Below are positions 1 to 64,000 of a stretch of DNA of 64,000 bases, piece after piece. The translations under genes were made by a program, and so were the position numbers. How positions within the stretch are numbered: position 1 is the first letter of the stretch; the number at the start of each line of letters is the position of its first letter. The notes under the pieces were generated by a model. The model was not told where the DNA came from. It did not search any database and worked only from the letters and a program-made list of their open reading frames with translations. The stretch is taken from IMG/VR virus record IMGVR_UViG_3300023179_000009, positions 372,001 through 436,000 of that record. One strand, given 5' to 3'.

Positions 1-96
1 AAACAAAAAAGGAAAAGCTACCAAAAGATCTAAAAGATCTAAATGAGAATGGGAACAAGGGCAAATTCCCAAAAAGTGCAATAGATTTAAAAACAT

Positions 97-693
97 TTAT
101 GCCGCCGGATTTTGTATTTTTTCTTGGGAAAAAGTTTCTTTTAGATGGGATTCAATTTCTTTTAACCCTATCTTTTTAGATGCGTTTATTATCTCCAATC
201 GCATCTTATCTGATTGGTGTAAATTTTGCCAAACATCTCGTCTAATGGCCCAATTTTCAGAAACTACATCCTCTGAATAAGAGAAATCTTCTGTTTCTTT
301 GGGGATTGTGTATTTTTCCAAAAATAAACTGAGTGGGACTGCGTAAATCTTGTTTTTGTAAATAAAAACATCGATACCAGCGTCTACACAAGCGTAAGAA
401 TTTTTGTTTTGATTGGCACTGGATTTAATTAACTCTTCAATCATAAATTGTATTTGAATTTCTTTTTTGTTTTCTTTCAAAAAAGTTGTCAAATCTAATT
501 TTTTATTATTAATTCTTTCTTTTTGGTAGATTTTTATAGTCTCCATCGTTATGCTCTCATGAGATTGAGATTGCATAATACGATTTGCTATTGTGATTGC
601 TTGTTCGAAACAAAAAGATTTAAACGATGGCAAGAAAATTTTTTCAAAAGTGTCACAATTCATCCGGCAAGCTTTTGATAAGTAATTCATCAC
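97..693 (-). CDS. hypothetical phage protein
   Basis: 198-aa ORF with an AAGGGAG RBS at ~697-703 and a sigma70-like promoter upstream; no motif recognised. Confidence 0.7.
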   Translation of the reverse strand: MMNYLSKACRMNCDTFEKIFLPSFKSFCFEQAITIANRIMQSQSHESITMETIKIYQKERINNKKLDLTTFLKENKKEIQIQFMIEELIKSSANQNKNSYACVDAGIDVFIYKNKIYAVPLSLFLEKYTIPKETEDFSYSEDVVSENWAIRRDVWQNLHQSDKMRLEIINASKKIGLKEIESHLKETFSQEKIQNPAA

Positions 694-729
694 AGACTCC
701 CTTCTGGTGTTTAAAAAACTAACTAAAAA

Positions 730-757
730 ATTCTACAAAAAATTTTTTGCTTGTCTA
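730..757 (-). promoter_or_regulatory. putative sigma70-type early promoter
   Basis: minus strand TAGACA-16 nt-TAGAAT with an A-tract/T-tract spacer, upstream of 97..693. Confidence 0.45.
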
Positions 758-760
758 GTA

Positions 761-913
761 AAAAATCTTTGATCTCAGGTCGCTCGGCTAACAAATGCAC
801 CCCGGAATCCTCGGGACCGATTTGCACCATCTAAATAGTGGGTTAGGGAGTAAGCCTAATGCTTTTGTTCACGTTTTAGTGACGCACCGCCCTCAATGAA
901 TCAAAGAATTTTT
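761..913. ncRNA. candidate structured non-coding RNA or cis-element
   Basis: GC-rich intergenic island. The ends pair (TCTTTGAT near 766 with ATCAAAGA near 900) and enclose hairpins CAAAT..CCCG/CGGG..ATTTG, TTAGG/CCTAA and TCAC/GTGA. Confidence 0.45.
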
Positions 914-1232
914 AAACAATTTGTACTTGGTTGCCGTTTATCTTTACTTTTTTAATCTCTACTTCATCGCCATTTTTGTTTTTCATTTGGCTTTTGGATA
1001 TTTCATCCAAGAGCCAAATGTTTTTTTCTTCATTTTTTTCAAAAACTATTAAATAATCTTCAAATATTGCGGCATAAGAATTGCAGTAAGCAAGTTGTCT
1101 TCCTTTTTTGTGTTCTAAATCTACAAGATTTTGAAATCTGTTTTCTCCAATCAAGTAATCTGGTCCGTTTTTTTCAAAAAAAGAATCTATTTGATTGGCA
1201 ATCAAACCCACTGCTTCTTTTTTATCGTTCAT
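912..1232 (-). CDS. hypothetical protein
   Basis: 106-aa ORF with ATGA overlap to the upstream gene. Confidence 0.65.
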   Translation of the reverse strand: MNDKKEAVGLIANQIDSFFEKNGPDYLIGENRFQNLVDLEHKKGRQLAYCNSYAAIFEDYLIVFEKNEEKNIWLLDEISKSQMKNKNGDEVEIKKVKINGNQVQIV

Positions 1233-1441
1233 CTTTGCTTCGCCAAACTTTTAAAAATTTTATGCCAAAAATTTTCATCTTGAGCATTTCTTTGATTGCT
1301 CAGAAATAAATTCGATTTCTTCGAAGGAACGATTCCTAGCCCACGACATTTTGCACACTTTATGTTGGCACCGGATACGCTACTCCGATGCCAACCACAA
1401 CCCCTACAATTTTTGCAAACTCTGTCTTCGAAATCGTTCAT
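1229..1441 (-). CDS. small DnaJ-type zinc-finger protein
   Basis: two CxxCxGxG motifs (CKNCRGCG, CAKCRGLG); ATGA-coupled to HU. Confidence 0.65.
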   Translation of the reverse strand: MNDFEDRVCKNCRGCGWHRSSVSGANIKCAKCRGLGIVPSKKSNLFLSNQRNAQDENFWHKIFKSLAKQR

Positions 1442-1755
1442 AAAACGACTGCTGAGTCTTTTAGTTGCTTCACTGGTTTAATTTTTAATCGGACAGAGGC
1501 TGGTTTTGCCTTAACTGTGATTTCTTGCTTTGTTAAAGGAGAAATCATTTTTCTTTCTGGTCTTGCTGGTTTAATTACCTTGGTGATTTTGCAAACGCCC
1601 GGAACAGTGACTGTTCCGTTTGAATTTACTTGCTCTACAACCAAATTTTGCAAAGCCTCTAGAGCTAATTTTGATTGTTGTAGAGTAAGACCAGCAAGAT
1701 CTGCAACTTTTTGTCTTATTTGACTGGCTGTCATGTTTTTGTTTTTTTGCGTCAT
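1438..1755 (-). CDS. hup: HU/IHF-family DNA-binding protein
   Basis: HU signature: N-terminal helices, VTVPGVCKI, arm RKMISPLTKQEITVKAK, KIKPVKQLKD. The start was placed at MTQKNK behind a GGAG RBS rather than at the ORF-track start 1803. Confidence 0.85.
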   Translation of the reverse strand: MTQKNKNMTASQIRQKVADLAGLTLQQSKLALEALQNLVVEQVNSNGTVTVPGVCKITKVIKPARPERKMISPLTKQEITVKAKPASVRLKIKPVKQLKDSAVVL

Positions 1756-1805
1756 TTTTAAATTCTCCAAAAATTTTGGTTTCAAAAATTGAAACTTGTT
1801 CAACC

Positions 1806-1834
1806 ATCTTACAACATTAAGAAATAAAAGTCCA
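1806..1834 (-). promoter_or_regulatory. putative sigma70-type promoter of the HU operon
   Basis: minus strand TGGACT-17 nt-TAAGAT. Confidence 0.5.
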
Positions 1835-1869
1835 TAGTGTTTTTAAGAATTTTTTGACGAACAAGCATC

Positions 1870-1898
1870 TAGACGAAAAAAATTTTTTTTGTTAAGAT
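1870..1898 (+). promoter_or_regulatory. putative sigma70-type promoter, divergent from the HU promoter
   Basis: TAGACG-17 nt-TAAGAT with an extended -10 TGn and an A7T8 spacer. Confidence 0.5.
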
Positions 1899-1928
1899 TA
1901 AATAACAACTCTTAATTTAAGGAAAAAA

Positions 1929-2201
1929 ATGAAAAGAAAAGTTTGGGTTATAGAAGAAATCGAAGTTGATGGCCAAATCAACCACAGGCAAACAGAGATA
2001 TCTTATGATCTCAAAGAAGACGAATCTTGGTCTTGGAACACCCCCGACAGTTTAAATGATGATCAAAAAAATGAATGGAACAGAGTTTTAAATTTACTCA
2101 AAAATGTTAATGGGGAAGATTTGAGACACGTTGTGTGTGCGGCTGGGTTGATGACTCATTGTTATAGTGAAAATAAAACATCCGATTATTCTAATGATTA
2201 A
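1929..2201 (+). CDS. hypothetical protein
   Basis: 90-aa ORF with an AAGGA RBS. Confidence 0.65.
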   Translation: MKRKVWVIEEIEVDGQINHRQTEISYDLKEDESWSWNTPDSLNDDQKNEWNRVLNLLKNVNGEDLRHVVCAAGLMTHCYSENKTSDYSND

Positions 2202-2207
2202 ATAAAA

Positions 2208-3266
2208 ATGATAAAAAGAGTTTTACTAACTGGTCACGGAGGATTTGTTGGCCATCATTGTCTAGAATATTTTCTTGAAAAAACTGATTGGGAGATTGTT
2301 TGTATTGATAGTTTTCGACACAAAGGAACCTGTCGAAGGGTTGTAGAGATATCGAACGACAATCCTAGAGTAAAAACTTACAAACATGATCTTTCAGTTC
2401 CTATAGATGCTCAATTAGAAAATTTAATTTTAGAGCGTAAAGCAATTTCCTATGGGGTAGAACACAAGCCAATCCATATTATTATAAACATGGCTTCTGA
2501 GAGTGCGGTTGAACGATCCACCCAAGATCCTGTCGCTTGTTTAAAAAATAATTATGATATTGCTATTAATATGCTTGAGTTTGCAAGAAAATGTAGTCAC
2601 TTAGAACAATTTATTCAAATTAGCACTGATGAGGTTTACGGCGAGGTTGCTCCAAACAAATCACACAAAGAGTGGGATCCGATCTTGCCATCAAATCCCT
2701 ATGCCTCTTCAAAAGCAGCACAAGAGTCTTTGGCAATCGGATATTGGAGAACTTATAATTTACCAATTGTGATTACCAACATTATGAATATTATTGGGGA
2801 AAGACAAGATCAAGAAAAGTTTTTGCCAAAAATAATTCGTAAAATTCTTTTACAAGAAGAAATGCCAATTTATGCAGATTCGGAGAGCGATATAGGTTCT
2901 AGAGTTTATTTATATGCGAAAAACGTAGCTGATGCTTTGATTTTTTTATCAAACAAAAAACCAGCCACGTATCAAAGTCTTTTAACAGAGAGGCAAAGTT
3001 ATGATATAAGACCTGATCGTTATAACATATGCGGTGATGTTGAAATAAATAATTTGGATATGGCAAAACTTGTTGCAAAGATTATGAAAAAAGAATTAAA
3101 ATACAAACTAATAAAAAGCGAGTCCGCTCGTCCAGGATATGATAGAAGATACATGTTGGACGGTTCTAAAATTAAACAATTAGGATGGATTGCTCCTTTT
3201 GGTTTTGAAGAATCTTTAGAAAAAATAATAAATTGGACTTTAAAAAATATTCATTGGGGAGTTTGA
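2208..3266 (+). CDS. rmlB: dTDP-glucose 4,6-dehydratase (extended SDR)
   Basis: TGHGGFVG NAD-binding motif, ASESAV, ISTDEVYG, YASSK catalytic motif, RPGYDRRY. Confidence 0.88.
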   Translation: MIKRVLLTGHGGFVGHHCLEYFLEKTDWEIVCIDSFRHKGTCRRVVEISNDNPRVKTYKHDLSVPIDAQLENLILERKAISYGVEHKPIHIIINMASESAVERSTQDPVACLKNNYDIAINMLEFARKCSHLEQFIQISTDEVYGEVAPNKSHKEWDPILPSNPYASSKAAQESLAIGYWRTYNLPIVITNIMNIIGERQDQEKFLPKIIRKILLQEEMPIYADSESDIGSRVYLYAKNVADALIFLSNKKPATYQSLLTERQSYDIRPDRYNICGDVEINNLDMAKLVAKIMKKELKYKLIKSESARPGYDRRYMLDGSKIKQLGWIAPFGFEESLEKIINWTLKNIHWGV

Positions 3267-4031
3267 GTGGATGTCTTTTTATACATTAGAAGGACCGAGG
3301 ACTGGTGTAACGTAACTTCAGATTTTTTAAAGAGTAACTTTTTTAAAGATTTTGGTAAAGGATATAATTGGAAAGAAGATATATTTGATAGAATACTTTG
3401 GTGGGATGAGTTATTTAATTTATCTTATACTGGCTACAGGTGTGGTGTAAAAGAAATTGCAAAATCTCAACATTATTTAAAGACTATTTCTTGGAAAAAT
3501 TTTTATAATTTAAGTAATGACGATATAGTTATTCCCGTTGATGATGATGATTGGTTTCACCCTAATTTAGCAAATCTTATATTGGATAAGTATGCGGATT
3601 GCGACGTAGGTTTTTGGGATCCTTTAGTTTTTTGTTCAACTTTTACATTTAAATTAAATGATTGGAATGTAAAAAAGAAAAAATATTTTGCTTCTAATGG
3701 CTATTTTATAAAGTCTTCTTTATTGTATGAAAAAGGATATGACTTTTTTTTAAGTTTGTTACTTAATCATTGCGGGGCTTTAGAAACTTCTTTAAAAAAT
3801 AATTTGAAAATCAAAGAAATAAAAAATAAGTATTTATCGATTTATAATTCTCACCCCGGTTCTTTAACATCCCTGAATAGTATAAATAAAAAAATAGAGC
3901 TTTTACATTATTTTCCAAAAAACAATATTATAAGTTATAGAAAAGATCAACTATGGTGCAAACACAGTGTTGAAAAACTTATTGATCTTATAAAAAGTTT
4001 GGAACTAAAAAGTCCTTTGAAATTATTATGA
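3267..4031 (+). CDS. putative GT-A-type glycosyltransferase (paralog 1)
   Basis: IVIPVDDDDWFHP DxD-like motif; directly downstream of rmlB; paralogous to the next ORF. Confidence 0.55.
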   Translation: MDVFLYIRRTEDWCNVTSDFLKSNFFKDFGKGYNWKEDIFDRILWWDELFNLSYTGYRCGVKEIAKSQHYLKTISWKNFYNLSNDDIVIPVDDDDWFHPNLANLILDKYADCDVGFWDPLVFCSTFTFKLNDWNVKKKKYFASNGYFIKSSLLYEKGYDFFLSLLLNHCGALETSLKNNLKIKEIKNKYLSIYNSHPGSLTSLNSINKKIELLHYFPKNNIISYRKDQLWCKHSVEKLIDLIKSLELKSPLKLL

Positions 4032-4828
4032 AAGTTTATTTTTATTTAAGACGAACCGAGGATTGGGCAAACGCAACAAATGAAGATCTTTTGAGATCTA
4101 ATGGTTTTTGCGAAAATTGGATAAAGTTAAATCTACAAGAATCTTTGGCTTATTCCTCGCAGTCAGAAATTTGGAAAATGCCTCCGTTTTGGTGGAATAA
4201 AATCTGCTCTATTTCTTGGCAAGAATATCGACACAGGGTGAAGACGGTGGCCACAAGTTTTTGGAATACGGAACAGGTCACCGGAGATAATTTTCTTGAT
4301 CTTGATGATGAAGATATAGTGATTCCCGTTGATGATGATGATTGGTTTCATCCCGACTTGGTAAATTTTTTAGCAAAACACGGTTCGGATTATGATTATG
4401 GTTGTTGGGATGTAGTTGTAAACAATACGGCTTTTAATTTTAATTTTGAATTATGGACTAAATACCACAAGAACATTTGTTCTAATGGATATTTTTTTAA
4501 AGCAAATGTTTTAAAAAAGATAGATTACAAAAAAGCAATGAATATTTTGCACAACCATAGCAAAACTTTAGAGATAGCCAAGTATATGGGTTTAAAAATT
4601 ATGGATAGAAGAGATCAAGTTTTTGCTTTGTATAACTGGCATCCGGGATCAATTAGCGCTATGTTTCAAATAAAGTCTATTCGTGATTTTAAAATGTTGT
4701 TTCCGAAAGGAAAAATGAAAACAATTCCTAATTATTGTACATGGATAAAAGATGGTGTAGAAAAAATTGAAGCAATAATTAAGGATATAACCTTTAATAA
4801 AATACCATGCGAGATCACAGTTTTTTAG
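4028..4828 (+). CDS. putative GT-A-type glycosyltransferase (paralog 2)
   Basis: shares Y[IL]RRTEDW, IVIPVDDDDWFHP, SNGYF and HPGS blocks with 3267..4031. Confidence 0.55.
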   Translation: MKVYFYLRRTEDWANATNEDLLRSNGFCENWIKLNLQESLAYSSQSEIWKMPPFWWNKICSISWQEYRHRVKTVATSFWNTEQVTGDNFLDLDDEDIVIPVDDDDWFHPDLVNFLAKHGSDYDYGCWDVVVNNTAFNFNFELWTKYHKNICSNGYFFKANVLKKIDYKKAMNILHNHSKTLEIAKYMGLKIMDRRDQVFALYNWHPGSISAMFQIKSIRDFKMLFPKGKMKTIPNYCTWIKDGVEKIEAIIKDITFNKIPCEITVF

Positions 4829-4835
4829 GAGTAGT

Positions 4836-5918
4836 ATGAAAAATAAAATTTTGATATTTTTTTCTTTTGTTTTATTATCTCTTCAATTATTTTTATATTT
4901 TGTTGAGATCAAGAACCCCGCTCCAAAGCCAGATGTAAAACCAATTCCTCAAGAACAAAAGTCTCTTCCTCAAATAGAAACAAACATTTCTAACCCATTC
5001 CCAGGATACCTGGATTATGACAAAATAGTTTTATTGTTAAAAGAATGGAATTCACAATCCGAAGACATCACAGAGTTTGGGGTTTATGGAAAAAGCACTA
5101 AAAATCAAGATTTAGTATATTTGAGATTGAGAAATAAAAGAATCAGTCAATCAGCGCAGTTGCCGGTGCTTGTTACAGCATGTATTCACGGAAATGAACC
5201 ATTATCAACTGCAACTATGATGTGGTATTTTGGAAATATTTTAAAAAATTATAAAAATAATTATGAAAAATTATTAGAAACAAGAGATATTTATTTTGTT
5301 CCTGTGGTGTCTCCTGATAGTTATCCTCATAGCCGATATGTCGATGGGGTTGATCCCAATAGAAATTTCCCCGGATTAAACAACTCTGATAAGCAATCTG
5401 TTAAGCCAATTGCCTCCATTCAAGACTTGTTTTTAAAAATTAAACCAAGAGCAGTACTGTCAGGGCATACTTGGGGTAGGGTTTTTTTAATACCTTACGG
5501 CGATCAAATGCAAAAATGTCCTGATCATGATCAATTTATGGGTATAGTATCGGAGATGGGTAGGTTGTCAAACTATAGATACATAAGAGCTTGTGATTTG
5601 TATATGGCAAGTGGGCGATTAAACAATCCCCCCATAAGAACTTATGGAGAACCTAAAGGAGAATACAAAACTTTAATGCCAATTTATGGAACAGAGGTGG
5701 ATTGGTACTATCGCAATGATTCTTTTGCTGTCGTGATGGAATTTGGCACACATCAAAGAAAACCAACCTTAGAAGAAATAAAATTTGAATACAATAGAAC
5801 TAATGATGCTTTTTTGTATTTTTTAGAAAAAGCACCCACAACTAAACTTGATCCTAGTCGTCTACCAGTTCAAGCCTTGAAACCAAAAAATATCGATGAA
5901 ACATTTAGAGACGAATAA
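4836..5918 (+). CDS. M14 zinc carboxypeptidase with N-terminal membrane anchor or signal
   Basis: IHGNE (HxxE), DPNRNFP, SGHTWG third ligand, VMEFG catalytic Glu; basic then hydrophobic N-terminus. Confidence 0.88.
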   Translation: MKNKILIFFSFVLLSLQLFLYFVEIKNPAPKPDVKPIPQEQKSLPQIETNISNPFPGYLDYDKIVLLLKEWNSQSEDITEFGVYGKSTKNQDLVYLRLRNKRISQSAQLPVLVTACIHGNEPLSTATMMWYFGNILKNYKNNYEKLLETRDIYFVPVVSPDSYPHSRYVDGVDPNRNFPGLNNSDKQSVKPIASIQDLFLKIKPRAVLSGHTWGRVFLIPYGDQMQKCPDHDQFMGIVSEMGRLSNYRYIRACDLYMASGRLNNPPIRTYGEPKGEYKTLMPIYGTEVDWYYRNDSFAVVMEFGTHQRKPTLEEIKFEYNRTNDAFLYFLEKAPTTKLDPSRLPVQALKPKNIDETFRDE

Positions 5919-6769
5919 TGCAATTTTCTTTTAAAAAACCTTTTTTAAAAGTTATAATAACAGATTTGAAAGAAAGTGGTTTGTATTTTCAAAAAAGAAT
6001 TGATTTTCTTTTAAGTGTTTTAAAAGAAAAATATTTTATAAAAATACAGCATTCGAGCGAATATCAAGGCGTTCATTTGGCCCAATGTATTGTTTTTGAA
6101 CACGAAAGCAAGCGTTTTAAAGCAATAGATCTAAGTGACCCAGATGATGGAGATTATGCTGGTTTTTTTGAAATTATCAAAAATGAAAATTGTCAATTTG
6201 TTTTAAAGTCTCAATATAATCCAGATTTAAATATTCCAAAATTAAAACCTTTTTTTTATTTTGAAAAAAGCGATCCCGAGTTATTCAGTAGTAGATTATC
6301 TTTTTTAAGATCTATAAAAAAAAATAATAATCAACTTTATTGGCGTGGATCGTTGCGTGAAAACCGTAAGAATATAATATTCTCCATTAAAGATTTATTA
6401 AACACTAGTTTTCAAAAATCAATACATTCAAAACTTTATTTCGAAGAACTTGCCTCGCACAAAATCGCTCTATCTTTACCGGGAGGCGGCAATAGTTGCC
6501 ACAGGGAATTTGAGTGTTTTGGAATAGGAACGGTTGTGTTGAGTCCAAAATTTAAAAACATTTATCACATACCATTAATTCCCGATTATCATTATTTAAG
6601 TGTGGAAGGTGATGAAGAAAAAGATATAATAAAAAATATAAAATACCGATTTGAAAATTTAAAAGATGACGAAATTAATTTTATCAGAAAGAACGCTATG
6701 GAGTACTACGACAATTATATTGAATACAAAAAAAACGTTTATTGGATGAGGCACTGTCTGGAGTTGTAA
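5918..6769 (+). CDS. putative glycosyltransferase (GT-B, GT90/exostosin-like C-terminus)
   Basis: LYWRGS...R, YFEELASHKIALSLPGGG..CHREFECFGIG, LIPDYHY, IRKNAMEYY. Confidence 0.65.
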   Translation: MQFSFKKPFLKVIITDLKESGLYFQKRIDFLLSVLKEKYFIKIQHSSEYQGVHLAQCIVFEHESKRFKAIDLSDPDDGDYAGFFEIIKNENCQFVLKSQYNPDLNIPKLKPFFYFEKSDPELFSSRLSFLRSIKKNNNQLYWRGSLRENRKNIIFSIKDLLNTSFQKSIHSKLYFEELASHKIALSLPGGGNSCHREFECFGIGTVVLSPKFKNIYHIPLIPDYHYLSVEGDEEKDIIKNIKYRFENLKDDEINFIRKNAMEYYDNYIEYKKNVYWMRHCLEL

Positions 6770-6771
6770 AT

Positions 6772-8262
6772 TTACTTTTTTGACATAAAGCGAATTTGAT
6801 TTTGAAATGAATCAAGTTCTAATTGCTTTTTTCTTTCATCTGCTAGTGTTGAATCGACGTTATTTGTAAATGGATCATAAATGTCTAAGAAATCATCGGA
6901 AACTTCACTTTCTCCATCTTTATAAACAAATATTTTTATTCTTGGTTGTCTTGTGTAATTTAAAAAAGCATCCACCAGATCTGGCTCTACTTTACCTATT
7001 TTTACGACAAAATCTTTTAGTTTTCTTGGAGGTAATCCGGCTGTCACGAATCCGTTTGTTAAACTTGACAACTCATCTGCCTCAATTGAGCCACTTAAGC
7101 CCAAAGACTTAATCAAAAAGACTATCTTGTTAAGGTCTTTTTGATCTATTTCTAAATCCATCAATGATTTTGGATCGTTCATTCTCAAAAGATAAGCCAA
7201 AGCCATTTGCTTGTCGCCTAACTCGGATATTTCTTTGGGAAAATTTGCATCGAGTATTTTGTTCGGAAAAACATGGTTTAAAATTCCCAAGTCATTACAT
7301 GTGGAAAGATATTTTCTTGAGTCAACTTCTTCTTTGTCCATTCCTTTTTTAAATTCATCCATCATGTATTTTCTATCCAACCCTCTCAATTTTTCACTTA
7401 ATTTTTTAACTTTTTGTTTCTCTTCATCAGAGACCTTGGAGGCATCGCCATACAAAGTTAGCATCCTAGCGTATCTCAGTATCCTTGAAGGATCTTCTTC
7501 TAATTTTTTCTCTATGTCTCCAATAGAATTTATTTTTCCGGCTGCTAAGTGATGCATGCCGCCAAAAAAATCATACAAATCTTTATTGGGTCCATTGTCA
7601 TTATTCAAAAGAACATACATTCCGTTTATTGTAAAATCTCTCCCTGCTGCATCATCTTTTTGAGTGCCCAACTCAGGGTCTTTGTCGATGAGACCCTTGG
7701 GGGTTTTTGTGAAAACTTCTAAGGTGTATTCATCGTCATTTACTTTAATACCAAAGACAAAAGGACGACCATTCTTATTCTCCCTCTGTACCCAAAAGTA
7801 TTGGTTGTTTCCCTTTTTAATATTTGGGCTATCTTTTAAAGTTTTTAAATCTCCCAATTTATTAAAAAAACTAAAACCATTTTGTTTAAGTAGGTGGTAA
7901 ACCTCGTCAGGCGAAGCACTTGTTGCTAACTCTACATTTCTAGGTTTTTTATTAAGTAGATGATCACGCACAGATCCGCCGGTTAAAAATAATTTTTTAC
8001 TAGTTATCTTAACAGGTTTTTCTCCACCTGTGTTTTCGTCTCTAGACCAACCCCAATTTGCACCTTGCTTAAAAGCTCTAACGATGGGTGCTAAATTTTT
8101 GTTTTTACCATAGTTCTCTGACTTTGGATCGTCCGATATTACAAAAGGAGAAAATTCATTTCCATCTCCTAAAGAAACCTTTGACCCAACGGGTTTTGAA
8201 GACTCTATATTTTCTTGTTGTGATTCTTTTAAAATTTTAAATTCAACAAAAGATTTTTTCAT
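6772..8262 (-). CDS. CCA-adding/poly(A) polymerase class II nucleotidyltransferase homologue with altered catalytic site
   Basis: LTGGSVRD, DAAGRDFTINGM, DFFGG and EEDPSRILR motifs are present; the usual DxD position reads N-V-E. Confidence 0.85.
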   Translation of the reverse strand: MKKSFVEFKILKESQQENIESSKPVGSKVSLGDGNEFSPFVISDDPKSENYGKNKNLAPIVRAFKQGANWGWSRDENTGGEKPVKITSKKLFLTGGSVRDHLLNKKPRNVELATSASPDEVYHLLKQNGFSFFNKLGDLKTLKDSPNIKKGNNQYFWVQRENKNGRPFVFGIKVNDDEYTLEVFTKTPKGLIDKDPELGTQKDDAAGRDFTINGMYVLLNNDNGPNKDLYDFFGGMHHLAAGKINSIGDIEKKLEEDPSRILRYARMLTLYGDASKVSDEEKQKVKKLSEKLRGLDRKYMMDEFKKGMDKEEVDSRKYLSTCNDLGILNHVFPNKILDANFPKEISELGDKQMALAYLLRMNDPKSLMDLEIDQKDLNKIVFLIKSLGLSGSIEADELSSLTNGFVTAGLPPRKLKDFVVKIGKVEPDLVDAFLNYTRQPRIKIFVYKDGESEVSDDFLDIYDPFTNNVDSTLADERKKQLELDSFQNQIRFMSKK

Positions 8263-8310
8263 TATTATGACCTATTTTTTACTAGATTATTTAGTGTATT
8301 TTTAGAATAT

Positions 8311-8691
8311 TTACAGCGGGGGTGCAAGATTTAATTTTGTCAATACATAAGCCGCCAAAATAACCCAAACTATTTGAATTAAAAAATTTGCAATATTTTT
8401 CCAATTTTCATTATGGACTCCTTGGTTCGCTTCGACTTTAGAAATTTGAGACTCTAATTCTTTTATTTTTTTTTCTAATAGATCATTTTGTTGAATGAAT
8501 GTTTCTAAATTATATATTTTATTAAAAATCTCAACAATCTTATGATTATGGTAATCTATTTTTTCTTCTAGCTTTTTTTGTTTATCATTGATTATTTTTT
8601 CACGTTCATCTATTCTGTTGGTTAAGTCAAAAAGTTTTTGAACACTTTCGCTTAATTGCGATATTAATTGGAAACTTGTATCTTCTGCCAT
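8311..8691 (-). CDS. coiled-coil protein with C-terminal transmembrane helix (holin/XhlA-like architecture)
   Basis: heptad-rich body followed by IANFLIQIVWVILAAYVL. Confidence 0.55.
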   Translation of the reverse strand: MAEDTSFQLISQLSESVQKLFDLTNRIDEREKIINDKQKKLEEKIDYHNHKIVEIFNKIYNLETFIQQNDLLEKKIKELESQISKVEANQGVHNENWKNIANFLIQIVWVILAAYVLTKLNLAPPL

Positions 8692-8731
8692 TTGGTTCTC
8701 ATAATAAAAAAACTACTATATATATATTAAT

Positions 8732-9244
8732 ATGAATTCCAAAGAAACCATAATAATAGACGAAAATTCATTAAACAAAAACTTGCCATTAGAAGAAGAT
8801 TTTGACATGGATGTTGAAATGATTTTGCCAACCATGAATGTTAGCAAAGAATTGACATCCGGCCCTGAGGATAAGGAGTGCATTGTTAAAGATGAAAATC
8901 TTCTTGGTTTGTATGACGAAATTTTAACAAATTGTAGAGATGATAGAAGCAAAGTAGATGAAATATTATCTACTTTTTTAGAAATGGTTATTAATGATGG
9001 AGATGCAAGTTCGGCAAGCAAAGAAGCTATAGTTAATTTAATGAAAATAAAATCAGACACAGCAGATAAGATGTCGAAAGTTGCCGATCTGATGACACGG
9101 TTAAAATTAAAAGATAAAGATACATTTCCTAGATATCTTGCAGCACAGCAAAATAATAAAGTTGTTATAGAAGGAAGCAAAAGAGATTTGCTAAAATCCA
9201 TAAATAAAATTGCTAATAAAAAAGGTAAAAGTAATGAGTCATAA
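8732..9244 (+). CDS. hypothetical protein at the start of the late/structural operon
   Basis: 170-aa helical ORF; AT-rich ACTATATATA box just upstream. Confidence 0.7.
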   Translation: MNSKETIIIDENSLNKNLPLEEDFDMDVEMILPTMNVSKELTSGPEDKECIVKDENLLGLYDEILTNCRDDRSKVDEILSTFLEMVINDGDASSASKEAIVNLMKIKSDTADKMSKVADLMTRLKLKDKDTFPRYLAAQQNNKVVIEGSKRDLLKSINKIANKKGKSNES

Positions 9245-10532
9245 ATTTAATAAATTAATCTGGTTGGCAGAGCAGAATCCCGGCGATTTTGGCGCAGCAG
9301 CAGATCCAACAGCCGGTGGAGTTCCTATGACTCAACCTGGAACTCCTGGTGATCCCATGGGGCAAAATCTCACCCCTGCAAACGCACCAAACGCTATGAG
9401 TGTTGATCAGCAACCGGGAGAAGAACAAGACCTGTCAAACGATCCTGATTATCCAGATATGCCCGAGGACCAGGAGCAGGATGAGTTTGAGGTGTGGAAA
9501 ATTAAATTTATTAAAGAATCCATCAAAGGGGATGCTAATTCTTTAATACAAAAAATACTCAGCGTTAGAAATCGTGAATTAGAGCCGGTTCAAAGAAAGT
9601 TTGTAGAAGACAATTTAGATATATGTTTTTTAAGACAAAATTCAAACGTATTGCAGGCATCTAACCAAATTAGAAAAAAAATAAAACAAGATTTTGATCG
9701 AACTAATCCGGCGACGACGTTGGTAAGACACATAACCGACACACTAGACGAAAGCCCTTTATTAAACGAAGTCTATGTTAAATTATTGGGGTTGGGCGGT
9801 GCCAAAGGTGACCAACACCGAAAATTTGTTGGATCGCTAACTGGCTCAGTTCAAGTCGGAAGCGGTGGACAAAACGAGGATCTTGTTTTTGAAGAACAAG
9901 ATTATTCAATAAGAGTAAGCACAAGATTTAATGCTCGTTGGGGCGATGTCAATCTTGGGAGATGGTATTTAAGAAAAGACGACCCTGAACGTCATTTGAA
10001 AAATGCCGAAATAGACAGGTTGGAGGGTGGTAGCCCCGAAGAAAAAGATGTTCTAAGAAGAAGAGTGGTGATAGAATCAATCGCTGAGTTTTATAAGGAG
10101 AGGGCTTTTATCATAAATGTTGTTGCCCAAGACGGCACAGTTTATCATCTTGGTTGGGATTTGGGAACTTCTTTAAAGTCTGCTTTTCTTGATGGAAAAC
10201 TCGTAGTTAGGACAAAAAGCAATGATGCTGAAGAATGTTTTATAGATGAAGAAGGATCTGTGATTAATGTTCCTAATATGAATATTTATTATGTAAAGGA
10301 GTCTGCCGAATTAAATTCAGATGGTTCCGCTGAAATAGAGGAGATAGAGTTTATATCTCATCGTGACGGGGTGCTGTACTTAACAGCACAACTGGATTTA
10401 ATAAAAGAAGCCTCCACAACGCTTCAAGGAATTTTATTTAGAGAAACTTTGTGGCAAGGAAACCCTACAGATATTCTTAAAATTATGCGTTGCGTTCCAA
10501 GTTCTCCAGAGATGCTTTTAAGACAATGCTAG
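9234..10532 (+). CDS. hypothetical, probably virion or morphogenesis protein
   Basis: long ORF; ATG at 9234 behind AAGGT; P/G/Q/D-rich N-terminal linker. Confidence 0.7.
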   Translation: MSHKFNKLIWLAEQNPGDFGAAADPTAGGVPMTQPGTPGDPMGQNLTPANAPNAMSVDQQPGEEQDLSNDPDYPDMPEDQEQDEFEVWKIKFIKESIKGDANSLIQKILSVRNRELEPVQRKFVEDNLDICFLRQNSNVLQASNQIRKKIKQDFDRTNPATTLVRHITDTLDESPLLNEVYVKLLGLGGAKGDQHRKFVGSLTGSVQVGSGGQNEDLVFEEQDYSIRVSTRFNARWGDVNLGRWYLRKDDPERHLKNAEIDRLEGGSPEEKDVLRRRVVIESIAEFYKERAFIINVVAQDGTVYHLGWDLGTSLKSAFLDGKLVVRTKSNDAEECFIDEEGSVINVPNMNIYYVKESAELNSDGSAEIEEIEFISHRDGVLYLTAQLDLIKEASTTLQGILFRETLWQGNPTDILKIMRCVPSSPEMLLRQC

Positions 10533-10541
10533 AAGGTAAAC

Positions 10542-10727
10542 ATGACTCACATAGAAATACAAGAAGAAAAAAAATCTTTAAAACTTCATTATGAAGCAAT
10601 TAAAAAATATTTGGGAGAATTATTGTTAGAACACAATGCAAAAGAGGACAATCCTGAGGATTTTGCATATTTTTCGAGAAAATTTGAAGAAACACGTAAT
10701 TTGTTGAGGAAACACGGTGGTAAATAA
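10542..10727 (+). CDS. hypothetical protein
   Basis: 61 aa with an AAGGT RBS; fills the operon gap. Confidence 0.55.
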   Translation: MTHIEIQEEKKSLKLHYEAIKKYLGELLLEHNAKEDNPEDFAYFSRKFEETRNLLRKHGGK

Positions 10728-11217
10728 ATCTTTTGGATCTTTTGTTGATAAGAAAAAAAGAGAGTCAATTCGTCAATTGGAATTGATGAAAAAAATTCTT
10801 GAACAAAATAATTTTAAAGTAAAAGACTTTTTAAATGAACAAGACTCAGATCCTTACATTTTTTGTTATAATCCTTTAAAAAACAGCAGTTTTGAGGGCA
10901 TTAGAGTTTATAAAATAGGCAATGAATTGGCCTTTAGAATTCAAAAAGAATCACAAACCCACCCGTATGGATCGGCATACCCTTTGCCAGTGGAGTCTAT
11001 GTTCAATGACTTTTTGACAGACAGTGATGGTGATGAGAATGAAGTTTCAAAACAATTAATTGAAGCTATTGGCAAGGAAATAAACAATTTTTTTGAAAAG
11101 AGTTCAAAAGCTGAAGAATCTTCTAGAAAACTTTCATATAACAAAGATAGTGTCGGCAGTGTTTTAGTTAGATCGACAGGTACTGATTATGCCTCTTTAA
11201 TATACAATAAAAATTAA
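10717..11217 (+). CDS. hypothetical protein
   Basis: 166-aa ORF within the operon. Confidence 0.7.
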   Translation: MVNKSFGSFVDKKKRESIRQLELMKKILEQNNFKVKDFLNEQDSDPYIFCYNPLKNSSFEGIRVYKIGNELAFRIQKESQTHPYGSAYPLPVESMFNDFLTDSDGDENEVSKQLIEAIGKEINNFFEKSSKAEESSRKLSYNKDSVGSVLVRSTGTDYASLIYNKN

Positions 11218-11218
11218 A

Positions 11219-11719
11219 ATGGTCGGATTATTCAATGATTTTTCTAATATTAAAAATTTAGTTAATAATCAAAATCAATCGGTTGGTGTTTTTTCAAAAG
11301 GATCTTTAGTTTCCTTTGAATATCCTAGAAGTTATGCGGTTATTCCCAACGCTATACACGACCCAAGGCCGATGTTAATAGTGACCGATGTTTGGTCGCC
11401 AAACTATATAAGAGGAGTCAATTTACATTATTTAACCTTCCCTTATATTAAAAAAATATTAGAAACATGGGCTGGAAATCAAACTTTTAGTTACTCAAAT
11501 ATAAAGCAAGATAAATACGTTTCTTTGGCTTTTAGAATGTATGCCTTTCAGGGAATTATTAGACCAAAAAGACTAGATAGTGAGTGGTTAAAAGCAGTAT
11601 TGCAAAGCGTTAGAACATTTGATGCTGGAGAAGTTGAGAAAATCAGATCAAGCATAGAAAACCAAATTCAGCAGAGATTTCAAAAGAAAGCAAGCGAACT
11701 TTCTCAAAATCTTGAATAG
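11219..11719 (+). CDS. T4 gp2-like DNA end protector protein
   Basis: FEY...HDPRPMLIV...GVNLHYL motif typical of the gp2 family. Confidence 0.65.
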   Translation: MVGLFNDFSNIKNLVNNQNQSVGVFSKGSLVSFEYPRSYAVIPNAIHDPRPMLIVTDVWSPNYIRGVNLHYLTFPYIKKILETWAGNQTFSYSNIKQDKYVSLAFRMYAFQGIIRPKRLDSEWLKAVLQSVRTFDAGEVEKIRSSIENQIQQRFQKKASELSQNLE

Positions 11720-11749
11720 TTCATGAAATGAAAAGTGAATGGAGATTAA

Positions 11750-14700
11750 GTGGCGACAGACCTGTATGGTCGGAGTATAGGAGACAACGTATCGGTTAAT
11801 CAAGTTAACCAGCAATTACTTTCACCGACCCAAGAAACAAAAAGACCAGACGCTCAAGAAGTTAATAACGATCCTGATAAAAAGGAATCGGCGTTAGAAA
11901 ATCTGTACGAAGCCATTAATCGTGTTGCTGAAAAAATAGACTCAAATGCATCAAAAGATTTAGAAGAATCAAAAAATTGGTCCAAAAATATAATTGATTT
12001 TCATAAAGATTTTAGAAACACAAGCAGATCCGACGAGTCTGGTCAAAAAACACAAACTGGGTTTTTGGATCTGGCTTCTAAAGCAATTCAAAATTTATGG
12101 GTGGCTTCTCAATCTCAAAATACAATCTGGGTTGGTATAAGCAAATTATCTAACAACGCCGTCCAAGAAATATCAAAATCTTTTAGTATGTCTGATTGTT
12201 GTGAAGCCTTGGGAGAAGCAACAGCCACTGTGCGAGGTTTGGATAATTTAAATTCAGGTGTGTCTGAAGCCTCAAAAACTGTTTTGTCTGAAGCTGGGGG
12301 CGGGGGGAGAGGAACAAATTGGGGAGGGGGTGATGACGACAGCGATGATGGTGGTGACGGTGGCTCAAGAAGAAGAGGCGATTCTTCTGACGCCTCTGAT
12401 TTTGAACTTCCTGATGCTGGGGACATGACTGGTGTGATAGCAAGAATGTCAACCATAACTGGCTTGATAAGTTTGGCGGCTAATAGTTTTGTTGATCTTC
12501 ACAGGAGTGTGATTAAAGCTCTTGATATAGACCCAATTCAAAAAATATTTGACGGCCAAATTCTTGAACATAATAATTTTCGTGAAAGTATTCGTGCTTT
12601 AATTCATGAGCAAGAAGGTTTTGGCGCAAGTAATAGACAGATAGAAAAAACATTTATAAATTTGGAATCATCAATAAACGCTGCCGGTGTTGGATCTGCT
12701 AAATTTAAAACAATGTATCTTAAAAATCTTGAACGTGGGTTAAGCTTGGCCACCGCTGAAGATAACAGGTACGTGGATGCTTTATCTGCACAAAAGAAAG
12801 GATTCACAATAGAACAAAAAGAAAGTGCATTGAGAGAAAGAAAAGTCAATAGATTAAAGAGCATACAAACCACTGCGTTGTCAACGGCTTCGTCGCTTCA
12901 CATGAGTTCAGATGCGATGAATGAACTTTTTATGAATTGGCACATGAATCTTGGTTTATCAGAGCAAAGTTTGGCTGAAATTGGCTCTCATATGAAAAAT
13001 GTTTCCAGATCAACAGGGGTTACTGGAAGTCAGTTGGAGAAAGCGATGATAAGTGCCGATGGTGTGATGAAAAATTTAAAGAAAGCTGGCATGGTGAGTA
13101 CTGATACTGCAAAAAGAGTAACCGAATTTATGGCCGCTGCTCAAAAACATGGGTTTGAAGGTGCGGCTGAATTGATGAATGTTTTAGGTGGAGGAGAAAC
13201 TTTTCATGATTCTAAATATAAACTTTTTTTGGGTAATGCGGCTAGATTTTCAGATAAACCAGAACAAGGTGTCCGAGATCTTGTACTTGGGAACACAATG
13301 AACCGATCTGGGGGTATGGAAAATCTTTTCGGGGGGGCTGAGCGGTTTGTTAGATCCCAGTTGTCTGGATTTGAAACAGCTTTAAATAGCGTTGGATTAA
13401 AATCTTCAACACTAGATGTTACAAATTTAAGTGAAGTTATGAATAAATTGCGAGCCGGTGGCAAACTTGAAGAAGCAGAAGCTTTAAAGAGAAGGTTCAA
13501 AGGTTTGGGAATAGAAATAGGAGAAGTTGAACGTGCTTTAAAAACAATGCAAGAAGAAACTTTGTCCTCATCAAAAAGGATTGACAAATATAGTAAAGAA
13601 TTAGAAAGTATGAAGGCTCAGGGCTTAGAAAAAACAGATGCTTATAAGCAGATTCAGAAAAAATTACTAGAGGCTCAAACAGGCCAGAGTCAGGATGTTT
13701 TTGGCAGAATAAAAAGCGTAATGGACAACAAAGAAGGTAAAACCGGGGGACAATTAGAGAAAGAATTAAAAGATTCACTAATACAAGTTTTGGGCGATGA
13801 AAAAGCAGCAGCAGAGTGGCAATCCAACCTTCCTGCAAAAGCCTCTGAGGCTGTGTCTCAAATGAGAGAAAGAGCAAAAGCTGAGGGTTTAAATTTTGAT
13901 GATATGCTAAAAGAAAAAGGAATCACAGGGGGAGAATCTCAGTTAACAAAAGGTTTACTAGAGGGTGATGCCTTATCTAATCAAGCCATGACTGAAATAA
14001 TGCAACGAATTAGTAAAAAAGAAAAACAAGGCGAGGATCCGATAACGGATATTAAAGGAATTTTAGAAGAAATACACACAACGCTTGCTCAAAAATTAGA
14101 CAATGTGGGCTTTGGATTGTCGGATATGATTGTTAAAATTTTATATGTAGCTGGTTATTTGGGCGGGATACTAATGACTGTGGCGAGTGGGATCTTAGCC
14201 TTAAGAATGCTACAAAATATTCCAGGGCTGCTCTCTGGTATTTCTGGTGTCTTCGGAGGTTTAAACAAGGCTTTAGGCAACCCTCTTGAAAAAATATTTG
14301 GAAAGGGTGGCAAAGGCCCACTTGGTGGATTGCTAGGAGACTGCTTGCCGGTTTGCCCGCCAAGCGGTGGTGGCGGTCAAATGATGCCAAGAAGACCAAC
14401 AGGAGGATCGCCAGTTGTACCGCCATCTCCAACAACGGGACCGATGACCACTGTGAGTCCATCTGGAAGACCAAAAAATACTACGGTTTTACCCGGAGGG
14501 CCTGATTATGGCGGCGGAGGTTGGGCTGGCGCTCAGGGGACACAATATCAATCGCCAACTGTTAGAGATGCGGCCACGGGCCAAGTTACAAGAAGAGACA
14601 TGAGTCGATCAGATCGTCGTGCCAATGCAGAGCGTTATCTAGATGCCAGAAGGGCCGCTGGCCAGTCGGGTCGAGGCTTTGGGCCAAGAGCAGGTAGTGG

Positions 14701-17700
14701 CATTCGAAGAGTTGCTCCGCAAGGAAAGGGCTGGATGGGCCTTGCTGGAAAAATTGCAAACTTCGCTATGGCACACCCAACACTAACTGGAACCGCAATA
14801 GGAGCAACAACAGGAGCAGTGCATGGCTACGCAACGTCTGATGAAAAAGGTTGGGGTGCTGTAGGAGACTCTCTTTTTGAGGGTGCGGTTGGAGGGGGCA
14901 TAGGAGCAGCCGCTGGTTACGGTGCTGGTCGTTTAGGAGGAGCAGGAAAAGGCTTACAGGCTGGTGGCCTACCGGGAATCGCTGACGGAGCAATGGATGT
15001 TGTTGCTTCTGGAGCAAACATGATGGGAATGCCAGGATTTGGATCCGATTGCATGCCTGTTTGGGTTTGTAACTTTGGAGAAATGGGCGGAATGGGAGGA
15101 TTGTTACCGGGAATGGGTGACGGAGGAATGGCACAAACTGCCTTGGACACATTAAATACAGTCGATATGGCTTCCGATGTTGCTGGCATGATGGGTAAAG
15201 GAAAAAATGTTGCTCAAGTTGTTGACAAGGCCGATGATGTTGCCAAGGGTGGAAGTTGGTTAAGTAAAATGTTTGGTGGAGGAAATAAAGCAGCAACCAC
15301 AGTCGCCGGTGGTGCCGATGATGTTGCCAAGGGTGGAAGTTGGTTAAGTAAAATGTTTGGTGGAGGAAATAAAGCAGTAACCGCAGTCGCCGGTGGTGCC
15401 GATGATGTTGCCAAGGGTGGAAGTTGGTTAAGTAAAATGTTTGGTGGAGGAAATAAAGCAGTAACCGCAGTCGCCGGTGGTGCCGATGATGTTGTCAAGG
15501 GTGCGGGGCTATTGTCGAAAATTCCAGGTGCTGGCTTAGCCAAAGGAGTAGGAAGTTTATTGGGAAAAGTCGCTGCTCCCTTGCAACTTTTTACGGGTGC
15601 AATCACAGGTGCCATGGACGCAGAGTCTGCTGGCAGAACAACCGCAGAAGGGGCTGCTTATGGCGCTCTAACAGGTGGCGCTCACAAAGGATCTTTTGCT
15701 AGCGAAGCTTTAGGGATTCAAAAGGGAAGTGTGGCCGACGAGTCTCTGGGAATTGCTGGTGGTGCTGCTTGGGGAGCAACGTTAGGCGCTGGTGTTGGCA
15801 CTATGTTGGCACCCTTCACTGCTGGCATTAGTATTCCTGTTGCTGCGGCTGTGGGTGGTGTGATTGGTGCAGGAGCAGAGTTAGTGAAAGTTTTTACCGC
15901 CGAAGAATCTTCGATGCGAGACGCTGTGACTGGATTTGCTTCCAGCATCGGTTCAACAATCATGGAGTTGCCAGGAACTATTGGTGGTGCATTCCAAACT
16001 GTTGGCTCTTATTTGGGAGAAGGCGCTCACAGCATTTATGCAAGCATCACTGGTTTTGCTTCTAGTTTAGGATCCACTTTTACTTCTGGAATTACAAGTG
16101 TTGCAAATGGAATAGGTGGTTTTGCTTCTAGTTTAGGAAACTCTGTTTCAGAGAGTTTTTCAAGCACTGCTAAAGAGAACTGGGATAGAATGTTACAGGG
16201 TGCTAGTTTTTCTGGCGCTTTGGGACAAGTAACTGGCGGCATCGTCGATGTTGTTAATGGAAACTTAACACAAGGATTAACAAAAGTAGGCTTGTCTGGC
16301 GTGGAGGCTTTTGGAGCATTAGGCCAGACAATTTTAGGTGCCGCATCTTCTTTAAACCCATTTAGTTGGTTTAAAAACAAAGAAAAAACATCAGCCAAAG
16401 AAACAGAATCTTCCCCAGAAAAAAAACTTGCAGAAACAGCAAATAAAGAAACACAAAAAACACAACAAGATGTCATGACCCAATCAGCAGAAAAACTACA
16501 AGAAGCAGCGGTTGGTTTAGACATTGGAAAAACTGAGCAGGATTTCAAGGCAATAAGCGAAGCATCTTCTAAAAAAGATATCGATCTTTCAAATGCTATG
16601 GTTGCTAGTTTTGGCAATGTTGGCGATTCAAAAGAAATTTCAAAAGCTTTATCAACTCAAAACTCAGCGGTTTTTAATTCTATTTTGGCCGAGCAAGAGT
16701 CTTTAATAAAATCTATATCTCAAAAACGTGACGCCAAAAGTTCAGGCGGTGTGACGAGCGACTTAGGTAGCAAGCAGGGCTTTTTTGATTCTAACGCAAA
16801 AGGATTTTTAGCAAATGCTGCTTTAAGATCTAGTGACCCTATAGCCTACAACAGTTTGCAAACAGGCACAACTTTGCAAACGCCCGACGGTGTGAAAGGC
16901 TTGATGTCTGGACAAGAAATACTTGTGAAAGAAATATTTAGTGGATTTGAAAGTTCTTTAAATAATGTTGGAGTTCAATCAGCCACAATAGATGTTGGTA
17001 ATTTAAGTGAAGTTATACAAAAATTACAAAAAGGGGGTCAGGCGGAGCAGCAAGCAGCAACATCTTTACAAAGACAGTTTGAAGCTTTGGGTACTAATGT
17101 TGGAGAGGTGGAAAATAATTTTAAAATTATGAGTCAATCTTCAAAAACACCACAGGATTTATTGGGTGATCTTAGCTTTAAGCTAAACGACATGAACAAA
17201 CAAGGATTGCAAAACACTGATGAGTATAAGTCAATTCAAAAACAAACATTAGATTTGCAATCTGATTTGCAAAATTCTTCTGATGTTGTTCAAAAACAAT
17301 CAACTCCAGTTGAGGCAACGACTTCATTACAAGGAGTTTTTGAAAAGACACAAGCGTCGGAGGCTTTGACCTCCAACATAGACACTGCTATCAAATGGCA
17401 AAAAATTGAGCCAAGCGAACAAACACTAGCAGGAGAATTGTCTGGGGATTCGAAAGATAAAAATAATTTTACCGTTTATGACCAATCTGTTGAGTCGATT
17501 TTGTTTAAAATATTTGATCAATTAAAATCTTTTAATTTAACTAATATTTTTGAAAAAGATTCAAGTTTGGCGATGATGAATCTTGATCATGTATCTGTTG
17601 TTGATTCTCAAAAAAAATCTATAGAAAATAAAAGACAATTTGAGGGTTTAGACACGCCGATTCGCACATTTGAGCAGATGCCTGAATCTCTTAAAGATTT

Positions 17701-19867
17701 AAGTTCTATGGAGTCTAGTCTGCAAAATTCTTCTAATATCATTCAAAAACAATCAGTACCAGTGGAGACAACAACCTCACTGCAAGGTGTTTTTGACAAA
17801 ACACAGGCGTCGGAGGCTTTGACCTCCAATATAGATACCGCCATCAAATGGCAGAAGATTGAGCCAAGTAGTTTGGGATCAGGTTTTGAAAAAAAATGGA
17901 ATACACTTAAAGATAATGAGTTCAATGATCTTGAATCTAAATCACCTATGAAAAGAATGTTTGGTTATGATAGATCTGAAAAACAAAATAAAATGTCTTA
18001 CCAAGGAACCGGGGCAGGTGCTGCTTTGGGTGCTGCTTTGGGTGGTCCCATTGGAATTCCCGCTGGGGCCGCTGCTGGTTTTGTCTATGATACCGTTTCT
18101 AGCAACTTAAACATACAAGATGCCTTAAGCCAAACAATATCGAATATTGGTGAAAACACCAAGGGAGTTTTGAATAGTTTAAGTTTGGGTTTATTCGATA
18201 ATGAAAAAGCAGCCGAAGCACAAGATTCTTCATTAGAATACAGTGTTAAGAATATAGCCCCAAGTTTAATTGCAGGATCACTTGCTGGGGTGACAGGTGG
18301 GATGAGTTCATTCGCACTACCAATGATCAACCAATTAATGCAAGGTCAACCCAACCAATTAATGCAAGGTCAACCCAACCAATTAATGCAAGGTCAACCA
18401 AGTGATATATTACAACAAGTTTTAACTTCTAAACAAATTAATAAACCCGAGGTTTCTAGCAATCAATTAGGTTTATTCGATAATGAAAAAGCAGCCGAAG
18501 CACAAGATTCTTCATTAGAATACAGTGTTAAGAATATAGCCCCAAGTTTAATTGCAGGATCACTTGCTGGGGTGACAGGTGGGATGAGTTCATTCGCACT
18601 ACCAATGATCAACCAATTAATGCAAGGTCAACCAAGTGATATATTACAACAAGTTTTAACTTCTAAACAAATTAATAAACCCGAGGTTTCTAGCAATCAA
18701 TTAGGTTTATTCGATAATGAAAAAGCAGCCGAAGCACAAGATTCTTCATTAGAATACAGTGTTAAGAATATAGCCCCAAGTTTAATTGCAGGATCACTTG
18801 CTGGGGTGACAGGTGGGATGAGTTCATTCGCACTACCAATGATCAACCAATTAATGCAAGGTCAACCCAACCAAAAAAATCTTGAAACAAGTGAATTATT
18901 AAAAGAAAAATTTAAAGAACCGGAAGGCTTTATCGAAGCCAACCCTCAGAGTTTGGGTGTTTTTGATTTTGAAAAAACTGGAGAGGCCGAAGAGGGTTAT
19001 TTCAAACAATTGGGTGCGAGCTATGTGGATCCAAAAGATTTTATGACCACTGCTCCAATACCAATTGTTGGTGACATTATCAATCTCTTGTCAAATGTTG
19101 GTTCTAAAATATTCGGATCAACAAAAGGATCTGTCGGGGTGTCTTCTTTGGGCATGTTTGACCCAAGCCAACCCAGCGAGGCCAATGATAGCGAATCTGA
19201 TTTGATGTTAAAAAAGATACAAGGAAGCCAAAACTTTGATTTAAATAGATACAATTTAAATGCCATAGAAAATAGTATAAAAAATAAATCAAATCTTGAA
19301 AAAAATGTTGTTTTGGAAACAAGTCGTGCTTTAGATTATGATCGTCAAGCCTCGGAGGCTGCTGATTCGGCTAAGATTAATGAATTAGATTATCGATCTG
19401 ATAAAAGGGGAGATATAGAATCTAACCCAATGGACTACACAGATGATATGGGCGATCAGTCTATTAATCCAACTTATATGGATTATCGTGATCAGATGAA
19501 AGGCGAAGTAGGCACCTTGGGAATAAGTCGATATGGCATGGAATCTGCTGTTATGCAATCGAAATACGGGGAACAACCTACAGGCAATTCATCTGTGTTG
19601 CCAAGCATGGATACTATCGCAAACTATTTAACAGGGATGCAATCTACTAAATTAGATATGATGATAAAACATTTGCAGGAAATTAGAGATCGTTTATCAA
19701 CGCAAACAACTTCCTACTCTAATGTAATTGGATCTGCCGCCTCTGGGGGCAAACCGCCAGATGCCACTGGAGTTAAATCTATAGCTCGTGATTTTGTAAG
19801 TGGCTCTTGGGATTTACCGTATGGAGACTATACATCTGGAACAGTAAACACAGAGGGGCGATTTTAG
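11750..19867 (+). CDS. tape measure-like tail protein (2705 aa)
   Basis: very long; helical N-half, G/A-rich hydrophobic segments and internal repeats; sits immediately before the baseplate genes. Confidence 0.75.
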   Translation: MATDLYGRSIGDNVSVNQVNQQLLSPTQETKRPDAQEVNNDPDKKESALENLYEAINRVAEKIDSNASKDLEESKNWSKNIIDFHKDFRNTSRSDESGQKTQTGFLDLASKAIQNLWVASQSQNTIWVGISKLSNNAVQEISKSFSMSDCCEALGEATATVRGLDNLNSGVSEASKTVLSEAGGGGRGTNWGGGDDDSDDGGDGGSRRRGDSSDASDFELPDAGDMTGVIARMSTITGLISLAANSFVDLHRSVIKALDIDPIQKIFDGQILEHNNFRESIRALIHEQEGFGASNRQIEKTFINLESSINAAGVGSAKFKTMYLKNLERGLSLATAEDNRYVDALSAQKKGFTIEQKESALRERKVNRLKSIQTTALSTASSLHMSSDAMNELFMNWHMNLGLSEQSLAEIGSHMKNVSRSTGVTGSQLEKAMISADGVMKNLKKAGMVSTDTAKRVTEFMAAAQKHGFEGAAELMNVLGGGETFHDSKYKLFLGNAARFSDKPEQGVRDLVLGNTMNRSGGMENLFGGAERFVRSQLSGFETALNSVGLKSSTLDVTNLSEVMNKLRAGGKLEEAEALKRRFKGLGIEIGEVERALKTMQEETLSSSKRIDKYSKELESMKAQGLEKTDAYKQIQKKLLEAQTGQSQDVFGRIKSVMDNKEGKTGGQLEKELKDSLIQVLGDEKAAAEWQSNLPAKASEAVSQMRERAKAEGLNFDDMLKEKGITGGESQLTKGLLEGDALSNQAMTEIMQRISKKEKQGEDPITDIKGILEEIHTTLAQKLDNVGFGLSDMIVKILYVAGYLGGILMTVASGILALRMLQNIPGLLSGISGVFGGLNKALGNPLEKIFGKGGKGPLGGLLGDCLPVCPPSGGGGQMMPRRPTGGSPVVPPSPTTGPMTTVSPSGRPKNTTVLPGGPDYGGGGWAGAQGTQYQSPTVRDAATGQVTRRDMSRSDRRANAERYLDARRAAGQSGRGFGPRAGSGIRRVAPQGKGWMGLAGKIANFAMAHPTLTGTAIGATTGAVHGYATSDEKGWGAVGDSLFEGAVGGGIGAAAGYGAGRLGGAGKGLQAGGLPGIADGAMDVVASGANMMGMPGFGSDCMPVWVCNFGEMGGMGGLLPGMGDGGMAQTALDTLNTVDMASDVAGMMGKGKNVAQVVDKADDVAKGGSWLSKMFGGGNKAATTVAGGADDVAKGGSWLSKMFGGGNKAVTAVAGGADDVAKGGSWLSKMFGGGNKAVTAVAGGADDVVKGAGLLSKIPGAGLAKGVGSLLGKVAAPLQLFTGAITGAMDAESAGRTTAEGAAYGALTGGAHKGSFASEALGIQKGSVADESLGIAGGAAWGATLGAGVGTMLAPFTAGISIPVAAAVGGVIGAGAELVKVFTAEESSMRDAVTGFASSIGSTIMELPGTIGGAFQTVGSYLGEGAHSIYASITGFASSLGSTFTSGITSVANGIGGFASSLGNSVSESFSSTAKENWDRMLQGASFSGALGQVTGGIVDVVNGNLTQGLTKVGLSGVEAFGALGQTILGAASSLNPFSWFKNKEKTSAKETESSPEKKLAETANKETQKTQQDVMTQSAEKLQEAAVGLDIGKTEQDFKAISEASSKKDIDLSNAMVASFGNVGDSKEISKALSTQNSAVFNSILAEQESLIKSISQKRDAKSSGGVTSDLGSKQGFFDSNAKGFLANAALRSSDPIAYNSLQTGTTLQTPDGVKGLMSGQEILVKEIFSGFESSLNNVGVQSATIDVGNLSEVIQKLQKGGQAEQQAATSLQRQFEALGTNVGEVENNFKIMSQSSKTPQDLLGDLSFKLNDMNKQGLQNTDEYKSIQKQTLDLQSDLQNSSDVVQKQSTPVEATTSLQGVFEKTQASEALTSNIDTAIKWQKIEPSEQTLAGELSGDSKDKNNFTVYDQSVESILFKIFDQLKSFNLTNIFEKDSSLAMMNLDHVSVVDSQKKSIENKRQFEGLDTPIRTFEQMPESLKDLSSMESSLQNSSNIIQKQSVPVETTTSLQGVFDKTQASEALTSNIDTAIKWQKIEPSSLGSGFEKKWNTLKDNEFNDLESKSPMKRMFGYDRSEKQNKMSYQGTGAGAALGAALGGPIGIPAGAAAGFVYDTVSSNLNIQDALSQTISNIGENTKGVLNSLSLGLFDNEKAAEAQDSSLEYSVKNIAPSLIAGSLAGVTGGMSSFALPMINQLMQGQPNQLMQGQPNQLMQGQPSDILQQVLTSKQINKPEVSSNQLGLFDNEKAAEAQDSSLEYSVKNIAPSLIAGSLAGVTGGMSSFALPMINQLMQGQPSDILQQVLTSKQINKPEVSSNQLGLFDNEKAAEAQDSSLEYSVKNIAPSLIAGSLAGVTGGMSSFALPMINQLMQGQPNQKNLETSELLKEKFKEPEGFIEANPQSLGVFDFEKTGEAEEGYFKQLGASYVDPKDFMTTAPIPIVGDIINLLSNVGSKIFGSTKGSVGVSSLGMFDPSQPSEANDSESDLMLKKIQGSQNFDLNRYNLNAIENSIKNKSNLEKNVVLETSRALDYDRQASEAADSAKINELDYRSDKRGDIESNPMDYTDDMGDQSINPTYMDYRDQMKGEVGTLGISRYGMESAVMQSKYGEQPTGNSSVLPSMDTIANYLTGMQSTKLDMMIKHLQEIRDRLSTQTTSYSNVIGSAASGGKPPDATGVKSIARDFVSGSWDLPYGDYTSGTVNTEGRF
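15230..15502 (+). repeat. 84-bp in-frame tandem repeat, about 3.2 copies
   Basis: units start at 15230, 15314, 15398 and 15482 and encode ADDVAKGGSWLSKMFGGGNKA(A/V)T(T/A)VAGG. Confidence 0.95.
17268..17868 (+). repeat. dispersed ~150-bp in-frame duplication
   Basis: LQNSS..QKQS.PVE.TTSLQGVF.KTQASEALTSNIDTAIKWQKIEPS occurs at ~17268-17415 and ~17720-17868, mostly with synonymous differences. Confidence 0.9.
18188..18872 (+). repeat. 234-bp in-frame tandem repeat (about 2.7 copies) with a nested 24-bp repeat
   Basis: GLFDNEKAAEAQDSS... units start at 18188, 18470 and 18704; the first unit carries two extra NQLMQGQP (24-bp) copies. Confidence 0.95.
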
Positions 19868-19880
19868 ACATAGGTGATCA

Positions 19881-20468
19881 ATGAAATCTACTATTAATGG
19901 ATCTTTAAACAAACTTCCCGATTGTTATATTGTGATACCGGGGGCCGGTCTTGTTAGCGGCAGTAAAGAAGGAATTATACCCATAGATAATTTGCCCGAC
20001 ATAGGGGACACCAAGAATGCTGTTTATAACGGTGAGCCAATACAAGGTAGAAGTTTTCCTTTATATACTTATTCCCATTCAGCGGATAGAACCATAAGTA
20101 TGACGGTTCACTTTTTTGTAGTAAATCCTGGGGATGGAGCAAAAAATTTATTATATTTAAGAATGATTCAAAGTGCGGTCTATCCAAGAAGCGGCAAAGA
20201 TTTAAATGATATTGCTCCTTATCAACCTCCACCTATTTGTAGGCTAAGGTGTGGTGATCTTCTTGATAGCAACGAGTTGTGTGTTATTTTGCAATCATAT
20301 AGTACTAAATTCCCTACAGAAGTGGCTTGGGAGGAAGAAACTTATTGCCCTTTTAGATTTAGCGTTGATTTAAGTTGGATGGTTGTTTACACATCAGAAG
20401 TTTTGCCTTTTCAAGAAGACATTATAAAAATGGCAAAAAATTCAAGAATATTCAATTCGACTAGATAG
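19881..20468 (+). CDS. tail tube initiator / baseplate tube-cap-like protein
   Basis: IQGRSFPLYTYSHSADRTISMTVHF...VYP...PPPICRLRCGD pattern typical of tube-fold proteins that follow the tape measure. Confidence 0.65.
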   Translation: MKSTINGSLNKLPDCYIVIPGAGLVSGSKEGIIPIDNLPDIGDTKNAVYNGEPIQGRSFPLYTYSHSADRTISMTVHFFVVNPGDGAKNLLYLRMIQSAVYPRSGKDLNDIAPYQPPPICRLRCGDLLDSNELCVILQSYSTKFPTEVAWEEETYCPFRFSVDLSWMVVYTSEVLPFQEDIIKMAKNSRIFNSTR

Positions 20469-20479
20469 GATAACTTAAT

Positions 20480-20803
20480 ATGAGTCAAATAGTAGAGTCA
20501 ACTGGCGTGGAGTCAAAACAATTTATGGCTCCAGGTAGTCGCTATCTCAAAAGCACCCCTATTTATTATGGAGAAAAAAAAATAATTACTTTTGATCTCT
20601 ACAACAGGTCTAACTATAATAAAACTGGCAATGAACAGGTTATGTTGATCACAAAAGGTGTTGAATATAGGCCAGATTTGGTTTCTTATGATGTTTATGG
20701 GTTTGTGGATAATTGGTGGATGATACTTGAAGTTAATAATATGAAAGATATATGGGATTTTAAAGCAGGCACCACCATTATTCTGCCCAATAGAATTTAC
20801 TGA
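20480..20803 (+). CDS. baseplate wedge protein, T4 gp53/LysM-like
   Basis: RPDLVSYDVYGFVDNWWMILEVNN...AGTTIILP. Confidence 0.8.
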   Translation: MSQIVESTGVESKQFMAPGSRYLKSTPIYYGEKKIITFDLYNRSNYNKTGNEQVMLITKGVEYRPDLVSYDVYGFVDNWWMILEVNNMKDIWDFKAGTTIILPNRIY

Positions 20804-20810
20804 GGTTGCT

Positions 20811-22421
20811 ATGAGTTTAATTTTGTGCGGAGGTGGCGAAAATTTCACGGCTGGCTTAGTGCCAAGAACCGATTGTATAGAGAAATATAGATCTCCAGGA
20901 TCACCTTATAAGTTTCCAGAGACTGGTTTTTCTTTGGCCCCATGGGTCGCAATTGATTTTGTTGACCAATCTTATCAAGGAGGCGGAGCGGCAATTACAG
21001 TTAGTAACAGGTCTTCTGAGGTTACAAATCCAAAAAATTGCGCTGTTATTAAGAGTTTTACTTTGGGACACACAGACGGTACTGATTGTCGAGTTGTAAT
21101 TCACGATACACAAGGTGGTGTTTTTGAAGAATTTATGAAGCACCTTGTTAAGGACTGGTATTGTTTAAAAGACGCAAACCCAGCAGCTTTGTTGATGAAA
21201 GTGCAATTTGGTTGGGTTAAAAGTAATTGCCAAAATGAGATTCCCGTGTCGAGATCCCCTTGTTATTTTATAATGGTTTCAAATGTCGAAGCAAATTTTG
21301 CCGAGGGCAAAATCATGTTTGAACTAACCGGGCAGGATAGTTGCAATTATATGTTTAACGGCAGTGTTTCTGGGGAAAAAGGAGGGACGGGAGCGTCTTC
21401 GATGTATCTTCTAGACGCTTTACAAGAAACTCTATGTAAAGGAGACCCCCCAAATATCGGCTCTGTTAGCTTCAGAATACCCACAGGGCGTAATAATTAT
21501 GAAATATCGGGTAGAGATGATGTATTTAAAATTGACAATCCACAAGCAGAGTATCCCGATGAAAAAAAACGTGGTCCCGCTGGCAAATGGTTGCCTCAAG
21601 GAAGAAATAAATTAGATGTTGCTTGCGCTTGGGTCACAGAAAGTTTATCTAAGAATGGTAAAGCCTGGGTGCCAAGGTATGACAGTACATCTGAAAAAGG
21701 AGAATTAATTTTTTGGGAAGCATCAAAATCTGATTGCGAAAACCAATCTGATGACTATTGGGACAGATATAACTTGGGGTCTTATATTGTAAACGGCTCA
21801 AAATCAAGTCCTGTTTTAGAGTTTAATCCAAAAATAAAATGGGATTTTGGATTAATTACGGGAAATGGCGGAAATTCCGGTGATGATCGATTAAATTCAA
21901 TGGGAACAGAGGGTGCAAAAAATCCAGGTCTTGAATGCCCTTCTTTATCTGCTGATAAAGTAAAAGGATCTGGAAATTCTACAACCACTAATAAAACAGA
22001 GTCTCAACAAGACCGAGGCGATAATGATAAAAAAGTAGCTGAGACGGACGCAAAACATAAAAAAACTCTTGAAATCAGCCACGGTCCTTTTGATGCCGAT
22101 TTAATTGTTGTAGGAGATCCAACATTTTGCCCTGCATTTCAAGCTGTTGGTGTTATGTCTATATCTATAATATTAATTAATCCTTATCATATAGTCCCAG
22201 CAAATGCTAGTTGTGGCGAATGGTTGTCGCAACCAGTGTGTAATCCAATTCTTAGTAATAAAGCTTGGATAATAAAAGGTGTCGGACACACAATTGAAGC
22301 AGGGAAATACTCTACTAGAATAAGTGTAACGCTCCCCGTACCCGGCCTTAATCACAAAAAATCTAATGATGGGGGAAGATTGGGAGCTTGGACCGATGGC
22401 TGGAAGCCGCCTACTTGTTAA
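20811..22421 (+). CDS. baseplate hub protein (gp27/gpD-like)
   Basis: KVQFGW, ADLIVVGDP, WIIKGVGHTIEAGKYST; lies between the gp53-like and gp5-like genes. Confidence 0.6.
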   Translation: MSLILCGGGENFTAGLVPRTDCIEKYRSPGSPYKFPETGFSLAPWVAIDFVDQSYQGGGAAITVSNRSSEVTNPKNCAVIKSFTLGHTDGTDCRVVIHDTQGGVFEEFMKHLVKDWYCLKDANPAALLMKVQFGWVKSNCQNEIPVSRSPCYFIMVSNVEANFAEGKIMFELTGQDSCNYMFNGSVSGEKGGTGASSMYLLDALQETLCKGDPPNIGSVSFRIPTGRNNYEISGRDDVFKIDNPQAEYPDEKKRGPAGKWLPQGRNKLDVACAWVTESLSKNGKAWVPRYDSTSEKGELIFWEASKSDCENQSDDYWDRYNLGSYIVNGSKSSPVLEFNPKIKWDFGLITGNGGNSGDDRLNSMGTEGAKNPGLECPSLSADKVKGSGNSTTTNKTESQQDRGDNDKKVAETDAKHKKTLEISHGPFDADLIVVGDPTFCPAFQAVGVMSISIILINPYHIVPANASCGEWLSQPVCNPILSNKAWIIKGVGHTIEAGKYSTRISVTLPVPGLNHKKSNDGGRLGAWTDGWKPPTC

Positions 22422-22456
22422 TATTATTTTTACAAACAAAAGAAAGATTTAATACT

Positions 22457-24709
22457 ATGTCTCTAAACCAGAATAGTCCATTCACGCCATCGCAATCCAA
22501 CTCGGCAGATTTTTCTAAATTAATGGATAGCGTTTTTAATAGATTGTTTTCTTTGGAACAAGCCGTAAATGCAATTGGCTATAGCAGCAAAGCCTCAAAA
22601 AAAAGAAGATTTCCCCAACGTAGACAAGCAAACATTGTGCAAAATTTAACCAGGGCCCTTTGTGTCGAGACTGTTGATCCTTGGAAAATTAATCGTGTGA
22701 GATACTTTCATCCTCTGCTTCATGACCCAAAATCAAATTTGTTTTCCCTACCTTTTGCTAAACCAATTTCTGCCATGGGTGGTTTTGATGATTGTGGTTT
22801 AAACTGGGTTCCACCTGCTGGTAGTACTATTATGATTTTGTTTGAATCTGGGAACGTTGACTCTGCATTTTATCTAGGAACAGCTTGGAGTAAAGATCGA
22901 AGGCCCGGTGGACAAGATATAATGGACATTTTTCCTTCTCGTGAATGGCAGCGTGTTTATCAAGGACACAGAAAGGGATATTTGGTTGGACCAGACGACG
23001 AGTCTCAAGTTTACCCTCCCTGGAACACAGAATCTTACAACGGAAGCGACATTTACGATATTAAAAAATTTGTTTTTGACCCCAATGAACAAAAAAGAAC
23101 AACTTATCCAAACATTTATGGATTCAAAACTCCCGAAAAACATATGTTAAAAATGGTTGACGGGAACGCAAAATGTAACAGGAGATGGAAAAGACTGGAG
23201 ATAATGTCGGGTTGTGGAAATTGGATGATCTTCAAGGATGATCACCTTCATTACGGTGGCCAGTGGGCACATCCAAGTTGCCCTCCGGACCCTGGTGGGG
23301 GTAATGTTGATGTCTGTTCTATACACCAAGATAGACTTCCTTATTTTAGTAATTTCCATGGAGAACCTATCGAGAAGGGTGCTGGTTGCGAACCAAATTG
23401 CGAAGGAAAAAGCAAAACTCAATGTTCTAGAATTTTGGGAGGACACACTTCTACTCCATGCGACCCAGAGACAAAATATTGCAAATCTCAAGGTGGTGCG
23501 AATCCTTTTTTTAAACATAAAAATGAATGTCGTCCATATAAGGGACCACAAACTCCACAAAACAACAAATGTGATTTGCCGCAATCAGGCATTCAATTTT
23601 TATCCATATCTGGTCACACTTGGGTAATGGACGACTCTGTGGAGGAACCCAAGGGTAAGCCTGAGTGGGAGCGAAGTATGCAACCTTTTGATTTTGGTTG
23701 TAGCGATTTATTTCAAGGAAGAACATATTGGAAAAGTGCAACTGGTCATTCGATAATGATGAGCGATGTTGAGAAAAAAGGCTTATGCACAGGAGGAAAG
23801 CCAGGAAGGCCAAATATAAATTATATTAAACTTCTCTCTGCTTCGGGAAATAGAATAGAGTTAAACGATCACACAATTCCGGTGTGTAGGGGCGGAGAAG
23901 ATCGTGGAATTCACATGCAAAGCACATCAAACCATGTGATTAAAATGATCGATCATTTAGTTAGTCAATGTTCTCCTTGTAGGCGTGAAGGCGGAAAACC
24001 AATTCCAAATGCAACAAGAGCATATATTCAAATAAGATCAGGGTACGGACTGGAAATGAGATATAATGACGACTTCAGTCAACAAACAACACAAAAACAA
24101 TGGATACAAATTTTGCACCCACAATGTGTTAGTCCTCAGTCCGACAAGGCTTGTAATTCTCTACCGAGTTGTGGATACAGGGGACCGCATATTTTAAGAT
24201 TTCAAGGTCGCCCCAAGGGTCAAGCTGGTTGCATTTATCTCCGGGCTGGAGGTCATTCGGTTCGTCAAACTTATGATTTTGACGTTGTTTTAGTTGGCGA
24301 CAAAGAATGTAATCCTTCCGATAAAATTACTTATGTTTCAAGAAAACATATTAGGGGTTGCGAAGATGTGGACTTTAGATATTCCGGGAAAAGACACGTT
24401 TTTTTTGCGGAGAAAAGAATTTTATTACTTGCTGGACGAGATTGCCCGCCCAAGCCTCCTAAAAAATGCAAAGGTCCATGTGTTTATAGTGTTATAATAG
24501 CACGATGTCCTGTTATATGTCCGTTAACTGGTATCGTTCATTGGACCCAAAAATCAATGAGCGAAAGAGTTTTTGCCTCTGGTTGGCATCCGTGTCCTGC
24601 TTGTTTGCCTTGTAGGATACCTGGATGTGAACACCCAGAGCCAGAGCCACCGAATGTAAAGATAGACACAGGTATAGGTATAATAGAAGTAAATAATAAC
24701 GTTGATTAA
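22457..24709 (+). CDS. central spike protein (gp5/VgrG/GpV OB-fold), Cys-rich
   Basis: DPWKINRVR, WVPPAGSTIMILFESGNVDSAFYLG OB-fold signature, repeated S.SGH...MDD beta-helix units; start set at MSLNQ. Confidence 0.75.
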   Translation: MSLNQNSPFTPSQSNSADFSKLMDSVFNRLFSLEQAVNAIGYSSKASKKRRFPQRRQANIVQNLTRALCVETVDPWKINRVRYFHPLLHDPKSNLFSLPFAKPISAMGGFDDCGLNWVPPAGSTIMILFESGNVDSAFYLGTAWSKDRRPGGQDIMDIFPSREWQRVYQGHRKGYLVGPDDESQVYPPWNTESYNGSDIYDIKKFVFDPNEQKRTTYPNIYGFKTPEKHMLKMVDGNAKCNRRWKRLEIMSGCGNWMIFKDDHLHYGGQWAHPSCPPDPGGGNVDVCSIHQDRLPYFSNFHGEPIEKGAGCEPNCEGKSKTQCSRILGGHTSTPCDPETKYCKSQGGANPFFKHKNECRPYKGPQTPQNNKCDLPQSGIQFLSISGHTWVMDDSVEEPKGKPEWERSMQPFDFGCSDLFQGRTYWKSATGHSIMMSDVEKKGLCTGGKPGRPNINYIKLLSASGNRIELNDHTIPVCRGGEDRGIHMQSTSNHVIKMIDHLVSQCSPCRREGGKPIPNATRAYIQIRSGYGLEMRYNDDFSQQTTQKQWIQILHPQCVSPQSDKACNSLPSCGYRGPHILRFQGRPKGQAGCIYLRAGGHSVRQTYDFDVVLVGDKECNPSDKITYVSRKHIRGCEDVDFRYSGKRHVFFAEKRILLLAGRDCPPKPPKKCKGPCVYSVIIARCPVICPLTGIVHWTQKSMSERVFASGWHPCPACLPCRIPGCEHPEPEPPNVKIDTGIGIIEVNNNVD

Positions 24710-24712
24710 ATT

Positions 24713-25141
24713 ATGACAAATAGTAGTAAATTTTTAGGATTGCAATATCCACTTGTAAAAACGCCAAGAGGCATCATGGCCCAAAAAACTGGTGTTGATC
24801 AAATTAAAGCTGATTTATTGCAACTTTTGTTAACAAATCCCGGAGAAAGAGTTATGTTGCCAACATATGGAACTCCTTTAAGGGAATTGTTTTTTGAACC
24901 AAATGATAAAACTCTAGAATCAAAAGCAAGACAAATAATAGCCGAATCGATCATCACCTGGGAGCCTAGAATAGTTGTATCAGATATACAAGTGACTTCA
25001 AATGCTCCCAAATCTTCGTTAAATCAATATGATTCTTTTGATGAAAAAGATGCTATCTTATATATAAGCATAAAATTTATAGACCCGGAAAATATCCAAT
25101 CTGTTGAAGAATTAGTGTTAGAAAGGCCCGTTGGTGCTTAA
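24713..25141 (+). CDS. baseplate wedge / sheath initiator (gp25/GpW)
   Basis: IKADLLQLLLTNPGERVMLPTYGTPLRELFFEP...WEPRI. Confidence 0.92.
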   Translation: MTNSSKFLGLQYPLVKTPRGIMAQKTGVDQIKADLLQLLLTNPGERVMLPTYGTPLRELFFEPNDKTLESKARQIIAESIITWEPRIVVSDIQVTSNAPKSSLNQYDSFDEKDAILYISIKFIDPENIQSVEELVLERPVGA

Positions 25142-25143
25142 TT

Positions 25144-26700
25144 ATGGCTTATGAAAATTGTCCTTTTGATGTAACCCCTTATGATCAATCTAACTTGGTT
25201 AAAGTTCCCAATCTTGTAAACTTGAATTATACAAATCAAGATTTTTGGTCAATGAAATCCAGACTGGTTTCTTTCATAAAAGAAAAGTTTGCTGATTCTT
25301 TTAATGACTTTGTAGAGTCAGACTTGGCCATTATGCTCATTGAAAATTGGGCTTTTATTGCTGATACCCTGAGTTTTAAGATGGATCAAATAGCGAATGA
25401 AATATTTATAGACACGGTGAGCGAGGTTGATAACGCCTTTCGTTTAAGTTTGTTGGTGGGATTTAAACCTCAGCCGCCGATAGGATCAAGATCCTTATGG
25501 TCTGCAACAATAAATAATGTTCTAGAGACAGACCTGGACATACCAACCCCGTTGCAGATTCCTTTTAACTCAGAACAGGGTCAAAGATATATTGAGCTTT
25601 TTGCAGCAGATGAGAACAACCAACCTATTTTTGGCCAAAACATTTACATACAAGCAGGTTCTTTTTTGACAACAGCCATAGTAGGTGTCGAAGGTCAAAC
25701 TTTTGAGCAAAATGCAAGAGGAACCGGTGAGTCAAATCAATTTATTAGTTTGCCACAAGGCCCAGTTCTTTCAAATTCCATAAAGGTATCGGTGGATGGC
25801 AATGAGTGGACACAGGTCGAGTATTTTTCAGAGTCTCAACCCAAAAAAGAATTTAGAGTTGAGTATAACACAATTTACAACGCTTTTATAATTTTTGGAA
25901 ACAATCGTGCTGGACAAATACCTTCTTTGAACGCAGATATTCGTGTTTCGTATCGAGTGGGAGGTGGTGTAGTTGGAAATATAGTCACTGGGTCGGTTGA
26001 GGTTCAAAAAAATTATATTGTTCCAGGTTTTGATTTTAGAGTTCCTGTGACTTTTAGAAATTACACCAAAGGTGAATTTGGTTATGCTGGTGATGGAATC
26101 GATGATATAAAAAGAAAATTACCACACTGGCTTAGGACACAAAATAGGGTTGTGTCCGGTGACGATATTGAAGCTTTTGCAAATCAGTTTTCAACTGACT
26201 ATAATGGACAGATTGGAAAAGCCAAAGCAGTTTTGAGAAATTATGGGTGTGCCGCAAATGTGATTGATCTTTATATTTTAGCAAGACAAGATCAAGACAA
26301 TCTTGTGATCTCAGATAATGGTTTAAAAGTTGAATTGCTAGAATCTTTAGATAATAAAAAAATGATGACGGACCTTATTTGTATCAAAGATGGATCTATT
26401 ATAGAAGTTGATGTTGCGATTGACATAACTATGGATAAATTTTATAGAAAATTTGAAGAAGAATTTTTAGAAAAAATAAATCGTCGTGTTAATAATTTTT
26501 TTCTTTTAAATAATTGGGATTATGGAAAGACTCTAAACGCTGTTGATCTGATTAAAACCACCTCGGATGTTCCTGAAATAAGACAGGTTGAGGTAAATTT
26601 AAATACTTCAAATGAATCTAACTCAGGTCTTGTTGTTACAACAAAATTTTATGAAATTATAAGACCAGCCAATATAGAAATCAACTTTATTTACGAATAA
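25144..26700 (+). CDS. baseplate wedge protein (gp6/baseplate J-like)
   Basis: YTNQDFWSMK, FNDFVESD, FGNNRAGQIP, YRVGGG..GN, RTQNRVVS.DD. Confidence 0.88.
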   Translation: MAYENCPFDVTPYDQSNLVKVPNLVNLNYTNQDFWSMKSRLVSFIKEKFADSFNDFVESDLAIMLIENWAFIADTLSFKMDQIANEIFIDTVSEVDNAFRLSLLVGFKPQPPIGSRSLWSATINNVLETDLDIPTPLQIPFNSEQGQRYIELFAADENNQPIFGQNIYIQAGSFLTTAIVGVEGQTFEQNARGTGESNQFISLPQGPVLSNSIKVSVDGNEWTQVEYFSESQPKKEFRVEYNTIYNAFIIFGNNRAGQIPSLNADIRVSYRVGGGVVGNIVTGSVEVQKNYIVPGFDFRVPVTFRNYTKGEFGYAGDGIDDIKRKLPHWLRTQNRVVSGDDIEAFANQFSTDYNGQIGKAKAVLRNYGCAANVIDLYILARQDQDNLVISDNGLKVELLESLDNKKMMTDLICIKDGSIIEVDVAIDITMDKFYRKFEEEFLEKINRRVNNFFLLNNWDYGKTLNAVDLIKTTSDVPEIRQVEVNLNTSNESNSGLVVTTKFYEIIRPANIEINFIYE

Positions 26701-26709
26701 CGGACCAAA

Positions 26710-29700
26710 ATGGCACTAAAAAAAATAAATGAAAATCCAAAAATAACCGACGTTATTCTAATTGAGATCGAAACACCTGGAGTTGACGGGTGTTTTACAA
26801 ATAACCCTTATAAAGTGGATAATTTGACAATTTATTATGTTGAACGTGATTTCATGGGAGATAATTTTGGGGAATACTCCTCAGAGGTTGTTGATGATAA
26901 TTTAAAAGTTAAGTTAAAAAAAGCCGAAGAGGAATTTTGCGGGAACCCTAATTTAGATAATCTAAATAAATTAGAAAAAATAAAAACGGAGATCTACTCC
27001 GCCACACAAAGAAATACTTTTTATTACAAAGACCGATCAATTGTAAAGCAAGTTGGTTCGCCATCTTTCCCAGCTTGGTTGTCAACTGACACCGATAATG
27101 CTTATTTGCAATTAAAAGAAAATCAATATGGAAGTTTTTATTACGAATGGGATCCAAAAGGTCACGCAAGAGAAGGCGACTATTTTATTTGTTGGACTTG
27201 GACCCCAATTCCAGATGGAGAAAAGTTATCTGCTCATTTGCATTTTTTTGTTGAAGGTGATGGAGCAGCCGTTTCCGCCACTCCTGCACACGTAACGCCA
27301 AAAGATAAATATGAAACTTTATTGGAACGCTATCTTCCAGAAGTCTACAAATACACTCTTTCAAATAACGATATAACCCCCCAAGTAACAGAAAGACTCA
27401 ATCAGTCTGTTGCTAAAGGTTTTACTTTTTTGGAGGATATGGCAAATCAATTAATAGATTTATTCGATGCCAATGCCCTGCACGAATCTTTATTAAATTA
27501 TCTTTCCAATCTTTTCGCAATCAAACTGAGGTCGAGTGATCCAACTTTGTGGAGAAGACAAATAAAAGAAGCAATCCCTTTATTCAAAAAAAAGGGAACT
27601 TTAGACGGTTTAAAACAAGCTTTTACACAATCCGGGATGGTTTTAAATTCGTATGTTCAATATTGGCAAATTACCTCTCCGTATACATGGATTCAAGTTT
27701 TTAAGGTAAAAGACAGTGTAAGTTTTATTTTAGAAAAAGATAATATCGTATCATTTAATAGTCAAAATTTTAAGTTATGGTTAAAAAGAGAAGGGCAAGA
27801 ATACACGGAAGTTTCCTTTGATAATGTATCGTTTAGTTCTGGAGAAGACGGTTTAATTCGAATGACATGGGTTGGGGATCAGTTGTCCACAAACAGGCTG
27901 GATTTATATGAAAATGATAAAATTAAATTGCAATATCAATATCATCCAATAAATTCTAATAATGAACAAAATATAGAAAATTATATACAAATGCTCCCTT
28001 TGATGGATCAAAGAAACGAAGACGATCAGGATTATCCTCCCAAAAATTGGAACGTTAAACTAATTGCCGAAGACGATCCGATGTTCTCGGTTTTAATTCC
28101 TGTTAGGCATCCATTTGCTGACCCTCTCCAATTCGGTTGGGTCAGAACTGAATTTGCTTACTCTGAAAATGTTTATAACGCAGAAGAGTATAATGGTTCC
28201 ACTAGACCTTCTTTTGATGCTTGTCGTATAGATAAAGAATTTATAGATCCATGCAGGGCTTGTTTAAGTAGTTCGTATAGTTTGGATGTCGGCATTGAAG
28301 AACTCTCCAATGACAGAATTTTAGAAGCACAAGATATACTTCGAGAATATGTTCCTTTTCACGCTCAACTATACTCAATTGGATTTACAGGAGAGGTAAA
28401 TGAATTTGTTCAATCGCCAGTTGAGAAGATAGAAACATTGGTTACATTAGATTATTCTCAATTTATTTTATCCGGGAACTCAAACCCATTTTTTACTAGA
28501 AATTTAGAAAAAGGATCAAGCAATTATTTTATTACAAGAGAAGACCTTACCGATCAAGTCACAGTTTTGTCTGGTAAGATTGGCGTGGCTTATAATGATC
28601 ATATAAAAATAATAATCCCCGATTACAATCTTAAAAGTTTAGGGTTAAATGTCCAAAATCATATTTTGGAAGTATTATCCCCATCCGTTAATGTTGGGAC
28701 ATATACTATTGATGAAATAGAGGGAAACACAGCAAAAGTTACATCTTATGTTAACGAACCCCTAGATAAAACAGCCTTTACTTTTAATTTGTCAAATATT
28801 ATTTACGGAAACACAAACTCTTCAATATTTCAAAGAGATTTAGTAAAATTAAATGATTTAAAGAATGATATAATAAAATATTCAATAAAGACTGTTTGGC
28901 ATAGGGAATTTGATGATTATGAAGGAGAAGTTTATAAAATTTTAATTCCTTCGTATTCAAACGTAGCTTTTGATATAGAACAAATTTTGGACGGAAACAT
29001 TATTATCAAAAATGATAGTTTTGTTTTCTCTAATGCAACAAACGTAAATTATTCTATAATTGATGATTCGGGAGAAGTGATACTCAATAGTAATTTTGGC
29101 AATTTATTTGTAGAAAAAAGAGGTCTAGTAAACTTTAACGATTCTGCAATTTTGAATATAAATGATTTTGTAAAAATTGGCGATTTTTTATATTACAATC
29201 AACAAGAGTTCATCATATCTGAAATATCCGACAACAGTTTTTATATTAAAAATTATTTAAGTGGCGATGCAGTAGGAGTTTCTGTACACAATAGAAGAAG
29301 GTTAATTGTTAACGGAGTTGGTTTTTTTGGCTATAAAGGACTTAATTTAAAAACTCAATTTGATCATGAATCAGAGTTTGAGATGATGAATGGCAAAAAC
29401 AGGCCGATTGACGAAAACGAAATCTTACAAGAAAATTCATTTATTCAAAATTTTATGTTTAAAATTGGAGAAGAATTTTATAAAATTACCTCTATTAATA
29501 AAACAGATGTGGTTTTAAATGGTCGAGAACAAGACTGGACTACTTTGAATTTTGGCGGAGAACCAGTGGATTATTCTATAATTAAGTTTCCTAAAAAACA
29601 AATAAACGTAGGATTTACTGTGTTTAGTGGCCTAGATAGAAGTGGATATGACCCTGTAATTCGTGAAATCGAATCTGAAATAGATCAGAACACGGCTACT

Positions 29701-29814
29701 GTTGCTTTGAGCATGCCAAAAAGTAGCGGTTTTCAAGAAAGTGTTTCAAACGGAGAAAATATTTTGGTTACAATTGAGTCTAAAAACGGCGAAAAAATAG
29801 AAGGTGAATTATGA
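26710..29814 (+). CDS. baseplate/tail protein (gp7/P2 gpI-like domain)
   Basis: LLNYLSNLF...RRQIKEAIPLFKKKGTLDGLK motif; YVPFH; follows gp6. Confidence 0.7.
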   Translation: MALKKINENPKITDVILIEIETPGVDGCFTNNPYKVDNLTIYYVERDFMGDNFGEYSSEVVDDNLKVKLKKAEEEFCGNPNLDNLNKLEKIKTEIYSATQRNTFYYKDRSIVKQVGSPSFPAWLSTDTDNAYLQLKENQYGSFYYEWDPKGHAREGDYFICWTWTPIPDGEKLSAHLHFFVEGDGAAVSATPAHVTPKDKYETLLERYLPEVYKYTLSNNDITPQVTERLNQSVAKGFTFLEDMANQLIDLFDANALHESLLNYLSNLFAIKLRSSDPTLWRRQIKEAIPLFKKKGTLDGLKQAFTQSGMVLNSYVQYWQITSPYTWIQVFKVKDSVSFILEKDNIVSFNSQNFKLWLKREGQEYTEVSFDNVSFSSGEDGLIRMTWVGDQLSTNRLDLYENDKIKLQYQYHPINSNNEQNIENYIQMLPLMDQRNEDDQDYPPKNWNVKLIAEDDPMFSVLIPVRHPFADPLQFGWVRTEFAYSENVYNAEEYNGSTRPSFDACRIDKEFIDPCRACLSSSYSLDVGIEELSNDRILEAQDILREYVPFHAQLYSIGFTGEVNEFVQSPVEKIETLVTLDYSQFILSGNSNPFFTRNLEKGSSNYFITREDLTDQVTVLSGKIGVAYNDHIKIIIPDYNLKSLGLNVQNHILEVLSPSVNVGTYTIDEIEGNTAKVTSYVNEPLDKTAFTFNLSNIIYGNTNSSIFQRDLVKLNDLKNDIIKYSIKTVWHREFDDYEGEVYKILIPSYSNVAFDIEQILDGNIIIKNDSFVFSNATNVNYSIIDDSGEVILNSNFGNLFVEKRGLVNFNDSAILNINDFVKIGDFLYYNQQEFIISEISDNSFYIKNYLSGDAVGVSVHNRRRLIVNGVGFFGYKGLNLKTQFDHESEFEMMNGKNRPIDENEILQENSFIQNFMFKIGEEFYKITSINKTDVVLNGREQDWTTLNFGGEPVDYSIIKFPKKQINVGFTVFSGLDRSGYDPVIREIESEIDQNTATVALSMPKSSGFQESVSNGENILVTIESKNGEKIEGEL

Positions 29815-30284
29815 TTTCTGACAGTATGCAACCAATTGGGGATGTTGAGATTATTTTAGAGTGTCGAAGCGGCACCTCTGAGATTAAAAATTTTAAAAAC
29901 ACCGTTTTACTGGGTGGGAGAAGGGCTTTAGCTAAATGTTTAGCGAATCAAATAGGTGATAAATTTCAATTTAATATAGTTAATATGGTTTTTGGAGATG
30001 GGGGAACAAATAACGGTGTTAAAAAATTTGTAAATGCTGGAAGAGAAGGTTTGTTTGGCATCACAAGATTATCAAAACCAGCGTTATCGAATTTAGATAA
30101 TTCTATACCCGCTCAAGTGATATTCACATCTGTAATAAAATTCGATGAAGTAGTTGGGGTTACTTTAAACGAAATGGCTTTACAAATGGCGAATGGTCAA
30201 TTATATAGTATGGTTACATTCCCTGATTTAAATAAAACAGAGGATATGCAGCTTACATTCAACTGGAGAATTAATTTTGTTTAA
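29811..30284 (+). CDS. baseplate/tail-collar fibre-attachment protein
   Basis: KNTVLLGGRRALA, MVFGDGG, LNEMAL, F..LNKT...TFNWRINF pattern; position in the baseplate operon. Confidence 0.6.
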   Translation: MISDSMQPIGDVEIILECRSGTSEIKNFKNTVLLGGRRALAKCLANQIGDKFQFNIVNMVFGDGGTNNGVKKFVNAGREGLFGITRLSKPALSNLDNSIPAQVIFTSVIKFDEVVGVTLNEMALQMANGQLYSMVTFPDLNKTEDMQLTFNWRINFV

Positions 30285-30307
30285 ACAACAATAAAGAAGG
30301 TTTTGCA

Positions 30308-31090
30308 ATGCCAAGAATCGAACTTATACCCGAAGTTTTATACGGCCCAATGGATCCAATTCATTGGGAAATAGACAATTTGCCACTTAAAGCAATTCTA
30401 AGAAGGCAAAATTTAATCAATCTAGCTTTAGATAACGTCATTGCACAAATTCGTGACGCAATAGGAACACAAGGGAGTTTGTCGAATCGTTTAAATCAAT
30501 CAATAAATCCAGATGGTAGTTTAAAAACTGAATCTATTAATGAAACTCTCCACAGTATTGAAGATCACCAAGACACAGATCTTTATGTAAGGATGACTCG
30601 TGAAGAATCAGAGAAGTTGGCAAATATTGCCGATGAGGCAAAAAACGTTAGTTTTGAAATTTTTACTAACGAATCTTCTTTTGTTGGTTTTTCGGAAGGG
30701 GTTCTAAAAATAAAACCATCAAGCACCCTAATTCCTAGTTTTGAAGCCCCCGATGTAGTGAAATTCAATCTTAACTTCCCAGCATCCTCCGCTCATCAAC
30801 ATTATTATGGTTTAGTGCCTGTCCATGAGGATATTGTAAATCCAAATCACAAGAACTATAGAGTTGTTAGTGCGAATACTAATTTTATTGAGGGTTCGTT
30901 GCGTGTTTACATAAATGGAGTTAGAATTTTTGAAGATGATGAGGTCTATGTGCCGGGAGCGATGTTAGAAGACGCATGGACGTTACTATCGTTTACTTCA
31001 AATTCATCCGATGGTTCATTCGAACTGTCTTCTGCTATAACCGAAGATGATATTATAAGAATTGATTTTGATATATCTTTGGTTGAATAA
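30308..31090 (+). CDS. putative virion structural protein
   Basis: DNLPL..ILRR N-terminus; SLRVYINGVR...DDIIRIDF beta-domain seen in phage tail proteins. Confidence 0.55.
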   Translation: MPRIELIPEVLYGPMDPIHWEIDNLPLKAILRRQNLINLALDNVIAQIRDAIGTQGSLSNRLNQSINPDGSLKTESINETLHSIEDHQDTDLYVRMTREESEKLANIADEAKNVSFEIFTNESSFVGFSEGVLKIKPSSTLIPSFEAPDVVKFNLNFPASSAHQHYYGLVPVHEDIVNPNHKNYRVVSANTNFIEGSLRVYINGVRIFEDDEVYVPGAMLEDAWTLLSFTSNSSDGSFELSSAITEDDIIRIDFDISLVE

Positions 31091-31114
31091 TTTTGAAAAT
31101 ATAGAAAGACCATA

Positions 31115-31648
31115 ATGGAAGTATGTTTCTTGATTCTGAATCCTGATGGGAATTACATCGGTTTAAAGAATACAATTGGATCAATTAAATTAAGAAGTTT
31201 TAATAGAGATTATATTTGTGCTGTTGGCCAAAACACGGGTTCTAAAGAATTAAAAGAAATGAAGGAATTGTGTCCAACATTTAAAGGCAAAAATACAATA
31301 ACAAGTTTAATAAATACTGGTTTTAAAAAAATTAAAAAAGGATGGGTTTGTATTGTTTTTAGCGGAAGTAGAATTCCGGCTGGCATAGAAAAAAAATGGA
31401 GTCTTTTTTGTAAGAATGAAAACGATGTCTTGTATCCAATAGTTGAAAAAAAGTATAATTTTGTAGAAGGCTCTTTTAATGGGGTTTTAATCAACACCGA
31501 TTTTTTTAATAAATGCGGAGACTTTCCTGATCATGTTATGCAAAAACAAGGTTTAAATGATTTTGAGTTTGCAAAACTTTTGTGGTCTTTTGATGCCTTG
31601 AAAAATGGCGCTTGTTTTAAAGGAATTATTGGTATGAAGGTGATATAA
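31115..31648 (+). CDS. GT2-like fold protein, possibly degenerate
   Basis: SLINTGF...GWVCIVFSG, NGVLINTDFFNKCGDF pattern of GT-A enzymes, but no DxD. Confidence 0.4.
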   Translation: MEVCFLILNPDGNYIGLKNTIGSIKLRSFNRDYICAVGQNTGSKELKEMKELCPTFKGKNTITSLINTGFKKIKKGWVCIVFSGSRIPAGIEKKWSLFCKNENDVLYPIVEKKYNFVEGSFNGVLINTDFFNKCGDFPDHVMQKQGLNDFEFAKLLWSFDALKNGACFKGIIGMKVI

Positions 31649-31650
31649 AG

Positions 31651-32154
31651 ATGTTAGAACATAGCGGCTGGACAATAACATTAAGAAAAGAAAATGAGGA
31701 AGATACACTACTTCAGTCACCTGTTAGATCTTTTTCTTTGACTCGTGAAAACGATGATTATTCTCAAATCGCAAGCAATATAGAGGTTACGATTGATAAT
31801 TGTAACCTCTTGTTAAACGAAGGCACCTCTATGTTGGGTCAAAAATTTGACATAACCATGATTTGTGAGCCTTATGAAGGGTCTAAAAAAAATATTTTAG
31901 ACGCAACTCTTATTAGTTTGACTCACAAATTGGAAGGAACAAACATGCATGTTGTCGCAAATTGGAGTTATCTTGAAGATGAGTCTTTCCCACAAACTGT
32001 TAATGTTGATACAAGACAGATTTGGGAAGTAGCTGATTATTATACGTCTATTTCAAACTATAATATTGGTATTCAAGCGGTGTACAATGAGGGATTTATT
32101 AATTTAAACTTAGACCGGGATCAAAAAGTGAATTGGAGTCTGTTAGGGTTTTGA
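31651..32154 (+). CDS. hypothetical protein
   Basis: 167-aa ORF at the end of the operon. Confidence 0.6.
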   Translation: MLEHSGWTITLRKENEEDTLLQSPVRSFSLTRENDDYSQIASNIEVTIDNCNLLLNEGTSMLGQKFDITMICEPYEGSKKNILDATLISLTHKLEGTNMHVVANWSYLEDESFPQTVNVDTRQIWEVADYYTSISNYNIGIQAVYNEGFINLNLDRDQKVNWSLLGF

Positions 32155-32744
32155 AGTCTAATATGTTCAAGGTATTTTCTAATCAAAACCCATTTATTTG
32201 ACATTTTAACTTCACCAGAGTCTATTTTTAACAACTCTTCAACAACTTCTTCCAGGCTTCCAAAAACATTGCAGCGAGTTTGTTTTTGAGAGTCTTCTAA
32301 ATCCACAACATCATAAAGCCATCTAGGTAATTTTGATAAACCCCCATCGCACACAAAAAAACAAGGCTTGTGTTGCTGCTCTGCAAGAAAAACTTCGTTA
32401 TAAGTTCCGCACAAATGAATGTTGGGGTCTATAACAACCACAAGAAAGTCGGAAAGGTCCACAAATCTTAGGTCAAATCTTCTATATTTTGAAACATAAT
32501 CTCTTAGTTCTAAATATTTCCCTTCTTTTTGAAGTTTAACTTGATATTCCTTGTCTTCTCCTAATTTTATATCTTCGCCACCGGGTTTATTTGTTGGATC
32601 TATAAAATCAATATTTAAACCTTTATCCCAAATCATTTTCATAAATTGCCTACGCCAAGAAACCCCACTATCAGCAGCGTATTCCATTGCTCCCGAAAGG
32701 TAACAACAAGCCTGATCGAGTTTTCCCCTAGAAAGTTCATTCAT
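32121..32744 (-). CDS. nucleoside 2-deoxyribosyltransferase-like protein
   Basis: YLSGAM, WR, IDPT, DLRFVDLSD, GTYNEV motifs. Confidence 0.75.
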   Translation of the reverse strand: MNELSRGKLDQACCYLSGAMEYAADSGVSWRRQFMKMIWDKGLNIDFIDPTNKPGGEDIKLGEDKEYQVKLQKEGKYLELRDYVSKYRRFDLRFVDLSDFLVVVIDPNIHLCGTYNEVFLAEQQHKPCFFVCDGGLSKLPRWLYDVVDLEDSQKQTRCNVFGSLEEVVEELLKIDSGEVKMSNKWVLIRKYLEHIRLQNPNRLQFTF

Positions 32745-32802
32745 TTTTCAAAAACTCCTTTACTAATTTAAAGTTGTAACAATCTCTCAAATCGGAGGAT
32801 AA

Positions 32803-33513
32803 ATGTCAATAGAATTATTAGAAAAAACAAATGATTTGTTGGAAAAAGTAAAAATACCGGACAGACACACGTATTTTCAGATAGAAAAATTTATAATTGG
32901 CAAAGAGCCAACGGCACAATCTCAATTATGGGCCATTCTAAAAGAGTTGCAGTCAAGGAAAGAAACCGTCGAACAATTTCACAAAGATCTTAAGGACGCC
33001 GAGGACAACCTGGAATTATTTGATATTAAAATAGAAAGATTAAATAGGTTGATAAAAAACGAATCTTCTTCTTCAAATGTGGAGGAATCAGGGCTAAATA
33101 TTAAAGAATACGAAATAAATATAAGAAAGTTATTAAGAGAAAAAGAAAGTTTAATAAAATCTGCACAAAAACTAAACAAAAAATTAAAAGGTGTTTTGGA
33201 GGAAATGAATTGTTTATTAATTGGATATGAAAAAATTACATCAAAATATGAAGAATTAAAGGATTTAGATGACGAACAATCGCAAAAAGAAATGTGGAAT
33301 GAAAAATTGTTAGAAGAATTTAATTTAAGGTTAATACTTCAAAGACCCCTAGACCCAGATTTTGTTAGAACAGTATTGTCTCTTCACGACGAATCTACTG
33401 CAAAAAAACAAGTCGTAACTTTAATTGAAAATATTCAAAAAAAAATGATTGCTGATAGGAGTCCAAACCAACAACCTCAAGTTGAAAGCAAGCCAAAGAT
33501 CATGGCTAATTAA
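32803..33513 (+). CDS. coiled-coil hypothetical protein
   Basis: GGAGG RBS; RHTYFQIEKFIIG then long heptad repeats. Confidence 0.7.
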   Translation: MSIELLEKTNDLLEKVKIPDRHTYFQIEKFIIGKEPTAQSQLWAILKELQSRKETVEQFHKDLKDAEDNLELFDIKIERLNRLIKNESSSSNVEESGLNIKEYEINIRKLLREKESLIKSAQKLNKKLKGVLEEMNCLLIGYEKITSKYEELKDLDDEQSQKEMWNEKLLEEFNLRLILQRPLDPDFVRTVLSLHDESTAKKQVVTLIENIQKKMIADRSPNQQPQVESKPKIMAN

Positions 33514-33517
33514 AATT

Positions 33518-34540
33518 ATGGCAAAAATATCAAGTTTAGATGCGGGTTACACCACAGGGATGCTGTCTGTTTTTCCTGAGGCTTTAGATGATTTTGAATC
33601 ACTATACAGGGCCACAAATAATACCAAGATTGCTTTAAAGCAAACTTTGAATTTTAACTCTCCAAGAATTATAGTAGAGGACACAAGTGCTTTTCCTCCA
33701 AATGGAATAGTTAGAGTAGGTCCGGATGTTGGGACTTATGGCGAATATGAAATGATTTTTTATGAATACAAAACGCCTTATACTTTCGAAAAATTAAGTC
33801 GAGGCTTTGCTGGTTCAAGACAAAGAAAATGGTCCACTCAAGGAAATTATGTCACCAACTCTGTCGTGGCCGAACACCACAATGCTATAAAAGACGCTTT
33901 AATTAATATGCAAGTTAATTGTGGTTTGAAAGAATTTCCAGAGCCTGAATCTTTGAATGGAATTTTGAAATATCAAGAAACTAGATTTCTTGCTCCCAAG
34001 CCTTTGTTTCGTGCGTTTCCCATTAAAGGCCCGCCTCCCTTGAAAGTAAGATTTCAAAATTTCTCCACTGGTTGGATCGCACGATATCTTTGGGATTTTG
34101 GCGACGGATCTAATTCGTTAGAGAAAAGCCCTGTTCACGTTTACTTGAACGAGGGTATTTATAATGTAAAACTAAATGTAATAACTTCTAGTGGCGCTCA
34201 AGGCGTTGCTTCAAAAATAGGATACATAGAAGTCAATGCAGACGAGTCCATCCCGTATTTTTATGTTGATTCTATCGATAATCCTTACTCTCAAAAATAC
34301 GCAACAGAGAGGGGTCTGCAACCAAAAGAATTTATTTTTGTGGATCAGTCAGACGGGGATATAGTTCAAAGGAATTGGATTTTTGGAGATGGAACAAATT
34401 TTGCCCAGCAAGACCCGAACATACACGAAGTAAAGCACATTTATGCAAATCCTGGAGAATATGTAGTCACACAGTTAATTCAGTTTGCTAACGGTAGGAT
34501 TAAGCGTGTTGAACTACCGGAAACTTTGATAGTTTTATAA
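33518..34540 (+). CDS. PKD-domain virion/fibre protein 1
   Basis: two PKD domains (YLWDFGDG..SPVHVY...GIYNVKL; WIFGDG..HIYANPGEY); N-terminal AEHHN module. Confidence 0.8.
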   Translation: MAKISSLDAGYTTGMLSVFPEALDDFESLYRATNNTKIALKQTLNFNSPRIIVEDTSAFPPNGIVRVGPDVGTYGEYEMIFYEYKTPYTFEKLSRGFAGSRQRKWSTQGNYVTNSVVAEHHNAIKDALINMQVNCGLKEFPEPESLNGILKYQETRFLAPKPLFRAFPIKGPPPLKVRFQNFSTGWIARYLWDFGDGSNSLEKSPVHVYLNEGIYNVKLNVITSSGAQGVASKIGYIEVNADESIPYFYVDSIDNPYSQKYATERGLQPKEFIFVDQSDGDIVQRNWIFGDGTNFAQQDPNIHEVKHIYANPGEYVVTQLIQFANGRIKRVELPETLIVL

Positions 34541-34552
34541 GAAAAGAGATTT

Positions 34553-36841
34553 ATGATTCCTTATAGTTCCCTATATCCAAATGAATTTGATTCAGACAGT
34601 AATTTATTTTTAGTTCATGATTCTTTAAGAGGAATTCTTATAAACGATTACAACCCAGGGGATAAATCAATACAAGTTGATATGATTCCAGATGTTGCCA
34701 ATAGCATTCCCCCGACAGGTTTGATCACCCTTACAGAACAATGCTCTGACGTTGATGAACGTGCTGTTTCTTTTTTTTACAACACATGGGATTTTGACAC
34801 ACAAACATTCTCAGATTTAGAAATACTACCAACATTTGTTGATGTGCTTAAGCCTAAAAAAATCACAAACGTAACAGTGAACGTTATGGCTATGCATCAC
34901 AATCATTTAAAAAACGCCTTAATAGAAATTCAAAAATTTTGTGGAGTAAAAGGCACCGAGGATTTGGAACCCTTTGGTCCAACTTTAGAAGGAAGAATAA
35001 ATTTTTTAAGAAGATTGGTGCTGCAACCCAAAGCTTGGTTCACATCAAACATAAGAACCGGAAACGTTCCGCTAGAAGTCGAATTTAAAAATATGAGTTT
35101 TAGGCTGGGAACAGATGGTACCGCTGATGAGGTGAAAATTACTTGGGATTTTGGCGACCAAACGACTTCAATAATATCGGACATTTCACTTATAAGTGCG
35201 GACAGCGTTACCCCAAATAGCAACGTCAATGTTATAGTTCGTGATACAGATGGCGGCGTTATTAAAAAAACTTATTACCAGCCGGGATTGTACGATGTCA
35301 AACTAACTGTGGAGAATAATTTTGGAAAAGATGTTTGTGTTTTTGAAGATTTTATCAATGCACGTGTTAAGGCACCAGATGTTGCTGTTTTAAGATTTGT
35401 TGAGGATTCTTCTACTCAAACATCTGAGGCTGGCGTTCCTCCGAATGGACCTTTTGAAACTTTTCCAAAGATAAGATCTCCTGTTAATACTTTGATCAAT
35501 ATTGAGATAGAAAATGGAGAAAACTTTTTAGGAAATCCTGGTTTTAGTTATGGTGGCGAAAAACTAAATGAATCCGGCGCAGCCATTGATCCTATAGTTT
35601 CTTGGAGTTGGCAATTAGGAGATGACTTAACTCATCCAAATTCCCCTGTTACTAAAGCCTCTTATAGTGTTGGCGGCATATATGATTGTAAATTACGTGT
35701 TGATACCAAATTTGGGGCATACAGAATATCAAATTATGAAAACGTAATAGATGTTGTAGAAAATACAAATTTGTGGCTTTGGACCGTCCAGGACAACTTA
35801 GCTCGTGCTTATGAATATGGATTAATAAGTGAAACTTATAAATTAACGAGCAATCCAACTCTAAGTGTTTTAAGAAATCATTCGTTTTTAGATCAACACG
35901 AAGAGAATATTAGACACAAAATGAAATTCGAATTTCTTAGAAATAATGGATTTGCTCCAAGAGGCACAACGAGATCGGGTCAAAAAGGAACCTGCCTGCT
36001 GTATTGGGCAGGGGGAAGAAATTTGTCTCAACCTTCCAGCGTTGAGGAAATTAAGGTCACAGAGTTTGAGGGATTTACTGGAATTTACATATCTCGAAAT
36101 TCGATAATGAGATCTTGGAATTGGGCAAACTTAAACTCTGCCAATAAGTCTTATTTCATTTTTGGGACAAATCCTAATAATCTACCTCAATCCTCCCCGA
36201 CAAATGAAACTAAAGTTGAATTTGATTTATTAAATTTAACTTCTGCCAATTCGACAATAGAGCCTTCGATGTATTTAAATGGCGCTCAAGAACTCGGGCA
36301 AAACGTATCAATCTATGATTCTTTGGGAGAATCTGTTTATGGCGACTATAGCGTTTATAAAACGACTTGGAAAGACAATACTGGTTACATAGCAAGAAAT
36401 GATGGTGTGGGGCCTTTCTTTAGAATAAAAAGTTTCTATAGAACAGAGGGTAGCCTAGGAGAGCCGGTTAGTTTCTTGAGAAAACTTCAAGATATACAAG
36501 GCCCAACAAAAACAGAGGGGCAATTAACAAATTTAAGTTCAGGCGTTTATTTTCTAAATAACTCTGGCTCAGTGTCTAAGTTTGATCCAAACACAAGTGC
36601 CTGGACAAGCGGTGGGCCTGGAGTCAATTCGTTATTGTATAGAAATTTACAAGACACATCAGTCGTCGGTTTTGATCAGGACGCAAACTCTTTGTTGCTT
36701 GCATCAGATAGCGATAAGCGTGCTTATTTAAGTTTTGATTACAGTCCGAATGCATTTATAAAATTTAGCGAAATAGATCTTACTTTCTCTAGTTTGGGCA
36801 GCAGACCGAGTGGGGAGCAGTGGATCATGGGAGTGTTTTAA
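34553..36841 (+). CDS. PKD-domain virion/fibre protein 2
   Basis: GNVPLEVEF, TWDFGD, YYQPGLYDVKLTV, WSWQLGD; N-terminal AMHHN module; beta-rich C-terminus. Confidence 0.8.
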   Translation: MIPYSSLYPNEFDSDSNLFLVHDSLRGILINDYNPGDKSIQVDMIPDVANSIPPTGLITLTEQCSDVDERAVSFFYNTWDFDTQTFSDLEILPTFVDVLKPKKITNVTVNVMAMHHNHLKNALIEIQKFCGVKGTEDLEPFGPTLEGRINFLRRLVLQPKAWFTSNIRTGNVPLEVEFKNMSFRLGTDGTADEVKITWDFGDQTTSIISDISLISADSVTPNSNVNVIVRDTDGGVIKKTYYQPGLYDVKLTVENNFGKDVCVFEDFINARVKAPDVAVLRFVEDSSTQTSEAGVPPNGPFETFPKIRSPVNTLINIEIENGENFLGNPGFSYGGEKLNESGAAIDPIVSWSWQLGDDLTHPNSPVTKASYSVGGIYDCKLRVDTKFGAYRISNYENVIDVVENTNLWLWTVQDNLARAYEYGLISETYKLTSNPTLSVLRNHSFLDQHEENIRHKMKFEFLRNNGFAPRGTTRSGQKGTCLLYWAGGRNLSQPSSVEEIKVTEFEGFTGIYISRNSIMRSWNWANLNSANKSYFIFGTNPNNLPQSSPTNETKVEFDLLNLTSANSTIEPSMYLNGAQELGQNVSIYDSLGESVYGDYSVYKTTWKDNTGYIARNDGVGPFFRIKSFYRTEGSLGEPVSFLRKLQDIQGPTKTEGQLTNLSSGVYFLNNSGSVSKFDPNTSAWTSGGPGVNSLLYRNLQDTSVVGFDQDANSLLLASDSDKRAYLSFDYSPNAFIKFSEIDLTFSSLGSRPSGEQWIMGVF

Positions 36842-38694
36842 TGGCTTTTCCTCCAGTACCTGTTTATCCGAAGGCAATAGACAGCGACTATACGTTGTAC
36901 CTTGTTTTTGACACAACCGAAACCAGACTGTCTGTGGATAATGTTGCTTGGTCTCAAGAAATTGAAATAGTTCCTGTAGAGCCAGAGAAACCAGAGATAT
37001 GGGCAGACAATGGCTTTGCCAACATAGATGGGGAGTTGCTTTATTATGACTCAGTTGAGCGAAACTCTTATGGAAAAATTAATAAATTAAAAAATTGTGA
37101 ACGCAATTTAGGTGGAGAAAAAACAAAATTTAATAAAAAAGGAATTTGGATTAGAAGTTATGTTGTTGCCGAGCATCATAATCAATTAGTTTCTTGTGTT
37201 TTAAAAACACAAAATTTTATAGGTTACAATTTTGACCCTCGAAGAGAAACCCTTGATTGGAGAATTAGAAATTTACAAGCCTTAGAGGTAATATTCGATG
37301 ACTTTAACTGTCCTGATATAAATTTTACTTGGAATATCATAGAAAACAACCCAGTGACAGGTATTTTGGCTGAGTATTTGATAGAAATATCTCCGCCGGG
37401 AACAGTAGGTGATTTTAGATTAGATTTTGGCGATGGGAATTTTACAACTACAGAATTGTCGGGGCAACACAGATATCCGGTGAACGCAAGAGTAGATCCT
37501 GTTATACGTGTTTCCAACGAAAAGTGTCAAATTATACAAACACCAATTGAGAGAGACAATCCAGCAGAGCCGCCACCGGATGACACTCCCACTTTTGAAG
37601 TTGAAATACCAGAATTTCCAGATATTCCAGATTTTACATTTGTTCCTTGTGATGTTCCAGAGGCCGACATCAATGTTCCGCCTCTTGTTGTTCCGTGTAT
37701 ATCTATCGAGGGACAAGTTGGGCCTTTACCCTCTGTGATTATAACTGAGGGCTTGAATGTTCCGAGTATAATCACGGCGACAGGATTAACAGGTGTGCCT
37801 AGCACAATTACTGTGACAGGAGTAACAATCCCCAGTGTTATAGTTGTGGATACTCCTCCTATTCCGCCCACAATTATAATTGAACCTCCTATTCCTCCAA
37901 CAATTGTTATAGTTCCTCCGCAATCTAATATCGCTATTGATGTTGACTTCACTGAGATGCCAAGACTAGCAGTTGATTGGGGAACGCCTCCAGAGATGGA
38001 AGTCGCCATGACTTTTGCTCGTGAAGTAAAAATACCTGAAAGGTTTGCGGCAGATGAGAAGTTAATGGCAGATTTTGGTGAAGAATTTGCTGATTTGTTT
38101 GAAACCAAACAGACAATGAAAATCGAATATGAACCTGTTGGCATACCATCAGAGATACGAGTTATTTTACCAGAGGACACTAGTTTAAAACTTGATACAA
38201 GTGATTTAGACAATAAAAAAATTCAAATAGATGCAACCTCAGTTGATTTGCCCGAAAGTATTCAAATTCATGGCCCCGATAGTCCTATACCCGATTCCAT
38301 AGTTTTCGATGCTTCTGACTTCGTTCAAGCTATAGAAAGACTGCAATCATCGCCTCCAATAAAGTTGGACGCATCAGGCATACCGAAATCAATTAAGATT
38401 GATTTGGAAAAAGAAATTCCAAAAACAATAGTGGTCGAAATGCCAAACCCAATACCTGAAAAGATTGTTGTTGAAAGCCAAATACCTGATAGAATTATAT
38501 TAGAAGGTCCAGAGGGCATACCCTTAATCTTGCCAGATGAATTTGTTTTACCAGTCAAATTTCCAGACAAGATGCCTGAAGTCGAACTGGTCTGGAAGGG
38601 TAGTCCGATTGAAGTTAAGGTTACTTTGGATGAAGTTTTAGATAAAGAAGCGGATGGAAGAAACTGTGTTATGATAGTTCCTTGCAAGAAGTAA
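36841..38694 (+). CDS. PKD-like virion/fibre protein 3 with Pro/Ile/Val-rich repeats
   Basis: AEHHN module, LDFGDG, many [ILV]P-x-x-I repeats; TAATG-coupled to the previous gene. Confidence 0.75.
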   Translation: MAFPPVPVYPKAIDSDYTLYLVFDTTETRLSVDNVAWSQEIEIVPVEPEKPEIWADNGFANIDGELLYYDSVERNSYGKINKLKNCERNLGGEKTKFNKKGIWIRSYVVAEHHNQLVSCVLKTQNFIGYNFDPRRETLDWRIRNLQALEVIFDDFNCPDINFTWNIIENNPVTGILAEYLIEISPPGTVGDFRLDFGDGNFTTTELSGQHRYPVNARVDPVIRVSNEKCQIIQTPIERDNPAEPPPDDTPTFEVEIPEFPDIPDFTFVPCDVPEADINVPPLVVPCISIEGQVGPLPSVIITEGLNVPSIITATGLTGVPSTITVTGVTIPSVIVVDTPPIPPTIIIEPPIPPTIVIVPPQSNIAIDVDFTEMPRLAVDWGTPPEMEVAMTFAREVKIPERFAADEKLMADFGEEFADLFETKQTMKIEYEPVGIPSEIRVILPEDTSLKLDTSDLDNKKIQIDATSVDLPESIQIHGPDSPIPDSIVFDASDFVQAIERLQSSPPIKLDASGIPKSIKIDLEKEIPKTIVVEMPNPIPEKIVVESQIPDRIILEGPEGIPLILPDEFVLPVKFPDKMPEVELVWKGSPIEVKVTLDEVLDKEADGRNCVMIVPCKK

Positions 38695-38698
38695 AATT

Positions 38699-39556
38699 AT
38701 GTATATTAAAAAACACGATAGTGGAAATGAGTATATCTACGCCGGGGATGTTTGGGTTAGAAATTTTACCAAAAAAAAAGTATCCCCATTACAGATAACT
38801 AGTTTGTTTTCTCAAAGTGACTTTAGAAGTGTAATAGAGAACCAACAATTAAATTTAAATTTTCCCAAAATATCCGATGAAGTGTTGCAATTTGATAAAG
38901 TGGTAATAGTGTCTGATGGTTTTAAATTTGAAGAAAAACAATCTATTTTATCCAATTTACCAAAAGATGTTTGTATTCTTGCAACAAATGGAGCATTGAA
39001 TAAGTGGAAACTATTCAAAAAAGATATTGATGATGATAAAAAAAGATCAATAAACGCTTATGTTGTAAACAATCCTTTCAAAGAATGTTTTAATTATCTA
39101 CCTCCTCAAAATTCAAAATATTACCCTGTGTGTGTTGCCTCTTTAAGAACAAATCATGAGTTTTTAAAAAAATATTTAGGTGACGTTTATACTTATTGTC
39201 CAACTTCCGAAGCTGGATTTGGAATCCATGCTGCTGAGCAGTATTTTATAGATGATTATAGAAATCCAATATGTGCTTGTATAAACTTAGCTTACCAGTT
39301 CGGTGTTAAAAAATTAATGTTGTTTTGTTGTGATGACTCTTTTGAAAAATCAAGAGAACAAGCGATCCAGTTGCCGAATAAACTTTGGACTTATTCTTCG
39401 CTTTTAAGATCTCAAGATATAATTGATGCAAATTTATATTGGTTAAAAAATCAAGAAAATGAAGAAATTCAAATCGTAGACCACTCTAGCGGTGCAGATT
39501 ATAAGTATGCAACATATATACATGAAAAGGATATAACATCCTTTTTCAATGACTAA
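38699..39556 (+). CDS. DUF115/MptE/Maf-like Rossmann-fold protein
   Basis: VVIVSDG, ILATNGAL, ACINLAYQFGVKKLMLFCCD pattern. Confidence 0.5.
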   Translation: MYIKKHDSGNEYIYAGDVWVRNFTKKKVSPLQITSLFSQSDFRSVIENQQLNLNFPKISDEVLQFDKVVIVSDGFKFEEKQSILSNLPKDVCILATNGALNKWKLFKKDIDDDKKRSINAYVVNNPFKECFNYLPPQNSKYYPVCVASLRTNHEFLKKYLGDVYTYCPTSEAGFGIHAAEQYFIDDYRNPICACINLAYQFGVKKLMLFCCDDSFEKSREQAIQLPNKLWTYSSLLRSQDIIDANLYWLKNQENEEIQIVDHSSGADYKYATYIHEKDITSFFND

Positions 39557-39570
39557 TCGGAGGGATTCTG

Positions 39571-39891
39571 ATGAAAAATAAACCAATATCTTTAAACGAG
39601 TTCAAGACTTGGTTTGAAAACCAAAAAGATTTAAAAAATATTTTTAGTTTAAATCGAGACAAAATTAAAGATAACGAAAATGAAAAATTTGTTGGGTATC
39701 ATTGCGAAAGTAAAGTAAGCGAGAAAAAATTAAAAGAAAAAATAAAAACCGACGAAGACGTAGAGGGTTTAATTCGTGAGTTTTTAGAGAGTGGTGGAGT
39801 TATTACCGCTGTAGATGAAAAAAGATTTTCCATAGAAACGGACAGCGGTAGTTTTACCCTTCCTATATTTTGTGTAAAAGTTAAAAAGTAA
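39571..39891 (+). CDS. hypothetical protein
   Basis: GGAGG RBS; 106 aa. Confidence 0.7.
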   Translation: MKNKPISLNEFKTWFENQKDLKNIFSLNRDKIKDNENEKFVGYHCESKVSEKKLKEKIKTDEDVEGLIREFLESGGVITAVDEKRFSIETDSGSFTLPIFCVKVKK

Positions 39892-39928
39892 AAAAATAAA
39901 ATTACTCTTAAAAAATAACAAGCCTAGT

Positions 39929-40300
39929 TTAGAAACTGGGCTTGTTTTGTTTTTTGATCATGGTTCTTAAAGTTTTAAAAGATTTTTTAAAACTTGTATT
40001 AAAATTGTTGTGTTCAAAAGACTCAACCAAAGGATTAAAAACAGCGGGGAGATCTGTGTATCCTCTTCCTCTTAGTCTTGTTTTTAACTCATCAAAATTG
40101 TTGCAAGTTTCAATCCATAAATCATAAAGTATTTTGTTTTCTTGAATAATTTGATTTATTTTTTTTTCCGCAAAAACAGGGAGATTTAAGTCTTTAATAT
40201 CGCTAATTTTTGAAGTAACAATTGACTCACTCAAAATTGTTGTTATGACCTTTATTCCCCTTTTGTTCCTGTTTGCCAAATATAAATAAAGCTTCTTCAT
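39929..40300 (-). CDS. hypothetical protein
   Basis: 123-aa ORF filling the gap. Confidence 0.6.
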   Translation of the reverse strand: MKKLYLYLANRNKRGIKVITTILSESIVTSKISDIKDLNLPVFAEKKINQIIQENKILYDLWIETCNNFDELKTRLRGRGYTDLPAVFNPLVESFEHNNFNTSFKKSFKTLRTMIKKQNKPSF

Positions 40301-40421
40301 TCATTAAACCTTTAAATAAAATTTCTAAAAAAATTTTTGCATGTTCATCTTTTCCCCATAGATCAAAAAAATCTACGAGTTCTCTATTAACATAGTCAAT
40401 TTTTTCTTTATCTTTACTCAT
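40227..40421 (-). CDS. hypothetical small protein
   Basis: 64-aa ORF overlapping the next minus-strand gene. Confidence 0.35.
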   Translation of the reverse strand: MSKDKEKIDYVNRELVDFFDLWGKDEHAKIFLEILFKGLMNEEALFIFGKQEQKGNKGHNNNFE

Positions 40422-40432
40422 TTTTTATAGTT

Positions 40433-41035
40433 ATGATTGGTTTAACTGAATATTCTGCGTTGAAGAACGATATTTGTTTGATTTATAATGGTTGGTGTGA
40501 CGAGTATCTTTTACAATTAGATATTTTAAAGCCATTTATTGAAAAACAAAAAAATATCTCAATATTTATATCATGCCGAAATGATAAAAAAATATTATTT
40601 CCCGACAAGGATTATTTTGTGCCATCATCCGATTTAGGCAATTATAAATTTGGTTTTACTTATGAAATTACTTTTGATGGACAAAATCACCCAATTGACA
40701 ATTTCTTAAAACTATTATCAATTGATAAAATAGAAAACAAAAAAATTGAAAAAGATTCAATTACAAATCTTTGTGTTTTATTAACAAAAGGAAACTATCC
40801 AACAAAAAACTTAAATAGTGACCAAATTAATTTTTTAAATAAAATAGCCAAACAAAAAGGATATGATGTCGTTGTCGATCAAAGTATTTTCAATGCTGGG
40901 TTGGTTATGGGTGTAGAAAGTTTTGATTTATTCAAGGCTGCTAGTCTTGGAATTGAGACTTGCTTATTCGATACAGGGCTGGGTTTGAATCTCTTTAAAA
41001 AAATGTTTCCTTATTTTGAAACAATTAGTTTATAA
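40433..41035 (+). CDS. GT9-like fold protein, possibly degenerate
   Basis: YPTKNL..DQI and AGLVMGVESFDLFKAASLGIET resemble the GT9 C-terminal motif but lack its D..H. Confidence 0.4.
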   Translation: MIGLTEYSALKNDICLIYNGWCDEYLLQLDILKPFIEKQKNISIFISCRNDKKILFPDKDYFVPSSDLGNYKFGFTYEITFDGQNHPIDNFLKLLSIDKIENKKIEKDSITNLCVLLTKGNYPTKNLNSDQINFLNKIAKQKGYDVVVDQSIFNAGLVMGVESFDLFKAASLGIETCLFDTGLGLNLFKKMFPYFETISL

Positions 41036-41067
41036 AATAATATATATTATATCACAAAAGAGGCACC

Positions 41068-41634
41068 ATGTCTGTATTTAAGGTAAAATTAAACAACGGA
41101 ACTCAAGGAAAATTAGATGTAAATCCCGATACAGGGACAGCTTTTGGCGTTTCCAAACAAAGACAAATTTATGTGGCTGGCCCCAATAGAAAAATAAGGA
41201 TATTGAGCGATGGCGATGTCTTCACCGATTGCAACTATTGGAAAAGATTCACAAAAGAGTTCATGGGCGAAGAAAATGCTTTTATAGAGATAGTCAGCGA
41301 TGACGGCTCTGTTTATAGCGAAAATTCAGCGGAAAACACCTACTCGGTTGGGAACACTTTAAGCGTAACAACGTCTTTTTCTGCAACTGCTATTGATTTT
41401 ATGGATCTTTATGGTTCTCCAGCAAGGTTCTTAATGGTTCAAAATATAGATAATTCAACACCCGTAACCGGCGAATTAAATGGAAATTCTGGAGTTACAT
41501 TTATTGTCGGCCCTGGCGAGACAATGATGTTCAATCAGGGTGACGTTGTTATTACTAAATTAAGATTAAAAAGTGACTCAGGAAATCCTAGTGTTACATA
41601 TATCGCATCGGTCAGGAGTGACTGCAAAACTTGA
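41068..41634 (+). CDS. hypothetical protein, possibly virion-associated
   Basis: GAGG RBS; beta-rich 188 aa. Confidence 0.7.
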   Translation: MSVFKVKLNNGTQGKLDVNPDTGTAFGVSKQRQIYVAGPNRKIRILSDGDVFTDCNYWKRFTKEFMGEENAFIEIVSDDGSVYSENSAENTYSVGNTLSVTTSFSATAIDFMDLYGSPARFLMVQNIDNSTPVTGELNGNSGVTFIVGPGETMMFNQGDVVITKLRLKSDSGNPSVTYIASVRSDCKT

Positions 41635-41649
41635 TTTAGAAAGTTTTCA

Positions 41650-42627
41650 ATGGGGATTGTAAAAAAAAATATTAAAAATTTAAGACCAGAGAAGTTTAAG
41701 AAGAAATCTAATTTATTAAATTATTTAGAAAATAGAAATAAAATATTAATAATAAGAAGTGTTGGTGGATTGGGCGACATACTCATGCATCGAATGATGT
41801 TTGAAGATTTTAAAAATTTATCTCAAGATTTAGAAGTTCATTTTTGTTGCCCCAGTTATTATCACGACGCAATAAAAGATCACCCTTTTATTGATAAAAT
41901 TTTGGATTGTCAACAAGTTAACAAAAATGATTATGTAATTCATTATAACACATCAACTGTTTGCGGCAGAACAGAGATGGATAATTTGCCTAATAAATCG
42001 CCTCATAGAAGTGATATTTGGGCAAATTATTGTGGGGTTGAGTTAAAAAATCATGACATGCATATAAACTTGAGCGATTGGGAAAAAAACATTGCTTATG
42101 ATTTGCTAAAGTCAATCAATAAAAAATCAATCAAAAGCGTTGCAATATGCCCAATCTCAGCCATGGTGAACAAAAATTTATTGCCAAATCAAGTTTGTTT
42201 TTTAGTAGATTTCTTGAAAAAACAAAATTTGTTTCCTTTTTGTTTGCATCATAAAATTATAGATTATTGTGAAAAAAATAGAATTCCATCGATAATAGAA
42301 CCAAGAATTAGAATTTGGATGGCTATTTTGCAACAAGTTGATTATGTCATAAGTGTAGACACTGCTGCTTTTCATTGTGCTGGAGGGTTAAAAAAGCCCC
42401 TAACGGGGATTTTTAGTTTCATAGACGGAAAAGTATATGGAAAATATTTTGATTTTGTTCTGCTTCAAAAACACAAAGAAGATGACACAAATTGGACTTG
42501 CGGCCCTTGTTATGATTGGTGCAAGTGCCCAAAAACTTCTCTTAGTCCAAAGCCCTGCATAACAGATATTTCTGAAGAAATGTTAACTGGAGCAGTAAAT
42601 AGGATGCTAGAAAAATGGCCGTTATAA
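41650..42627 (+). CDS. GT9 family (heptosyltransferase-like) glycosyltransferase
   Basis: KILIIRSVGGLGDILM, HPFID, VISVDTAAFHCAGGLKKP, C-terminal CGPC...C...PC. Confidence 0.82.
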   Translation: MGIVKKNIKNLRPEKFKKKSNLLNYLENRNKILIIRSVGGLGDILMHRMMFEDFKNLSQDLEVHFCCPSYYHDAIKDHPFIDKILDCQQVNKNDYVIHYNTSTVCGRTEMDNLPNKSPHRSDIWANYCGVELKNHDMHINLSDWEKNIAYDLLKSINKKSIKSVAICPISAMVNKNLLPNQVCFLVDFLKKQNLFPFCLHHKIIDYCEKNRIPSIIEPRIRIWMAILQQVDYVISVDTAAFHCAGGLKKPLTGIFSFIDGKVYGKYFDFVLLQKHKEDDTNWTCGPCYDWCKCPKTSLSPKPCITDISEEMLTGAVNRMLEKWPL

Positions 42628-42649
42628 ACTATATTAAATAAGGGTTGTT

Positions 42650-42862
42650 ATGCCTCAACTCATAAAACCGAGCACAAAAGTAAAAATTATTCCTAAAGAT
42701 GGAGAGATTGAGATTACTCTTAATATAAACATAAATCTTGATGGAAAAGTTTCTGCTATTGCGGACAATGCTGATGTTTTGGTTGATGAAGAAGAAAAAG
42801 TTCCTCATATTATTCCGGATTTTTCTTCGGGTTTAAAATTAAATTTTGGGAAAAATGCATGA
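42650..42862 (+). CDS. small hypothetical protein
   Basis: 70 aa; preceded by an ACTATATTA box. Confidence 0.6.
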   Translation: MPQLIKPSTKVKIIPKDGEIEITLNININLDGKVSAIADNADVLVDEEEKVPHIIPDFSSGLKLNFGKNA

Positions 42863-43626
42863 TTGGAATTTACGCAATAAAAAATAAATTTAATAACAAA
42901 CTTTATATCGGACAGAGCGTGTCGATTAAATGTAGATGGATGAATCACAGATCAGATTTGGCCACGGGTAGGCATCCAAATAAACATTTGCTAAAATCTT
43001 ATAAGAAATATGGAGAAGATTGTTTTGAATTTTTGATTTTAGAAAATTGTTTAAAAAGAGATTTGGGGAAAAAAGAAGAAGAGTGGATAAAAAAATTTCC
43101 TAAAAAACAACTATACAATATAAACTATAACATTGTAGATTTAAATGGAGAAAAAAATCCTTTTTTTGGTAAAAAGCACAAAAAAGAATCCAAAAAGAAA
43201 ATGTCAATTTGGAAAAAACAAAATTATATAGGTGCTAAAAATCCTAATTTTGGCAAAAAATGGACAAAAGAACAAAAAACCAAAAATGTTTTAAAAAATT
43301 CAAACACCAAATTAAAAAAAACTGATGTTCTGGAAATTAAAAAATTATTAATAGATGGCAAATTAGAAGATAAAGAAATTGCTAAAAAATTTAAAATTGG
43401 AAGATCCGTGGTAACAAGAATTTCTAACGGAACAAGGTGGTCCCATGTAACAGGGGGAAGAGTAATAAAAAAAGAAAGGAGAGGTTTAAGGAACATAGGT
43501 GTTAAGAGGTCAGAGAAAACAAAACAAAAAATCAGAAATTCTATTTTGGGCATCAAAAGATCTGAAGAAACAAAACGCAAAATAAGTTTATCTAAACAAA
43601 AAAAGAAGGAGAAAAAATGTCAATAG
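42859..43626 (+). mobile_element. free-standing GIY-YIG homing endonuclease with NUMOD3 repeats
   Basis: GIYAIKN..YIGQS..RW..H, NPFFGKKH and RSEETKRKIS repeats; overlaps both neighbours. Confidence 0.92.
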
Positions 43627-44630
43627 GAGCGGATGTCGGGACTTACAATCTGGTTTGCTGTAAAAGAAATGACAATGGGGATTTTGTTTACAAACGTGAA
43701 GTGAATGCTTTTTTGTCAATGCCTCTTGATAATGATTTTGTTTTTAACATGATGAAGCAGGCTGGCGTTCCACTTATTCACAGGGAAGACGCAAACATAG
43801 CATACGCTCTTGGCGAAGCAGCCGTTAATATGGCCTACACAATGACTCAATTAGAATTAAAAAGACCAATGAAAGATGGTTGTGTTAATCCGAAAGAACA
43901 AGATGCTTTTCAAATTATGAATATTATGATCCACAATCTTTTGGATGAAATAAAGCACGATAAGGAAGTGCTAGTTTACTGTGTTCCCGCAAATGCTATA
44001 AACGAACAAACTGATGCTGATTATCATCAAAAGATTGTTGAAGCAATATTTAAAGCATACAAGTCAGAGAAAGGTTTTACCGTAGATGCGAGACCAATAA
44101 ATGAAGCAATGGCTCTTGTTTATGCCGAACTAAAGGACAAGATGTTCACTGGAATTGGGGTTTCATGCGGAGCAGGCTTAGTTAATGTTGCATTCAGTCT
44201 TTTTGGTGCTCCTGTTTTCAGTTTTGCTCTCGCCAATTCGGGGGATTGGATAGACAAACAAGCCGCTTTGGCAACAGGCGAGACGATAGCCTTTATTAAT
44301 AAAACAAAAACAAAAATAGACTTAGACAAAGAACCCGCCAATTTAGTGGAACGTGCAATAATCACTCAATATCAATTAATGATTGAAAAAACAGTGGGTG
44401 GTATCAAAAAAGGTCTGGAAAATAATAAAGAAAAAAATGCAAAGTTAGATGCACCTGTTGATTTTGTTCTTGCTGGGGGAACGTCTTCTCCTCCAGGTTT
44501 TGCGAAAATGTTTGAAAAACTTTTAAGACAAACAAAACTTCCGATAGAAATAGGCCGTGTTATTCATCCAAGCGACCCATTATTTAGTGTTGCTCGTGGT
44601 TGCTTGGTGGCCGCTGAAAATATAAAGTAA
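43617..44630 (+). CDS. actin-like ATPase (volactin-like / MreB superfamily)
   Basis: phosphate-1 IGADVGT, RPMKDG, INEAMA, phosphate-2 GVSCGAG, adenosine LAGGTS, connect-2 PLFSVARG. Confidence 0.88.
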   Translation: MSIGADVGTYNLVCCKRNDNGDFVYKREVNAFLSMPLDNDFVFNMMKQAGVPLIHREDANIAYALGEAAVNMAYTMTQLELKRPMKDGCVNPKEQDAFQIMNIMIHNLLDEIKHDKEVLVYCVPANAINEQTDADYHQKIVEAIFKAYKSEKGFTVDARPINEAMALVYAELKDKMFTGIGVSCGAGLVNVAFSLFGAPVFSFALANSGDWIDKQAALATGETIAFINKTKTKIDLDKEPANLVERAIITQYQLMIEKTVGGIKKGLENNKEKNAKLDAPVDFVLAGGTSSPPGFAKMFEKLLRQTKLPIEIGRVIHPSDPLFSVARGCLVAAENIK

Positions 44631-44637
44631 AGGTAAA

Positions 44638-45129
44638 ATGACTGTTCTAAAATTTGTAAATGATTTAGGTGTCGCCGCTTATGTGTTAATGCACGGCTAC
44701 ACTGTTGTTGGCAAAAAAGCAAAATCTATTTATTTTGAGTGTGAAAATATTGAATCATCTAAAGAATTTGATAAATTAGTTTTGGAATATCAACCACCAA
44801 ATGATTTTTACACATTTGACTCTTGTCTCATGTTTTTGAAAAAAATCAACGAAAGTGTTCCAGAGGTTATCGATGATAGAATACATAAGACTGTCGGTGA
44901 TCTTGGTGTGGCGGCTTATTTGTTGATGCATGAATATAGACCTAAAAGTATGGGCTTAAAGGTTATCGGCAAAAAAGGAAAATATGTATATTTCGAACAC
45001 CCCGAGGGTCGTGGCGACGACTTTGAAAGATTGAGCTACCAATATCTGCCTAGTCAATTCCAAGTTTATGATTCTAATTTGATGGCTTTGAAAAAAATTG
45101 GCGAACATATGCCGAAGAATAGACCTTAA
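44638..45129 (+). CDS. protein with two tandem DUF5659-like domains
   Basis: internal duplication of DLGVAAY[VL]LMH...GKK....FE...F..L...Y.P..F..[FY]DS.LM.LKKI. Confidence 0.7.
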   Translation: MTVLKFVNDLGVAAYVLMHGYTVVGKKAKSIYFECENIESSKEFDKLVLEYQPPNDFYTFDSCLMFLKKINESVPEVIDDRIHKTVGDLGVAAYLLMHEYRPKSMGLKVIGKKGKYVYFEHPEGRGDDFERLSYQYLPSQFQVYDSNLMALKKIGEHMPKNRP

Positions 45130-45178
45130 GAAAAGTTTTCTTTCGATATATATATTTAGAAATATCGAAAAGGTGACC

Positions 45179-48100
45179 ATGAAAAGTTTTATAGAGTATA
45201 GAAAAAACAAATTGCTTAAAGGCAATAAATTAAATATTCAAGAATCTATTATTGAATGCTTTGATCTTTTAAAATTAGATCTATTAAAATCTATAAAATT
45301 ACCGGATATCCTCTCTGAGAACACTAGAGTCAAAGCAATCACTGAATCTGCTTATGAAGTTTGTAAAAAAGAAGATTATCAAGACAATAAACAAATAATA
45401 GAATTAATAATTTCCGAATTTAAAAATAATTTTTGGTCACAATTGATATCGGAGGCGACTGCAACCGCTGAAAAAGAACCTAAGGTTACTGTTGATGATT
45501 TAAAAAAACAAATGTCGGATGAAATAGACTCGATGGTTGGCGAATTAAAACAATTAGTTTCTCGCTCATTATCTGCCTCAAGAACAACAACCGGAAATGA
45601 CGTTGAGGATGCAACAACAAGTTCAACCGAACCCGGTGAAGAAAATTCACCAACACCCAAACTTACCGCAAATCAAGCAAAATACATAAGTGATTTGTAT
45701 CAAAAATTAGGAAGAAACCCTCCGTCTGATCTTGATAAACTAAATCCTTTACAAGCCAGTAGGCTTATAGATCAATTAAAAAAACAAATAGGAGCGAGAA
45801 CAGGATCGCCTGCTCCATCTTCGTCTCAATTCAACGCCAATCAAACGACTAGCGGGGATGCTGGTGGTGAAGATTTTTCATTAGACGAACCTACTTCTTC
45901 GCCAGCCAGTTCTTCTCCACTTCCTAGTCAACAGGTTATGAATGGAAGATATGTTTTGCCAAATGATTGGAAAAGCAAATACGGAACAAGATATGGCACT
46001 GAGAGACCGACATATCCTGACGGGTTTAAACCAGCACCATATGGACACATGAGACCGAGCGATGGTTGGCTAGGTGGTTTGAAAAGAACAATTTGGGATC
46101 CTGCTACCGGCTGGCTAAAAAATAAAACCAGGAACTTTAGAAGACGCTGGCACAGAGATGAGTTTAGAGAACATTTTATTAATTTAGAAAATATATTCTT
46201 GGAAAATGCTGTGGAGATCATGAGTGATATTGACACATGGACCACAAGATTGAAAGATATTGTTTTAAATAAATACTTTGATCAAATTAAAAACTTTTTA
46301 AGTGGAGATGTTCAATCTTTGCCAAAAACCAAAGATTCCGTCGCCGGGAAAACTGGCGATGTTAGTCCAAGACAACAATCGCCCGCTGTTGATGCTGGAT
46401 CTGGTAAAGTTGATGACGACGATGTTGAATACGAAGACGATAATAAGGCCGAAGGCCCCACAGGTGATGTTCAACCCAAGAAATCAAATGATGCTTCCGT
46501 CGATTCCAATATTCAAAAAACTGATTTTACAAAGAAGGAAAGCATATCTGAAGGTGCAAATTTATTGAAGCTGACTTATAGGGACGATAAATTTTACACT
46601 TCTAATTCTAATGAAGAATTAGAGGGAAGTGTTTTGAGAAATTTTTTAATCAGGCAACTTTTAAAGATTTTTCAAAAAGATCAAAAATTACAAGATGAAG
46701 TTTGGAAATCAAAAGATCTAAAAGAAAGAGATGAAGCCGAAGCAAGGTTGGATAAAATTATTGCTAGCTCAATCAAAAGACCCACGGATTTTGAACTACA
46801 AATAATAAATGAATGGCTTGGTAAATTTGAATCTATTGCATTAACCGGCTATAGCAATAAAAAAACAAATTTTCCTTTAATTTTGGCATATTTCAAATGG
46901 CATAAAAAAGAAAAGTATGGGTTAGATATTAAAACCAATAAAAGAGAACCTAGAAAAACCGAGGGCGATGACTCTGGTGAGGTTGCAGCAAAAAAACAAG
47001 ATTTAACACCTGAGCAAAAAAAAGATTTGGAAGAATTCAATAGATTTAAAAAAGAATTCCCTAAAGCTTATAAAAAGTTAATTGATAGTTTCGAAGGCGG
47101 AACCGAAGAGGAGCGGATTAAAGATACCGAAGTTTGGGTTTTAGAGGCGGGCTTAGGAGAAGAATCTGAATTAAAACAAATTATTGAATTTCTAAAAAAA
47201 CAATCAGGTGAAGAGTCACAAGAATCAGGTGAAGAGTCACAAGAATCAGGTGAAGAGTCACAAGAATCAGGTGAAGAGTCACAAGAATTAAAAAAAAAAT
47301 CCCTAACTGATGAGGAATTTATTTTTAGTTTGCAAAAAAAATGGTTTGAGAACAATAAGTCAACATTAGATTTAAGAGATGTTTTAACAAACAAATTCAT
47401 TGACAGCGGGAAAGGGCCGCTAACATTAGATGATCTCAAAAATATAGTTAGTGATTTTGATTTGGAAGACAAAGATCAAATTGAAGAAGCTAGGCAAAAA
47501 GTTATGGATGCTGTTAGAAAGCACCCTATAACTTTGGAAAGAAAAAAAGTAAATAGAGATCAATTAAAAAAAACTAAAGACTCAGATGTAGTTGACCCCG
47601 AAACTACGACAATAAAAATAAATTCAAACAAAGAAGAAGAGAACCAGATTAAAGATGAACTGGACGAGAATGAAGTTTATCAAAGAATTTATGAAAAATA
47701 TCAAAATTATCTAATTAGCAAAGGCTCAAAAGGAGATGATTTAAGAAATGGCCTAGATTTGTTTGACGAAAAAATTATACAAGATATTTTATTGAAAGGC
47801 AAAGATAAAATTGAAGACATTCTATCTACGCAAGAAAGTCTTTTAGACAATTTGATTGAAAAAATCAAAAAAGATCCCGTACCCGAAAATTCGGATGTGC
47901 CCGAGGAGTTAGAGTCTTCTTTTGAAAAATTAGAAAGAGACACGCAGTACAAAGATTTGACAAAGCAATATGTTGATTCGTTGAGAGGTCAAGGAAAAGA
48001 TGAAGAAACTATAAAAAAAGAATTGCATAAAAAAACATTAAAACATGCAAAAGAAATGTTTGATCAAGAAAAAACAATAAAACAAATTGTTCAAGATTAT

Positions 48101-48772
48101 GAAAAAGAATTGGGCATAATCCCCGAAGAAAGTCCAGATAAAACTAAATCTTCGCAAAAGTCAGATTCTCAAGAAGAAATCAATAGGATCGCAAGAGATT
48201 CAGGGGAAATTACTCGAACATCTTCGGGAGATAATGAGGGAACAACTAAATTAGGTGAAGAAAAAAATATAGAAAAAACTATAAAAGACATAACAAAACA
48301 TGTTAAGTTGCAGGGCGGCAGTTTGTCTCTAAGAGATGGGAAACTTTTAATTAAAAACAGAGATAAATTAGATAAAAAAACTCAAAATTTAATTAAAAAA
48401 CACAGGGAAGAAATAATAGATTTTTTAACCCCAAAAGAAACAAGATCTCAGAAGACATCGCCAGAAGAAGCAATTGAAAAAAAAGTTAAGCCCGATGATA
48501 AAAAACTTGAAGAAATCCCTGAGAGATTAAAAAATATAGATGGATACGATTCATTGAGACAAGAAATAATAAAAATAATTGAGGGCAGCAATAATCAAGT
48601 GATGCGTAATATTTTAATGAGAAAAGAGTCAGAGTGGCTGGATTCAGATTTGGATGACAATCAAATAATAAAAAATTTAAGAGAATTAAAAAATCGTTTT
48701 GAGTCTCAAACAAGAAAAACTGAGGGTTTTTTGGGGATATTAAAAAGATTTAAAGAGTTAGTTAATTCATAA
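45179..48772 (+). CDS. large K/E-rich hypothetical protein, putative internal head protein
   Basis: ~1197 aa from MKSFIEY with an AAGGTG RBS; low complexity and helical. Confidence 0.75.
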   Translation: MKSFIEYRKNKLLKGNKLNIQESIIECFDLLKLDLLKSIKLPDILSENTRVKAITESAYEVCKKEDYQDNKQIIELIISEFKNNFWSQLISEATATAEKEPKVTVDDLKKQMSDEIDSMVGELKQLVSRSLSASRTTTGNDVEDATTSSTEPGEENSPTPKLTANQAKYISDLYQKLGRNPPSDLDKLNPLQASRLIDQLKKQIGARTGSPAPSSSQFNANQTTSGDAGGEDFSLDEPTSSPASSSPLPSQQVMNGRYVLPNDWKSKYGTRYGTERPTYPDGFKPAPYGHMRPSDGWLGGLKRTIWDPATGWLKNKTRNFRRRWHRDEFREHFINLENIFLENAVEIMSDIDTWTTRLKDIVLNKYFDQIKNFLSGDVQSLPKTKDSVAGKTGDVSPRQQSPAVDAGSGKVDDDDVEYEDDNKAEGPTGDVQPKKSNDASVDSNIQKTDFTKKESISEGANLLKLTYRDDKFYTSNSNEELEGSVLRNFLIRQLLKIFQKDQKLQDEVWKSKDLKERDEAEARLDKIIASSIKRPTDFELQIINEWLGKFESIALTGYSNKKTNFPLILAYFKWHKKEKYGLDIKTNKREPRKTEGDDSGEVAAKKQDLTPEQKKDLEEFNRFKKEFPKAYKKLIDSFEGGTEEERIKDTEVWVLEAGLGEESELKQIIEFLKKQSGEESQESGEESQESGEESQESGEESQELKKKSLTDEEFIFSLQKKWFENNKSTLDLRDVLTNKFIDSGKGPLTLDDLKNIVSDFDLEDKDQIEEARQKVMDAVRKHPITLERKKVNRDQLKKTKDSDVVDPETTTIKINSNKEEENQIKDELDENEVYQRIYEKYQNYLISKGSKGDDLRNGLDLFDEKIIQDILLKGKDKIEDILSTQESLLDNLIEKIKKDPVPENSDVPEELESSFEKLERDTQYKDLTKQYVDSLRGQGKDEETIKKELHKKTLKHAKEMFDQEKTIKQIVQDYEKELGIIPEESPDKTKSSQKSDSQEEINRIARDSGEITRTSSGDNEGTTKLGEEKNIEKTIKDITKHVKLQGGSLSLRDGKLLIKNRDKLDKKTQNLIKKHREEIIDFLTPKETRSQKTSPEEAIEKKVKPDDKKLEEIPERLKNIDGYDSLRQEIIKIIEGSNNQVMRNILMRKESEWLDSDLDDNQIIKNLRELKNRFESQTRKTEGFLGILKRFKELVNS
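47202..47288 (+). repeat. 21-bp tandem repeat, 4 copies (SGEESQE)
   Basis: AATCAGGTGAAGAGTCACAAG repeated four times in frame. Confidence 0.95.
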
Positions 48773-49255
48773 TTATTTTTTAAATATCTGATCCTGTGCT
48801 TCGAATGTTCTTCTAGATTGTTCAGCTAAACTTTCTAAACTTGCTATATCAACAAAAGAAGCATCTCCTTGCTGATCCTGCTCTGCTTCTTTTTTTTCAA
48901 TAATAGGAAGAGTTTCTTGTTGGGGTTTGTTTTTTACTTTTGCTTTTATATCGCTTTCTAACTTCTCTCCAGTTCTTTCTTCATATTCTTTTATCATTAA
49001 AGCGTGTTCGGGATTGCTTGAATCTAATTCAACTTCTTCATGAATTGAAATTATATGTTGCGTTGTGAAAAAACTCACAAGGTCATCGTTGTATGGGTGT
49101 GTTCCCCAAATTCCATCAGAATTTATAGTTTGAACTCTAATGACGAAGTGTTCACGAGAAATAGTTTCATCAAAACTTCTATTCATAGATGTGGTCACAA
49201 CACTACACACTTTTCCAACAAAATATTGAAGTTCTTTGATTGTGTTTGAAGTCAT
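48773..49255 (-). CDS. hypothetical protein
   Basis: 160-aa ORF convergent with the preceding gene. Confidence 0.7.
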   Translation of the reverse strand: MTSNTIKELQYFVGKVCSVVTTSMNRSFDETISREHFVIRVQTINSDGIWGTHPYNDDLVSFFTTQHIISIHEEVELDSSNPEHALMIKEYEERTGEKLESDIKAKVKNKPQQETLPIIEKKEAEQDQQGDASFVDIASLESLAEQSRRTFEAQDQIFKK

Positions 49256-49287
49256 AATTTTTTAAATAATAATGGTAAATAAATTAT

Positions 49288-49611
49288 ATGCCATCAAAAA
49301 GCAAAAGTCAACAAAGATTGTTTGGAATAATTCATTCTTGTCAAAAGAATGAAAAGAAAAAGATATGCTCAGAGCCTAGTATTAAAAAAATTATACAAAA
49401 TATTAGTAAAAAAGACGCAAAAGATTTTGCCAGCACAAAACATGAAGATTTGCCCGAGAGGTTGGAGAGTTTTAAAAATTGGCTTGAAAGCCAAAAAGGA
49501 GAAAAAATGGAAGAAAACAAATGTATGTGCGATTGCCCACCTTGCAAAAGTGGCGATTGCTCAAGCTGCACCTGCAAAAATTGTAAATGTGAAAACTGCA
49601 CTTGCAACTAA
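49288..49611 (+). CDS. DUF3008-like protein with C-terminal metallothionein-like segment
   Basis: MPSKSKSQQRLFG...KDFASTKHEDLPER N-domain; the last 34 aa contain 11 Cys. Confidence 0.7.
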   Translation: MPSKSKSQQRLFGIIHSCQKNEKKKICSEPSIKKIIQNISKKDAKDFASTKHEDLPERLESFKNWLESQKGEKMEENKCMCDCPPCKSGDCSSCTCKNCKCENCTCN

Positions 49612-50669
49612 ATTTTATTTGCCAAAAGTATAGGGCGAGTGTCTTTTGTAAACAATTTAATGTATTTGTTTACGTAAGATACTAGTGTTTCTAAATTTTT
49701 ATTTACTAAAAGACCATTCCAATCTTTGTAGATTTTAGGTGGTCTAACGAAGTATATTTCTTTAAATCCTTTTGAAAGCAAATTTTCGCCAATATTAAGC
49801 ATTGCCTCCAAGCCAGCCTCATCTGAGTCGAATGCTAAAACCGGCACAAAGTCTTTAATTAAATCTATTTGTGTTTCTGATAAGAATTTACCGCCACAAG
49901 CACAAGCATTTAATCCTGCTTGTTTAATTGTGAGTGCATCAAACTCTCCCTCCATTATAAACAATTTTTCTCCTAAACAATTCCAATTAGTCATAAATAA
50001 AACATTTTTTTGATCCACTACAGAGGTGGGGCATTTCATATATCGAAGTGTATTCCTCCGATCTGTTATGGATCTTGCGTTGTAATAAATTAAATTACTA
50101 GATTTATCATAATATGGAATAACTATTCTATTTTTGTATTCGCCCGAAACACAAACATATAAACCTTCACAATTTATTTTTCTGGCAGTTAGGTATTGTT
50201 CGGCTTTTTTCTTCATAAAATGATGAGGGTATTCCGCCGAGATCAAATAGGAATGGGGCGGCAACTGGAGATCGACTTTTTTTTCTTTGTCTTCGTGTCT
50301 GACAATATTGTTGCTTTGATTAAAGAAATCATGAACTTTTTCTTCGAGATCACGAAGAGAAGAACCCTCAGATATTCTGTATTCGGCTTCTTCCCAGTCA
50401 ACTTTATCTAGTTCTGAAACCAAGCCAACCAAGGATCCCATTTGGTCCGTCAACCAACATCTATATGATCCGAATTCAGGATGTTTAGACTTTCCCCCGC
50501 TTGGATTCATCCATAAGTGAAATTTGTTGTCTGTTTTGCCGAGTTTATCCTCTGACCAAGGAGAATTAGTACATATTTCTGTTCCGTGTGCTGTGTTTCT
50601 AAGTTTTATGTTATGCTCTCCAAACTTTTGTTTAGACCATTCATAAAACAAATCAAAATCAACTGACAT
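49608..50669 (-). CDS. DNA primase (zinc-binding domain + TOPRIM)
   Basis: YLTARKI, NRIVIPYYD, YNARSI, MEGEFDALT, AFDSDEAG, KDWN. Confidence 0.88.
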   Translation of the reverse strand: MSVDFDLFYEWSKQKFGEHNIKLRNTAHGTEICTNSPWSEDKLGKTDNKFHLWMNPSGGKSKHPEFGSYRCWLTDQMGSLVGLVSELDKVDWEEAEYRISEGSSLRDLEEKVHDFFNQSNNIVRHEDKEKKVDLQLPPHSYLISAEYPHHFMKKKAEQYLTARKINCEGLYVCVSGEYKNRIVIPYYDKSSNLIYYNARSITDRRNTLRYMKCPTSVVDQKNVLFMTNWNCLGEKLFIMEGEFDALTIKQAGLNACACGGKFLSETQIDLIKDFVPVLAFDSDEAGLEAMLNIGENLLSKGFKEIYFVRPPKIYKDWNGLLVNKNLETLVSYVNKYIKLFTKDTRPILLANKI

Positions 50670-50685
50670 TTTGTTTTCCTCGCTG

Positions 50686-50714
50686 TTGATTTATATCAGA
50701 ATTTTTAGGATAAT
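50686..50714 (+). promoter_or_regulatory. putative sigma70-type promoter
   Basis: TTGATT-17 nt-GATAAT upstream of the nuclease gene. Confidence 0.4.
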
Positions 50715-50734
50715 TCAACTTTGAGGAAATTTTT

Positions 50735-51571
50735 ATGGATATAAATCACCTGTCAGTTAGTAGAAAAAAGACATTCGATCAGTGTTCGCAGTTATACAAA
50801 TTCAAATATCATCTCAAAACACCTTCGCCGCAACCAGAGCCTTTTTACTTTGTGTATGGAAATTTGGTTCACAAAATAGCGGAGTTGTATGTTGCCGAAA
50901 AGGGGTCTAAAGCAATAGACAAAATAGCCTTAGATGTGCTGCATGGAAAAATCGAATTAAAAGAGGGCAAAAAATGTCCCAAATTGCCAAAAGAATATCA
51001 AAATAAAATAGGCAAAGACATAAAGGCAATTAAAAATTTAACAAAAAAAATAGGATTTGATGGTTATGTTGAATATGATTTTACTTACGATTTGGACCCG
51101 CCAAACAAAAAAAATGTTATAGGTTTTATAGACCGATTGATAATAAAGGAAGATTCAAAACAAAAAAAAGCTTTTATAATTGATTATAAGACAACCAAAA
51201 AAGGAAAACATCGACTTAACAACGAAACTGTTTTATATGACTTACAACTTAGATGTTACTGTAGAGTGGTTCAAAAAATATTTGACATACCAGCGTCGAA
51301 TATAAAGGCGGCACTTTTTTATTTAGATGGAGAAAATTTGATCGCTGCCCAATACAACCAAGACTCACTAGATAGGGTTGAAAAAGAATTAAAAAATGGA
51401 TATGTGACTATTGAAGAAACAAAATCAGAAACAGTTCGTGGTAGTGTTGGGTGGCACTGCAAAAACTGTGAGTATTCGAGCATTTGTCAATTTTATAAAT
51501 CCCAAAATCAATCAAATGAATCTTGGAATGGGGATTTGTTGGAATTGGGACACGATAATTCTTGGAATTAA
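50735..51571 (+). CDS. PD-(D/E)XK exonuclease (Cas4/RecB/AddB-like) with 4-Cys Fe-S staple
   Basis: LSVS...FDQC, GNLVH, GFIDRL, IIDYKT, QLRCY, CKNCEYSSIC. Confidence 0.88.
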   Translation: MDINHLSVSRKKTFDQCSQLYKFKYHLKTPSPQPEPFYFVYGNLVHKIAELYVAEKGSKAIDKIALDVLHGKIELKEGKKCPKLPKEYQNKIGKDIKAIKNLTKKIGFDGYVEYDFTYDLDPPNKKNVIGFIDRLIIKEDSKQKKAFIIDYKTTKKGKHRLNNETVLYDLQLRCYCRVVQKIFDIPASNIKAALFYLDGENLIAAQYNQDSLDRVEKELKNGYVTIEETKSETVRGSVGWHCKNCEYSSICQFYKSQNQSNESWNGDLLELGHDNSWN

Positions 51572-52461
51572 TTTTTGGGTAAAGGAATATAGTCTTCTGG
51601 GTAAATGCCCTGCGGATTATTTCTATCTATAATAGGTAATTTTCTTGCCCAACTAGATCCAATTTCGTTTAGCCACCCAAATCCTTGTTGTTCGTTGATT
51701 TCTCTTAACACTTTTAATGGTGTAAACAAACCATTCCCGTTTCCTTGTATGTCAGTTGTCCCCCAGCATATTCCAACAAAAAAATCTTCTGACATTAAAC
51801 CGCCACCGGATCTTCCTGGTCTTGGGCTATTCTCTGTTGTTACTATATCTGGCCCTCTTTCGCCTAGATAACGAACATCGTAGTGGGCAACTTCTCTACC
51901 ACCATCGCAACCAAGAGAATGCAATCTCACGTTTGTGTTAAAGTTAAAATCTGGTGGGGATATTGGAAAGTAGTTTGGAACCCAATCTGGTTTAAATTTT
52001 ACTAAACTACAATCTCTGCCTCTATCATTAAAATAAAAAAGAACTTCGGCTTTGTATGATTTTGGTTTATCTAATTTAGTTTCATTGTGATACCAAGTTA
52101 TTACGTCGCAATTTAATTTTTTTTTGGCACCATCTTCGGCATTCATGTTCCCAGACCACAGGTGACCGCAAGATTGAACATAAGCATAATTTTCCTTTGT
52201 GTCATAAAAAATTATAGTTCCAGAGCCGGATGCGTTTTTGACCGATATTTTTATACTTACACATAACCATTTTTTAAATTTTTCATCTCTTTGATCTATC
52301 GGAACTCCGCCAATTGCCAAATGTGCATATGGGTCATCCCCAACAATTGGCATTGGCTCCACTGGCTTGGTTATTTTATTTTTTTCTAAATATTTAGTGA
52401 AAAATAGAAAAACCAAAGAGCTAAAAATTAAAAATAAAAAAAATAAAATTTTTTTAGTCAT
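51568..52461 (-). CDS. trypsin-like (S1) serine protease with N-terminal membrane anchor
   Basis: GSGTII, SCGH (His), RDCSL (Asp), PGRSGGGL (Ser); hydrophobic N-terminus. Confidence 0.85.
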   Translation of the reverse strand: MTKKILFFLFLIFSSLVFLFFTKYLEKNKITKPVEPMPIVGDDPYAHLAIGGVPIDQRDEKFKKWLCVSIKISVKNASGSGTIIFYDTKENYAYVQSCGHLWSGNMNAEDGAKKKLNCDVITWYHNETKLDKPKSYKAEVLFYFNDRGRDCSLVKFKPDWVPNYFPISPPDFNFNTNVRLHSLGCDGGREVAHYDVRYLGERGPDIVTTENSPRPGRSGGGLMSEDFFVGICWGTTDIQGNGNGLFTPLKVLREINEQQGFGWLNEIGSSWARKLPIIDRNNPQGIYPEDYIPLPKN

Positions 52462-52484
52462 TCGTTCCTTTACTATATTAATTT

Positions 52485-52907
52485 ATGCTTAAACTAACAA
52501 TTAATCACAATATTTATGTTTCGAGAGAACAATCTTATCTCCTTCATCAAGGAAAAGAAGTAACAACAATAGGTGCTAGTGTCCCTGTGTGGTTTTATAA
52601 TAAAGTTTCTTCTGAGCCTGCGATAGAAGTTTTTTGTAAATATTATATAAAAAACCCTAAAAAAGAAGTGCCCATAAAAATTTTAGAGGATGGTTACGAA
52701 ATAAACTTGCCTTTTCAAGAAAAGTCTATTGATGGTAAAGAAATTTCTTCAAAAAGTCTTCTGGATATATGCGACGGAGGATCTGAGTTTTTGAATTACA
52801 GAGAACTAAACAAAGTTTTAGTAAAAGATAAAACTTTGAGTATTATGCATTATATAACAATAAATAGACTAGAAAAAATAGAAGAAACTTTTAATCAAGG
52901 TTTTTAA
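52485..52907 (+). CDS. hypothetical protein
   Basis: 140 aa; ACTATATTA box 4 nt upstream. Confidence 0.65.
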   Translation: MLKLTINHNIYVSREQSYLLHQGKEVTTIGASVPVWFYNKVSSEPAIEVFCKYYIKNPKKEVPIKILEDGYEINLPFQEKSIDGKEISSKSLLDICDGGSEFLNYRELNKVLVKDKTLSIMHYITINRLEKIEETFNQGF

Positions 52908-52932
52908 CTAATTTCTTTTAAGGCTTAGCATT

Positions 52933-53454
52933 TCATGGGCAATCACGTATTTGCATGCCAATTCTCAAAGTAACCGAATCGCCCACATTAAGCGATATCA
53001 CATCAGACAATACAGCAGTTGATATGAGCCTGTAGGTGTTTTGAACCTCTGCCGCTAAAAATAAATTGGATACCGGTCCCCAAGATCCTGCCGTGGATCT
53101 AAAGGCAACTATTGGGCTTGTTGCAACATAATGATCTTGAATAAAATTAATTGCAAAATCTCCCGAAGAGGATAATTCTGCTCTTTGATAACCTCCACCA
53201 AAAGGCTCTCCTATTAAATCATTCATCACATCATCTACATTGACTTGCTGTCTTCTGTCTAGTCCCAAATAATAGAAATTTGGAATAATAGTACTGTTTT
53301 TTCCACCCACAAAAGCCGCCTGTAAGAGAAATTGCTCTCCTTCTTGGTGTAAAATGTTTTTAATATTTTTTTCTTCCCAAAGAATATTTCCAAGATAATC
53401 CCTGTGTTGGATTTCTTGTATCTTCATTATTCCAGGCCAATTTTTGTTTTTCAT
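52933..53454 (-). CDS. putative tail/baseplate structural protein, distant paralog of 29811..30284
   Basis: KNILHQEGEQFLL, YLGL, GGYQR, WGPVSNLFL, LNVGDSVTL pattern. Confidence 0.55.
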   Translation of the reverse strand: MKNKNWPGIMKIQEIQHRDYLGNILWEEKNIKNILHQEGEQFLLQAAFVGGKNSTIIPNFYYLGLDRRQQVNVDDVMNDLIGEPFGGGYQRAELSSSGDFAINFIQDHYVATSPIVAFRSTAGSWGPVSNLFLAAEVQNTYRLISTAVLSDVISLNVGDSVTLRIGMQIRDCP

Positions 53455-53504
53455 AAATTTTTATTATCCTTTTCTAGATATTATAGCAAATTTAAAAAAA
53501 TACT

Positions 53505-53705
53505 ATGAAATTTAAAAATTGGATCCAAAAAGAAAATCTTGCTGGTCCCGGTGGAGGGCCAAGTTTTTCTCCCGAAGATCAAGAGGCTTTAAACCTAAAC
53601 ATTTCAACAAGAGGGGCCGGAGCTTTTCCTAATTTTTCTCAAAAAATAAAGTTTATGTCGAAAAATAAAAACGAAAAGATACGACAAAAAAAGTTAATTT
53701 TTTAA
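53505..53705 (+). CDS. small hypothetical protein
   Basis: 66 aa starting MKFKNWIQKE. Confidence 0.55.
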   Translation: MKFKNWIQKENLAGPGGGPSFSPEDQEALNLNISTRGAGAFPNFSQKIKFMSKNKNEKIRQKKLIF

Positions 53706-53709
53706 ATTT

Positions 53710-54216
<507 letters not shown>

Positions 54217-54246
54217 TTTCTACTCCGGGTTAAAGGGACAAATGTT

Positions 54247-54275
54247 ATATTAGAAAAAATTTTAAAATTTTGCAA
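54247..54275 (-). promoter_or_regulatory. putative sigma70-type early promoter of the acidic protein gene
   Basis: minus strand TTGCAA-17 nt-TAATAT with an A/T-tract spacer. Confidence 0.45.
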
Positions 54276-54364
54276 ATTTTTTCTAACTTAAAATTCAAAG
54301 TCTCAAAGTTGTAATCAATTTGAGAAAAAATATTTTATATAAATAAACTTATATGTCCATAGTC

Positions 54365-54679
54365 TTAAAAATAAATTTTATGTCTTAAAAAACAATCTTT
54401 TTTAAGATTGTTTTTGTTGATGGGACATATCTTTTTCTCAACAACTTGCACTTGTTTTCCAAATTGATCTTGTTTAAAAGTAACTATTGTTTGCAATTTA
54501 CCATATTTTTTTTGCCACAAATCTAAAGGAGAATCACCTAAGGCCAAAGATGGACTATTGCAGTTTGATTTTTGCTGGCAACAGCCGCAACCGCTATTGT
54601 TCTCGGGCTTTTTTCTTCTTTGATATTCTAGGGAAGATTTGCCGGGACTATAGTCAAAACAAGACATTTTTAACCTCAA
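54365..54679 (-). CDS. small basic Cys-containing hypothetical protein
   Basis: 104 aa, CGCCQQKSNC; coupled to the protease gene. Confidence 0.55.
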   Translation of the reverse strand: MRLKMSCFDYSPGKSSLEYQRRKKPENNSGCGCCQQKSNCNSPSLALGDSPLDLWQKKYGKLQTIVTFKQDQFGKQVQVVEKKICPINKNNLKKDCFLRHKIYF

Positions 54680-56121
54680 GAAATAAATTTTCTTTGTAAT
54701 TTTCCATTTACAATTTCAAAGGGAGCGTTTGCATTTTGGGAAACTTGATTTGTTTCTTTTAAATAGTTTAAAGCATCCATTGCACCCACTATGTCCTCTT
54801 CTTCGGTTGTTGATAGGGAGTCGTAAATATTATTGTTTAGATCATAAAGATAAATTTTTTCGTTTGGAATTTCTACTTCAACATCGTAAAGAAAATTTTG
54901 TTCGGATTGTGAGGAAATTATATAATCTTTTAATTTTATACTCAGGAGATTCGATTTTTTAACAAAAAATTCGTTATTTTCACATTTTGGAGCCGAAAGC
55001 ATTTTCACTTGTGTTGTTAATAAATTTCTTTTCTTAAAAATTTCTTGTATTTTATCTTGATATTTTCCATCCCCCAAGATCATGTCAGCCCACAGTATTG
55101 TTTTTGCTACTGATTGGTAAAATTTAGAGTTTAAAGGAGCGTGTTGCATTGCTTTTAAAACATATTTTAAAGAAATGTCTCTTGATTGTTTTAAAGACTC
55201 CAAACAATCTAAGGAATTTCTTTTGTCTTCGTATATCAAAACTATTAAATCATAAAAAGCACCCAAAAAGATACGACCAAAACTGTGGCACTCAGCCGCA
55301 ATATTATCATCTGTGTTCTCTGCTGGTAAAGAATTTGGATTAACATACTTAAAGTCATTTATTGCAGATCTTAAACAATCTTTATTTCTTCCGGAGTTGG
55401 GCTTCGACAACTTATAAACCGCTTGTCCAAATTGTTCGGCCAAATTTGATATTATGTTTGGCTTTTTCATGTCGCCATTCGTTTGATTAATCGCATATTC
55501 TAATATTTCTTGATGACTCATTATGTTTACAATCGCTATAAAATCAGCGAATGCTTCGTGCATTGACATTATTTCTAAAGACATGGCACTCCAAGTCTCT
55601 GGTCTATAGGCGTCAAGTATTGCGTGTCCTAATTCATGTGCCACAATATCGCTTGAATCGCAAGCAAATAAGGATCCGCCTATTTGTGGATTATTAATAT
55701 AAAAAAATCTCAAGGATTTACGGTCATAGTAAGCATTTAAGTCAACGCCAGCTCTTGGAAAAACTTGTAAAGAAGAAGCCCCAGGCCAGTTTGGTATTTT
55801 TTTATTTGTTTGAGAATTTACAACGTTTAGAGTATTTGAAATTGTAATATAGCAATTTGCTGCTTGTCCTTCCGCCGATATTCTATTATACCCGCCACCT
55901 TTGTATCCTATAATGTTAAAAAATGGAGCATTAGTTTGTTGAGGAGGTATAATTTTTTTTGTTAAAAGTGGAGTAGATGGGTCACTAATCAGGTAGTCTA
56001 CTGGTTTACTATTCGAAACATTTTCTTTTTTAATTATTTTTGTCTCAACCCTGCTTCTTAATATAGAAGAAAAATGTTTTTTAAGGTTAAAATAATTAAT
56101 AAATTTTTCAAATAAATACAT
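54676..56121 (-). CDS. M4/M36 (thermolysin/fungalysin-like) zinc metalloprotease
   Basis: NAYYD, DIVAHELGH, HEAFAD (third ligand), ECHSFG. Confidence 0.88.
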   Translation of the reverse strand: MYLFEKFINYFNLKKHFSSILRSRVETKIIKKENVSNSKPVDYLISDPSTPLLTKKIIPPQQTNAPFFNIIGYKGGGYNRISAEGQAANCYITISNTLNVVNSQTNKKIPNWPGASSLQVFPRAGVDLNAYYDRKSLRFFYINNPQIGGSLFACDSSDIVAHELGHAILDAYRPETWSAMSLEIMSMHEAFADFIAIVNIMSHQEILEYAINQTNGDMKKPNIISNLAEQFGQAVYKLSKPNSGRNKDCLRSAINDFKYVNPNSLPAENTDDNIAAECHSFGRIFLGAFYDLIVLIYEDKRNSLDCLESLKQSRDISLKYVLKAMQHAPLNSKFYQSVAKTILWADMILGDGKYQDKIQEIFKKRNLLTTQVKMLSAPKCENNEFFVKKSNLLSIKLKDYIISSQSEQNFLYDVEVEIPNEKIYLYDLNNNIYDSLSTTEEEDIVGAMDALNYLKETNQVSQNANAPFEIVNGKLQRKFIS

Positions 56122-56166
56122 AATCTAATTCTCCTTTTTTATATTTATAATTACTAATATCCAGTT

Positions 56167-56739
56167 ATGGCGAATCATAAAGAAAACATAATACGTGAAA
56201 AAAGAACGCTTGAAGCAACAAAAAAAAATTTTATGGGGCCATCGGGTAAATTTGGAGTTATCTTGCAAGTTTTTGGAACCCCTGTCGTGAGACAAGGCTC
56301 TGGCTTGTATGAATCAAATTTACTGGAAGATTGCAATAAAATAGATAATGACCATAGCTATGAGTCAACAGCAAGCGGACAGGCTGGGCCATTGATTGAC
56401 AAAGGCGAAATTGGAAATTTAGATTTTGATTTTATTCAAAATGAGGGAGTCTTATTTGATGGATTAAGTAAAGGCGTGCATTTAGAAATTATTTATTGGC
56501 AATCTAGCAATCAATTAAAAGTCTCTTATAAAGGTCGTCTAGTTTATCTAGAAATAGCTGGCGAACTGGAGGGATACGTTCCTTTTGATGAATGGGAAAA
56601 TATAATTAACCGTTTATTTGAAATTTCTAAAAATAAATTAAAAGATAAAAATCTAATTAAAGAAAAAGAACAAAAAGAAACTATAAATAAAAATAAACTT
56701 AAATTTCTGGAAAATATTAAAAATAGATGGGGTATCTAA
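56167..56739 (+). CDS. hypothetical protein
   Basis: 190-aa ORF. Confidence 0.7.
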   Translation: MANHKENIIREKRTLEATKKNFMGPSGKFGVILQVFGTPVVRQGSGLYESNLLEDCNKIDNDHSYESTASGQAGPLIDKGEIGNLDFDFIQNEGVLFDGLSKGVHLEIIYWQSSNQLKVSYKGRLVYLEIAGELEGYVPFDEWENIINRLFEISKNKLKDKNLIKEKEQKETINKNKLKFLENIKNRWGI

Positions 56740-56790
56740 ATATTTAAAATTAAAATCATAAATAAGTTAAACCAAAAGGTAAGGTGAAAA

Positions 56791-57216
56791 ATGTCCGACA
56801 ACAATTCAGAGGATGTAAAAATTGAAGAATTTCAACTAGAGGATGGAAGGCGTGCTGAGAAGCATGTTGTTATAGATGAAAAGGGCGTTGAAGTTGAAGA
56901 GGTTTTTGCAGAGCAAAAACCTGTTCTGAAAATTGAAAAAAGAATTATTCGTGAATCAAAAAATATAGTAGTCAAAGAAATTCATCAAACTTTAAAGGAT
57001 GGAAACGTTGTTGATGAAAATGTTTTTGAAATTAGTCCAGAAGCTTTCAGTTTGACTAAAAAAGAAAAAGTCACAAAAAGTGTTGTAAAGGCTGTTGATT
57101 TAATTGAAGAAAAAGTTGAAAACAAGAATAAAACCAATAATATTGTAAATATTGTATTAGTATCATTGATAGTTTTACAAATTGTATTTTTATTGGGCTA
57201 TTTGCTTTGGAACTAA
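56791..57216 (+). CDS. hypothetical protein with C-terminal transmembrane helix
   Basis: AAGGTG RBS; IVNIVLVSLIVLQIVFLLGYLLW. Confidence 0.7.
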   Translation: MSDNNSEDVKIEEFQLEDGRRAEKHVVIDEKGVEVEEVFAEQKPVLKIEKRIIRESKNIVVKEIHQTLKDGNVVDENVFEISPEAFSLTKKEKVTKSVVKAVDLIEEKVENKNKTNNIVNIVLVSLIVLQIVFLLGYLLWN

Positions 57217-57222
57217 AAACAA

Positions 57223-57254
57223 AAAAAGCAAGCCTTTTTAGGGGCTTGCTTTTT
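57223..57254. terminator. bidirectional intrinsic terminator
   Basis: AAAAAGCAAGCC-ttttta gg-GGCTTGCTTTTT hairpin between convergent genes. Confidence 0.8.
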
Positions 57255-57277
57255 GTTTTCAACAACGAACAAGTTGT

Positions 57278-57604
57278 TCAGTCAACAAACATGGCTGCGA
57301 TTGGGAATCTTTCCAAAGTAGTTGAAGTAACATTCTTTCTCTTGGCTTTTGCAGCAACCTTAAGCCTGCTGTAATCGTTCCATCTTGCAATTCTGTCTTT
57401 TCGATAACTCTTGATCTTTTTCCCAACTTCAGAAATTGTTCTTGACACATTTCCTTCTCTTAGCTCGTAACCCCTGATTTGTTCCTTTGTTTCTTCAACA
57501 ACTAAAACAGTTCTTCTTACAGGGTGACTGTGGTTGCCTTGGTAATAAAACTTTGCAACTGGCAGTCTCGAAACCGGCTCGTAAACTTTATTAACAGTCT
57601 TCAT
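57278..57604 (-). CDS. stand-alone WYL-like domain protein
   Basis: KFYY...RRTV....IRGY...R....KSYRKDRI resembles the WYL F.Y/R.V/R.FR.DRI pattern; AAGGG RBS. Confidence 0.5.
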   Translation of the reverse strand: MKTVNKVYEPVSRLPVAKFYYQGNHSHPVRRTVLVVEETKEQIRGYELREGNVSRTISEVGKKIKSYRKDRIARWNDYSRLKVAAKAKRKNVTSTTLERFPIAAMFVD

Positions 57605-57656
57605 TGAAATCCCTTTTGTTAGTGTTAATGTCCACACGCTTTTGGCGATAAATCAT

Positions 57657-57685
57657 TTTATATTAAAAAATAAATTATTTGTCAA
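57657..57685 (-). promoter_or_regulatory. putative sigma70-type promoter
   Basis: minus strand TTGACA-17 nt-TATAAA(AT). Confidence 0.5.
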
Positions 57686-58134
57686 ACGCATTTTTCTTTA
57701 AGATATGGAAGTATGAATTGGTTAAGTTCCAATGCTGTTTTTTGGCTATCCTGCAATTGATCTTCGTAGAATAAGTGAACGTAAGATTCGTGAGCGTTAC
57801 CCGAATCAGTTGACGTTTCTCGTAATCTCACAGCATACAAGTTTGATACTTCTTGCTCCATTTCTTGAGCATATTTTAAAATTTCAAAAGGACAGGTCAG
57901 GTCTATGGGGAACGGGTTTGCTTCTTGTTGTGGGATGCCGCCTAATTGCACTATAAGACGAGCAAATTCCTCCACGTGCTTGTGTTCTTCAAATGATTCT
58001 TTAATCAAAAACTCAGAGAGTTCCTCTCTGTGGAGACCTTGGATCATTGTGCCTGCTTGCAGGTAAAAAAGCATATGCTTTCTTTCATTTTTTAAATCAT
58101 TTTGAAGCATCAAGATTAAATCGTCATTTTTCAT
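57682..58134 (-). CDS. ferritin/bacterioferritin-like protein
   Basis: LKNE....FY, ESFEEHKH, IVQLGGIP, EMEQEV..LY four-helix bundle pattern. Confidence 0.8.
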   Translation of the reverse strand: MKNDDLILMLQNDLKNERKHMLFYLQAGTMIQGLHREELSEFLIKESFEEHKHVEEFARLIVQLGGIPQQEANPFPIDLTCPFEILKYAQEMEQEVSNLYAVRLRETSTDSGNAHESYVHLFYEDQLQDSQKTALELNQFILPYLKEKCV

Positions 58135-59267
58135 TTTTGTTCCTTGTGATAATGATGATTGAATGGCATCTCTGGGTTGCCGTGATCATGATTGTAATCC
58201 ATTTGTTTAAATTTAGCAAAATTAAATTCGGGGGCAGATTTTGAATTGATAATATTTAAGCCCAACTCAAAAGCATATTTTGTAATTTGTTCTAACCCCT
58301 CATAATTAATTTTATCTGGTGTGTCGTCGGGGGTGTGATAATTAGAGTGAAGACCTGTGTGTAAAAAAGCTATTGGTATTTTTTTGTTGTAAAAAGAAGC
58401 ATGATCTGATCCCCCCGAGGTTCTTCCTGTAATTTTTTTTGCAAATTTGTATTTTTGATTTAAATCATTAATTATTCTACTGACATCGAAGGAACTATCA
58501 CCTTCTGAAAATCCAGCAAAATAATGCCCTTTATCCAAATAACCAACCATGTCTAAATTGATCATAAAAACATGTTTTTTTATATCGGGTTTTTCTTCTG
58601 GGAATAAAGGATTTTCACAATAGTGACGACTGCCAATCAGACCCATCTCTTCTGCTGAGTAGGCTTGAAAAACAACCGTTCTTTTAAGATCTTCTTTTAT
58701 TAAAGAAAACGCTTTTGCCAATTCTATCAAAGCCACTGTTCCAGATGCGTTATCGTCGGCACCTGGATGAACTTCTCTTCTATTTGGGGTTCTACTCATT
58801 GATGGCCCATAACCTATATGGTCCATGTGAGCGCCGATCACTACAATTTCATCCTTAACATTTTTGTCATTTCCTTTTATTATTGCATAAATGTTTTGGG
58901 TAAAGTCATCGCCCGATTCATTTTTTGGTCCGAAATTTGTTTTTCTTATAGAAAATTTTTGATAAAAAGTTTTTAATCCAAAACTTTCAAATTTCTTTTT
59001 TATGAACTCTGCGGCCATTATATTGCCTTTTTTGCCGCTCATTCTTCCTTCTAGTTCATTACTAGATAAATAATCTAAGTCTTGTTTAAGATTTTTTGAT
59101 GAAATTCCAGATATCGCTTGTTCAATTGTGTTTTTTGGTGTGTTATCTATTTTTTCAACTTTTGGTTCATTTGGTTTTATTGGTTTTTCTTTTTTATATT
59201 CAATCAATAGTATTGATACAAAGATGATTGTTGTTACGCAAAATAATATTGGTATTAATTTTTTCAT
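58131..59267 (-). CDS. M28 family aminopeptidase with N-terminal membrane anchor
   Basis: GAHMDH, GADDNASG, AEEMGLIGS, NLDMVG, SDHASF, YHTPDD. Confidence 0.92.
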   Translation of the reverse strand: MKKLIPILFCVTTIIFVSILLIEYKKEKPIKPNEPKVEKIDNTPKNTIEQAISGISSKNLKQDLDYLSSNELEGRMSGKKGNIMAAEFIKKKFESFGLKTFYQKFSIRKTNFGPKNESGDDFTQNIYAIIKGNDKNVKDEIVVIGAHMDHIGYGPSMSRTPNRREVHPGADDNASGTVALIELAKAFSLIKEDLKRTVVFQAYSAEEMGLIGSRHYCENPLFPEEKPDIKKHVFMINLDMVGYLDKGHYFAGFSEGDSSFDVSRIINDLNQKYKFAKKITGRTSGGSDHASFYNKKIPIAFLHTGLHSNYHTPDDTPDKINYEGLEQITKYAFELGLNIINSKSAPEFNFAKFKQMDYNHDHGNPEMPFNHHYHKEQK

Positions 59268-59316
59268 TGTTTGCCTCTAACTAAATTATAGTGTTAAACT
59301 TTTAAATAGAAATTTT

Positions 59317-61143
59317 ATGGGTATAGCTGGGGAAAATATAGATCCCAACTGGAAGATCAAATATAAATCTCTAAAAGAATTTTATAAAAGTGAATATGAT
59401 TCAAAATATTTTACTTTTAACAAATATGAGTTAGAAATTGATCCGTTGGAAAGTTTTGAAGAAGTTGAAGCATATGACTTCAATAAACAAAAAAAAGAAT
59501 TGATGAAGTGTGCTTTGTCATTTTCTTATTTTTGTCACAAATACGTAAAAATTGCACATCCCAAACGAGGATTATTGCCATTTGTTTTGTACAACTACCA
59601 AAGAAGGTGTGTGCAAGAATATGAAAATCATCGATTCAATATATTATCAAAATTCAGACAGGGGGGACTTACAACCGTTACAGTTTTATGGTGCATGTGG
59701 CGATGTATGTTCAAATTAGATGAAACAATAATGGTTTTATCAAAATCTGATCGTGAGGCTATTGCAGCAGGTGAGATAGTTAAACGTGGACTCATAGAGT
59801 TGCCATCTTGGATGAGACCAGATATGGATAAGAATAATGACCATCAAAAATTATTCAATGAAACAGGTTGTAAATTATTTTTCTACACACCAGAGGCTGC
59901 TCGTGGTCGCTCTATTACATATCTTGTTTTGGACGAAGCAGCGTTTATTCCTCAGATGGAGAAACACTGGAAAGCCATGTTTCCCACCATAAGCACTGGT
60001 GGACATTGTATCACAATATCCACGGTTAACGGCGTGGGAAATTGGTATTATGATATTTTTCAAGGAGCAAAGAAAAAAGAAAATGATTTTCATGTAATCG
60101 AATTAGATTATTGGGAACACCCCGAATACAACGACGCCAACTGGGTCAAGGCAACACGAGCGCAACTCGGAGAAAAAGGATGGCTTCAAGAAGTTATGCG
60201 TGACTTTCTTGGTGCTGGAGATTCGTACATCCCGACAGATGTGATTGTGGATTTAGATTTGGTTACCCAGCAAATAGAGCCGATAAGAATGTTGTTTCCT
60301 CAATGGAACAATTTGGAAGAAGCTCGTGAACAGCGAATTACCGATATGGACTCTTGGACCAGGGGGGCCTTTCATATTTGGCGTGAGCCAATTGAAGGAA
60401 GAGACTACATAATGGGGATAGATTGCTCGGCCGGTTTAGGAGAAGACAATGACAACTCTGTTATACAAGTTATAGACGCCGTTACTTGCGAGCAAGTTGC
60501 TGAATTTTATTCCAACTTATGCCCACCTTATAACTTTGCTCAAGTTGTTGCAATGGTGGGGAGACTTTATAACAACGCTCAAATTGTTGTTGAAGACAAT
60601 GGCGGATATGGAACGAGTGTTTTGGAAAAATTACAACATGAATTTTTTTATGAAAATCTTTTTGAATCTTCTCAGGGAACTAACAAAAACCCAAAACCAG
60701 GAATTAAAACAACACATAGTAACCGACCTAAGTTTTTAGAAATGATTCAAACACGATTAGTTAACAAAAGCATGGCGATTAGATCGAGAAGGCTCGTTAA
60801 AGAGCTAAAGGGATTTATTTGGAACACAGCAACGAAACGTGCAGAGGCAACCAAGGGCTTTCACGACGATGCCATTATGGCCTTGTGCTTGGCTCTATAC
60901 GCAAAAGAGTCAAAAAATAGGGGCGTTCCCATGGGGTCTGCTGAGACCGGTGAATCCTATACAGAAACTTATAAAGCTGAAATTTATGAAGAAATAAAAA
61001 AAGAACTATCCAAAGACAGCCCGGATGATTGGATGGAATCTGGGGACGACTATCTTATGGGCAAAATAAACGATTCTGATGCTTCTTTGTATTATAAGTC
61101 CAAACGACCACAAGATGATTTACTTAAAGAATTCGGATGGTAG
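59317..61143 (+). CDS. terL: terminase large subunit (T4 gp17-like)
   Basis: PFVLYNYQ, KFRQGGLTT, LVLDEAAF, ISTVNG, GIDCSAG, VVEDN, GFHDDAIMA. Confidence 0.95.
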   Translation: MGIAGENIDPNWKIKYKSLKEFYKSEYDSKYFTFNKYELEIDPLESFEEVEAYDFNKQKKELMKCALSFSYFCHKYVKIAHPKRGLLPFVLYNYQRRCVQEYENHRFNILSKFRQGGLTTVTVLWCMWRCMFKLDETIMVLSKSDREAIAAGEIVKRGLIELPSWMRPDMDKNNDHQKLFNETGCKLFFYTPEAARGRSITYLVLDEAAFIPQMEKHWKAMFPTISTGGHCITISTVNGVGNWYYDIFQGAKKKENDFHVIELDYWEHPEYNDANWVKATRAQLGEKGWLQEVMRDFLGAGDSYIPTDVIVDLDLVTQQIEPIRMLFPQWNNLEEAREQRITDMDSWTRGAFHIWREPIEGRDYIMGIDCSAGLGEDNDNSVIQVIDAVTCEQVAEFYSNLCPPYNFAQVVAMVGRLYNNAQIVVEDNGGYGTSVLEKLQHEFFYENLFESSQGTNKNPKPGIKTTHSNRPKFLEMIQTRLVNKSMAIRSRRLVKELKGFIWNTATKRAEATKGFHDDAIMALCLALYAKESKNRGVPMGSAETGESYTETYKAEIYEEIKKELSKDSPDDWMESGDDYLMGKINDSDASLYYKSKRPQDDLLKEFGW

Positions 61144-61145
61144 CA

Positions 61146-61484
61146 ATGATTAAAAACAATATTGAAAAAACTAACAATCTTTTGAAACAAATTTTACAAT
61201 TATTGCCAAAAGATAAAAAAGATTTTAATGAAACTAGACTCCATGTAAAGAATGCTATTAAAAGTCTTGATAAGGTAAATCAAAAAATTTTTAAAAAAAA
61301 TAATCAAGCAGAGTCGTGGTGGGCAAATGTTTGTGATGGGGTTTTCAAAAATCAACTGTCTGATAATGCTGATTCTAATTTACAAAAATTAAAAATAATA
61401 GACTCGCTGATCCAGGACCAAAACAAAATTTTGGATAATTCTAAAAAACAAAATATTACAAAAAAAGAATTGCTAAGCGAATAA
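61146..61484 (+). CDS. hypothetical protein
   Basis: ORF directly after terL. Confidence 0.55.
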   Translation: MIKNNIEKTNNLLKQILQLLPKDKKDFNETRLHVKNAIKSLDKVNQKIFKKNNQAESWWANVCDGVFKNQLSDNADSNLQKLKIIDSLIQDQNKILDNSKKQNITKKELLSE

Positions 61485-61520
61485 TATATAAAATCGTATT
61501 ATTTTTTTGGAGTTTATTCT

Positions 61521-62348
61521 ATGGCACTAACATTTTCAGAGTATAAAAAGACAAGAGATCAAAGTAATTTTGATCACAAATTTAACAAACTTTGTGAAGG
61601 CATAGTTTTAAGTAATTTGAGTTTTGAACAATATTGGGAAAATTATGCCATACCAACGCTTTTAGAATCCACTTTTGTTTCGGACGAAGAACAACTGTTG
61701 AATGAATTTTTTGGTTTATTTGGAGGAAAAAAACAAAATAATAACACCAACTCACCAAATTTTGATTTTTTAAATGAGCCAAAACAAACTCCAAAACCTT
61801 ACGGCTCAGGTGTGTCGTCGGTAAATGCCCCAGGCACAGGCGTGTCTTCAACAAATGACCCTGATTTGATACAAAATTATCAAGCGATGCAAAAAGATGC
61901 TCAAGAAAGAAAAAAAGCAGAGCGTTTGGGTCAATTTCAAAAAAACATAGACGCACAAATAGAAACTGTAAAGCAGAGATTCTCAACTGCGATGAAAGAC
62001 TTTTTAAAGGCTATGACAAATGATGCGAAACAAAGCAATGATCCCCACATGTGGAAAATAGCACAAAATTTTTATAAAAAGATACTTTCTGTAGCGCAAC
62101 CTGTTGTGGATGAGTTTAAAATGCAAGCCAGGTACGGCAAGGCTTCGTACAAAGATAATTTTAATAGGCTGACTGATCGCCATCAACAAAAAGTTGGAGA
62201 TTTTTATGGCAATCTAGGCAAGTCTGTCGCTGGTAATACCGTTCCTTCGAATGTCGGTGGAAGTCAATCGCCATCGCCCGCTTCGAATATTGTTATCCCT
62301 GGGCAGCAACCCCAAAAACAACCTCAAAAAATTTGGACGCCCGGTTAA
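61521..62348 (+). CDS. hypothetical protein, putative internal head protein
   Basis: GGAG RBS; MALTFSEYKK start and several LxE sites. Confidence 0.65.
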   Translation: MALTFSEYKKTRDQSNFDHKFNKLCEGIVLSNLSFEQYWENYAIPTLLESTFVSDEEQLLNEFFGLFGGKKQNNNTNSPNFDFLNEPKQTPKPYGSGVSSVNAPGTGVSSTNDPDLIQNYQAMQKDAQERKKAERLGQFQKNIDAQIETVKQRFSTAMKDFLKAMTNDAKQSNDPHMWKIAQNFYKKILSVAQPVVDEFKMQARYGKASYKDNFNRLTDRHQQKVGDFYGNLGKSVAGNTVPSNVGGSQSPSPASNIVIPGQQPQKQPQKIWTPG

Positions 62349-62386
62349 AGAAGTTAAATTTAACACTTTGATTCATTAATATTTCC

Positions 62387-62908
62387 ATGTTAAATGGGAA
62401 ATACGAATACTCATCGGTCCACATAGAAGTTCCTTGTGATTTATCAAAAAAAATCATCAACTGGGGGATAAAAAATATTCAAGATAAAGACCTTCATTAT
62501 TCTAAAAAAAAAGAAGTTAATTTTGGAAGAGAAGATGAAATTCACGTGACAATTTTATATGGGATACACTCTGACTGCCATAAAAAAACAACAAATATAA
62601 TAAAAGATTACGGACAGGTTGACTGTTGTTTGGGAGAAATTCAAATATTTAAAGACCCCGAAGGTTACGATGTGGTTGTTATAGATGTTTTAAGTGAAGA
62701 TTTATTTAAATTAAATGAGTTGATTGTTAAAAACATTAAACACACCAACAAATATAAAACATACAAACCACACGTTACAATAGCCTATGTTAAAAAAAAT
62801 AGAAATTGGGACAAACTAAACAAAGATTTTTTTAAAGATATTAAATTTACTTCAAATCACGCAGTTTTTTCATCTAAAAATGGATTGAAATATGGATTTT
62901 TCCTCTAA
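62387..62908 (+). CDS. 2H phosphoesterase (T4 gp57B/Acb1-like)
   Basis: two HxT motifs: EDEIHVTILYG and YKPHVTIAY. Confidence 0.8.
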   Translation: MLNGKYEYSSVHIEVPCDLSKKIINWGIKNIQDKDLHYSKKKEVNFGREDEIHVTILYGIHSDCHKKTTNIIKDYGQVDCCLGEIQIFKDPEGYDVVVIDVLSEDLFKLNELIVKNIKHTNKYKTYKPHVTIAYVKKNRNWDKLNKDFFKDIKFTSNHAVFSSKNGLKYGFFL

Positions 62909-63304
62909 GGGTGGATTCCACAAAGAAAATGGAGATCTTTTTTTGTATTGTTTCAATCCTTGCACTCTATAGGACCAGTAGTCCTCGGCTTGTTTTTGGC
63001 TATAATTATATTTATTTTTTAATTCTTCTTCGCAATCTTTAAAATCACATGACCAAAATATAATTTTATAATAGTCACATAAATGTTTCATTGTAAAATC
63101 TTTATTATGAAAAATAACGTCCACCCAAATGCTCACAGAACTGTTGCGTCTGTGAATTTGAGATGTGAGCAATGAAACATCTGTTGGGTGTTTGTAGCTA
63201 TTGCCGGTTTGAAAGACTTGAATATAAGAATTTTTTTCTAATAATTTAGATAATTTTTCCCAACCAGAGCCTAGGTGCGTCATTATAAACAATGTGTTGT
63301 ACAT
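62870..63304 (-). CDS. hypothetical protein, weakly sulfotransferase-like N-terminus
   Basis: FIMTHLGSGWEKLSKLLEKNSYI resembles the ...RSGTTLL..LL..HP.I pattern. Confidence 0.4.
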   Translation of the reverse strand: MYNTLFIMTHLGSGWEKLSKLLEKNSYIQVFQTGNSYKHPTDVSLLTSQIHRRNSSVSIWVDVIFHNKDFTMKHLCDYYKIIFWSCDFKDCEEELKNKYNYSQKQAEDYWSYRVQGLKQYKKRSPFSLWNPPLEEKSIFQSIFR

Positions 63305-63387
63305 ACTCTAATACAATAATAGAAATTTAAATTTAAATTAATAACTACTTGAGTCAATTAATTTTTTGACAAGAACGGAGAGATCTA

Positions 63388-64000
63388 ATGTGGTGGGATT
63401 TTTTTAAAGTATTCACATATGCCTTTACTGAAGATCCTTTGTCTGAAAAGAACAAAAATGTGCTTACAGGTGCAGGTGTTTCTCAGCTTGATGCAATACC
63501 TGATTTGAGATCGGGAAATGAAGGATCGATAGGCGGTGGGACATCGATTAGACTAAGAGACACAAATGATTTCGTTGACCTCTCCACTGTAACAAATAGG
63601 ATTCATCGATACAAAGAGTACGAAAGACTCAGGAATATGCCAGAAATTGAGATGGCTATGACTGTGTTTGCAGATGAGACCTGTCTCTCCGGAGATACAA
63701 GAGTTTCTACTCCACAAGGCATGAGAACATTGAAAGATTTGGCAGAAAACGAGAAAGAGAGATTCCTTGTTTATTGTTATGATTTTAAAAAACAAGACTA
63801 CACATTAAGTTGGGCACACAGTGCCAGAAAAACAAAAACAGCCAAAACTATAAAAATCATATTTGATAATGGGGATCATGTCGTATGCACACCAGACCAC
63901 AGAATTCTAAATGCTGAGGCCGAATGGGTTTTGGCCGGAAGTTTAAAAACAGGCGATGAGTTGATGCCATTTTATAGAATTGAAGCAAATCCCGATTTGT
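63388..64000 (+). CDS. portal protein (T4 gp20-like), 5' part, intein-interrupted; runs off the window
   Basis: translated by hand: MWWDFFKVF...NRIHRYKEYERLRNMPEIEMAMTVFADET; GGAG RBS; frame open to the end of the window. Confidence 0.8.
   Translation, partial: MWWDFFKVFTYAFTEDPLSEKNKNVLTGAGVSQLDAIPDLRSGNEGSIGGGTSIRLRDTNDFVDLSTVTNRIHRYKEYERLRNMPEIEMAMTVFADETCLSGDTRVSTPQGMRTLKDLAENEKERFLVYCYDFKKQDYTLSWAHSARKTKTAKTIKIIFDNGDHVVCTPDHRILNAEAEWVLAGSLKTGDELMPFYRIEANPDL
63682..64000 (+). mobile_element. intein (N-terminal splicing region) in the portal gene
   Basis: block A CLSGDTRV, block B VVCTPDHRIL, W..AGSLKTGDEL. Confidence 0.88.

What the first reader, a model, noticed from the sequence alone, without database searches (positions are those of the whole stretch)
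19881..24709. Extremely cysteine-rich hub and spike: possible disulfide- or metal-stapled baseplate
Seen (hand counts): about 33 Cys in the ~750-aa spike and about 16 in the 536-aa hub. Cys is clustered in loops inserted between beta-helix units and in a C-terminal CPPKPPKKCKGPC...CPVICP...HPCPACLPCRIPGC tip. Several other late proteins end at or near Cys (LLRQC, KPPTC, IVPCKK, SDCKT, IRDCP), and the tape measure has DCLPVC and DCMPVWVC motifs. No lysozyme domain is visible in the spike. Inference: the virion is cross-linked by disulfides or multiple Zn/Fe sites, which is unusual for particles assembled in a reducing cytoplasm.
Basis: partly seen in the sequence, partly recalled or inferred. 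Interest (0 to 1): 0.6.

Follow-up and report, generated by a model that had tools for sequence, protein, structure and literature searches.

The report
Cysteine-stapled hub and spike of a huge phage
In a 459-kb phage and several hundred relatives, the needle that pierces the host (centerpiece, hub and spike) carries conserved cysteines that are gained and lost in pairs, the signature of disulfide bonds, while the surrounding baseplate has almost none.

Summary
The counts are right: 33 Cys in the 750-aa spike (4.4%) and 16 in the 536-aa hub (3.0%). Neighbouring baseplate wedge proteins have 0-0.6%. P2 and Mu hubs and spikes have 0.3-1.5%.

The window lies in a 458,813-bp phage record. The hub has the gp27/Mu gp44/VgrG fold. 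The spike has a gp5/gpV OB domain, one invariant HxH motif, a coil domain with 10 Cys in about 100 aa, a β-helix that models as a trimer, and a Cys-rich tip.

The enrichment holds in 80 related loci and in a 35%-identical relative. It is confined to the centerpiece candidate, hub and spike.

On trees, at least ten spike and two hub Cys pairs are gained or lost together on the same branches. Of 4656 column pairs, 4315 share no event. A CxxC...CxxC group splits into two independent pairs, which argues against Zn(Cys)4.

Seven thiol-redox families gave no hit in the genome.

Best reading: disulfides, probably formed after lysis, staple the piercing device, and HxH may bind iron. No model coordinates were available, so this rests on covariation.

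The claim that the whole virion is cross-linked is not supported. This is a new variant of a known kind (phages Pam3 and Milano).

The parts
19881..20468 (+). 195-aa protein just after the tape measure. It is a candidate baseplate centerpiece or tube initiator. It has 5 Cys, four of them nearly invariant (C15, C120, C124, C134).
   Evidence: ORF and counts. Cys conservation of 0.95-1.00 in 44 homologues, with Cys the second most conserved residue type after Trp. Clade median 2.75% Cys. The functional label is only a lead: the nearest named Atlas cluster is PF11091 T4_tail_cap at score 0.93, and there is no Pfam hit.
20480..20803 (+). 107-aa LysM-like baseplate wedge subunit (T4 gp53 class). 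It has no Cys and serves as an internal contrast.
   Evidence: phrog_7145 at E 1.8e-10. 0 Cys here and in all 63 homologues.
20811..22421 (+). Baseplate hub of 536 aa with the gp27/Mu gp44/VgrG-N fold and 16 Cys. Covarying pairs are C309-C376 and C118-C536, where C536 is the last residue.
   Evidence: AF2 pLDDT 80.5, pTM 0.83. Foldseek hits to CIS, VgrG, Mu gp44, T4 gp27 and Milano hubs at E 3e-10 to 1e-7, probability 1.0. Cys is the second or third most conserved residue type. Coupled events: 9 of 14/14 for C309-C376 and 5 of 7/9 for C118-C536.
22457..24709 (+). Central spike of 750 aa with 33 Cys (4.4%).
   Evidence: There are 811 homologues, on contigs of up to 691 kb.
22655..22888 (+). Spike residues 67-144: the gp5/gpV/VgrG OB-fold domain.
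   Evidence: PF04717 at E 1.8e-7, 31.9 bits against a cut-off of 23.8. The profile hits the OB domain of 9gtr_q. A local match to P2 gpV residues 59-89 has E 4e-5.
23243..23251 (+). Spike H263-L-H265, the only HxH in the protein. It is a candidate iron site, like the one in P2 gpV and Mu gp45.
   Evidence: H263 is present in 168 of 171 sequences; H265, D261 and D262 in 171 of 171. The motif DDHLHYG resembles Mu gp45 DKHIHRG. Fe binding by HxH in gpV, gp138 and gp45 is as cited in PMC10811340. Metal binding here is inferred.
23264..23572 (+). Spike residues 270-372: a coil-rich domain with 10 Cys in about 100 aa. Covarying pairs are 315-323 and 335-342, and possibly 275-358.
   Evidence: The sequence and its conservation. 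pLDDT is about 80-89 with almost no regular secondary structure. Coupled events. There is no family or PDB sequence match.
23588..24436 (+). Spike residues 378-660: a repeated β-helix unit, each with a conserved His and with Cys in the inter-strand loops. Covarying pairs are 474ins-505, 474ins-508, 557-566, 569-574 (in relatives) and 572-618.
   Evidence: Strand pairs. Internal repeat HSP. VIA match to the phiKZ central spike 6orj, Z 7.8, rmsd 1.7 Å over 81 aa. The homotrimer of 420-750 scores 0.88 against a best control of 0.33. That mark was reached by 20 of 30 proteins solved as pairs and 1 of 23 solved as single chains. The runs agree in at least 62% of contacts and partner pLDDT is at least 61. 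Coupled Cys events.
24437..24706 (+). Spike residues 661-750: the Cys-rich C-terminal tip (C663, 671, 675, 684, 688, 713, 716, 719, 724).
   Evidence: Sequence. Conservation is 0.79-0.99 for most of these Cys. Coupled pairs are 671-724 (5 of 6/8), 663-675 (2 of 2/2) and 684-713 (4 of 7/16). There is no PAAR or other Pfam hit at E<=5. Residue 680 contacts itself across chains, so it lies on the axis.
24713..25141 (+). gp25-like wedge protein of 142 aa with 0 Cys. Contrast.
   Evidence: PF04965 at E 5e-19. Clade median 0% Cys.
25144..26700 (+). gp6-like wedge protein of 518 aa with 3 Cys (0.6%). Contrast.
   Evidence: phrog_10646 and phrog_219. Clade median 0.58% Cys.
26710..29814 (+). gp7/P2 gpI-like wedge protein of 1034 aa with 6 Cys (0.6%). 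Contrast.
   Evidence: PF09684 Tail_P2_I at E 1e-5. Clade median 0.77% Cys.
11750..19867 (+). Tape measure protein of 2705 aa with 6 Cys (0.2%). The DC[LM]PV..C motifs are not conserved.

Best explanation
The window carries the baseplate module of a huge myophage with a genome of about 459 kb. The inner, host-piercing assembly has three parts: a candidate centerpiece (195 aa), a gp27-fold hub (536 aa) and a 750-aa central spike. This assembly carries a clade-conserved network of cysteines, and most of them form disulfide bonds.

In the spike, these bonds are proposed to do four things:
- close the loops between rungs of the trimeric β-helix;
- hold together a 100-residue domain that has almost no regular secondary structure;
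- knot the C-terminal tip;
- in the hub, tie the last residue (C536) back to C118.

The proteins are made in the cytoplasm and no phage oxidase gene was found. The bonds most likely form by oxidation after lysis, as in phages Pam3 and Milano. They would make the needle rigid and resistant to unfolding or proteolysis in the environment.

The N-terminal third of the spike (OB fold, short β-helix, invariant HxH at 263-265) looks like a complete gpV/gp45-type spike with its iron site. On that reading, residues 266-750 are a Cys-stapled extension.

Shown: the Cys counts, their conservation, their pairwise co-evolution, the hub fold, the OB domain, a supported trimer model, and the absence of hits for seven thiol-redox families.

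Inferred: that the pairs are disulfides, when they form, what they are for, the iron site, and the modular reading.
For: Counts and background:
- 33 Cys in 750 aa and 16 in 536 aa.
- The spike is the most Cys-rich of 63 proteins of 400 aa or more; the hub is fourth.
- In P2 and Mu the hub has 0.3-0.8% Cys and the spike 1.4-1.5%.

The trait is clade-wide and part-specific:
- Medians across 80 IMG/VR loci are 2.75% (ORF195), 2.4% (hub) and 3.4% (spike).
- The same loci give 0% (LysM-like), 0% (gp25), 0.58% (gp6) and 0.77% (gp7).
- The pattern repeats in LR756511.1, at 35% spike identity. There the core Cys 69, 240, 275, 287, 311, 358, 372, 415, 505, 663, 675 and 724 are retained.

Conservation:
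- About 22 of 33 spike Cys are at least 80% conserved.
- Cys is the second most conserved residue type in the hub and in ORF195.

Pairwise coupled gain and loss on the same tree branches:
- 557-566: 4 of 4/4.
- 335-342: 4 of 4/4.
- 572-618: 9 of 10/11.
- 569-574: 8 of 11/10.
- 315-323: 27 of 32/31.
- 671-724: 5 of 6/8.
- 474ins-508: 15 of 26/21.
- 474ins-505: 8 of 14/10.
- Hub 309-376: 9 of 14/14.
- Hub 118-536: 5 of 7/9.
- Control pairs share 0-1 events, and 4315 of 4656 column pairs share none.
- Lost Cys are mostly substituted rather than deleted.

Against a single metal site:
- The CxxC...CxxC group occurs as four Cys in 73 sequences and as only one specific pair in 39.

Folds:
- Hub fold.
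- OB domain.
- Trimer model: score 0.88 against a best control of 0.33. The mark was reached by 20 of 30 solved pairs and 1 of 23 single chains. Run agreement is at least 62% and pLDDT at least 61.
- phiKZ spike match.

Other points:
- No Evr1_Alr, Thioredoxin, Thioredoxin_2, DSBA, Glutaredoxin, VKOR or DsbB match in the 458,813-bp record.
- Precedents for virion disulfides.
- HxH is invariant and resembles the Mu gp45 and P2 gpV motifs.
Against: - No Cys-Cys distance could be measured. The tools return no coordinates, and the spike monomer model is only pLDDT 64.8.
- Total Cys number per spike shows no even-number bias: 63 even against 56 odd.
- Several highly conserved Cys have no covarying partner. 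C240 never changes while C253 changes 17 times. C372 is replaced by I/L/M. C113 changes 27 times while C69 changes 5. So some Cys are free, metal-bound or bonded between chains.
- Covariation shows coupling, not chemistry.
- Host, habitat and redox conditions are unknown.
- The genome is about 91% complete. An oxidase could lie in the missing part or belong to an unrecognised family.
- The alignment of the last 40 or so residues is unstable.
Confidence: 0.6

Rival explanations
1. The cysteines are mainly metal ligands, such as Zn(Cys)4-type knuckles, Fe-S clusters, or axial sites built from two Cys per chain in the trimer. On this reading they are not disulfides.
For: - CxxxC and CxxC spacings occur: 311/315, 505/508, 671/675, 684/688 and 713/716/719.
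- ORF195 has four invariant Cys with C-x3-C-x9-C spacing.
- His is the most conserved residue type in the spike, at 0.80.
- There is no even-number bias in Cys counts.
- Metal sites fit folding in a reducing cytoplasm.
- Two Cys per chain on a threefold axis would also covary as a pair.
- Loops 556-567 and residues 504-505 lie at chain interfaces in the trimer model.
Against: - Coupling is strictly pairwise, not in groups of three or four.
- The CxxC...CxxC group splits into two independent pairs. 39 sequences keep only one pair.
- Short closed loops of i to i+5..9 (335-342, 557-566, 569-574, 315-323) are typical of disulfide loops.
- No Zn-ribbon, PAAR or Fe-S family is detected.
- C508 is replaced by K, P or I while C505 stays.
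Confidence: 0.2
2. The key cysteines form bonds between chains or between proteins. These would link spike chains into a closed trimer, or link spike to hub or hub to centerpiece, so the inner baseplate is one covalent unit.
For: - The hub's last residue C536 covaries with C118.
- Unpartnered conserved Cys exist in all three proteins.
- Several Cys-bearing loops lie at chain interfaces in the trimer model.
- Milano and Pam3 have many inter-subunit disulfides.
Against: - Cross-protein Cys covariation among 41 loci gave only clade-level correlations and no clean pair. That test was underpowered.
- Most covarying pairs are 5-9 residues apart, which suggests bonds within one chain.
Confidence: 0.15
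3. The Cys richness is compositional or neutral and has no structural role. This genome is generally Cys-rich.
For: The genome-wide mean is about 1.9% Cys, and many small ORFs exceed 4%. The hub at 3.0% is only modestly above that mean.
Against: - Conservation down to 35% identity.
- Restriction to three adjacent inner-baseplate proteins in 80 loci.
- Branch-specific pairwise coupling.
- The neighbouring Cys-rich p177 shows what neutral Cys look like: mean conservation 0.25.
Confidence: 0.03

Closest known systems
Cyanophage Pam3 baseplate (PMC9942802)
   Same: A myophage virion whose baseplate is held together by disulfides within and between subunits. This was shown by cryo-EM, mass spectrometry and DTT treatment. 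Cys-rich regions are named as docking platforms.
   Different: In Pam3 the bonds lie in the wedge (gp22/gp23) and the tail fibres. Here the wedge proteins are Cys-poor and the Cys lie in the centerpiece candidate, hub and spike. No sequence relationship was tested beyond the shared baseplate families.
Agrobacterium phage Milano disulfide network (PMC10811340)
   Same: A contractile tail with an extensive disulfide network. The central spike carries an HxH motif thought to bind Fe. The hub fold matches: 8fqc_C1 at E 8e-8.
   Different: The bonds listed for Milano are in the sheath, tube-centerpiece, wedge, tail spikes and short fibres. None is listed for the hub or central spike in the passages read. 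Here the distribution is the reverse.
Iron-loaded spikes: P2 gpV, phi92 gp138, Mu gp45
   Same: An OB fold is followed by a β-helix and an HxH motif about 120 residues downstream. The motif is DDHLHYG here, DKHIHRG in Mu gp45 and HTHKH in P2 gpV.
   Different: Those proteins end about 12-15 residues after HxH, at 197-211 aa, and have 3 Cys each. This spike continues for another 485 residues that hold about 28 Cys. Iron binding was not tested here.
T4 gp27-gp5 cell-puncturing device and T6SS VgrG
   Same: The hub fold matches (1k28_D at E 4.5e-8; VgrG chains at about E 1e-8). The spike has the OB domain, a trimeric β-helix, and a hub-spike-gp25 gene order.
   Different: No lysozyme domain, no gp5_C repeat family and no separate or fused PAAR domain is detectable. 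The hub and spike are separate genes, unlike VgrG.
phiKZ central spike (PDB 6orj)
   Same: This is the best low-rmsd structural match to the β-helix segment 433-597: Z 7.8, 1.7 Å over 81 residues. Both come from very large myophages.
   Different: Z is in the range where common arrangements occur. Sequence identity is 9% and only about 11% of the spike is covered.
Cytoplasmic disulfide pathways of poxviruses and giant viruses (Erv1/ALR oxidases)
   Same: They face the same problem, making disulfide-bonded virion proteins in a reducing cytoplasm. This comparison rests on my own knowledge.
   Different: No Evr1_Alr, thioredoxin-fold, DsbA/B or VKOR gene was found in this genome.

Membership tests
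gp27 / Mu gp44 / VgrG-N baseplate hub | The characteristic hub fold | tested here: met
   AF2 pLDDT 80.5. Foldseek probability 1.0 and E 3e-10 to 1e-7 against 7b5h_AJ, 1wru, 3d37, 1k28_D, 8fqc_C1, 6u5h_A and others. TM score by target is up to 0.63.
gp27 / Mu gp44 / VgrG-N baseplate hub | Sequence family membership (Phage_GPD or similar) | tested here: not met
   No Pfam or PHROG hit, even at E<=5. Membership rests on fold and gene position only.
gp27 / Mu gp44 / VgrG-N baseplate hub | The gene lies between the tape measure / tube initiator and the spike, upstream of gp25-like and gp6-like genes | tested here: met
   The gene order is TMP, ORF195, LysM-like, hub, spike, gp25, gp6, gp7. It is conserved in L003 and L002.
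gp5 / gpV / VgrG central spike | OB-fold domain (PF04717) | tested here: met
   E 1.8e-7, 31.9 bits, cut-off 23.8, residues 67-144.
gp5 / gpV / VgrG central spike | Homotrimeric intertwined β-helix | tested here: met
   A three-copy model of residues 420-750 scores 0.88 against a best control of 0.33. The mark was reached by 20 of 30 solved pairs and 1 of 23 single chains. Run agreement is at least 62% and pLDDT at least 61. The interface runs from 421 to 712. The phiKZ spike match has Z 7.8. This is model support only, not a measurement.
Iron-loaded spikes (gpV, gp138, gp45) | An HxH motif at the C-terminal apex that coordinates Fe | tested here: inconclusive
   A single invariant HxH is present at 263-265. 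It is not at the C-terminal tip, and the last 485 residues contain none. Metal binding cannot be tested with these tools.
T4 gp5-type spike with lysozyme | A lysozyme or other cell-wall hydrolase domain | tested here: not met
   No Pfam hit in residues 150-380 at E<=5. A profile of 22 sequences against PDB gave nothing below E 1.
PAAR tip | A PAAR-repeat domain (PF05488) that sharpens the tip and binds Zn | tested here: not met
   No Pfam hit in residues 640-750 at E<=5.
Disulfide-stabilised contractile tails (Pam3, Milano type) | Conserved Cys that behave as pairs | tested here: met
Disulfide-stabilised contractile tails (Pam3, Milano type) | Cys sulfur atoms within bonding distance in the structure | not testable with these tools
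   The prediction tools return no coordinates.
Disulfide-stabilised contractile tails (Pam3, Milano type) | Chemical proof: mass spectrometry of linked peptides, or DTT-dependent disassembly or contraction | not testable with these tools
   Experimental only.
Disulfide-stabilised contractile tails (Pam3, Milano type) | Bonds located in the wedge, sheath or fibres | tested here: not met
   The LysM-like, gp25-like, gp6-like and gp7-like proteins have 0-0.8% Cys across the clade.
Virus-encoded cytoplasmic thiol-oxidase pathway | Erv1/ALR oxidase or thioredoxin-fold partners encoded by the virus | tested here: not met
   PF04777, PF00085, PF13098, PF01323, PF00462, PF07884 and PF02600 all gave 0 matches at E<=0.1 in the 458,813-bp record. 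Control genomes were positive.
Zn(Cys)4 knuckle or ribbon | Four ligands retained or lost as one unit | tested here: not met
   For the CxxC...CxxC group, 73 sequences have all four Cys and 39 have only the 474ins-505 pair. The specific couplings are 474ins-508 (15 events) and 474ins-505 (8 events), with cross pairs sharing 2 events.

The most novel reading that the evidence does not exclude
The Cys network is a redox latch on the piercing device, not merely a stabiliser. On this reading the oxidised, covalently stapled hub-spike plug keeps the roughly 400-nm tail closed and rigid outside the cell. The tail length is my inference from the 2705-aa tape measure. Thiol-disulfide exchange would occur when the tip reaches the host's reducing compartment, loosening the Cys-held extension (residues 266-750) and the hub's C-terminal staple. 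That would release the plug and open the tube for DNA exit. This would be a clade-wide, redox-gated trigger in huge phages. It would be distinct from Pam3 and Milano, where disulfides hold the wedge, fibres and sheath.
Probability: 0.15. Interest if true: 0.7.

Novelty: new variant of a known kind. Interest (0 to 1): 0.5.

Why it matters
Disulfide-bonded phage tails have only recently been seen, in Pam3 and Milano, and there the bonds lie in the outer baseplate and sheath. Here the sequence signature of disulfides lies in the central hub-spike complex. It is conserved across several hundred uncultured huge-phage genomes: 811 spike homologues, on contigs of up to 691 kb.

If confirmed, three things would follow:
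- The membrane-piercing tip of these very large, long-tailed phages is covalently stapled.
- There would be a concrete set of residue pairs to test by mutagenesis and mass spectrometry.
- It would raise the question of how and when bonds form in proteins made in the cytoplasm, given that no phage oxidase gene was found.

The work also suggests a modular reading of the spike: a gpV-like core with an iron motif, plus a 485-residue Cys-stapled extension of unknown fold family. This could guide structural work on huge phages.

Tried and rejected
1. **Enzyme in the spike mid-domain.** The HLH motif suggested an M23 peptidase, and a lysozyme was also considered. There was no Pfam hit at E<=5 and no PDB profile hit below E 1. 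I dropped the idea.
2. **PAAR or Zn-ribbon tip.** No hit.
3. **Foldseek with the spike monomer model.** The PDB and viral libraries gave only MORN/OspA-like single-layer sheets. That is what one chain of an intertwined trimer is expected to give, so the result is not informative.
4. **Phage-encoded thiol oxidase or thioredoxin-fold proteins.** Seven families were searched, with no match.
5. **Cys at protein C-termini as a general feature.** The count is at chance genome-wide.
6. **TMP DC[LM]PV motifs.** They are not conserved in relatives.
7. **p177 (31115-31648) as part of the network.** Its Cys are not conserved, with a mean of 0.25.
8. **Cross-protein Cys covariation between spike, hub and ORF195.** Only clade-level correlations appeared among 41 loci. 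The test was underpowered and gave no conclusion.
10. **Host inference.** The spike family occurs in only 3 MAG contigs of the genome collection. One is a 546-kb contig, so these are probably binned phage, and they give no host signal. A search for the accession LR756511 in the paper library found nothing.
11. **Identity of the 440-aa ORF 9210-10532.** No Pfam, PHROG, PDB or Atlas lead.
12. **Model coordinates.** None are written to the Python box, so Cys-Cys distances could not be computed.

No alternative genetic code was needed.

Full report
**What the region is**

The window is bases 372001-436000 of a single 458,813-bp virus record, about 91% complete by CheckV. GC is about 33-35%, and it reads cleanly in table 11. 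The flagged stretch is the inner part of a contractile-tail baseplate module, in this order:
- a 2705-aa tape measure protein (11750-19867);
- a 195-aa ORF (19881-20468);
- a 107-aa LysM-like wedge subunit (20480-20803; phrog_7145, E 1.8e-10);
- a 536-aa protein (20811-22421);
- a 750-aa protein (22457-24709; the listed ORF starts at TTG 22388, but all homologues start at the ATG);
- a gp25-like protein (24713-25141; PF04965, E 5e-19);
- a gp6-like protein (25144-26700);
- a gp7/P2 gpI-like protein (26710-29814; PF09684).

The same order is found in a 686-kb JGI contig and in the 595-kb uncultured phage LR756511.1.

**Checking the observation**

The hand counts are exact: 33 Cys in the 750-aa spike (4.4%) and 16 in the 536-aa hub (3.0%). 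The quoted C-terminal strings are at spike residues 663-724.

Three backgrounds were used for comparison.
- My crude ORF set gives a genome mean of 1.9% Cys. The spike is the most Cys-rich of 63 proteins of 400 aa or more, and the hub is fourth.
- The neighbouring tail proteins are Cys-poor: TMP 0.2%, LysM-like 0%, gp25-like 0%, gp6-like 0.6%, gp7-like 0.6%.
- As an outside baseline, the hubs of P2 and Mu have 0.3-0.8% and their spikes 1.4-1.5%, three Cys each.

In the AF2 model, 29 of 33 spike Cys lie outside helices and strands, compared with 71% of all residues.

Two side claims do not hold as general statements.
- Cys within the last six residues is at chance genome-wide: 50 observed against 55.8 +/- 7.1 expected. 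In the window it is 11 against 5.5 +/- 2.2.
- The TMP motifs DCLPVC and DCMPVWVC are absent from relatives' TMPs.

**Identity of the proteins**

The 536-aa protein has no Pfam or PHROG match. With 44 homologues it folds well, at pLDDT 80.5 and pTM 0.83. Foldseek then finds the hubs of contractile injection systems, VgrG, Mu gp44, T4 gp27, R-pyocin and Milano at probability 1.0 and E 3e-10 to 1e-7.

The 750-aa protein contains the gp5/gpV/VgrG OB domain: PF04717, residues 67-144, 31.9 bits against a cut-off of 23.8. Nothing else in it is recognisable by sequence.

The monomer model is mediocre, at pLDDT 64.8, as expected for one chain of an intertwined trimer. It does show a series of strand pairs from about 378 to 660. 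An internal BLAST match reveals the repeat: a conserved His, then hydrophobic-x-hydrophobic-x-D, then a loop, then x-S-G-x-G...D-D.

VIA-align finds the phiKZ central spike (6orj) at Z 7.8, with 1.7 Å rmsd over 81 residues.

A three-copy model of residues 420-750 scored 0.88 against a best control of 0.33.
- The mark was reached by 20 of 30 proteins solved as pairs of one chain and by 1 of 23 solved as single chains.
- The runs agree in at least 62% of contacts, and partner pLDDT is at least 61.
- My own alignment was used and a Zn rode along, so the calibration holds only roughly.
- The interface runs along the whole stretch 421-712, and residue 680 touches itself across chains.

This supports a trimeric β-helix but does not prove one.

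The 195-aa ORF is only tentatively a centerpiece or tube initiator. The nearest named Atlas cluster carries PF11091 T4_tail_cap at score 0.93, which is a lead only.

**The trait is clade-wide and part-specific**

The spike has 811 homologues in the word-indexed database, on contigs of up to 691 kb. There are 330 matches in IMG/VR. Only three occur among 185,579 prokaryote genomes, and one of those is a 546-kb contig, so this is a phage-only family.

Orthologues were extracted from 80 related loci. Median Cys content was:
- 2.75% for ORF195;
- 2.4% for the hub;
- 3.4% for the spike;
- 0% for the LysM-like protein;
- 0% for gp25;
- 0.58% for gp6;
- 0.77% for gp7.

LR756511.1 has a spike only 35% identical and shows the same split: 3.8%, 0%, 3.1%, 3.0%, 0%, 0.8%, 0.8%. 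It keeps spike Cys 69, 240, 275, 287, 311, 358, 372, 415, 505, 663, 675 and 724.

**Conservation and pairing**

In 119 spike homologues of 55-80% identity, about 22 of 33 Cys are at least 80% conserved. The figures are similar in 171 sequences reaching down to 47% identity.

In the faster-evolving hub (32-67% identity), Cys is the second most conserved residue type after Trp. In ORF195 four Cys are 95-100% conserved.

The variable Cys are the informative ones, because they appear and disappear in specific pairs. Using FastTree trees and Fitch parsimony, I counted changes that fall on the same branch in the same direction. In the spike:
- 557-566: 4 of 4/4;
- 335-342: 4 of 4/4;
- 572-618: 9 of 10/11;
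- 569-574 (present in relatives): 8 of 11/10;
- 315-323: 27 of 32/31, partly reflecting loop deletion;
- 671-724: 5 of 6/8;
- two Cys in an insertion near residue 474 pair with C508 (15 of 26/21) and with C505 (8 of 14/10);
- 663-675: 2 of 2/2;
- 684-713: 4 of 7/16.

In the hub:
- 309-376: 9 of 14/14;
- 118-536: 5 of 7/9.

Eight deliberately mismatched control pairs shared 0-1 events. Of all 4656 pairs of variable Cys columns, 4315 shared none and only 20 shared four or more (the hub is). Where a pair is missing, the residues are mostly substituted rather than deleted.

**Disulfide or metal?**

Pairwise coupling is what disulfides predict. A Cys4 or Cys3His site should be kept or lost as one unit.

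The best test case is the CxxC...CxxC group, made of the 474 insertion plus C505-x-x-C508.
- 73 sequences have all four Cys.
- 39 have only the 474ins-505 pair.
- Each insertion Cys couples to one specific partner: 15 and 8 events, against 2 for the crossed combinations.

This fits two independent bonds and does not fit a zinc knuckle.

Several pairs close short loops of 5-9 residues. The segment 270-372 has 10 Cys in about 100 residues, almost no regular secondary structure, and yet pLDDT of 80-89. That is how small disulfide-rich domains behave.

There are caveats.
- Cys totals show no even-number bias: 63 even, 56 odd.
- Several highly conserved Cys lack a covarying partner, including C240 and C113. 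C372 is replaced by I/L/M.
- So some Cys are free, bonded between chains, or metal ligands.

**A separate metal candidate**

The spike has exactly one HxH motif, D261-D262-H263-L-H265-Y-G. It is invariant in 168-171 of 171 sequences. It resembles the motif at the C-terminal apex of Mu gp45 (DKHIHRG at 183-185 of 197 aa) and P2 gpV (HTHKH at 195-199 of 211 aa). In those proteins it coordinates iron, as cited in PMC10811340.

Its distance from the OB fold is similar to that in gpV and gp45. I therefore read residues 1 to about 265 as a complete gpV-like spike. Residues 266-750 would be a Cys-stapled extension made of the coil domain, a second β-helix and a knotted tip. This is inference.

**How the bonds would form, and what they would do**

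Seven thiol-redox families (Evr1_Alr, Thioredoxin, Thioredoxin_2, DSBA, Glutaredoxin, VKOR and DsbB) gave no match at E<=0.1 in the genome. Control genomes were positive.

The most economical reading is that the thiols are held in position by folding and assembly in the cytoplasm, and oxidise after lysis. Published cryo-EM and mass-spectrometry work shows disulfides in virions of Pam3 (wedge and fibres; DTT detaches fibres and triggers contraction) and Milano (sheath, wedge, fibres).

What differs here is the location. The bonds would lie in the inner, host-piercing assembly rather than the periphery. The likely benefit is rigidity and resistance to unfolding or proteolysis for a needle that sits at the end of a very long tail. 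A 2705-aa tape measure implies a tail of about 400 nm at about 1.5 Å per residue, which is my own estimate. A redox-triggered release of the plug is possible but untested.

**Verdict**

The idea of a whole-virion cross-link, the C-terminal-Cys idea and the TMP motifs are not supported.

I found no description of a Cys-stapled hub-spike in the paper library. I class it as a new variant of a known kind.

**Not done**

The second costly protein search and the representative search were not needed.

Noticed in passing
window 9210-10532 (+): This 440-aa ORF lies upstream of the tape measure and has no recognisable family. There is no Pfam, PHROG, PDB or Atlas lead. It ends in Cys as its very last residue in all 11 homologues recovered from related loci at 47-75% identity (…RQC, RNC, RFC, RTC, KQC). 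A conserved terminal Cys suggests a covalent link or metal contact of its own.
   Followed up: partly
window 43617-44630 (+): A full-length match to Pfam Volactin (PF25216, E 4.8e-69, positions 1-321 of 321) with a weaker MreB_Mbl hit. This is an actin-like cytoskeletal protein encoded by a huge phage.
   Followed up: no
P0021 (70%-identical spike homologue), against window spike residues 422/423 (about window 23720-23725): A relative's spike gene carries an insert of about 350 aa with intein and homing-endonuclease domains (PF14528, PF14890). It sits between R422 and T423, just before the highly conserved TYWKSATGH repeat.
   Followed up: partly
window 11750-19867 (TMP); aa 150-151 is about window 12197-12202: TMPs across the clade carry vicinal CC or CxC doublets, such as SDCCEAL, SNCCGAT, RQCCARD, DCGLC and ACAC, even though TMPs are otherwise nearly Cys-free. 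The window TMP also has near-perfect tandem repeats: an 84-bp unit x3.3 at 15230-15503 and a 234-bp unit x2.1 at 18376-18867. It includes a 50% GC Gly/Pro-rich segment at about 14-16 kb in a genome of about 33% GC.
   Followed up: partly
window 49288-49611 (+): A 107-aa protein with a DUF3008 domain (PF11450, E 2e-6). It has 13 Cys (12%), and its C-terminus ends …CKNCKCENCTCN, which looks metallothionein-like.
   Followed up: no
window 11219-11719 (+): A 166-aa ORF just before the tape measure matches phrog_429 'DNA end protector' (E 1e-7). This is an unexpected position for such a gene.
   Followed up: no
window 33449-36841 (+): Two adjacent proteins of 363 and 762 aa carry PKD domains (PF18911 at E 2e-23 and 2e-12). 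They are probably fibre or decoration proteins downstream of the baseplate.
   Followed up: no
window 31115-31648 (+): A 177-aa protein with 7 Cys (4.0%), and 2.8% median in relatives. Its Cys are poorly conserved (mean 0.25), so Cys richness alone does not mark the conserved network.
   Followed up: yes
whole genome G000: Predicted proteins average about 1.9% Cys on my crude ORF calls, which is high for a phage. Many small ORFs at genome positions of about 290-323 kb exceed 5% Cys.
   Followed up: no

What the first reader, a model, noticed from the sequence alone, without database searches (positions are those of the whole stretch)
31115..42627. Glycosyltransferase-fold genes interleaved with tail-fibre genes, several apparently catalytically eroded
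Seen: around the PKD fibre genes lie a GT2-like ORF with no DxD (31115), a DUF115/Maf-like ORF (38699), a GT9-like ORF lacking the D..H motif (40433) and an intact-looking GT9 (41650). A weak sulfotransferase-like ORF lies near the portal (62870). Inference: either a virion or fibre glycosylation pathway, or repeated exaptation of sugar-binding enzyme folds as structural or chaperone subunits, paralleling the altered CCA enzyme.
Basis: inference. Interest (0 to 1): 0.6.

Follow-up and report, generated by a model that had tools for sequence, protein, structure and literature searches.

The report
Glycosyltransferase genes within huge-phage fibre module
A 459-kb freshwater phage keeps four sugar-transferase-type genes inside its baseplate and tail-fibre gene block: two look like working enzymes and two are degenerate copies, one of which is predicted to bind the working enzyme next to it, which suggests the phage puts sugars on its own fibre proteins.

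Summary
The four glycosyltransferase (GT)-type ORFs are real. 31115 has a GT-A/GT2 fold (Z 17.3) with the DxD metal site replaced by Ser-Gly-Ser. 38699 is MptE-like/Maf-like. 40433 is a 200-aa compact GT9-like GT-B with the family's His lost. 41650 is a GT9 with all signature residues invariant. The 62870 "sulfotransferase" is not supported.

The genes sit between baseplate and PKD-domain genes. Their order is kept in related huge-phage contigs with proteins only 30-60% identical.

New here:
- 40433 is predicted to bind the neighbouring GT9 41650 (ipSAE 0.81; best control 0.09) through its N-lobe.
- In two distant relatives the 40433 orthologue is reduced to that N-lobe alone.
- One relative carries extra GT9 and GT2-GT9 genes at the same spot.
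- The phage has at least 12 other GT2 genes but none of the heptose or nonulosonate/Kdo donor-pathway families searched for.

Best reading (0.42): a late-expressed protein O-glycosylation set for fibre or baseplate proteins that uses host nucleotide sugars, with a catalytic GT9 and a non-catalytic GT9-derived partner, much like GtfA/GtfB. No glycan or acceptor protein has been shown. Host envelope remodelling is the main rival. This is a new variant of a known kind.

The parts
26710..29814 (+). Baseplate protein of P2 gpI type (1034 aa). It marks the upstream edge of the baseplate and fibre block.
   Evidence: Pfam Tail_P2_I E 1e-5, above the cut-off. Gp25 (24713) and a gpV-type hub (22388) lie upstream.
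29811..30284 (+). Small protein resembling the N-terminus of tail-collar fibre proteins.
   Evidence: Pfam Phage_tail_fib E 1e-3, below the cut-off. PHROG 5417 E 1.3e-10; tail-collar fibre and baseplate wedge PHROGs match weakly.
30308..31090 (+). Conserved 260-aa protein of unknown fold, immediately upstream of the GT-A-like gene. The two genes abut or overlap by up to 4 bases in several relatives.
   Evidence: Homologues at 40-95% identity in L003-L009 and L011. Their ends abut or overlap the 31115 homologue.
31115..31648 (+). GT2-derived GT-A-fold protein (177 aa) that has lost the DxD metal site. Probably a pseudo-glycosyltransferase.
   Evidence: Model pLDDT 92.5. VIA Z 17.3 to GT2 structures. 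hhalign to the phage's own GT2 paralogues gives 84.9%. No invariant Asp, Glu or His in 43 sequences; G84 is invariant at the DxD position. The family has 223 proteins, all unnamed.
32121..32744 (-). Conserved antisense gene, nucleoside 2-deoxyribosyltransferase-like / YtoQ-like (207 aa).
   Evidence: Pfam Nuc_deoxyrib_tr E 5e-3, below the cut-off. The family profile hits YtoQ 8of6 at E 4.6e-3. Syntenic in all relatives.
32803..33513 (+). Conserved 236-aa protein of unknown function, immediately upstream of the first PKD gene.
   Evidence: Syntenic in all relatives. No significant family match.
33449..34540 (+). PKD-domain fibre or baseplate-appendage protein. By comparison with relatives (331-346 aa) the true start is probably the internal ATG near 33518.
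   Evidence: Pfam PKD_4 E 2.4e-23, two domains. Homologue lengths.
34553..36841 (+). Second PKD-domain fibre-type protein (762 aa).
   Evidence: Pfam PKD_4 E 2.2e-12. 42-97% identity in relatives.
36820..38694 (+). Third large protein of the fibre block (624 aa), no known family.
   Evidence: Syntenic and variable, 28-97% identity. No Pfam or PHROG hit.
38699..39556 (+). MptE-like/DUF115 protein whose nearest structural neighbours are Maf (flagellin nonulosonic-acid) glycosyltransferases.
   Evidence: Pfam E 5.8e-5, below the cut-off. Atlas structure TM 0.73-0.74 to Maf clusters. Many invariant polar residues: D73, N97, N124, N125, D185, D186, R188, D212, D213, E216. Single copy in the genome.
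39571..39891 (+). Small conserved protein (106 aa), unknown function.
   Evidence: Syntenic in all relatives.
39929..40300 (-). Small conserved antisense gene (123 aa). The gap between 39571 and this gene is an insertion hot spot in relatives.
   Evidence: Synteny. At this spot L005 carries an aldehyde dehydrogenase, a GT9 and a GT2-GT9 fusion, and L004 carries a TnpB-like gene.
40433..41035 (+). Compact GT9-like GT-B protein (200 aa). Predicted non-catalytic partner of the GT9 at 41650.
   Evidence: Model pLDDT 91.5. The top four VIA hits are all GT9, Z 9.1-8.6. Atlas TM 0.60-0.70 to GT9 clusters. F167 replaces the GT9 His. Predicted complex with 41650 scores 0.81 against a best control of 0.09. 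N-lobe-only orthologues occur in L001 and L011.
41068..41634 (+). Core protein of this phage clade (188 aa, 19% Ser+Thr), always directly upstream of the GT9. Candidate acceptor or structural protein.
   Evidence: At least 1318 relatives, all unnamed. Present in every locus. Composition. No PDB or family match.
41650..42627 (+). GT9 glycosyltransferase with intact signature residues and an invariant four-Cys cluster. Probably the catalytic subunit.
   Evidence: Invariant D43, K175, D237, H242, C284, C287, C293, C303.
42650..42862 (+). Small conserved protein (70 aa) that closes the block before a homing-endonuclease insertion.
   Evidence: Syntenic in relatives.

Best explanation
The block 31115-42627 is a conserved glycosylation set built into the baseplate and fibre module of a freshwater huge phage.

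Shown by computation:
- It contains one GT9 with every signature residue intact (41650).
- It contains one MptE-like/Maf-like protein with an enzyme-like set of invariant polar residues (38699).
- It contains two GT-derived proteins that have lost canonical catalytic features. 31115 is a GT2 fold without the DxD site. 40433 is a compact GT9-like protein without the His.
- 40433 is predicted to bind the N-lobe and N-terminal extension of 41650 through its own N-lobe.
- In two distant lineages only that N-lobe survives, so the donor-binding C-lobe is dispensable.

Inferred:
- 41650 plus 40433 form a two-subunit enzyme. The GT9 transfers the sugar and the degenerate paralogue stabilises it or presents the acceptor, as GtfB does for GtfA.
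- The acceptors are proteins made from the same late transcription unit: the PKD-domain fibre proteins and/or the core protein 41068 that always sits between the two subunit genes.
- The donors are host nucleotide sugars, because none of the heptose, nonulosonate/Kdo or general sugar-activation families searched for was found in the phage. ADP-heptose for the GT9 and a CMP-activated acid sugar for the Maf-like enzyme are the family defaults.
- 31115 acts as a non-catalytic sugar- or protein-binding helper, a pseudo-GT chaperone or assembly factor. It may work with the tightly adjoining 30308 product.
For: - Folds and motifs.
- Tight same-strand packing with structural genes, with gaps of 2-32 bases.
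- Gene order kept in 10 further distinct relatives down to about 30% identity.
- Predicted 40433-41650 complex: ipSAE 0.81, 0.82 and 0.81 against a best control of 0.09. The mark was reached by 58 of 80 solved complexes and 2 of 110 mismatched pairs. Partner pLDDT is at least 90, and the runs share at least 72% of contacts.
- The predicted interface on 40433 includes near-invariant Y7, K11 and Y14. Its columns are more conserved than the family average, 0.66 against 0.53.
- The orthologues in L001 and L011 cover only HMM positions 1-101 and 1-83, with no room or signal for a C-lobe.
- A relative (L005) carries a bona fide GT9 and a GT2-GT9 fusion at the same hot spot. This matches adhesin glycosylation loci where the priming pair is constant and extension GTs vary (PMC6973325).
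- The only characterised Maf enzymes O-glycosylate a filament protein, flagellin (bioRxiv 10.1101/2020.06.03.131540). GT9 includes protein heptosyltransferases that act on adhesins (PMC4358343).
- No NeuB, CTP_transf_3, SIS_2 or NTP_transferase family was found in the 91%-complete genome.
Against: - No glycan, acceptor protein or enzyme activity has been shown.
- GT9 enzymes are mostly LPS-core enzymes. This genome carries at least 12 other GT2 genes, three further weak GT9-like hits, three sugar epimerase/dehydratases and sulfotransferases. GT genes are therefore common in it, and some may serve host-surface remodelling.
- 41650 and 38699 both score below Pfam's curated cut-offs.
- The complex prediction used my own unpaired alignments. 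Because 40433 is a GT9 relative, the prediction could echo a GT9 homodimer mode.
- The catalytic residues of 38699 could not be mapped onto Maf.
- 31115 is missing from its syntenic place in L012/L013.
- No RNA run holds the region.
Confidence: 0.42

Rival explanations
1. Host envelope remodelling. The GT9, the Maf-like enzyme and their helpers act on host LPS core, capsule or another lipid-linked glycan during infection. This would block superinfection or stop progeny from sticking to debris. On this reading the genes sit in the late module only because of when they are expressed.
For: GT9 is chiefly an LPS heptosyltransferase family. TIGR02193 and TIGR02195 are the best NCBIfam matches and WaaC/WaaF are structural neighbours. 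The genome is very rich in GT2, epimerase/dehydratase and sulfotransferase genes elsewhere. Jumbo-phage GT clusters have been proposed to diversify host outer polysaccharides (PMC7824862).
Against: The position inside the fibre block is strictly conserved across deep divergence, whereas accessory genes around it come and go. Characterised Maf-type enzymes have protein acceptors. A targeting partner reduced to an acceptor-side lobe fits a protein substrate better than a lipid one. No membrane anchors or flippase/polymerase genes were seen in the block.
Confidence: 0.25
2. Pure exaptation. None of the four proteins transfers sugar. All serve as fibre assembly chaperones, adaptors or minor virion components that only retain GT folds.
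For: 31115 has lost DxD and has no invariant carboxylate. 40433 has lost the His and, in two lineages, the whole C-lobe. Tail-fibre genes are often followed by dedicated chaperone genes (established knowledge). None of the donor-pathway families searched for is encoded.
Against: 41650 keeps every GT9 signature residue invariant at 42-94% identity. 38699 keeps a dense set of invariant Asp, Asn and Arg residues typical of an active site. A relative adds Pfam-significant GT9 and GT2-GT9 genes at the same site.
Confidence: 0.12
3. No functional link. The phage is simply GT-rich, and four GT-type genes happen to lie among fibre genes. They might act on other targets such as DNA or small molecules.
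For: Roughly 20 GT-type genes occur in 459 kb. Virus GTs that modify DNA are well known (cited in PMC12619734).
Against: The expected number in 11.5 kb at the genome-wide density is about 0.5, and four are observed. 31115, 38699 and 40433 are single-copy families kept in place in distant relatives. GT9 and Maf-type families are not known DNA glycosyltransferases. 40433 is predicted to pair with its neighbour gene product.
Confidence: 0.08

Closest known systems
GtfA-GtfB priming complex for serine-rich-repeat adhesins (Gram-positive bacteria)
   Same: An active GT-B enzyme is paired with a GT-derived, non-catalytic partner that handles the acceptor. The genes sit beside the adhesin genes. The priming pair is constant while the number of additional GT genes varies between strains (PMC6973325). 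Compare the extra GT9 and GT2-GT9 genes in L005.
   Different: GtfA/B are about 500 aa, belong to another GT-B family, and interact through DUF1975. Here the pair is a GT9 plus a 200-aa (or 100-aa) GT9-like protein with N-lobe to N-lobe contact that is predicted only. The setting is a phage structural module. No accessory Sec system is present.
Bacterial autotransporter heptosyltransferases (TibC, AAH), GT9-related
   Same: TibC is the best structural match of 40433. These enzymes O-glycosylate an adhesin encoded next to them, using host ADP-heptose. TibC has a four-Cys metal knuckle in the C-lobe (PMC4358343). 41650 has four invariant Cys near its C-terminus.
   Different: 41650 has no TibC-type N-terminal beta-barrel and no sequence match to TibC at E <= 1. 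The Cys spacing differs: C-x2-C-x5-C-x9-C here against Cys339/342/358/370 in TibC. A dodecamer is not indicated.
Maf flagellin nonulosonic-acid glycosyltransferases (PF01973 central domain)
   Same: 38699 matches the same Pfam domain weakly, and the Atlas's model of it superposes on Maf clusters. Maf enzymes O-glycosylate Ser/Thr of a filament protein from CMP-activated acid sugars, including Kdo (bioRxiv 10.1101/2020.06.03.131540).
   Different: 38699 is only 285 aa and has no Maf_flag10_N match. The Maf catalytic residues (E324/D415 in M. magneticum Maf) could not be mapped. The phage has no NeuB or CMP-sugar synthetase. PF01973 also covers archaeal pterin pyrophosphokinases.
Mycobacteriophage virion glycosylation; giant-virus capsid and fibril glycosylation
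   Same: Virus-encoded GTs decorate the virion's own proteins. Glycans on mycobacteriophage capsid and tail-tube subunits are described in PMC12619734, citing Freeman et al. 2023. The chlorovirus and mimivirus cases rest on my own knowledge.
   Different: Those systems use GT2/GT4-type enzymes on capsid or tube proteins. A GT9 plus a degenerate GT9 partner plus a Maf-like enzyme inside a fibre module is not described there. Nothing has been measured here.
LPS-core heptosyltransferases WaaC/WaaF (GT9)
   Same: Same family signatures: an N-terminal Gly-rich loop ending in the catalytic Asp, a Lys, and a D-(S/T)-x3-H motif.
   Different: Scores lie far below the equivalog cut-offs, 29.8 against 185 bits. 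41650 has a 30-residue N-terminal extension that forms part of the predicted partner interface. The gene context is viral and structural.
Pseudo-glycosyltransferase helpers such as Cosmc (GT31-derived chaperone of T-synthase) and CHPF in chondroitin synthase complexes
   Same: These are GT-A-fold proteins that have lost catalytic residues and serve as a chaperone or stabilising partner. A CHSY3-CHPF complex is among the Foldseek hits of 31115. The Cosmc comparison rests on my own knowledge.
   Different: No partner of 31115 has been identified or tested. The resemblance is functional analogy only.

Membership tests
GT9 (Glyco_transf_9) - ORF 41650 | Sequence match above the curated family threshold | tested here: not met
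   Pfam PF01075 scores 17.3 bits against a cut-off of 22, over residues 224-256 only. TIGR02193 scores 29.8 against 185 bits. Most members of its Atlas cluster (82%) do carry PF01075.
GT9 (Glyco_transf_9) - ORF 41650 | GT-B two-lobe fold superposable on GT9 structures | tested here: met
   The Atlas's own model (pTM 0.86) aligns at TM 0.89 and 0.77 to GT9 clusters. The profile aligns both lobes to GT9 3tov. I did not fold this protein myself.
GT9 (Glyco_transf_9) - ORF 41650 | Catalytic and donor-binding signature: N-lobe Gly-rich loop ending in Asp, C-lobe Lys, D-(S/T)-x3-H | tested here: met
   G39-G40-L41-G42-D43, K175, D237-T238 and H242 are invariant in 8 sequences of 42-94% identity. They align to the same motifs of 3tov and WaaC.
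GT9 (Glyco_transf_9) - ORF 41650 | Transfer of heptose from ADP-heptose | not testable with these tools
   Needs an enzyme assay.
GT9 - ORF 40433 | GT9-type GT-B fold | tested here: met
   TibC, 3tov, WaaF and WaaC are ranks 1-4 of 48,161 chains: Z 9.1-8.6, 179-187 residues aligned, rmsd 4.3-4.6. Foldseek to TibC gives E 1.3e-4. Atlas GT9 clusters align at TM 0.60-0.70. These Z values are only modestly above the background level.
GT9 - ORF 40433 | Sequence membership | tested here: not met
   No Pfam, NCBIfam or PDB-sequence match. hhalign to the 41650 family gives only 7.7-19% probability, although the alignment is collinear.
GT9 - ORF 40433 | D-(S/T)-x3-H motif and a conserved donor-binding C-lobe | tested here: not met
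   The positions read E162...F167. The Lys equivalent is not conserved. The whole C-lobe is absent from the orthologues in L001 and L011.
GT2 / GT-A - ORF 31115 | GT-A fold and homology to GT2 | tested here: met
   Z 17.3, rmsd 2.9 over 167 residues. hhalign to the phage's own GT2 paralogues gives 84.9%, E 6.4e-6. GT2-like N67 and G135-x-F-x-D/E motifs are kept.
GT2 / GT-A - ORF 31115 | DxD (or equivalent) metal- and diphosphate-binding motif at the end of beta-4 | tested here: not met
   The aligned positions are F82-S83-G84. In the family, position 83 is Glu in 44% of members and otherwise Ala, Gly or Ser; G84 is invariant; position 85 is Ser or Thr.
GT2 / GT-A - ORF 31115 | Catalytic base (Asp of the ED motif) conserved | tested here: inconclusive
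   D149 is present in the window protein. Only 51% of family members are acidic at this position, and the region is gapped and less confident (pLDDT 65).
GT2 / GT-A - ORF 31115 | Pfam GT2 family match | tested here: not met
   No Pfam hit at E <= 0.1. It is not among the 15 PF00535 matches in the genome.
MptE-like / Maf (PF01973) - ORF 38699 | Domain match above the curated threshold | tested here: inconclusive
   23.4 bits against a cut-off of 34.6, but nearly the full profile is covered, positions 4-169 of 171. In the nearest Atlas clusters 11-37% of members carry PF01973.
MptE-like / Maf (PF01973) - ORF 38699 | Modified GT-A (GT42-like) fold as in Maf | tested here: met
   The Atlas's model aligns at TM 0.73-0.74 to clusters named Maf glycosyltransferase. 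It was not checked against solved structures. The family profile finds no PDB sequence.
MptE-like / Maf (PF01973) - ORF 38699 | Maf catalytic residues and flagellin-binding flanking domains | not tested
   No alignment to a characterised Maf could be obtained. No Maf_flag10_N match was seen. The protein is 285 aa, against 390-550 aa for the Maf clusters.
Bacterial autotransporter heptosyltransferases (TibC type) - ORF 41650 | N-terminal beta-barrel, beta-hairpin thumb and iron finger | tested here: not met
   No TibC sequence match at E <= 1. There is no TibC_1st domain, and the catalytic Asp is already at residue 43. Four invariant Cys exist, but with a different spacing from TibC (PMC4358343).
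GtfA/GtfB two-protein glycosyltransferase | Interaction through the DUF1975 domain; GT4-type GT-B subunits | tested here: not met
   No such domains in either ORF. The comparison is of mechanism only.

The most novel reading that the evidence does not exclude
Huge phages of this clade carry a previously undescribed two-subunit GT9 enzyme. A catalytic subunit is paired with a paralogue that has been whittled down, in some lineages to a bare 100-residue acceptor-side lobe, and acts as a targeting or activating subunit. Together with a Maf-like enzyme it coats tail-fibre or baseplate proteins with LPS-core-type sugars (heptose, Kdo or related acid sugars) taken from host precursor pools. Lineage-specific extra GTs would diversify the glycan. 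This would be a virion glycocalyx that tunes adsorption or hides fibres from host or grazer recognition.
Probability: 0.15. Interest if true: 0.8.

Novelty: new variant of a known kind. Interest (0 to 1): 0.55.

Why it matters
Virion glycosylation in tailed phages has so far been documented mainly for mycobacteriophage capsid and tail-tube proteins. If the fibres of a widespread freshwater huge-phage clade are glycosylated by a phage-encoded GT9 and Maf-like set, protein glycosylation would bear on phage host recognition and virion stability.

The finding would also give a compact model of how a glycosyltransferase paralogue decays into a regulatory or targeting subunit, with natural intermediates of 200 aa (two lobes) and 100 aa (one lobe).

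It also assigns folds to three large unnamed protein families (223, 67 and more than 1300 members for two of them and the neighbouring core protein). The predicted 40433-41650 complex is a direct, cheap biochemical test.

Tried and rejected
Searches that gave nothing:
- PHROGs gave no hit for any of the ten ORFs between 31115 and 42627.
- NCBIfam named only the GT9.
- Profile searches of PDB sequences found nothing useful for the 40433, 31115, 38699 and 41068 families.
- No RNA-seq run holds the region. Contigs cannot show expression.
- The Freeman et al. 2023 paper is not held. It is cited only through PMC12619734.

Readings rejected:
- The 62870 "sulfotransferase" has no support.
- A TibC-type (BAHT) identity for 41650 was considered and rejected. 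There is no beta-barrel, no sequence match and a different Cys spacing.
- A cytidylyltransferase reading of 31115 was considered, because KdsB and IspD appear low in its fold lists. It was rejected because GT2 structures score higher and GT2 sequence motifs are retained.
- I first thought 40433 was absent from L001 and L011. This was a threshold artefact. Half-length orthologues are there.
- The 2705-aa protein at 11750 was checked as a possible mucin-like acceptor. It looks like a Gly/Ala-rich tape-measure protein instead.

Donor pathways searched for in the genome and not found: NeuB, CTP_transf_3, SIS_2/GmhA and NTP_transferase.

Not attempted:
- The large representative-protein search was not run.
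- No alternative genetic code was needed.
- Residue-level structural superposition was not possible, because model coordinates are not exposed. Catalytic positions were mapped by profile alignment and secondary-structure order.

Full report
**What the window is.** The window is bases 372001-436000 of a 458,813-base IMG/VR virus record, estimated 91% complete. The only GenBank phage with a match is the 595-kb uncultured phage LR756511.1, at 35-39% protein identity. Near-identical DNA occurs in several independent freshwater and lake metagenomes. Standard code 11 gives closely packed ORFs, so no other genetic code was used.

The region of the finding lies at the end of a contractile-tail module. 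In order it holds:
- a 2705-aa Gly/Ala-rich tape-measure-like protein (11750);
- a gpV-type hub (22388) and gp25 (24713);
- a P2 gpI-type baseplate protein (26710) and a tail-collar-fibre-like protein (29811);
- two PKD-domain proteins (33449, 34553) and a 624-aa protein (36820).

**Checking the four ORFs.** Family scans alone leave them weak or blank. Pfam gives 38699 a sub-threshold MptE-like match and 41650 a sub-threshold GT9 match. It gives 31115 and 40433 nothing. PHROGs gives nothing.

I collected relatives with one scan of viral contigs, aligned each family, deepened two alignments with the word search, and folded the two blank ORFs.

*31115.* The model has pLDDT 92.5 and is a GT-A fold. 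Foldseek gives E 1e-7 to WrtF, SpsA, TarP and others. VIA gives Z 17.3, rmsd 2.9 over 167 of 177 residues. Viral GT2 proteins are its neighbours in BFVD.

A profile alignment to ten Pfam-significant GT2 paralogues of the same genome gives 84.9% probability. It places their D-A-D opposite F82-S83-G84. In 43 family members G84 is invariant and position 83 is Glu in only 44%. No Asp, Glu or His is invariant anywhere in the family.

GT2 hallmarks that do not bind metal survive: N67 and the G135-x-F-x-D/E stretch. The Asp of the ED base motif is present in the window protein but in only half the family.

*40433.* The model has pLDDT 91.5 and shows two small Rossmann-like lobes. The four best of 48,161 PDB representatives are all GT9: TibC Z 9.1, 3tov 8.9, WaaF 8.7, WaaC 8.6. 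Foldseek agrees, and Atlas GT9 clusters align at TM 0.60-0.70.

Profile alignment to the neighbouring GT9 family is weak (7.7-19%) but collinear. It pairs D23/E24 with the catalytic Asp43, E162 with D237, and F167 with H242. E24, H86 and E162 are conserved in 52-53 of 53 sequences. The protein is therefore altered rather than simply decayed.

*41650.* It keeps G-G-L-G-D43, K175, D237-T238 and H242, plus four Cys (284, 287, 293, 303), all invariant. It aligns to GT9 3tov and WaaC and matches TIGR02193 at E 3.3e-7. In the Atlas its feature score is 0.98 and TM is 0.89/0.77 to GT9 clusters.

*38699.* The Atlas's model of it aligns at TM 0.73-0.74 to Maf glycosyltransferase clusters. Its family has many invariant Asp, Asn and Arg residues.

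*62870.* This ORF lies on the minus strand and has no sulfotransferase signal. Sulfotransferase-family hits exist elsewhere in the genome.

**Linkage to fibre genes.** The following order is kept in LR756511 and in ten further loci (nine distinct sequences):

29811 - 30308 - 31115 - 32121(-) - 32803 - PKD - PKD - 36820 - 38699 - 39571 - 39929(-) - 40433 - 41068 - 41650 - 42650 - actin-like gene

Protein identities run from 95% down to about 30%. One more contig, for which no DNA could be fetched, shows the same order of gene sizes and Pfam labels.

Mobile or accessory genes come and go around this order: the GIY-YIG endonuclease at 42859, ORF 31651, and a TnpB-like gene in L004. 31115 is in place in eight distinct loci. 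It is not covered in L010 and is missing from its syntenic place in L012/L013. The three unusual families are single-copy in the genome.

The genome as a whole is GT-rich. It has 12 PF00535 matches above the cut-off, three further weak GT9-like hits besides 41650, and three sugar epimerase/dehydratases. At that density about 0.5 GT-type genes are expected in 11.5 kb, and four are found.

**New evidence on how it works.**

First, a complex prediction of 41650 with 40433 passed its controls. ipSAE was 0.81, 0.82 and 0.81 against a best control of 0.09. The mark was reached by 58 of 80 solved complexes and 2 of 110 mismatched pairs. Partner pLDDT was at least 90, and the runs agreed in at least 72% of contacts.

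The tool's own caveats apply. The result supports binding but does not show it. My own unpaired alignments were used. A GT9 relative could echo a homodimer mode.

The interface joins the N-lobe of 40433 (residues 2-14, 40-42, 74-77, 94-95) to the N-terminal extension and N-lobe of the GT9 (residues 22-32, 54-61, 96-99, 128-131). On 40433 it includes near-invariant Y7, K11 and Y14.

Second, the apparent absence of 40433 from LR756511 and L011 was a threshold artefact. Both carry an orthologue of about 100 aa at the same position. It covers only HMM positions 1-101 and 1-83, which is the N-lobe. The next gene starts 17-49 bases downstream, and no C-lobe signal appears in any frame.

In GT-B enzymes the C-lobe binds the nucleotide-sugar donor and the N-lobe mostly binds the acceptor (established knowledge). 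So the part this family cannot lose is the part predicted to touch the GT9, not the donor site.

Third, in L005/L006 the gap between the 39571 and 39929 homologues holds an aldehyde dehydrogenase, a GT9 above the Pfam cut-off, and a GT2-GT9 fusion. The site therefore behaves as a glycosylation islet with lineage-specific additions.

Fourth, the genome shows no match to the NeuB, CMP-sugar synthetase, GmhA-type isomerase or sugar-1-phosphate nucleotidyltransferase families. Donors must come from the host, perhaps trimmed by the phage's dehydratases and epimerases. One of these, of GDP-mannose-4,6-dehydratase type, lies at window 2208-3266.

**Interpretation.** The most economical reading is a late-expressed protein glycosylation set.
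- A catalytic GT9 (41650) has a GT9-derived non-catalytic partner (40433).
- A Maf-like transferase (38699) acts alongside it.
- A GT2-derived helper (31115) has lost its metal site.
- They act on products of the same module.

Candidate acceptors are the PKD proteins, 36820, and 41068. The last is a 19% Ser/Thr core protein with more than 1300 relatives, always wedged between the two GT9-type genes.

The logic parallels three known systems:
- TibC/TibA (PMC4358343).
- Maf/flagellin (bioRxiv 10.1101/2020.06.03.131540).

Membership in those specific families is not claimed. DUF1975, the TibC beta-barrel and the Maf flanking domains are all absent.

None of this shows a glycan. Remodelling of the host envelope is a serious rival, given what GT9 usually does and the proposal for jumbo-phage GT clusters in PMC7824862. 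A purely structural role for all four proteins is less likely, because 41650 and 38699 look catalytically intact and a relative adds bona fide GTs at the site.

**Verdict.** Novelty: a new variant of a known kind. Virus-encoded virion or adhesin glycosylation with a pseudo-GT partner is known in principle. This GT9 / mini-GT9 / Maf-like arrangement in a huge-phage fibre module, and the one-lobe remnants, are not described in the literature I could search.

Noticed in passing
window 43617-44630 (+): An actin-like protein matches Pfam Volactin (E 4.8e-69) directly downstream of the glycosyltransferase block. It is the most conserved gene of the neighbourhood, 58-99% identical in relatives, and always follows the GT9 and the 70-aa gene.
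   Followed up: partly
window 42859-43626 (+): A GIY-YIG/NUMOD3 homing endonuclease is inserted between the 70-aa gene and the actin-like gene. It is present in L003 and L012 but missing or fragmentary in other relatives, so it is a mobile insertion.
   Followed up: partly
L005 11782-15845 (-) and L004 11345-12490 (+): The gap between the homologues of 39571 and 39929 is an insertion hot spot. L005/L006 carry an aldehyde dehydrogenase, a GT9 and a GT2-GT9 fusion there. L004 carries a TnpB/Cas12f-like gene.
   Followed up: yes
window 32121-32744 (-): A conserved antisense gene inside the plus-strand fibre block. It matches nucleoside 2-deoxyribosyltransferase weakly and, as a family profile, YtoQ (8of6, E 4.6e-3). 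Its function in a structural module is unexplained.
   Followed up: partly
window 2208-4828 (+): A GDP-mannose-4,6-dehydratase/epimerase gene (E 1e-42) is followed by two ORFs with faint GT2 signals (E about 0.007-0.009). This is a second sugar-related cluster at the start of the window, next to an M14 carboxypeptidase.
   Followed up: no
whole genome G000 (outside the window): The genome has an unusually large glycan toolkit: 12 PF00535 GT2 matches above the cut-off (clusters near 143 kb and 236-250 kb), three further weak GT9-like ORFs, three NAD-dependent epimerase/dehydratases, and sulfotransferase-family hits near 77.7, 230.9 and 451.5 kb.
   Followed up: partly
window 62387-62908 (+): A 2H-phosphoesterase matches the anti-CBASS protein Acb1 (E 1e-8, above the cut-off).
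   Followed up: no
window 63388-63999 (+, runs off the window): This ORF has an intein splicing-domain signal (E 2.5e-6, below the cut-off) just after the terminase region.
   Followed up: no
window 44638-45129 (+): This 163-aa protein is a tandem duplication of a roughly 76-aa unit. The unit is a single-copy gene in LR756511, L008, L010 and L011.
   Followed up: no
window 6772-8262 (-): A 496-aa protein has a PolyA_pol head domain (CCA-adding / poly(A) polymerase type, E 2.9e-16). No connection to the glycosyltransferase block was seen.
   Followed up: no
window 41650-42627, residues 284-303: Four invariant cysteines (C-x2-C-x5-C-x9-C) lie near the C-terminus of the GT9. They may form a metal knuckle in a position comparable to TibC's iron finger, but with different spacing.
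   Followed up: partly

What the first reader, a model, noticed from the sequence alone, without database searches (positions are those of the whole stretch)
42650..45129. Phage-encoded volactin-like actin with putative partner genes: a candidate phage cytoskeletal module
Seen: 43617..44630 has every actin-fold motif but a non-canonical phosphate-2 (GIGVSCGAG rather than DxGxG), plus YHQK, PINEAMALVYAEL, GDWIDKQAA.ATG, GGTSSP.GF and PLFSVARG.LVAA. From recollection these blocks match the haloarchaeal cell-shape actin volactin rather than MreB, ParM or FtsA; this needs confirming. The gene is flanked by a 70-aa ORF behind a late-type box and by a tandem two-domain DUF5659-like protein. Established: the characterised jumbo-phage filament is tubulin-like PhuZ. 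Inference: an actin-based system for positioning phage DNA or capsids, or for reshaping the host cell, with the neighbours as adaptors. This is my top candidate for a new system.
Basis: partly seen in the sequence, partly recalled or inferred. Interest (0 to 1): 0.82.

Follow-up and report, generated by a model that had tools for sequence, protein, structure and literature searches.

The report
Volactin-family actin module in huge phage
A 459-kb uncultivated lake phage encodes an actin-like filament protein of the same family as the archaeal cell-shape actin volactin, always next to two small phage-specific partner genes, which suggests that a whole clade of huge phages has an actin-based cytoskeleton where other jumbo phages use tubulin.

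Summary
ORF 43617..44630 (337 aa) matches Pfam Volactin end to end (233.7 bits, cut-off 35). Its model superposes on Haloferax volactin (TM 0.90, 32% identity), well above MreB, MamK, salactin and actin (TM 0.62-0.72). The odd phosphate-2 loop (Ser where MreB has Asp) is shared with archaeal volactins.

Three corrections:
- A mobile GIY-YIG homing endonuclease (42859..43626) lies between the 70-aa ORF and the actin.
- The 163-aa neighbour resembles DUF5659 in fold only; the Pfam HMM does not match.
- The "late box" is conserved in relatives but is not shown to be a late promoter.

The trio (small protein, actin, DUF5659-like protein) is kept in 26 IMG/VR loci and LR756511, down to 53% actin identity, on contigs up to 693 kb. 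It is absent beside archaeal volactins. On a tree the phage actins form their own clade, separate from the archaeal one. Some relatives carry an intein exactly in the ATP loop. The genome has no tubulin.

Best reading: an ATP-driven filament with two adaptors that positions phage DNA or the replication and packaging machinery. That function is inferred, not shown. I found no paper describing it. Novelty: new variant of a known kind. Interest 0.7.

The parts
42629..42640 (+). Conserved A/T-rich box CTATATTAAATA, 9 nt upstream of the small ORF; a possible promoter element whose class is not established
   Evidence: Read directly. Similar CTATAT(T)AA or CTCTATATAA elements sit at the same place in many relatives. 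The exact box is not enriched in the window or the genome.
42650..42862 (+). Small acidic protein (70 aa, pI 4.9). It has an N-terminal beta-rich block (DGEIEITLNINI), an acidic linker and a conserved C-terminal IPDFxSGxKLxFGK motif. Proposed filament-binding adaptor or regulator
   Evidence: Conserved directly upstream of the actin (or of the inserted endonuclease) in all clade members, including those at 53-58% actin identity. dN/dS is about 0.14. There are 420 homologs, none with a Pfam domain, on the same huge contigs as the actin. No known relatives.
42859..43626 (+). Free-standing GIY-YIG/NUMOD3 homing endonuclease; a mobile insert, not part of the module
   Evidence: Pfam GIY-YIG and NUMOD3, PHROG homing endonuclease. 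It is absent or degraded in most related loci. A 95-99% identical contig in run X25 joins 42855 to 43632 without it.
43617..44630 (+). Volactin-family actin-fold ATPase (337 aa), the presumed filament former
   Evidence: Pfam Volactin 233.7 bits over the full length. Model pLDDT 94.7. Top structural hit is H. volcanii volactin, TM 0.90. The best PDB hits are MamK, MreB, actin and BeeR filaments. A strong Shine-Dalgarno sequence (GAAGGAG) precedes the ATG.
44151..44177 (+). Phosphate-2 loop GIGVSCGAG (residues 179-187). Ser183 stands where MreB has the catalytic-site Asp. The S183/C184 junction (44165/44166) is an intein homing site that is empty here
   Evidence: Ser183 and Gly185 are invariant in 37 family representatives. 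Archaeal volactins share the loop and it aligns to the E. coli MreB DIGGG loop. Relatives L022-L027, P0121 and P0086 carry LAGLIDADG or mini-inteins exactly here.
44638..45129 (+). Tandem two-domain partner protein (163 aa). Repeat 1 (44638..44877) is acidic, pI 4.7; repeat 2 (44878..45126) is basic, pI 9.5. Each repeat has a beta-alpha-beta-beta-alpha-alpha DUF5659-like fold. Proposed pseudo-dimeric cargo adaptor
   Evidence: Model pLDDT 93.6. Repeats aligned. Fold match to a DUF5659 cluster, TM 0.70. The Pfam HMM does not match. It is conserved downstream of the actin in all clade members, and occurs as single-domain 76-84-aa forms in L021 and LR756511. pI values. These are the only copies of the domain in the genome.
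45179..48772 (+). Large acidic low-complexity protein (about 1197 aa from the first ATG; the ORF is open from 45098). It is a frequent but not universal downstream neighbour, and its membership of the module is uncertain
   Evidence: The N-terminal ~160 aa are conserved after the partner gene in the closer relatives only. Net charge -30. Only weak Pfam hits.
40433..42627 (+). Three conserved upstream genes: 40433..41035, 41068..41634 and 41650..42627. The last is weakly like glycosyltransferase family 9. They are co-directional and tightly spaced with the module
   Evidence: Synteny holds in nearly all related loci. Weak Glyco_transf_9 hit. No terminator-like site lies between 40433 and 48772 on the + strand, apart from weak ones inside the large ORF.
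48773..51571 (.). Conserved downstream neighbours: 48773..49255 (-), a Toprim/DnaG-like primase at 49608..50669 (-) and a PD-(D/E)XK nuclease at 50735..51571 (+)
   Evidence: Pfam hits. In the 53-68% identity relatives these genes directly follow the actin-partner pair.

Best explanation
Shown: 43617..44630 encodes a volactin-family actin-fold ATPase. It is carried by a 459-kb freshwater phage and by a whole clade of huge phages. It is always accompanied by a small acidic protein upstream and a DUF5659-fold protein downstream, which is tandem here and single-domain in some relatives.

Inferred mechanism: the actin binds ATP through the family's Asp6/Gly8/Thr9, Glu163, Ser183-x-Gly-x-Gly and Gly287-Gly-Thr motifs and polymerises into dynamic filaments, as volactin does in Haloferax. 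The small protein docks on the filament through its conserved C-terminal FG motif, much as ParR or RodZ tails dock on their actins. The DUF5659-like protein acts as a dimer-like adaptor between the filament and a cargo.

The cargo I consider most likely is replicating phage DNA or the replication and packaging machinery. The module would then position or spread phage genomes or assembly sites inside the cell, as PhuZ tubulin does for phiKZ-like phages and AlpC/AlpA does for prophage CGP3. This genome has no tubulin.
For: Family and fold:
- Pfam Volactin 233.7 bits.
- TM 0.90 to H. volcanii volactin.
- The top PDB matches are all filament formers: MamK, MreB, actin and BeeR.
- The nucleotide-binding motifs are invariant across 37 representatives, and the Ser-type phosphate-2 loop is shared with authentic archaeal volactins.
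- Volactin forms dynamic, ParM-like filaments in vivo (PMC10869688, read).

The ATP site matters:
- Inteins sit exactly in the phosphate-2 loop in several relatives.
- dN/dS is about 0.08.

The three genes form a module:
- Trio synteny holds in 26 IMG/VR loci and in LR756511, down to 53% actin identity.
- The three families co-occur on the same 60-690-kb contigs.
- More distant viral relatives (40-46% identity) still have a small ORF directly upstream that ends in a K/R-x-FG motif.

The cargo may be DNA:
- The order actin, then small adaptor, is that of parM-parR (established knowledge).
- Other Volactin-family members are fused to ParB-HTH or HU DNA-binding domains.
- A primase and a PD-(D/E)XK nuclease are conserved next to the pair.
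- A paralog of the TerL ATPase domain lies between actin and partner in four relatives.
- No tubulin is found in the 91%-complete genome.
Against: - Nothing here shows polymerisation or any physical contact among the three proteins.
- No iteron or centromere-like repeats lie near the module or stand out elsewhere in the genome.
- The DUF5659-like fold has no solved relative and no known DNA-binding role. Its first repeat is acidic.
- The upstream conserved block looks glycan-related rather than DNA-related, and glycosyltransferases recur beside distant viral homologs.
- Ser in place of the phosphate-2 Asp could change ATPase kinetics.
- RNA evidence is one low-depth contig from a metatranscriptome library that may contain DNA.
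Confidence: 0.45

Rival explanations
1. Host-cell or envelope remodelling. The phage actin acts as an MreB- or volactin-like scaffold that changes host cell shape or size, or that organises the neighbouring glycosyltransferase-like enzymes (envelope or virion glycan synthesis), so that very large virions can be built.
For: - Volactin's known role is in cell shape (PMC10869688).
- The conserved upstream genes include a GT9-like protein at 41650..42627 and an MptE/Maf-like protein at 38699..39556.
- Distant viral homologs sit among GT1, GT2, GT9 and GT10-like genes, a sulfotransferase, WavE and an NTP-transferase gene.
- One distant small upstream protein has an N-terminal transmembrane-looking helix, which would tether filaments to the membrane.
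Against: - No homologs of RodZ, MreC or MreD were noticed in the window's Pfam scans.
- The window's own small protein has no transmembrane segment.
- The Pfam glycosyltransferase hits are below their cut-offs.
- The phage actin is not in the archaeal cell-shape clade.
Confidence: 0.22
2. Capsid or virion-assembly logistics. Treadmilling filaments carry procapsids or tails to assembly or packaging sites, with the partners as capsid adaptors; DNA is not the direct cargo.
For: - The module lies inside a largely structural region: baseplate wedge at 25144..26700, PKD-domain proteins at 33449..36841 and TerL at 59317..61143.
- A T4-late-like A/T box lies upstream, and TATAAATA is enriched upstream of genes in the genome, 11 seen against 1.8 expected.
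- PhuZ does this in phiKZ-like phages (PMC9067925, listed; otherwise established knowledge).
Against: Expression timing is unknown. The partners show no similarity to structural proteins. The primase and nuclease neighbours and the DNA-binding fusions in the family point to DNA instead.
Confidence: 0.15
3. True plasmid-type partition (ParMRC-like). The huge phage persists as an episome or in pseudolysogeny, and the actin and adaptor segregate genome copies at host division.
For: The order actin, then small adaptor, resembles parM-parR. Volactin dynamics resemble those of ParM. ParB-HTH fusions occur in the family.
Against: - No ParM/StbA signature: no ParM-family hit, and none, although that search's control did not ring.
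- No centromere-like repeat array.
- The adaptor is not a ribbon-helix-helix or helix-turn-helix protein.
- No close relative was found in 185,579 prokaryote genomes, so there is no sign of resident episomes in sequenced isolates or MAGs.
Confidence: 0.1
4. A non-polymerising ASKHA ATPase (chaperone, kinase, or PilM/EutJ-like regulator) that only looks like an actin.
For: The phosphate-2 Asp is replaced by Ser. EutJ and viral Hsp70-like proteins appear among weaker structural hits.
Against: The nearest characterised relative, by a wide margin, is a proven filament former with the same Ser loop (PMC10869688). The top PDB hits are filament proteins. There is no substrate-binding or lid domain: the protein is 337 aa with a compact four-subdomain actin core.
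Confidence: 0.05

Closest known systems
Volactin (VolA, HVO_2015) of Haloferax volcanii, Pfam PF25216
   Same: Same Pfam family over its full length and the same fold (TM 0.90, rmsd 2.2 A, 31-36% identity). The signature blocks are shared, including the Ser-x-Gly-x-Gly phosphate-2 loop, RRPM, YHxK, PINE, GDWID and GGTS.
   Different: It is not an ortholog: the phage proteins form their own well-supported clade, apart from the archaeal volactin clade. It lacks the acidic C-terminal tail of the archaeal proteins. It is carried by a bacterial-type tailed phage with Shine-Dalgarno-led genes. It has two dedicated neighbours that are absent within 4 kb of 80 archaeal volactin genes.
AlpC/AlpA of Corynebacterium glutamicum prophage CGP3 (PMC4446434)
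   Same: A phage-borne actin-like protein, reported to work with a small adaptor and to be needed for efficient viral DNA replication. This is the closest functional precedent for the mechanism proposed here.
   Different: AlpC is, from my own knowledge, a different and very divergent actin branch; no sequence comparison was made here. It comes from a small temperate prophage, and its adaptor is unrelated to the DUF5659-like or 70-aa proteins as far as can be told.
ParMRC / Alp7ARC type II plasmid partition
   Same: An actin gene is followed by a small adaptor gene. Dynamic instability is reported for volactin as it is for ParM.
   Different: No ParM/StbA family match, no centromere repeats, and the adaptor fold is not ribbon-helix-helix or helix-turn-helix.
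PhuZ tubulin spindle of phiKZ-like jumbo phages
   Same: A phage-encoded cytoskeletal NTPase in a very large phage, with a proposed role in positioning DNA and capsids.
   Different: Tubulin fold, not actin fold. This genome has no tubulin homolog. PhuZ works with a phage nucleus, which was not looked for here.
MreB / MamK
   Same: The best solved structural matches (TM 0.62-0.74), and a partial MreB_Mbl Pfam hit.
   Different: Only 15-19% identity in the structural alignments and 24% in the MAFFT alignment to E. coli MreB. The MreB HMM covers 72 residues. The phosphate-2 Asp is replaced by Ser. On the tree MreB is a long outgroup branch.
DUF5659 (PF18903), for the 163-aa partner
   Same: Each repeat has the same small beta-alpha-beta-beta-alpha-alpha fold (TM 0.70 by the hit) and similar language-model features. 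DUF5659 clusters are also mostly viral.
   Different: The Pfam HMM does not match even at E<=10. The function of DUF5659 is unknown, and no paper in the library mentions it.

Membership tests
Volactin family (Pfam PF25216) | Full-length match to the family HMM above the gathering score | tested here: met
   233.7 bits against a cut-off of 35, profile 1-321 of 321, E 4.8e-69. Same result on the genome.
Volactin family (Pfam PF25216) | Fold closest to the founding member, H. volcanii volactin | tested here: met
   D4GU28 is the top hit: E 7.8e-37, TM 0.90/0.88, rmsd 2.2 A, 32% identity. The next hits have TM 0.71 or less.
Volactin family (Pfam PF25216) | Family signature motifs, including Ser-x-Gly-x-Gly in place of Asp-x-Gly-x-Gly at phosphate 2 | tested here: met
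   Alignment with Halorubrum, Haloarcula, Methanosarcina, Archaeoglobaceae and Thermoplasmatales volactins and with E. coli MreB. Ser183 and Gly185 are invariant in 37 representatives.
Volactin proper (orthologs of haloarchaeal VolA) | Falls inside the archaeal volactin clade | tested here: not met
   Archaeal volactins form one clade (SH-aLRT 100). The phage trio clade (99) sits elsewhere, inside a 20-row clade of viral-looking representatives (99). This was a quick tree with a single long outgroup.
Volactin proper (orthologs of haloarchaeal VolA) | Forms dynamic cytoplasmic filaments and affects the rod-to-disk shape transition | not testable with these tools
   Needs expression, microscopy and biochemistry.
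ParMRC-type partition system | ParM/StbA-family actin | tested here: not met
   No ParM-family hit in the Pfam scan. StbA_N was not found in the genome, but that search's control rang nowhere, so it is weak evidence.
ParMRC-type partition system | Centromere of direct repeats next to the operon | tested here: not met
   Intergenic gaps are 7-22 nt. There are no iteron families in 40300..45300, and no non-coding repeat array stands out in the genome.
ParMRC-type partition system | Small DNA-binding adaptor (ribbon-helix-helix or helix-turn-helix) encoded after the actin | tested here: inconclusive
   The gene order fits. The adaptor fold is DUF5659-like, with no solved relative (best Z 5.2), and DNA binding is unknown.
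MreB | Full-length MreB_Mbl match and an Asp-type phosphate-2 loop | tested here: not met
   28.3 bits over residues 57-128 only. Ser replaces Asp. Identity is 15-19% in structural alignments.
DUF5659 (PF18903), 163-aa partner | Match to the family HMM | tested here: not met
   No hit at E<=10 for either repeat, for the single-domain homolog, or in a six-frame search of the genome.
DUF5659 (PF18903), 163-aa partner | Shared fold | tested here: met
   TM 0.70 by the hit, rmsd 2.0 A, 66 residues, to an Atlas cluster that is 92% DUF5659. 77 of the 100 nearest feature hits fall in the DUF5659 set.
Intein (in relatives, at the site that is empty here) | In-frame insert that starts with Cys, ends with His-Asn, is followed by a Cys at +1, and has Hint and splicing domains | tested here: met
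   In L022 a 371-aa in-frame insert lies between GIGVS and CGAG; it begins with Cys and ends with His-Asn, and the C-extein starts with Cys. P0121 has Hint_2, Intein_splicing and LAGLIDADG_3; P0086 has a mini-intein.

The most novel reading that the evidence does not exclude
A large, globally distributed clade of uncultivated huge phages (about 450-700 kb, in lakes and seawater) has its own three-part actin cytoskeleton: a volactin-family filament, a tail-docking small protein and a DUF5659-fold adaptor. It evolved apart from ParM/Alp, MreB and archaeal volactin. It would do for these phages what the PhuZ tubulin spindle does for phiKZ-like phages, organising genome replication, packaging or virion assembly in space. 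It would also give DUF5659-fold proteins their first function, as actin-cargo adaptors.
Probability: 0.4. Interest if true: 0.85.

Novelty: new variant of a known kind. Interest (0 to 1): 0.7.

Why it matters
The only well-studied cytoskeleton of large lytic phages is the tubulin PhuZ. Actin-like proteins are known from one prophage (AlpC) and from plasmid-like elements. Here an actin of the recently named volactin family turns out to be a conserved gene of huge environmental phages, with more than a thousand homologs and contigs up to 693 kb, and with two dedicated, otherwise unknown partner proteins.

If it polymerises and moves cargo, three things follow:
- Subcellular organisation by a virus-encoded cytoskeleton would have arisen at least twice in large phages, from different filament families.
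- There would be candidate volactin-binding factors, which the volactin authors say are still unknown.
- The DUF5659 fold would have a testable function.

All three proteins are small and can be expressed without cultivating the phage, so the question is directly testable.

Tried and rejected
- PHROGs gave no hit for the actin, the 70-aa protein, the 163-aa protein or the upstream genes.
- A sequence search of the PDB found nothing significant for the actin.
- Foldseek against PDB and AFDB clusters, and VIA-align wide, gave only noise for the two-domain partner model.
- The Atlas feature search gave nothing for the 70-aa protein.
- BFVD holds no close viral structural relative of the actin.
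- The DUF5659 HMM found nothing.
- Profile searches with the partner and the small protein returned only orthologs with no annotation in the listed top 120, so they could not link the partner to DUF5659 by sequence.
The scan with the window's own actin found no relative in 185,579 genomes, so it gave no host clue.
- Centromere-like repeats were sought and not found.
- The sigma-70 promoter scan was no better than shuffles.
- The idea that TATATTAAATA is a genome-wide late box was rejected: 11 matches against 5.5 expected in the window, and few upstream of genes.
- Synonymous sites are saturated for most pairs, so dN/dS rests on few pairs and failed for the 163-aa gene.
- Metatranscriptome evidence is a single low-depth contig from a relative in an RNA library that may hold DNA. 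The other laid pieces are 19-40-nt chance matches.
- Literature searches found no mention of volactin-like or other actin homologs in huge or jumbo phage papers and reviews, and nothing on DUF5659. The library is incomplete, so this does not prove absence.
- I considered whether the intervening gene in relatives was simply the phage's TerL moved next to the actin. I rejected that because only the ATPase half is similar and the C-terminal half is a different domain.
Full report
**Setting.** The window is bases 372001-436000 of a 458,813-bp IMG/VR virus record that CheckV rates 91% complete. GC content is about 33-35%. The window holds phage hallmark genes: a baseplate wedge protein at 25144..26700, a large terminase at 59317..61143 and PKD-domain proteins. 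Near-identical DNA occurs in lake and other freshwater metagenomes, and more distant copies occur in seawater metagenomes.

**Check of the observation.**
- Pfam's Volactin model matches end to end (E 4.8e-69, 233.7 bits, cut-off 35). MreB_Mbl matches only 72 residues at 28 bits.
- An AlphaFold model built on 37 family representatives is confident (pLDDT 94.7, pTM 0.92).
- Among reviewed UniProt models its best match by far is Haloferax volcanii volactin (E 7.8e-37, TM 0.90/0.88, rmsd 2.2 A, 32% identity). Salactin, MreB, Mbl, the MamK-like protein and eukaryotic actins follow at TM 0.62-0.71 and 14-19% identity.
- Among solved structures the best matches are MamK, MreB, actin and BeeR, which are all filament formers. 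The non-polymerising EutJ ranks lower.
- No solved structure is similar at the sequence level.

**The phosphate-2 loop.**
- A phmmer alignment to MreB and a multiple alignment with authentic archaeal volactins and E. coli MreB both place Ser183 of GIGVSCGAG opposite the Asp of MreB's DIGGG loop.
- The archaeal volactins fetched from Halorubrum, Haloarcula, Methanosarcina, Archaeoglobaceae and Thermoplasmatales genomes have the same G-I/V-S-x-G-A-G loop.
- Ser183 and Gly185 are invariant in 37 family representatives, as are Asp6 and Gly8 (phosphate 1) and Gly287-Gly288 (adenosine motif). Thr9, Glu163 and Thr289 are nearly invariant.

The 'non-canonical' loop is therefore a signature of the family, which includes a protein shown to form dynamic filaments in vivo (PMC10869688). 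It is not a sign of decay.

**Corrections to the anatomy.**
1. The actin's immediate 5' neighbour in this window is a 255-aa GIY-YIG/NUMOD3 homing endonuclease at 42859..43626. It is absent from most related loci, where the small ORF abuts the actin, and it is degraded in one. A contig from run X25 that is 95-99% identical joins 42855 to 43632 through 28 other bases containing a Shine-Dalgarno sequence, so an endonuclease-free allele exists in nature.
2. The 163-aa protein is a tandem of two ~80-aa repeats. Its model is confident (pLDDT 93.6), and each repeat folds as beta-alpha-beta-beta-alpha-alpha. The Pfam DUF5659 HMM does not match it at any threshold tried. However, a shape search of the ESM Atlas aligns residues 1-72 to a cluster that is 92% DUF5659 (TM 0.70 by the hit, rmsd 2.0 A), and 77 of the 100 nearest clusters by language-model features fall in the DUF5659 set. 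'DUF5659-like' is thus true of the fold, not of the sequence family.
3. The box CTATATTAAATA (42629..42640) is present. A similar element lies 8-12 nt before the small ORF's start in many diverged relatives, which suggests function. The exact box is not enriched in the genome. What is enriched upstream of genes is the T4-type TATAAATA, with 11 seen against 1.8 expected. Its class and timing remain unknown.

**Is the neighbourhood conserved?** Yes.
- A scan of IMG/VR found 26 loci with relatives of the actin at 53-99% identity.
- tblastn and HMM searches show one order throughout: three upstream genes (40433, 41068 and 41650 in window coordinates), the small protein, optional mobile inserts, the actin, optional inserts, then the DUF5659-like protein.
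- The small protein is recognisable even beside the 53-58% identical actins. It keeps an N-terminal block like DGEIEITLNINI, an acidic linker and a C-terminal IPDFxSGxKLxFGK motif.
- Its dN/dS of about 0.14 shows that it is a real gene.
- In L021 and in GenBank record LR756511 the partner is a single 76-84-aa domain, so the tandem form here is a fused pseudo-dimer.
- The two repeats have diverged in charge: pI 4.7 and 9.5.
- The three families have hundreds to about a thousand homologs each (1077, 1068 and 420 at E<=0.001). They appear on contigs of the same lengths (for example 148,274; 63,638; 60,259; 51,450), and some of these contigs exceed 600 kb.
- The closer relatives also share the large acidic protein at 45179..48772. 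The more distant ones instead run straight into a small gene, a Toprim primase and a PD-(D/E)XK nuclease, which lie at 48773..51571 in the window.
- No terminator-like site splits the co-directional block 40433..48772, whereas a strong one lies at 39917..39946.

**How far does the module reach?**
- It is absent beside the 34%-identical actin of the 485-kb phage LR745208.
- It is absent beside cellular family members in L028-L030.
- It is absent within 4 kb of all 80 archaeal volactin genes fetched.
- Viral-looking contigs with actins at 40-46% identity lack the DUF5659-like gene. They still have a small ORF immediately upstream that ends in a K/R-x-FG motif, and one of these ORFs has an N-terminal hydrophobic helix.

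The C-terminal FG tail is thus the most persistent feature of the upstream partner. For that reason I propose it as the actin-docking element, by analogy with the ParR and RodZ tails. This is inference only.

**Family structure.**
- An exhaustive HMMER search of 1.84 billion cluster representatives gives 929 representatives at E<=0.001 and 244 at E<=1e-30.
- On a quick maximum-likelihood tree of 115 sequences rooted on E. coli MreB, the trio-bearing phage actins form one clade (SH-aLRT 99) inside a 20-row clade of viral-looking representatives (99). The archaeal volactins form a separate clade (100).
- The protein is therefore a member of the Volactin family as Pfam defines it, but not an ortholog of haloarchaeal VolA.
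- Elsewhere in the family the actin domain is fused to ParB-type HTH domains, to an HU domain, to a zinc ribbon or to a receiver domain. The first two link family members to DNA.

**Mobile elements mark the gene.**
- Six related loci, plus representatives P0121 and P0086, carry an in-frame insert between Ser183 and Cys184.
- In L022 the insert starts with Cys, ends with His-Asn, is followed by Cys, and has Hint, intein-splicing and LAGLIDADG domains. P0086 has a mini-intein.
- From established knowledge, inteins typically sit in the most conserved sites of important proteins, which fits an ATP site under strong constraint.

**Mechanism.** Polymerisation, partner binding and cargo are not shown. 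I commit to a DNA- or factory-positioning role for these reasons:
- The nearest characterised relative forms dynamic, ParM-like filaments.
- The order actin, then small adaptor, recalls type II partition and AlpC/AlpA.
- The family has DNA-binding fusions.
- The primase and nuclease are conserved next to the pair.
- In four relatives a paralog of the terminase ATPase domain, fused to an unknown domain, lies between the actin and its partner.
- The genome has no tubulin to do this job.

Against this reading: there are no centromere-like repeats. The adaptor fold has no solved relative (best Z 5.2). Glycosyltransferase-like genes recur around the viral actins, and this keeps an envelope or shape-remodelling role alive as the main rival.

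**Novelty.**
- JGI's automatic annotation already calls some homologs 'actin-like ATPase involved in cell morphogenesis'.
- The GenBank huge-phage records that carry the gene are unannotated.
- BFVD has no close viral structural relative.
- I found no paper that mentions volactin-like or any other actin homolog in huge or jumbo phages. This includes the 2020 huge-phage survey, a 2021 comparative-genomics study, and 2020 and 2026 reviews.
- Phage cytoskeletons as such are known: PhuZ, and AlpC/AlpA (PMC4446434).

I therefore rate this a new variant of a known kind: a known filament family in a new carrier, with a new and conserved partner set.

Noticed in passing
window 42859..43626: A free-standing GIY-YIG/NUMOD3 homing endonuclease is wedged between the small ORF and the actin, and its stop overlaps the actin's start. 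It is present, absent or degraded among close relatives. A 95-99% identical contig in an RNA-seq library lacks it.
   Followed up: yes
L022:6550-7662 (also L023-L027, P0121, P0086); empty site at window 44165/44166: Inteins (with a LAGLIDADG domain, or mini) are inserted exactly between Ser183 and Cys184 of the actin's phosphate-2 loop in several relatives. The window carries the intein-free allele with the +1 Cys.
   Followed up: yes
L004:7550-9235, L012:5536-7356, L007 about 7720-9220, L023 about 7080-8550; L005:7078-7755, L032:7083-7772: In some relatives a gene lies between the actin and the DUF5659-like gene. It encodes a paralog of the TerL N-terminal ATPase domain (30-53% identical to the window's TerL ATPase half) fused to an unknown C-terminal domain. 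Other relatives keep only that C-terminal domain. The window has neither, with a 7-nt gap instead.
   Followed up: partly
P0173, P0193, P0164, P0208, P0264; L028:6001-8770: Cellular members of the Volactin family are fused to ParB-HTH, HU, zinc-ribbon or response-regulator receiver domains. One MAG from a halophile, probably a bacterium because GGDEF/EAL genes are nearby, has two Volactin paralogs in tandem.
   Followed up: partly
window 38699..39556 and 40433..42627; L116, L118: Glycan-related genes recur beside viral volactin-like actins: an MptE/Maf-like protein and a GT9-like protein here; GT1, GT2, GT9 and GT10-like genes, a sulfotransferase, WavE and an NTP-transferase in distant relatives. 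Most hits are below the Pfam cut-offs.
   Followed up: partly
L014:4690-5196 and proteins P0366, P0380, P0381, P0390: The roughly 150-170-aa versions of the partner protein in one subclade score above threshold for Pfam LidA_Long_CC (PF18641, E 1.1e-07). This is an unexpected match for a beta/alpha repeat protein and is probably an artefact of that model.
   Followed up: no
G000 whole genome: The T4-type late promoter consensus TATAAATA is enriched within 45 nt upstream of predicted gene starts (11 seen, 1.8 expected). This suggests T4-like late transcription in this phage.
   Followed up: partly
window 11750..19867: A 2705-aa ORF spans a stretch where GC rises from about 33% to 50% (14-16 kb). 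It was not analysed and may be a repeat-rich structural or fibre protein.
   Followed up: no
window 47202..47288 (G000 419202..419288): A perfect 21-nt repeat, 4.1 copies, encodes SGEESQE repeats inside the large acidic protein downstream of the module.
   Followed up: no
window 39917..39946: A strong 13-bp-stem terminator-like hairpin with T runs lies between convergent genes, marking the upstream boundary of the gene block that contains the actin module.
   Followed up: no
window 43600..43616 and homologous sites: The actin gene is preceded by a strong Shine-Dalgarno sequence (GAAGGAG or AAGGAGG) in all relatives examined, whereas the small ORF has none. Use of Shine-Dalgarno sequences argues against a host from lineages that rarely use them, but no host could be assigned.
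   Followed up: no
window 6772..8262, 54676..56121, 58131..59267: The window also encodes a tRNA nucleotidyltransferase-like protein, a fungalysin (M36)-like metallopeptidase and an M28 peptidase.
   Followed up: no
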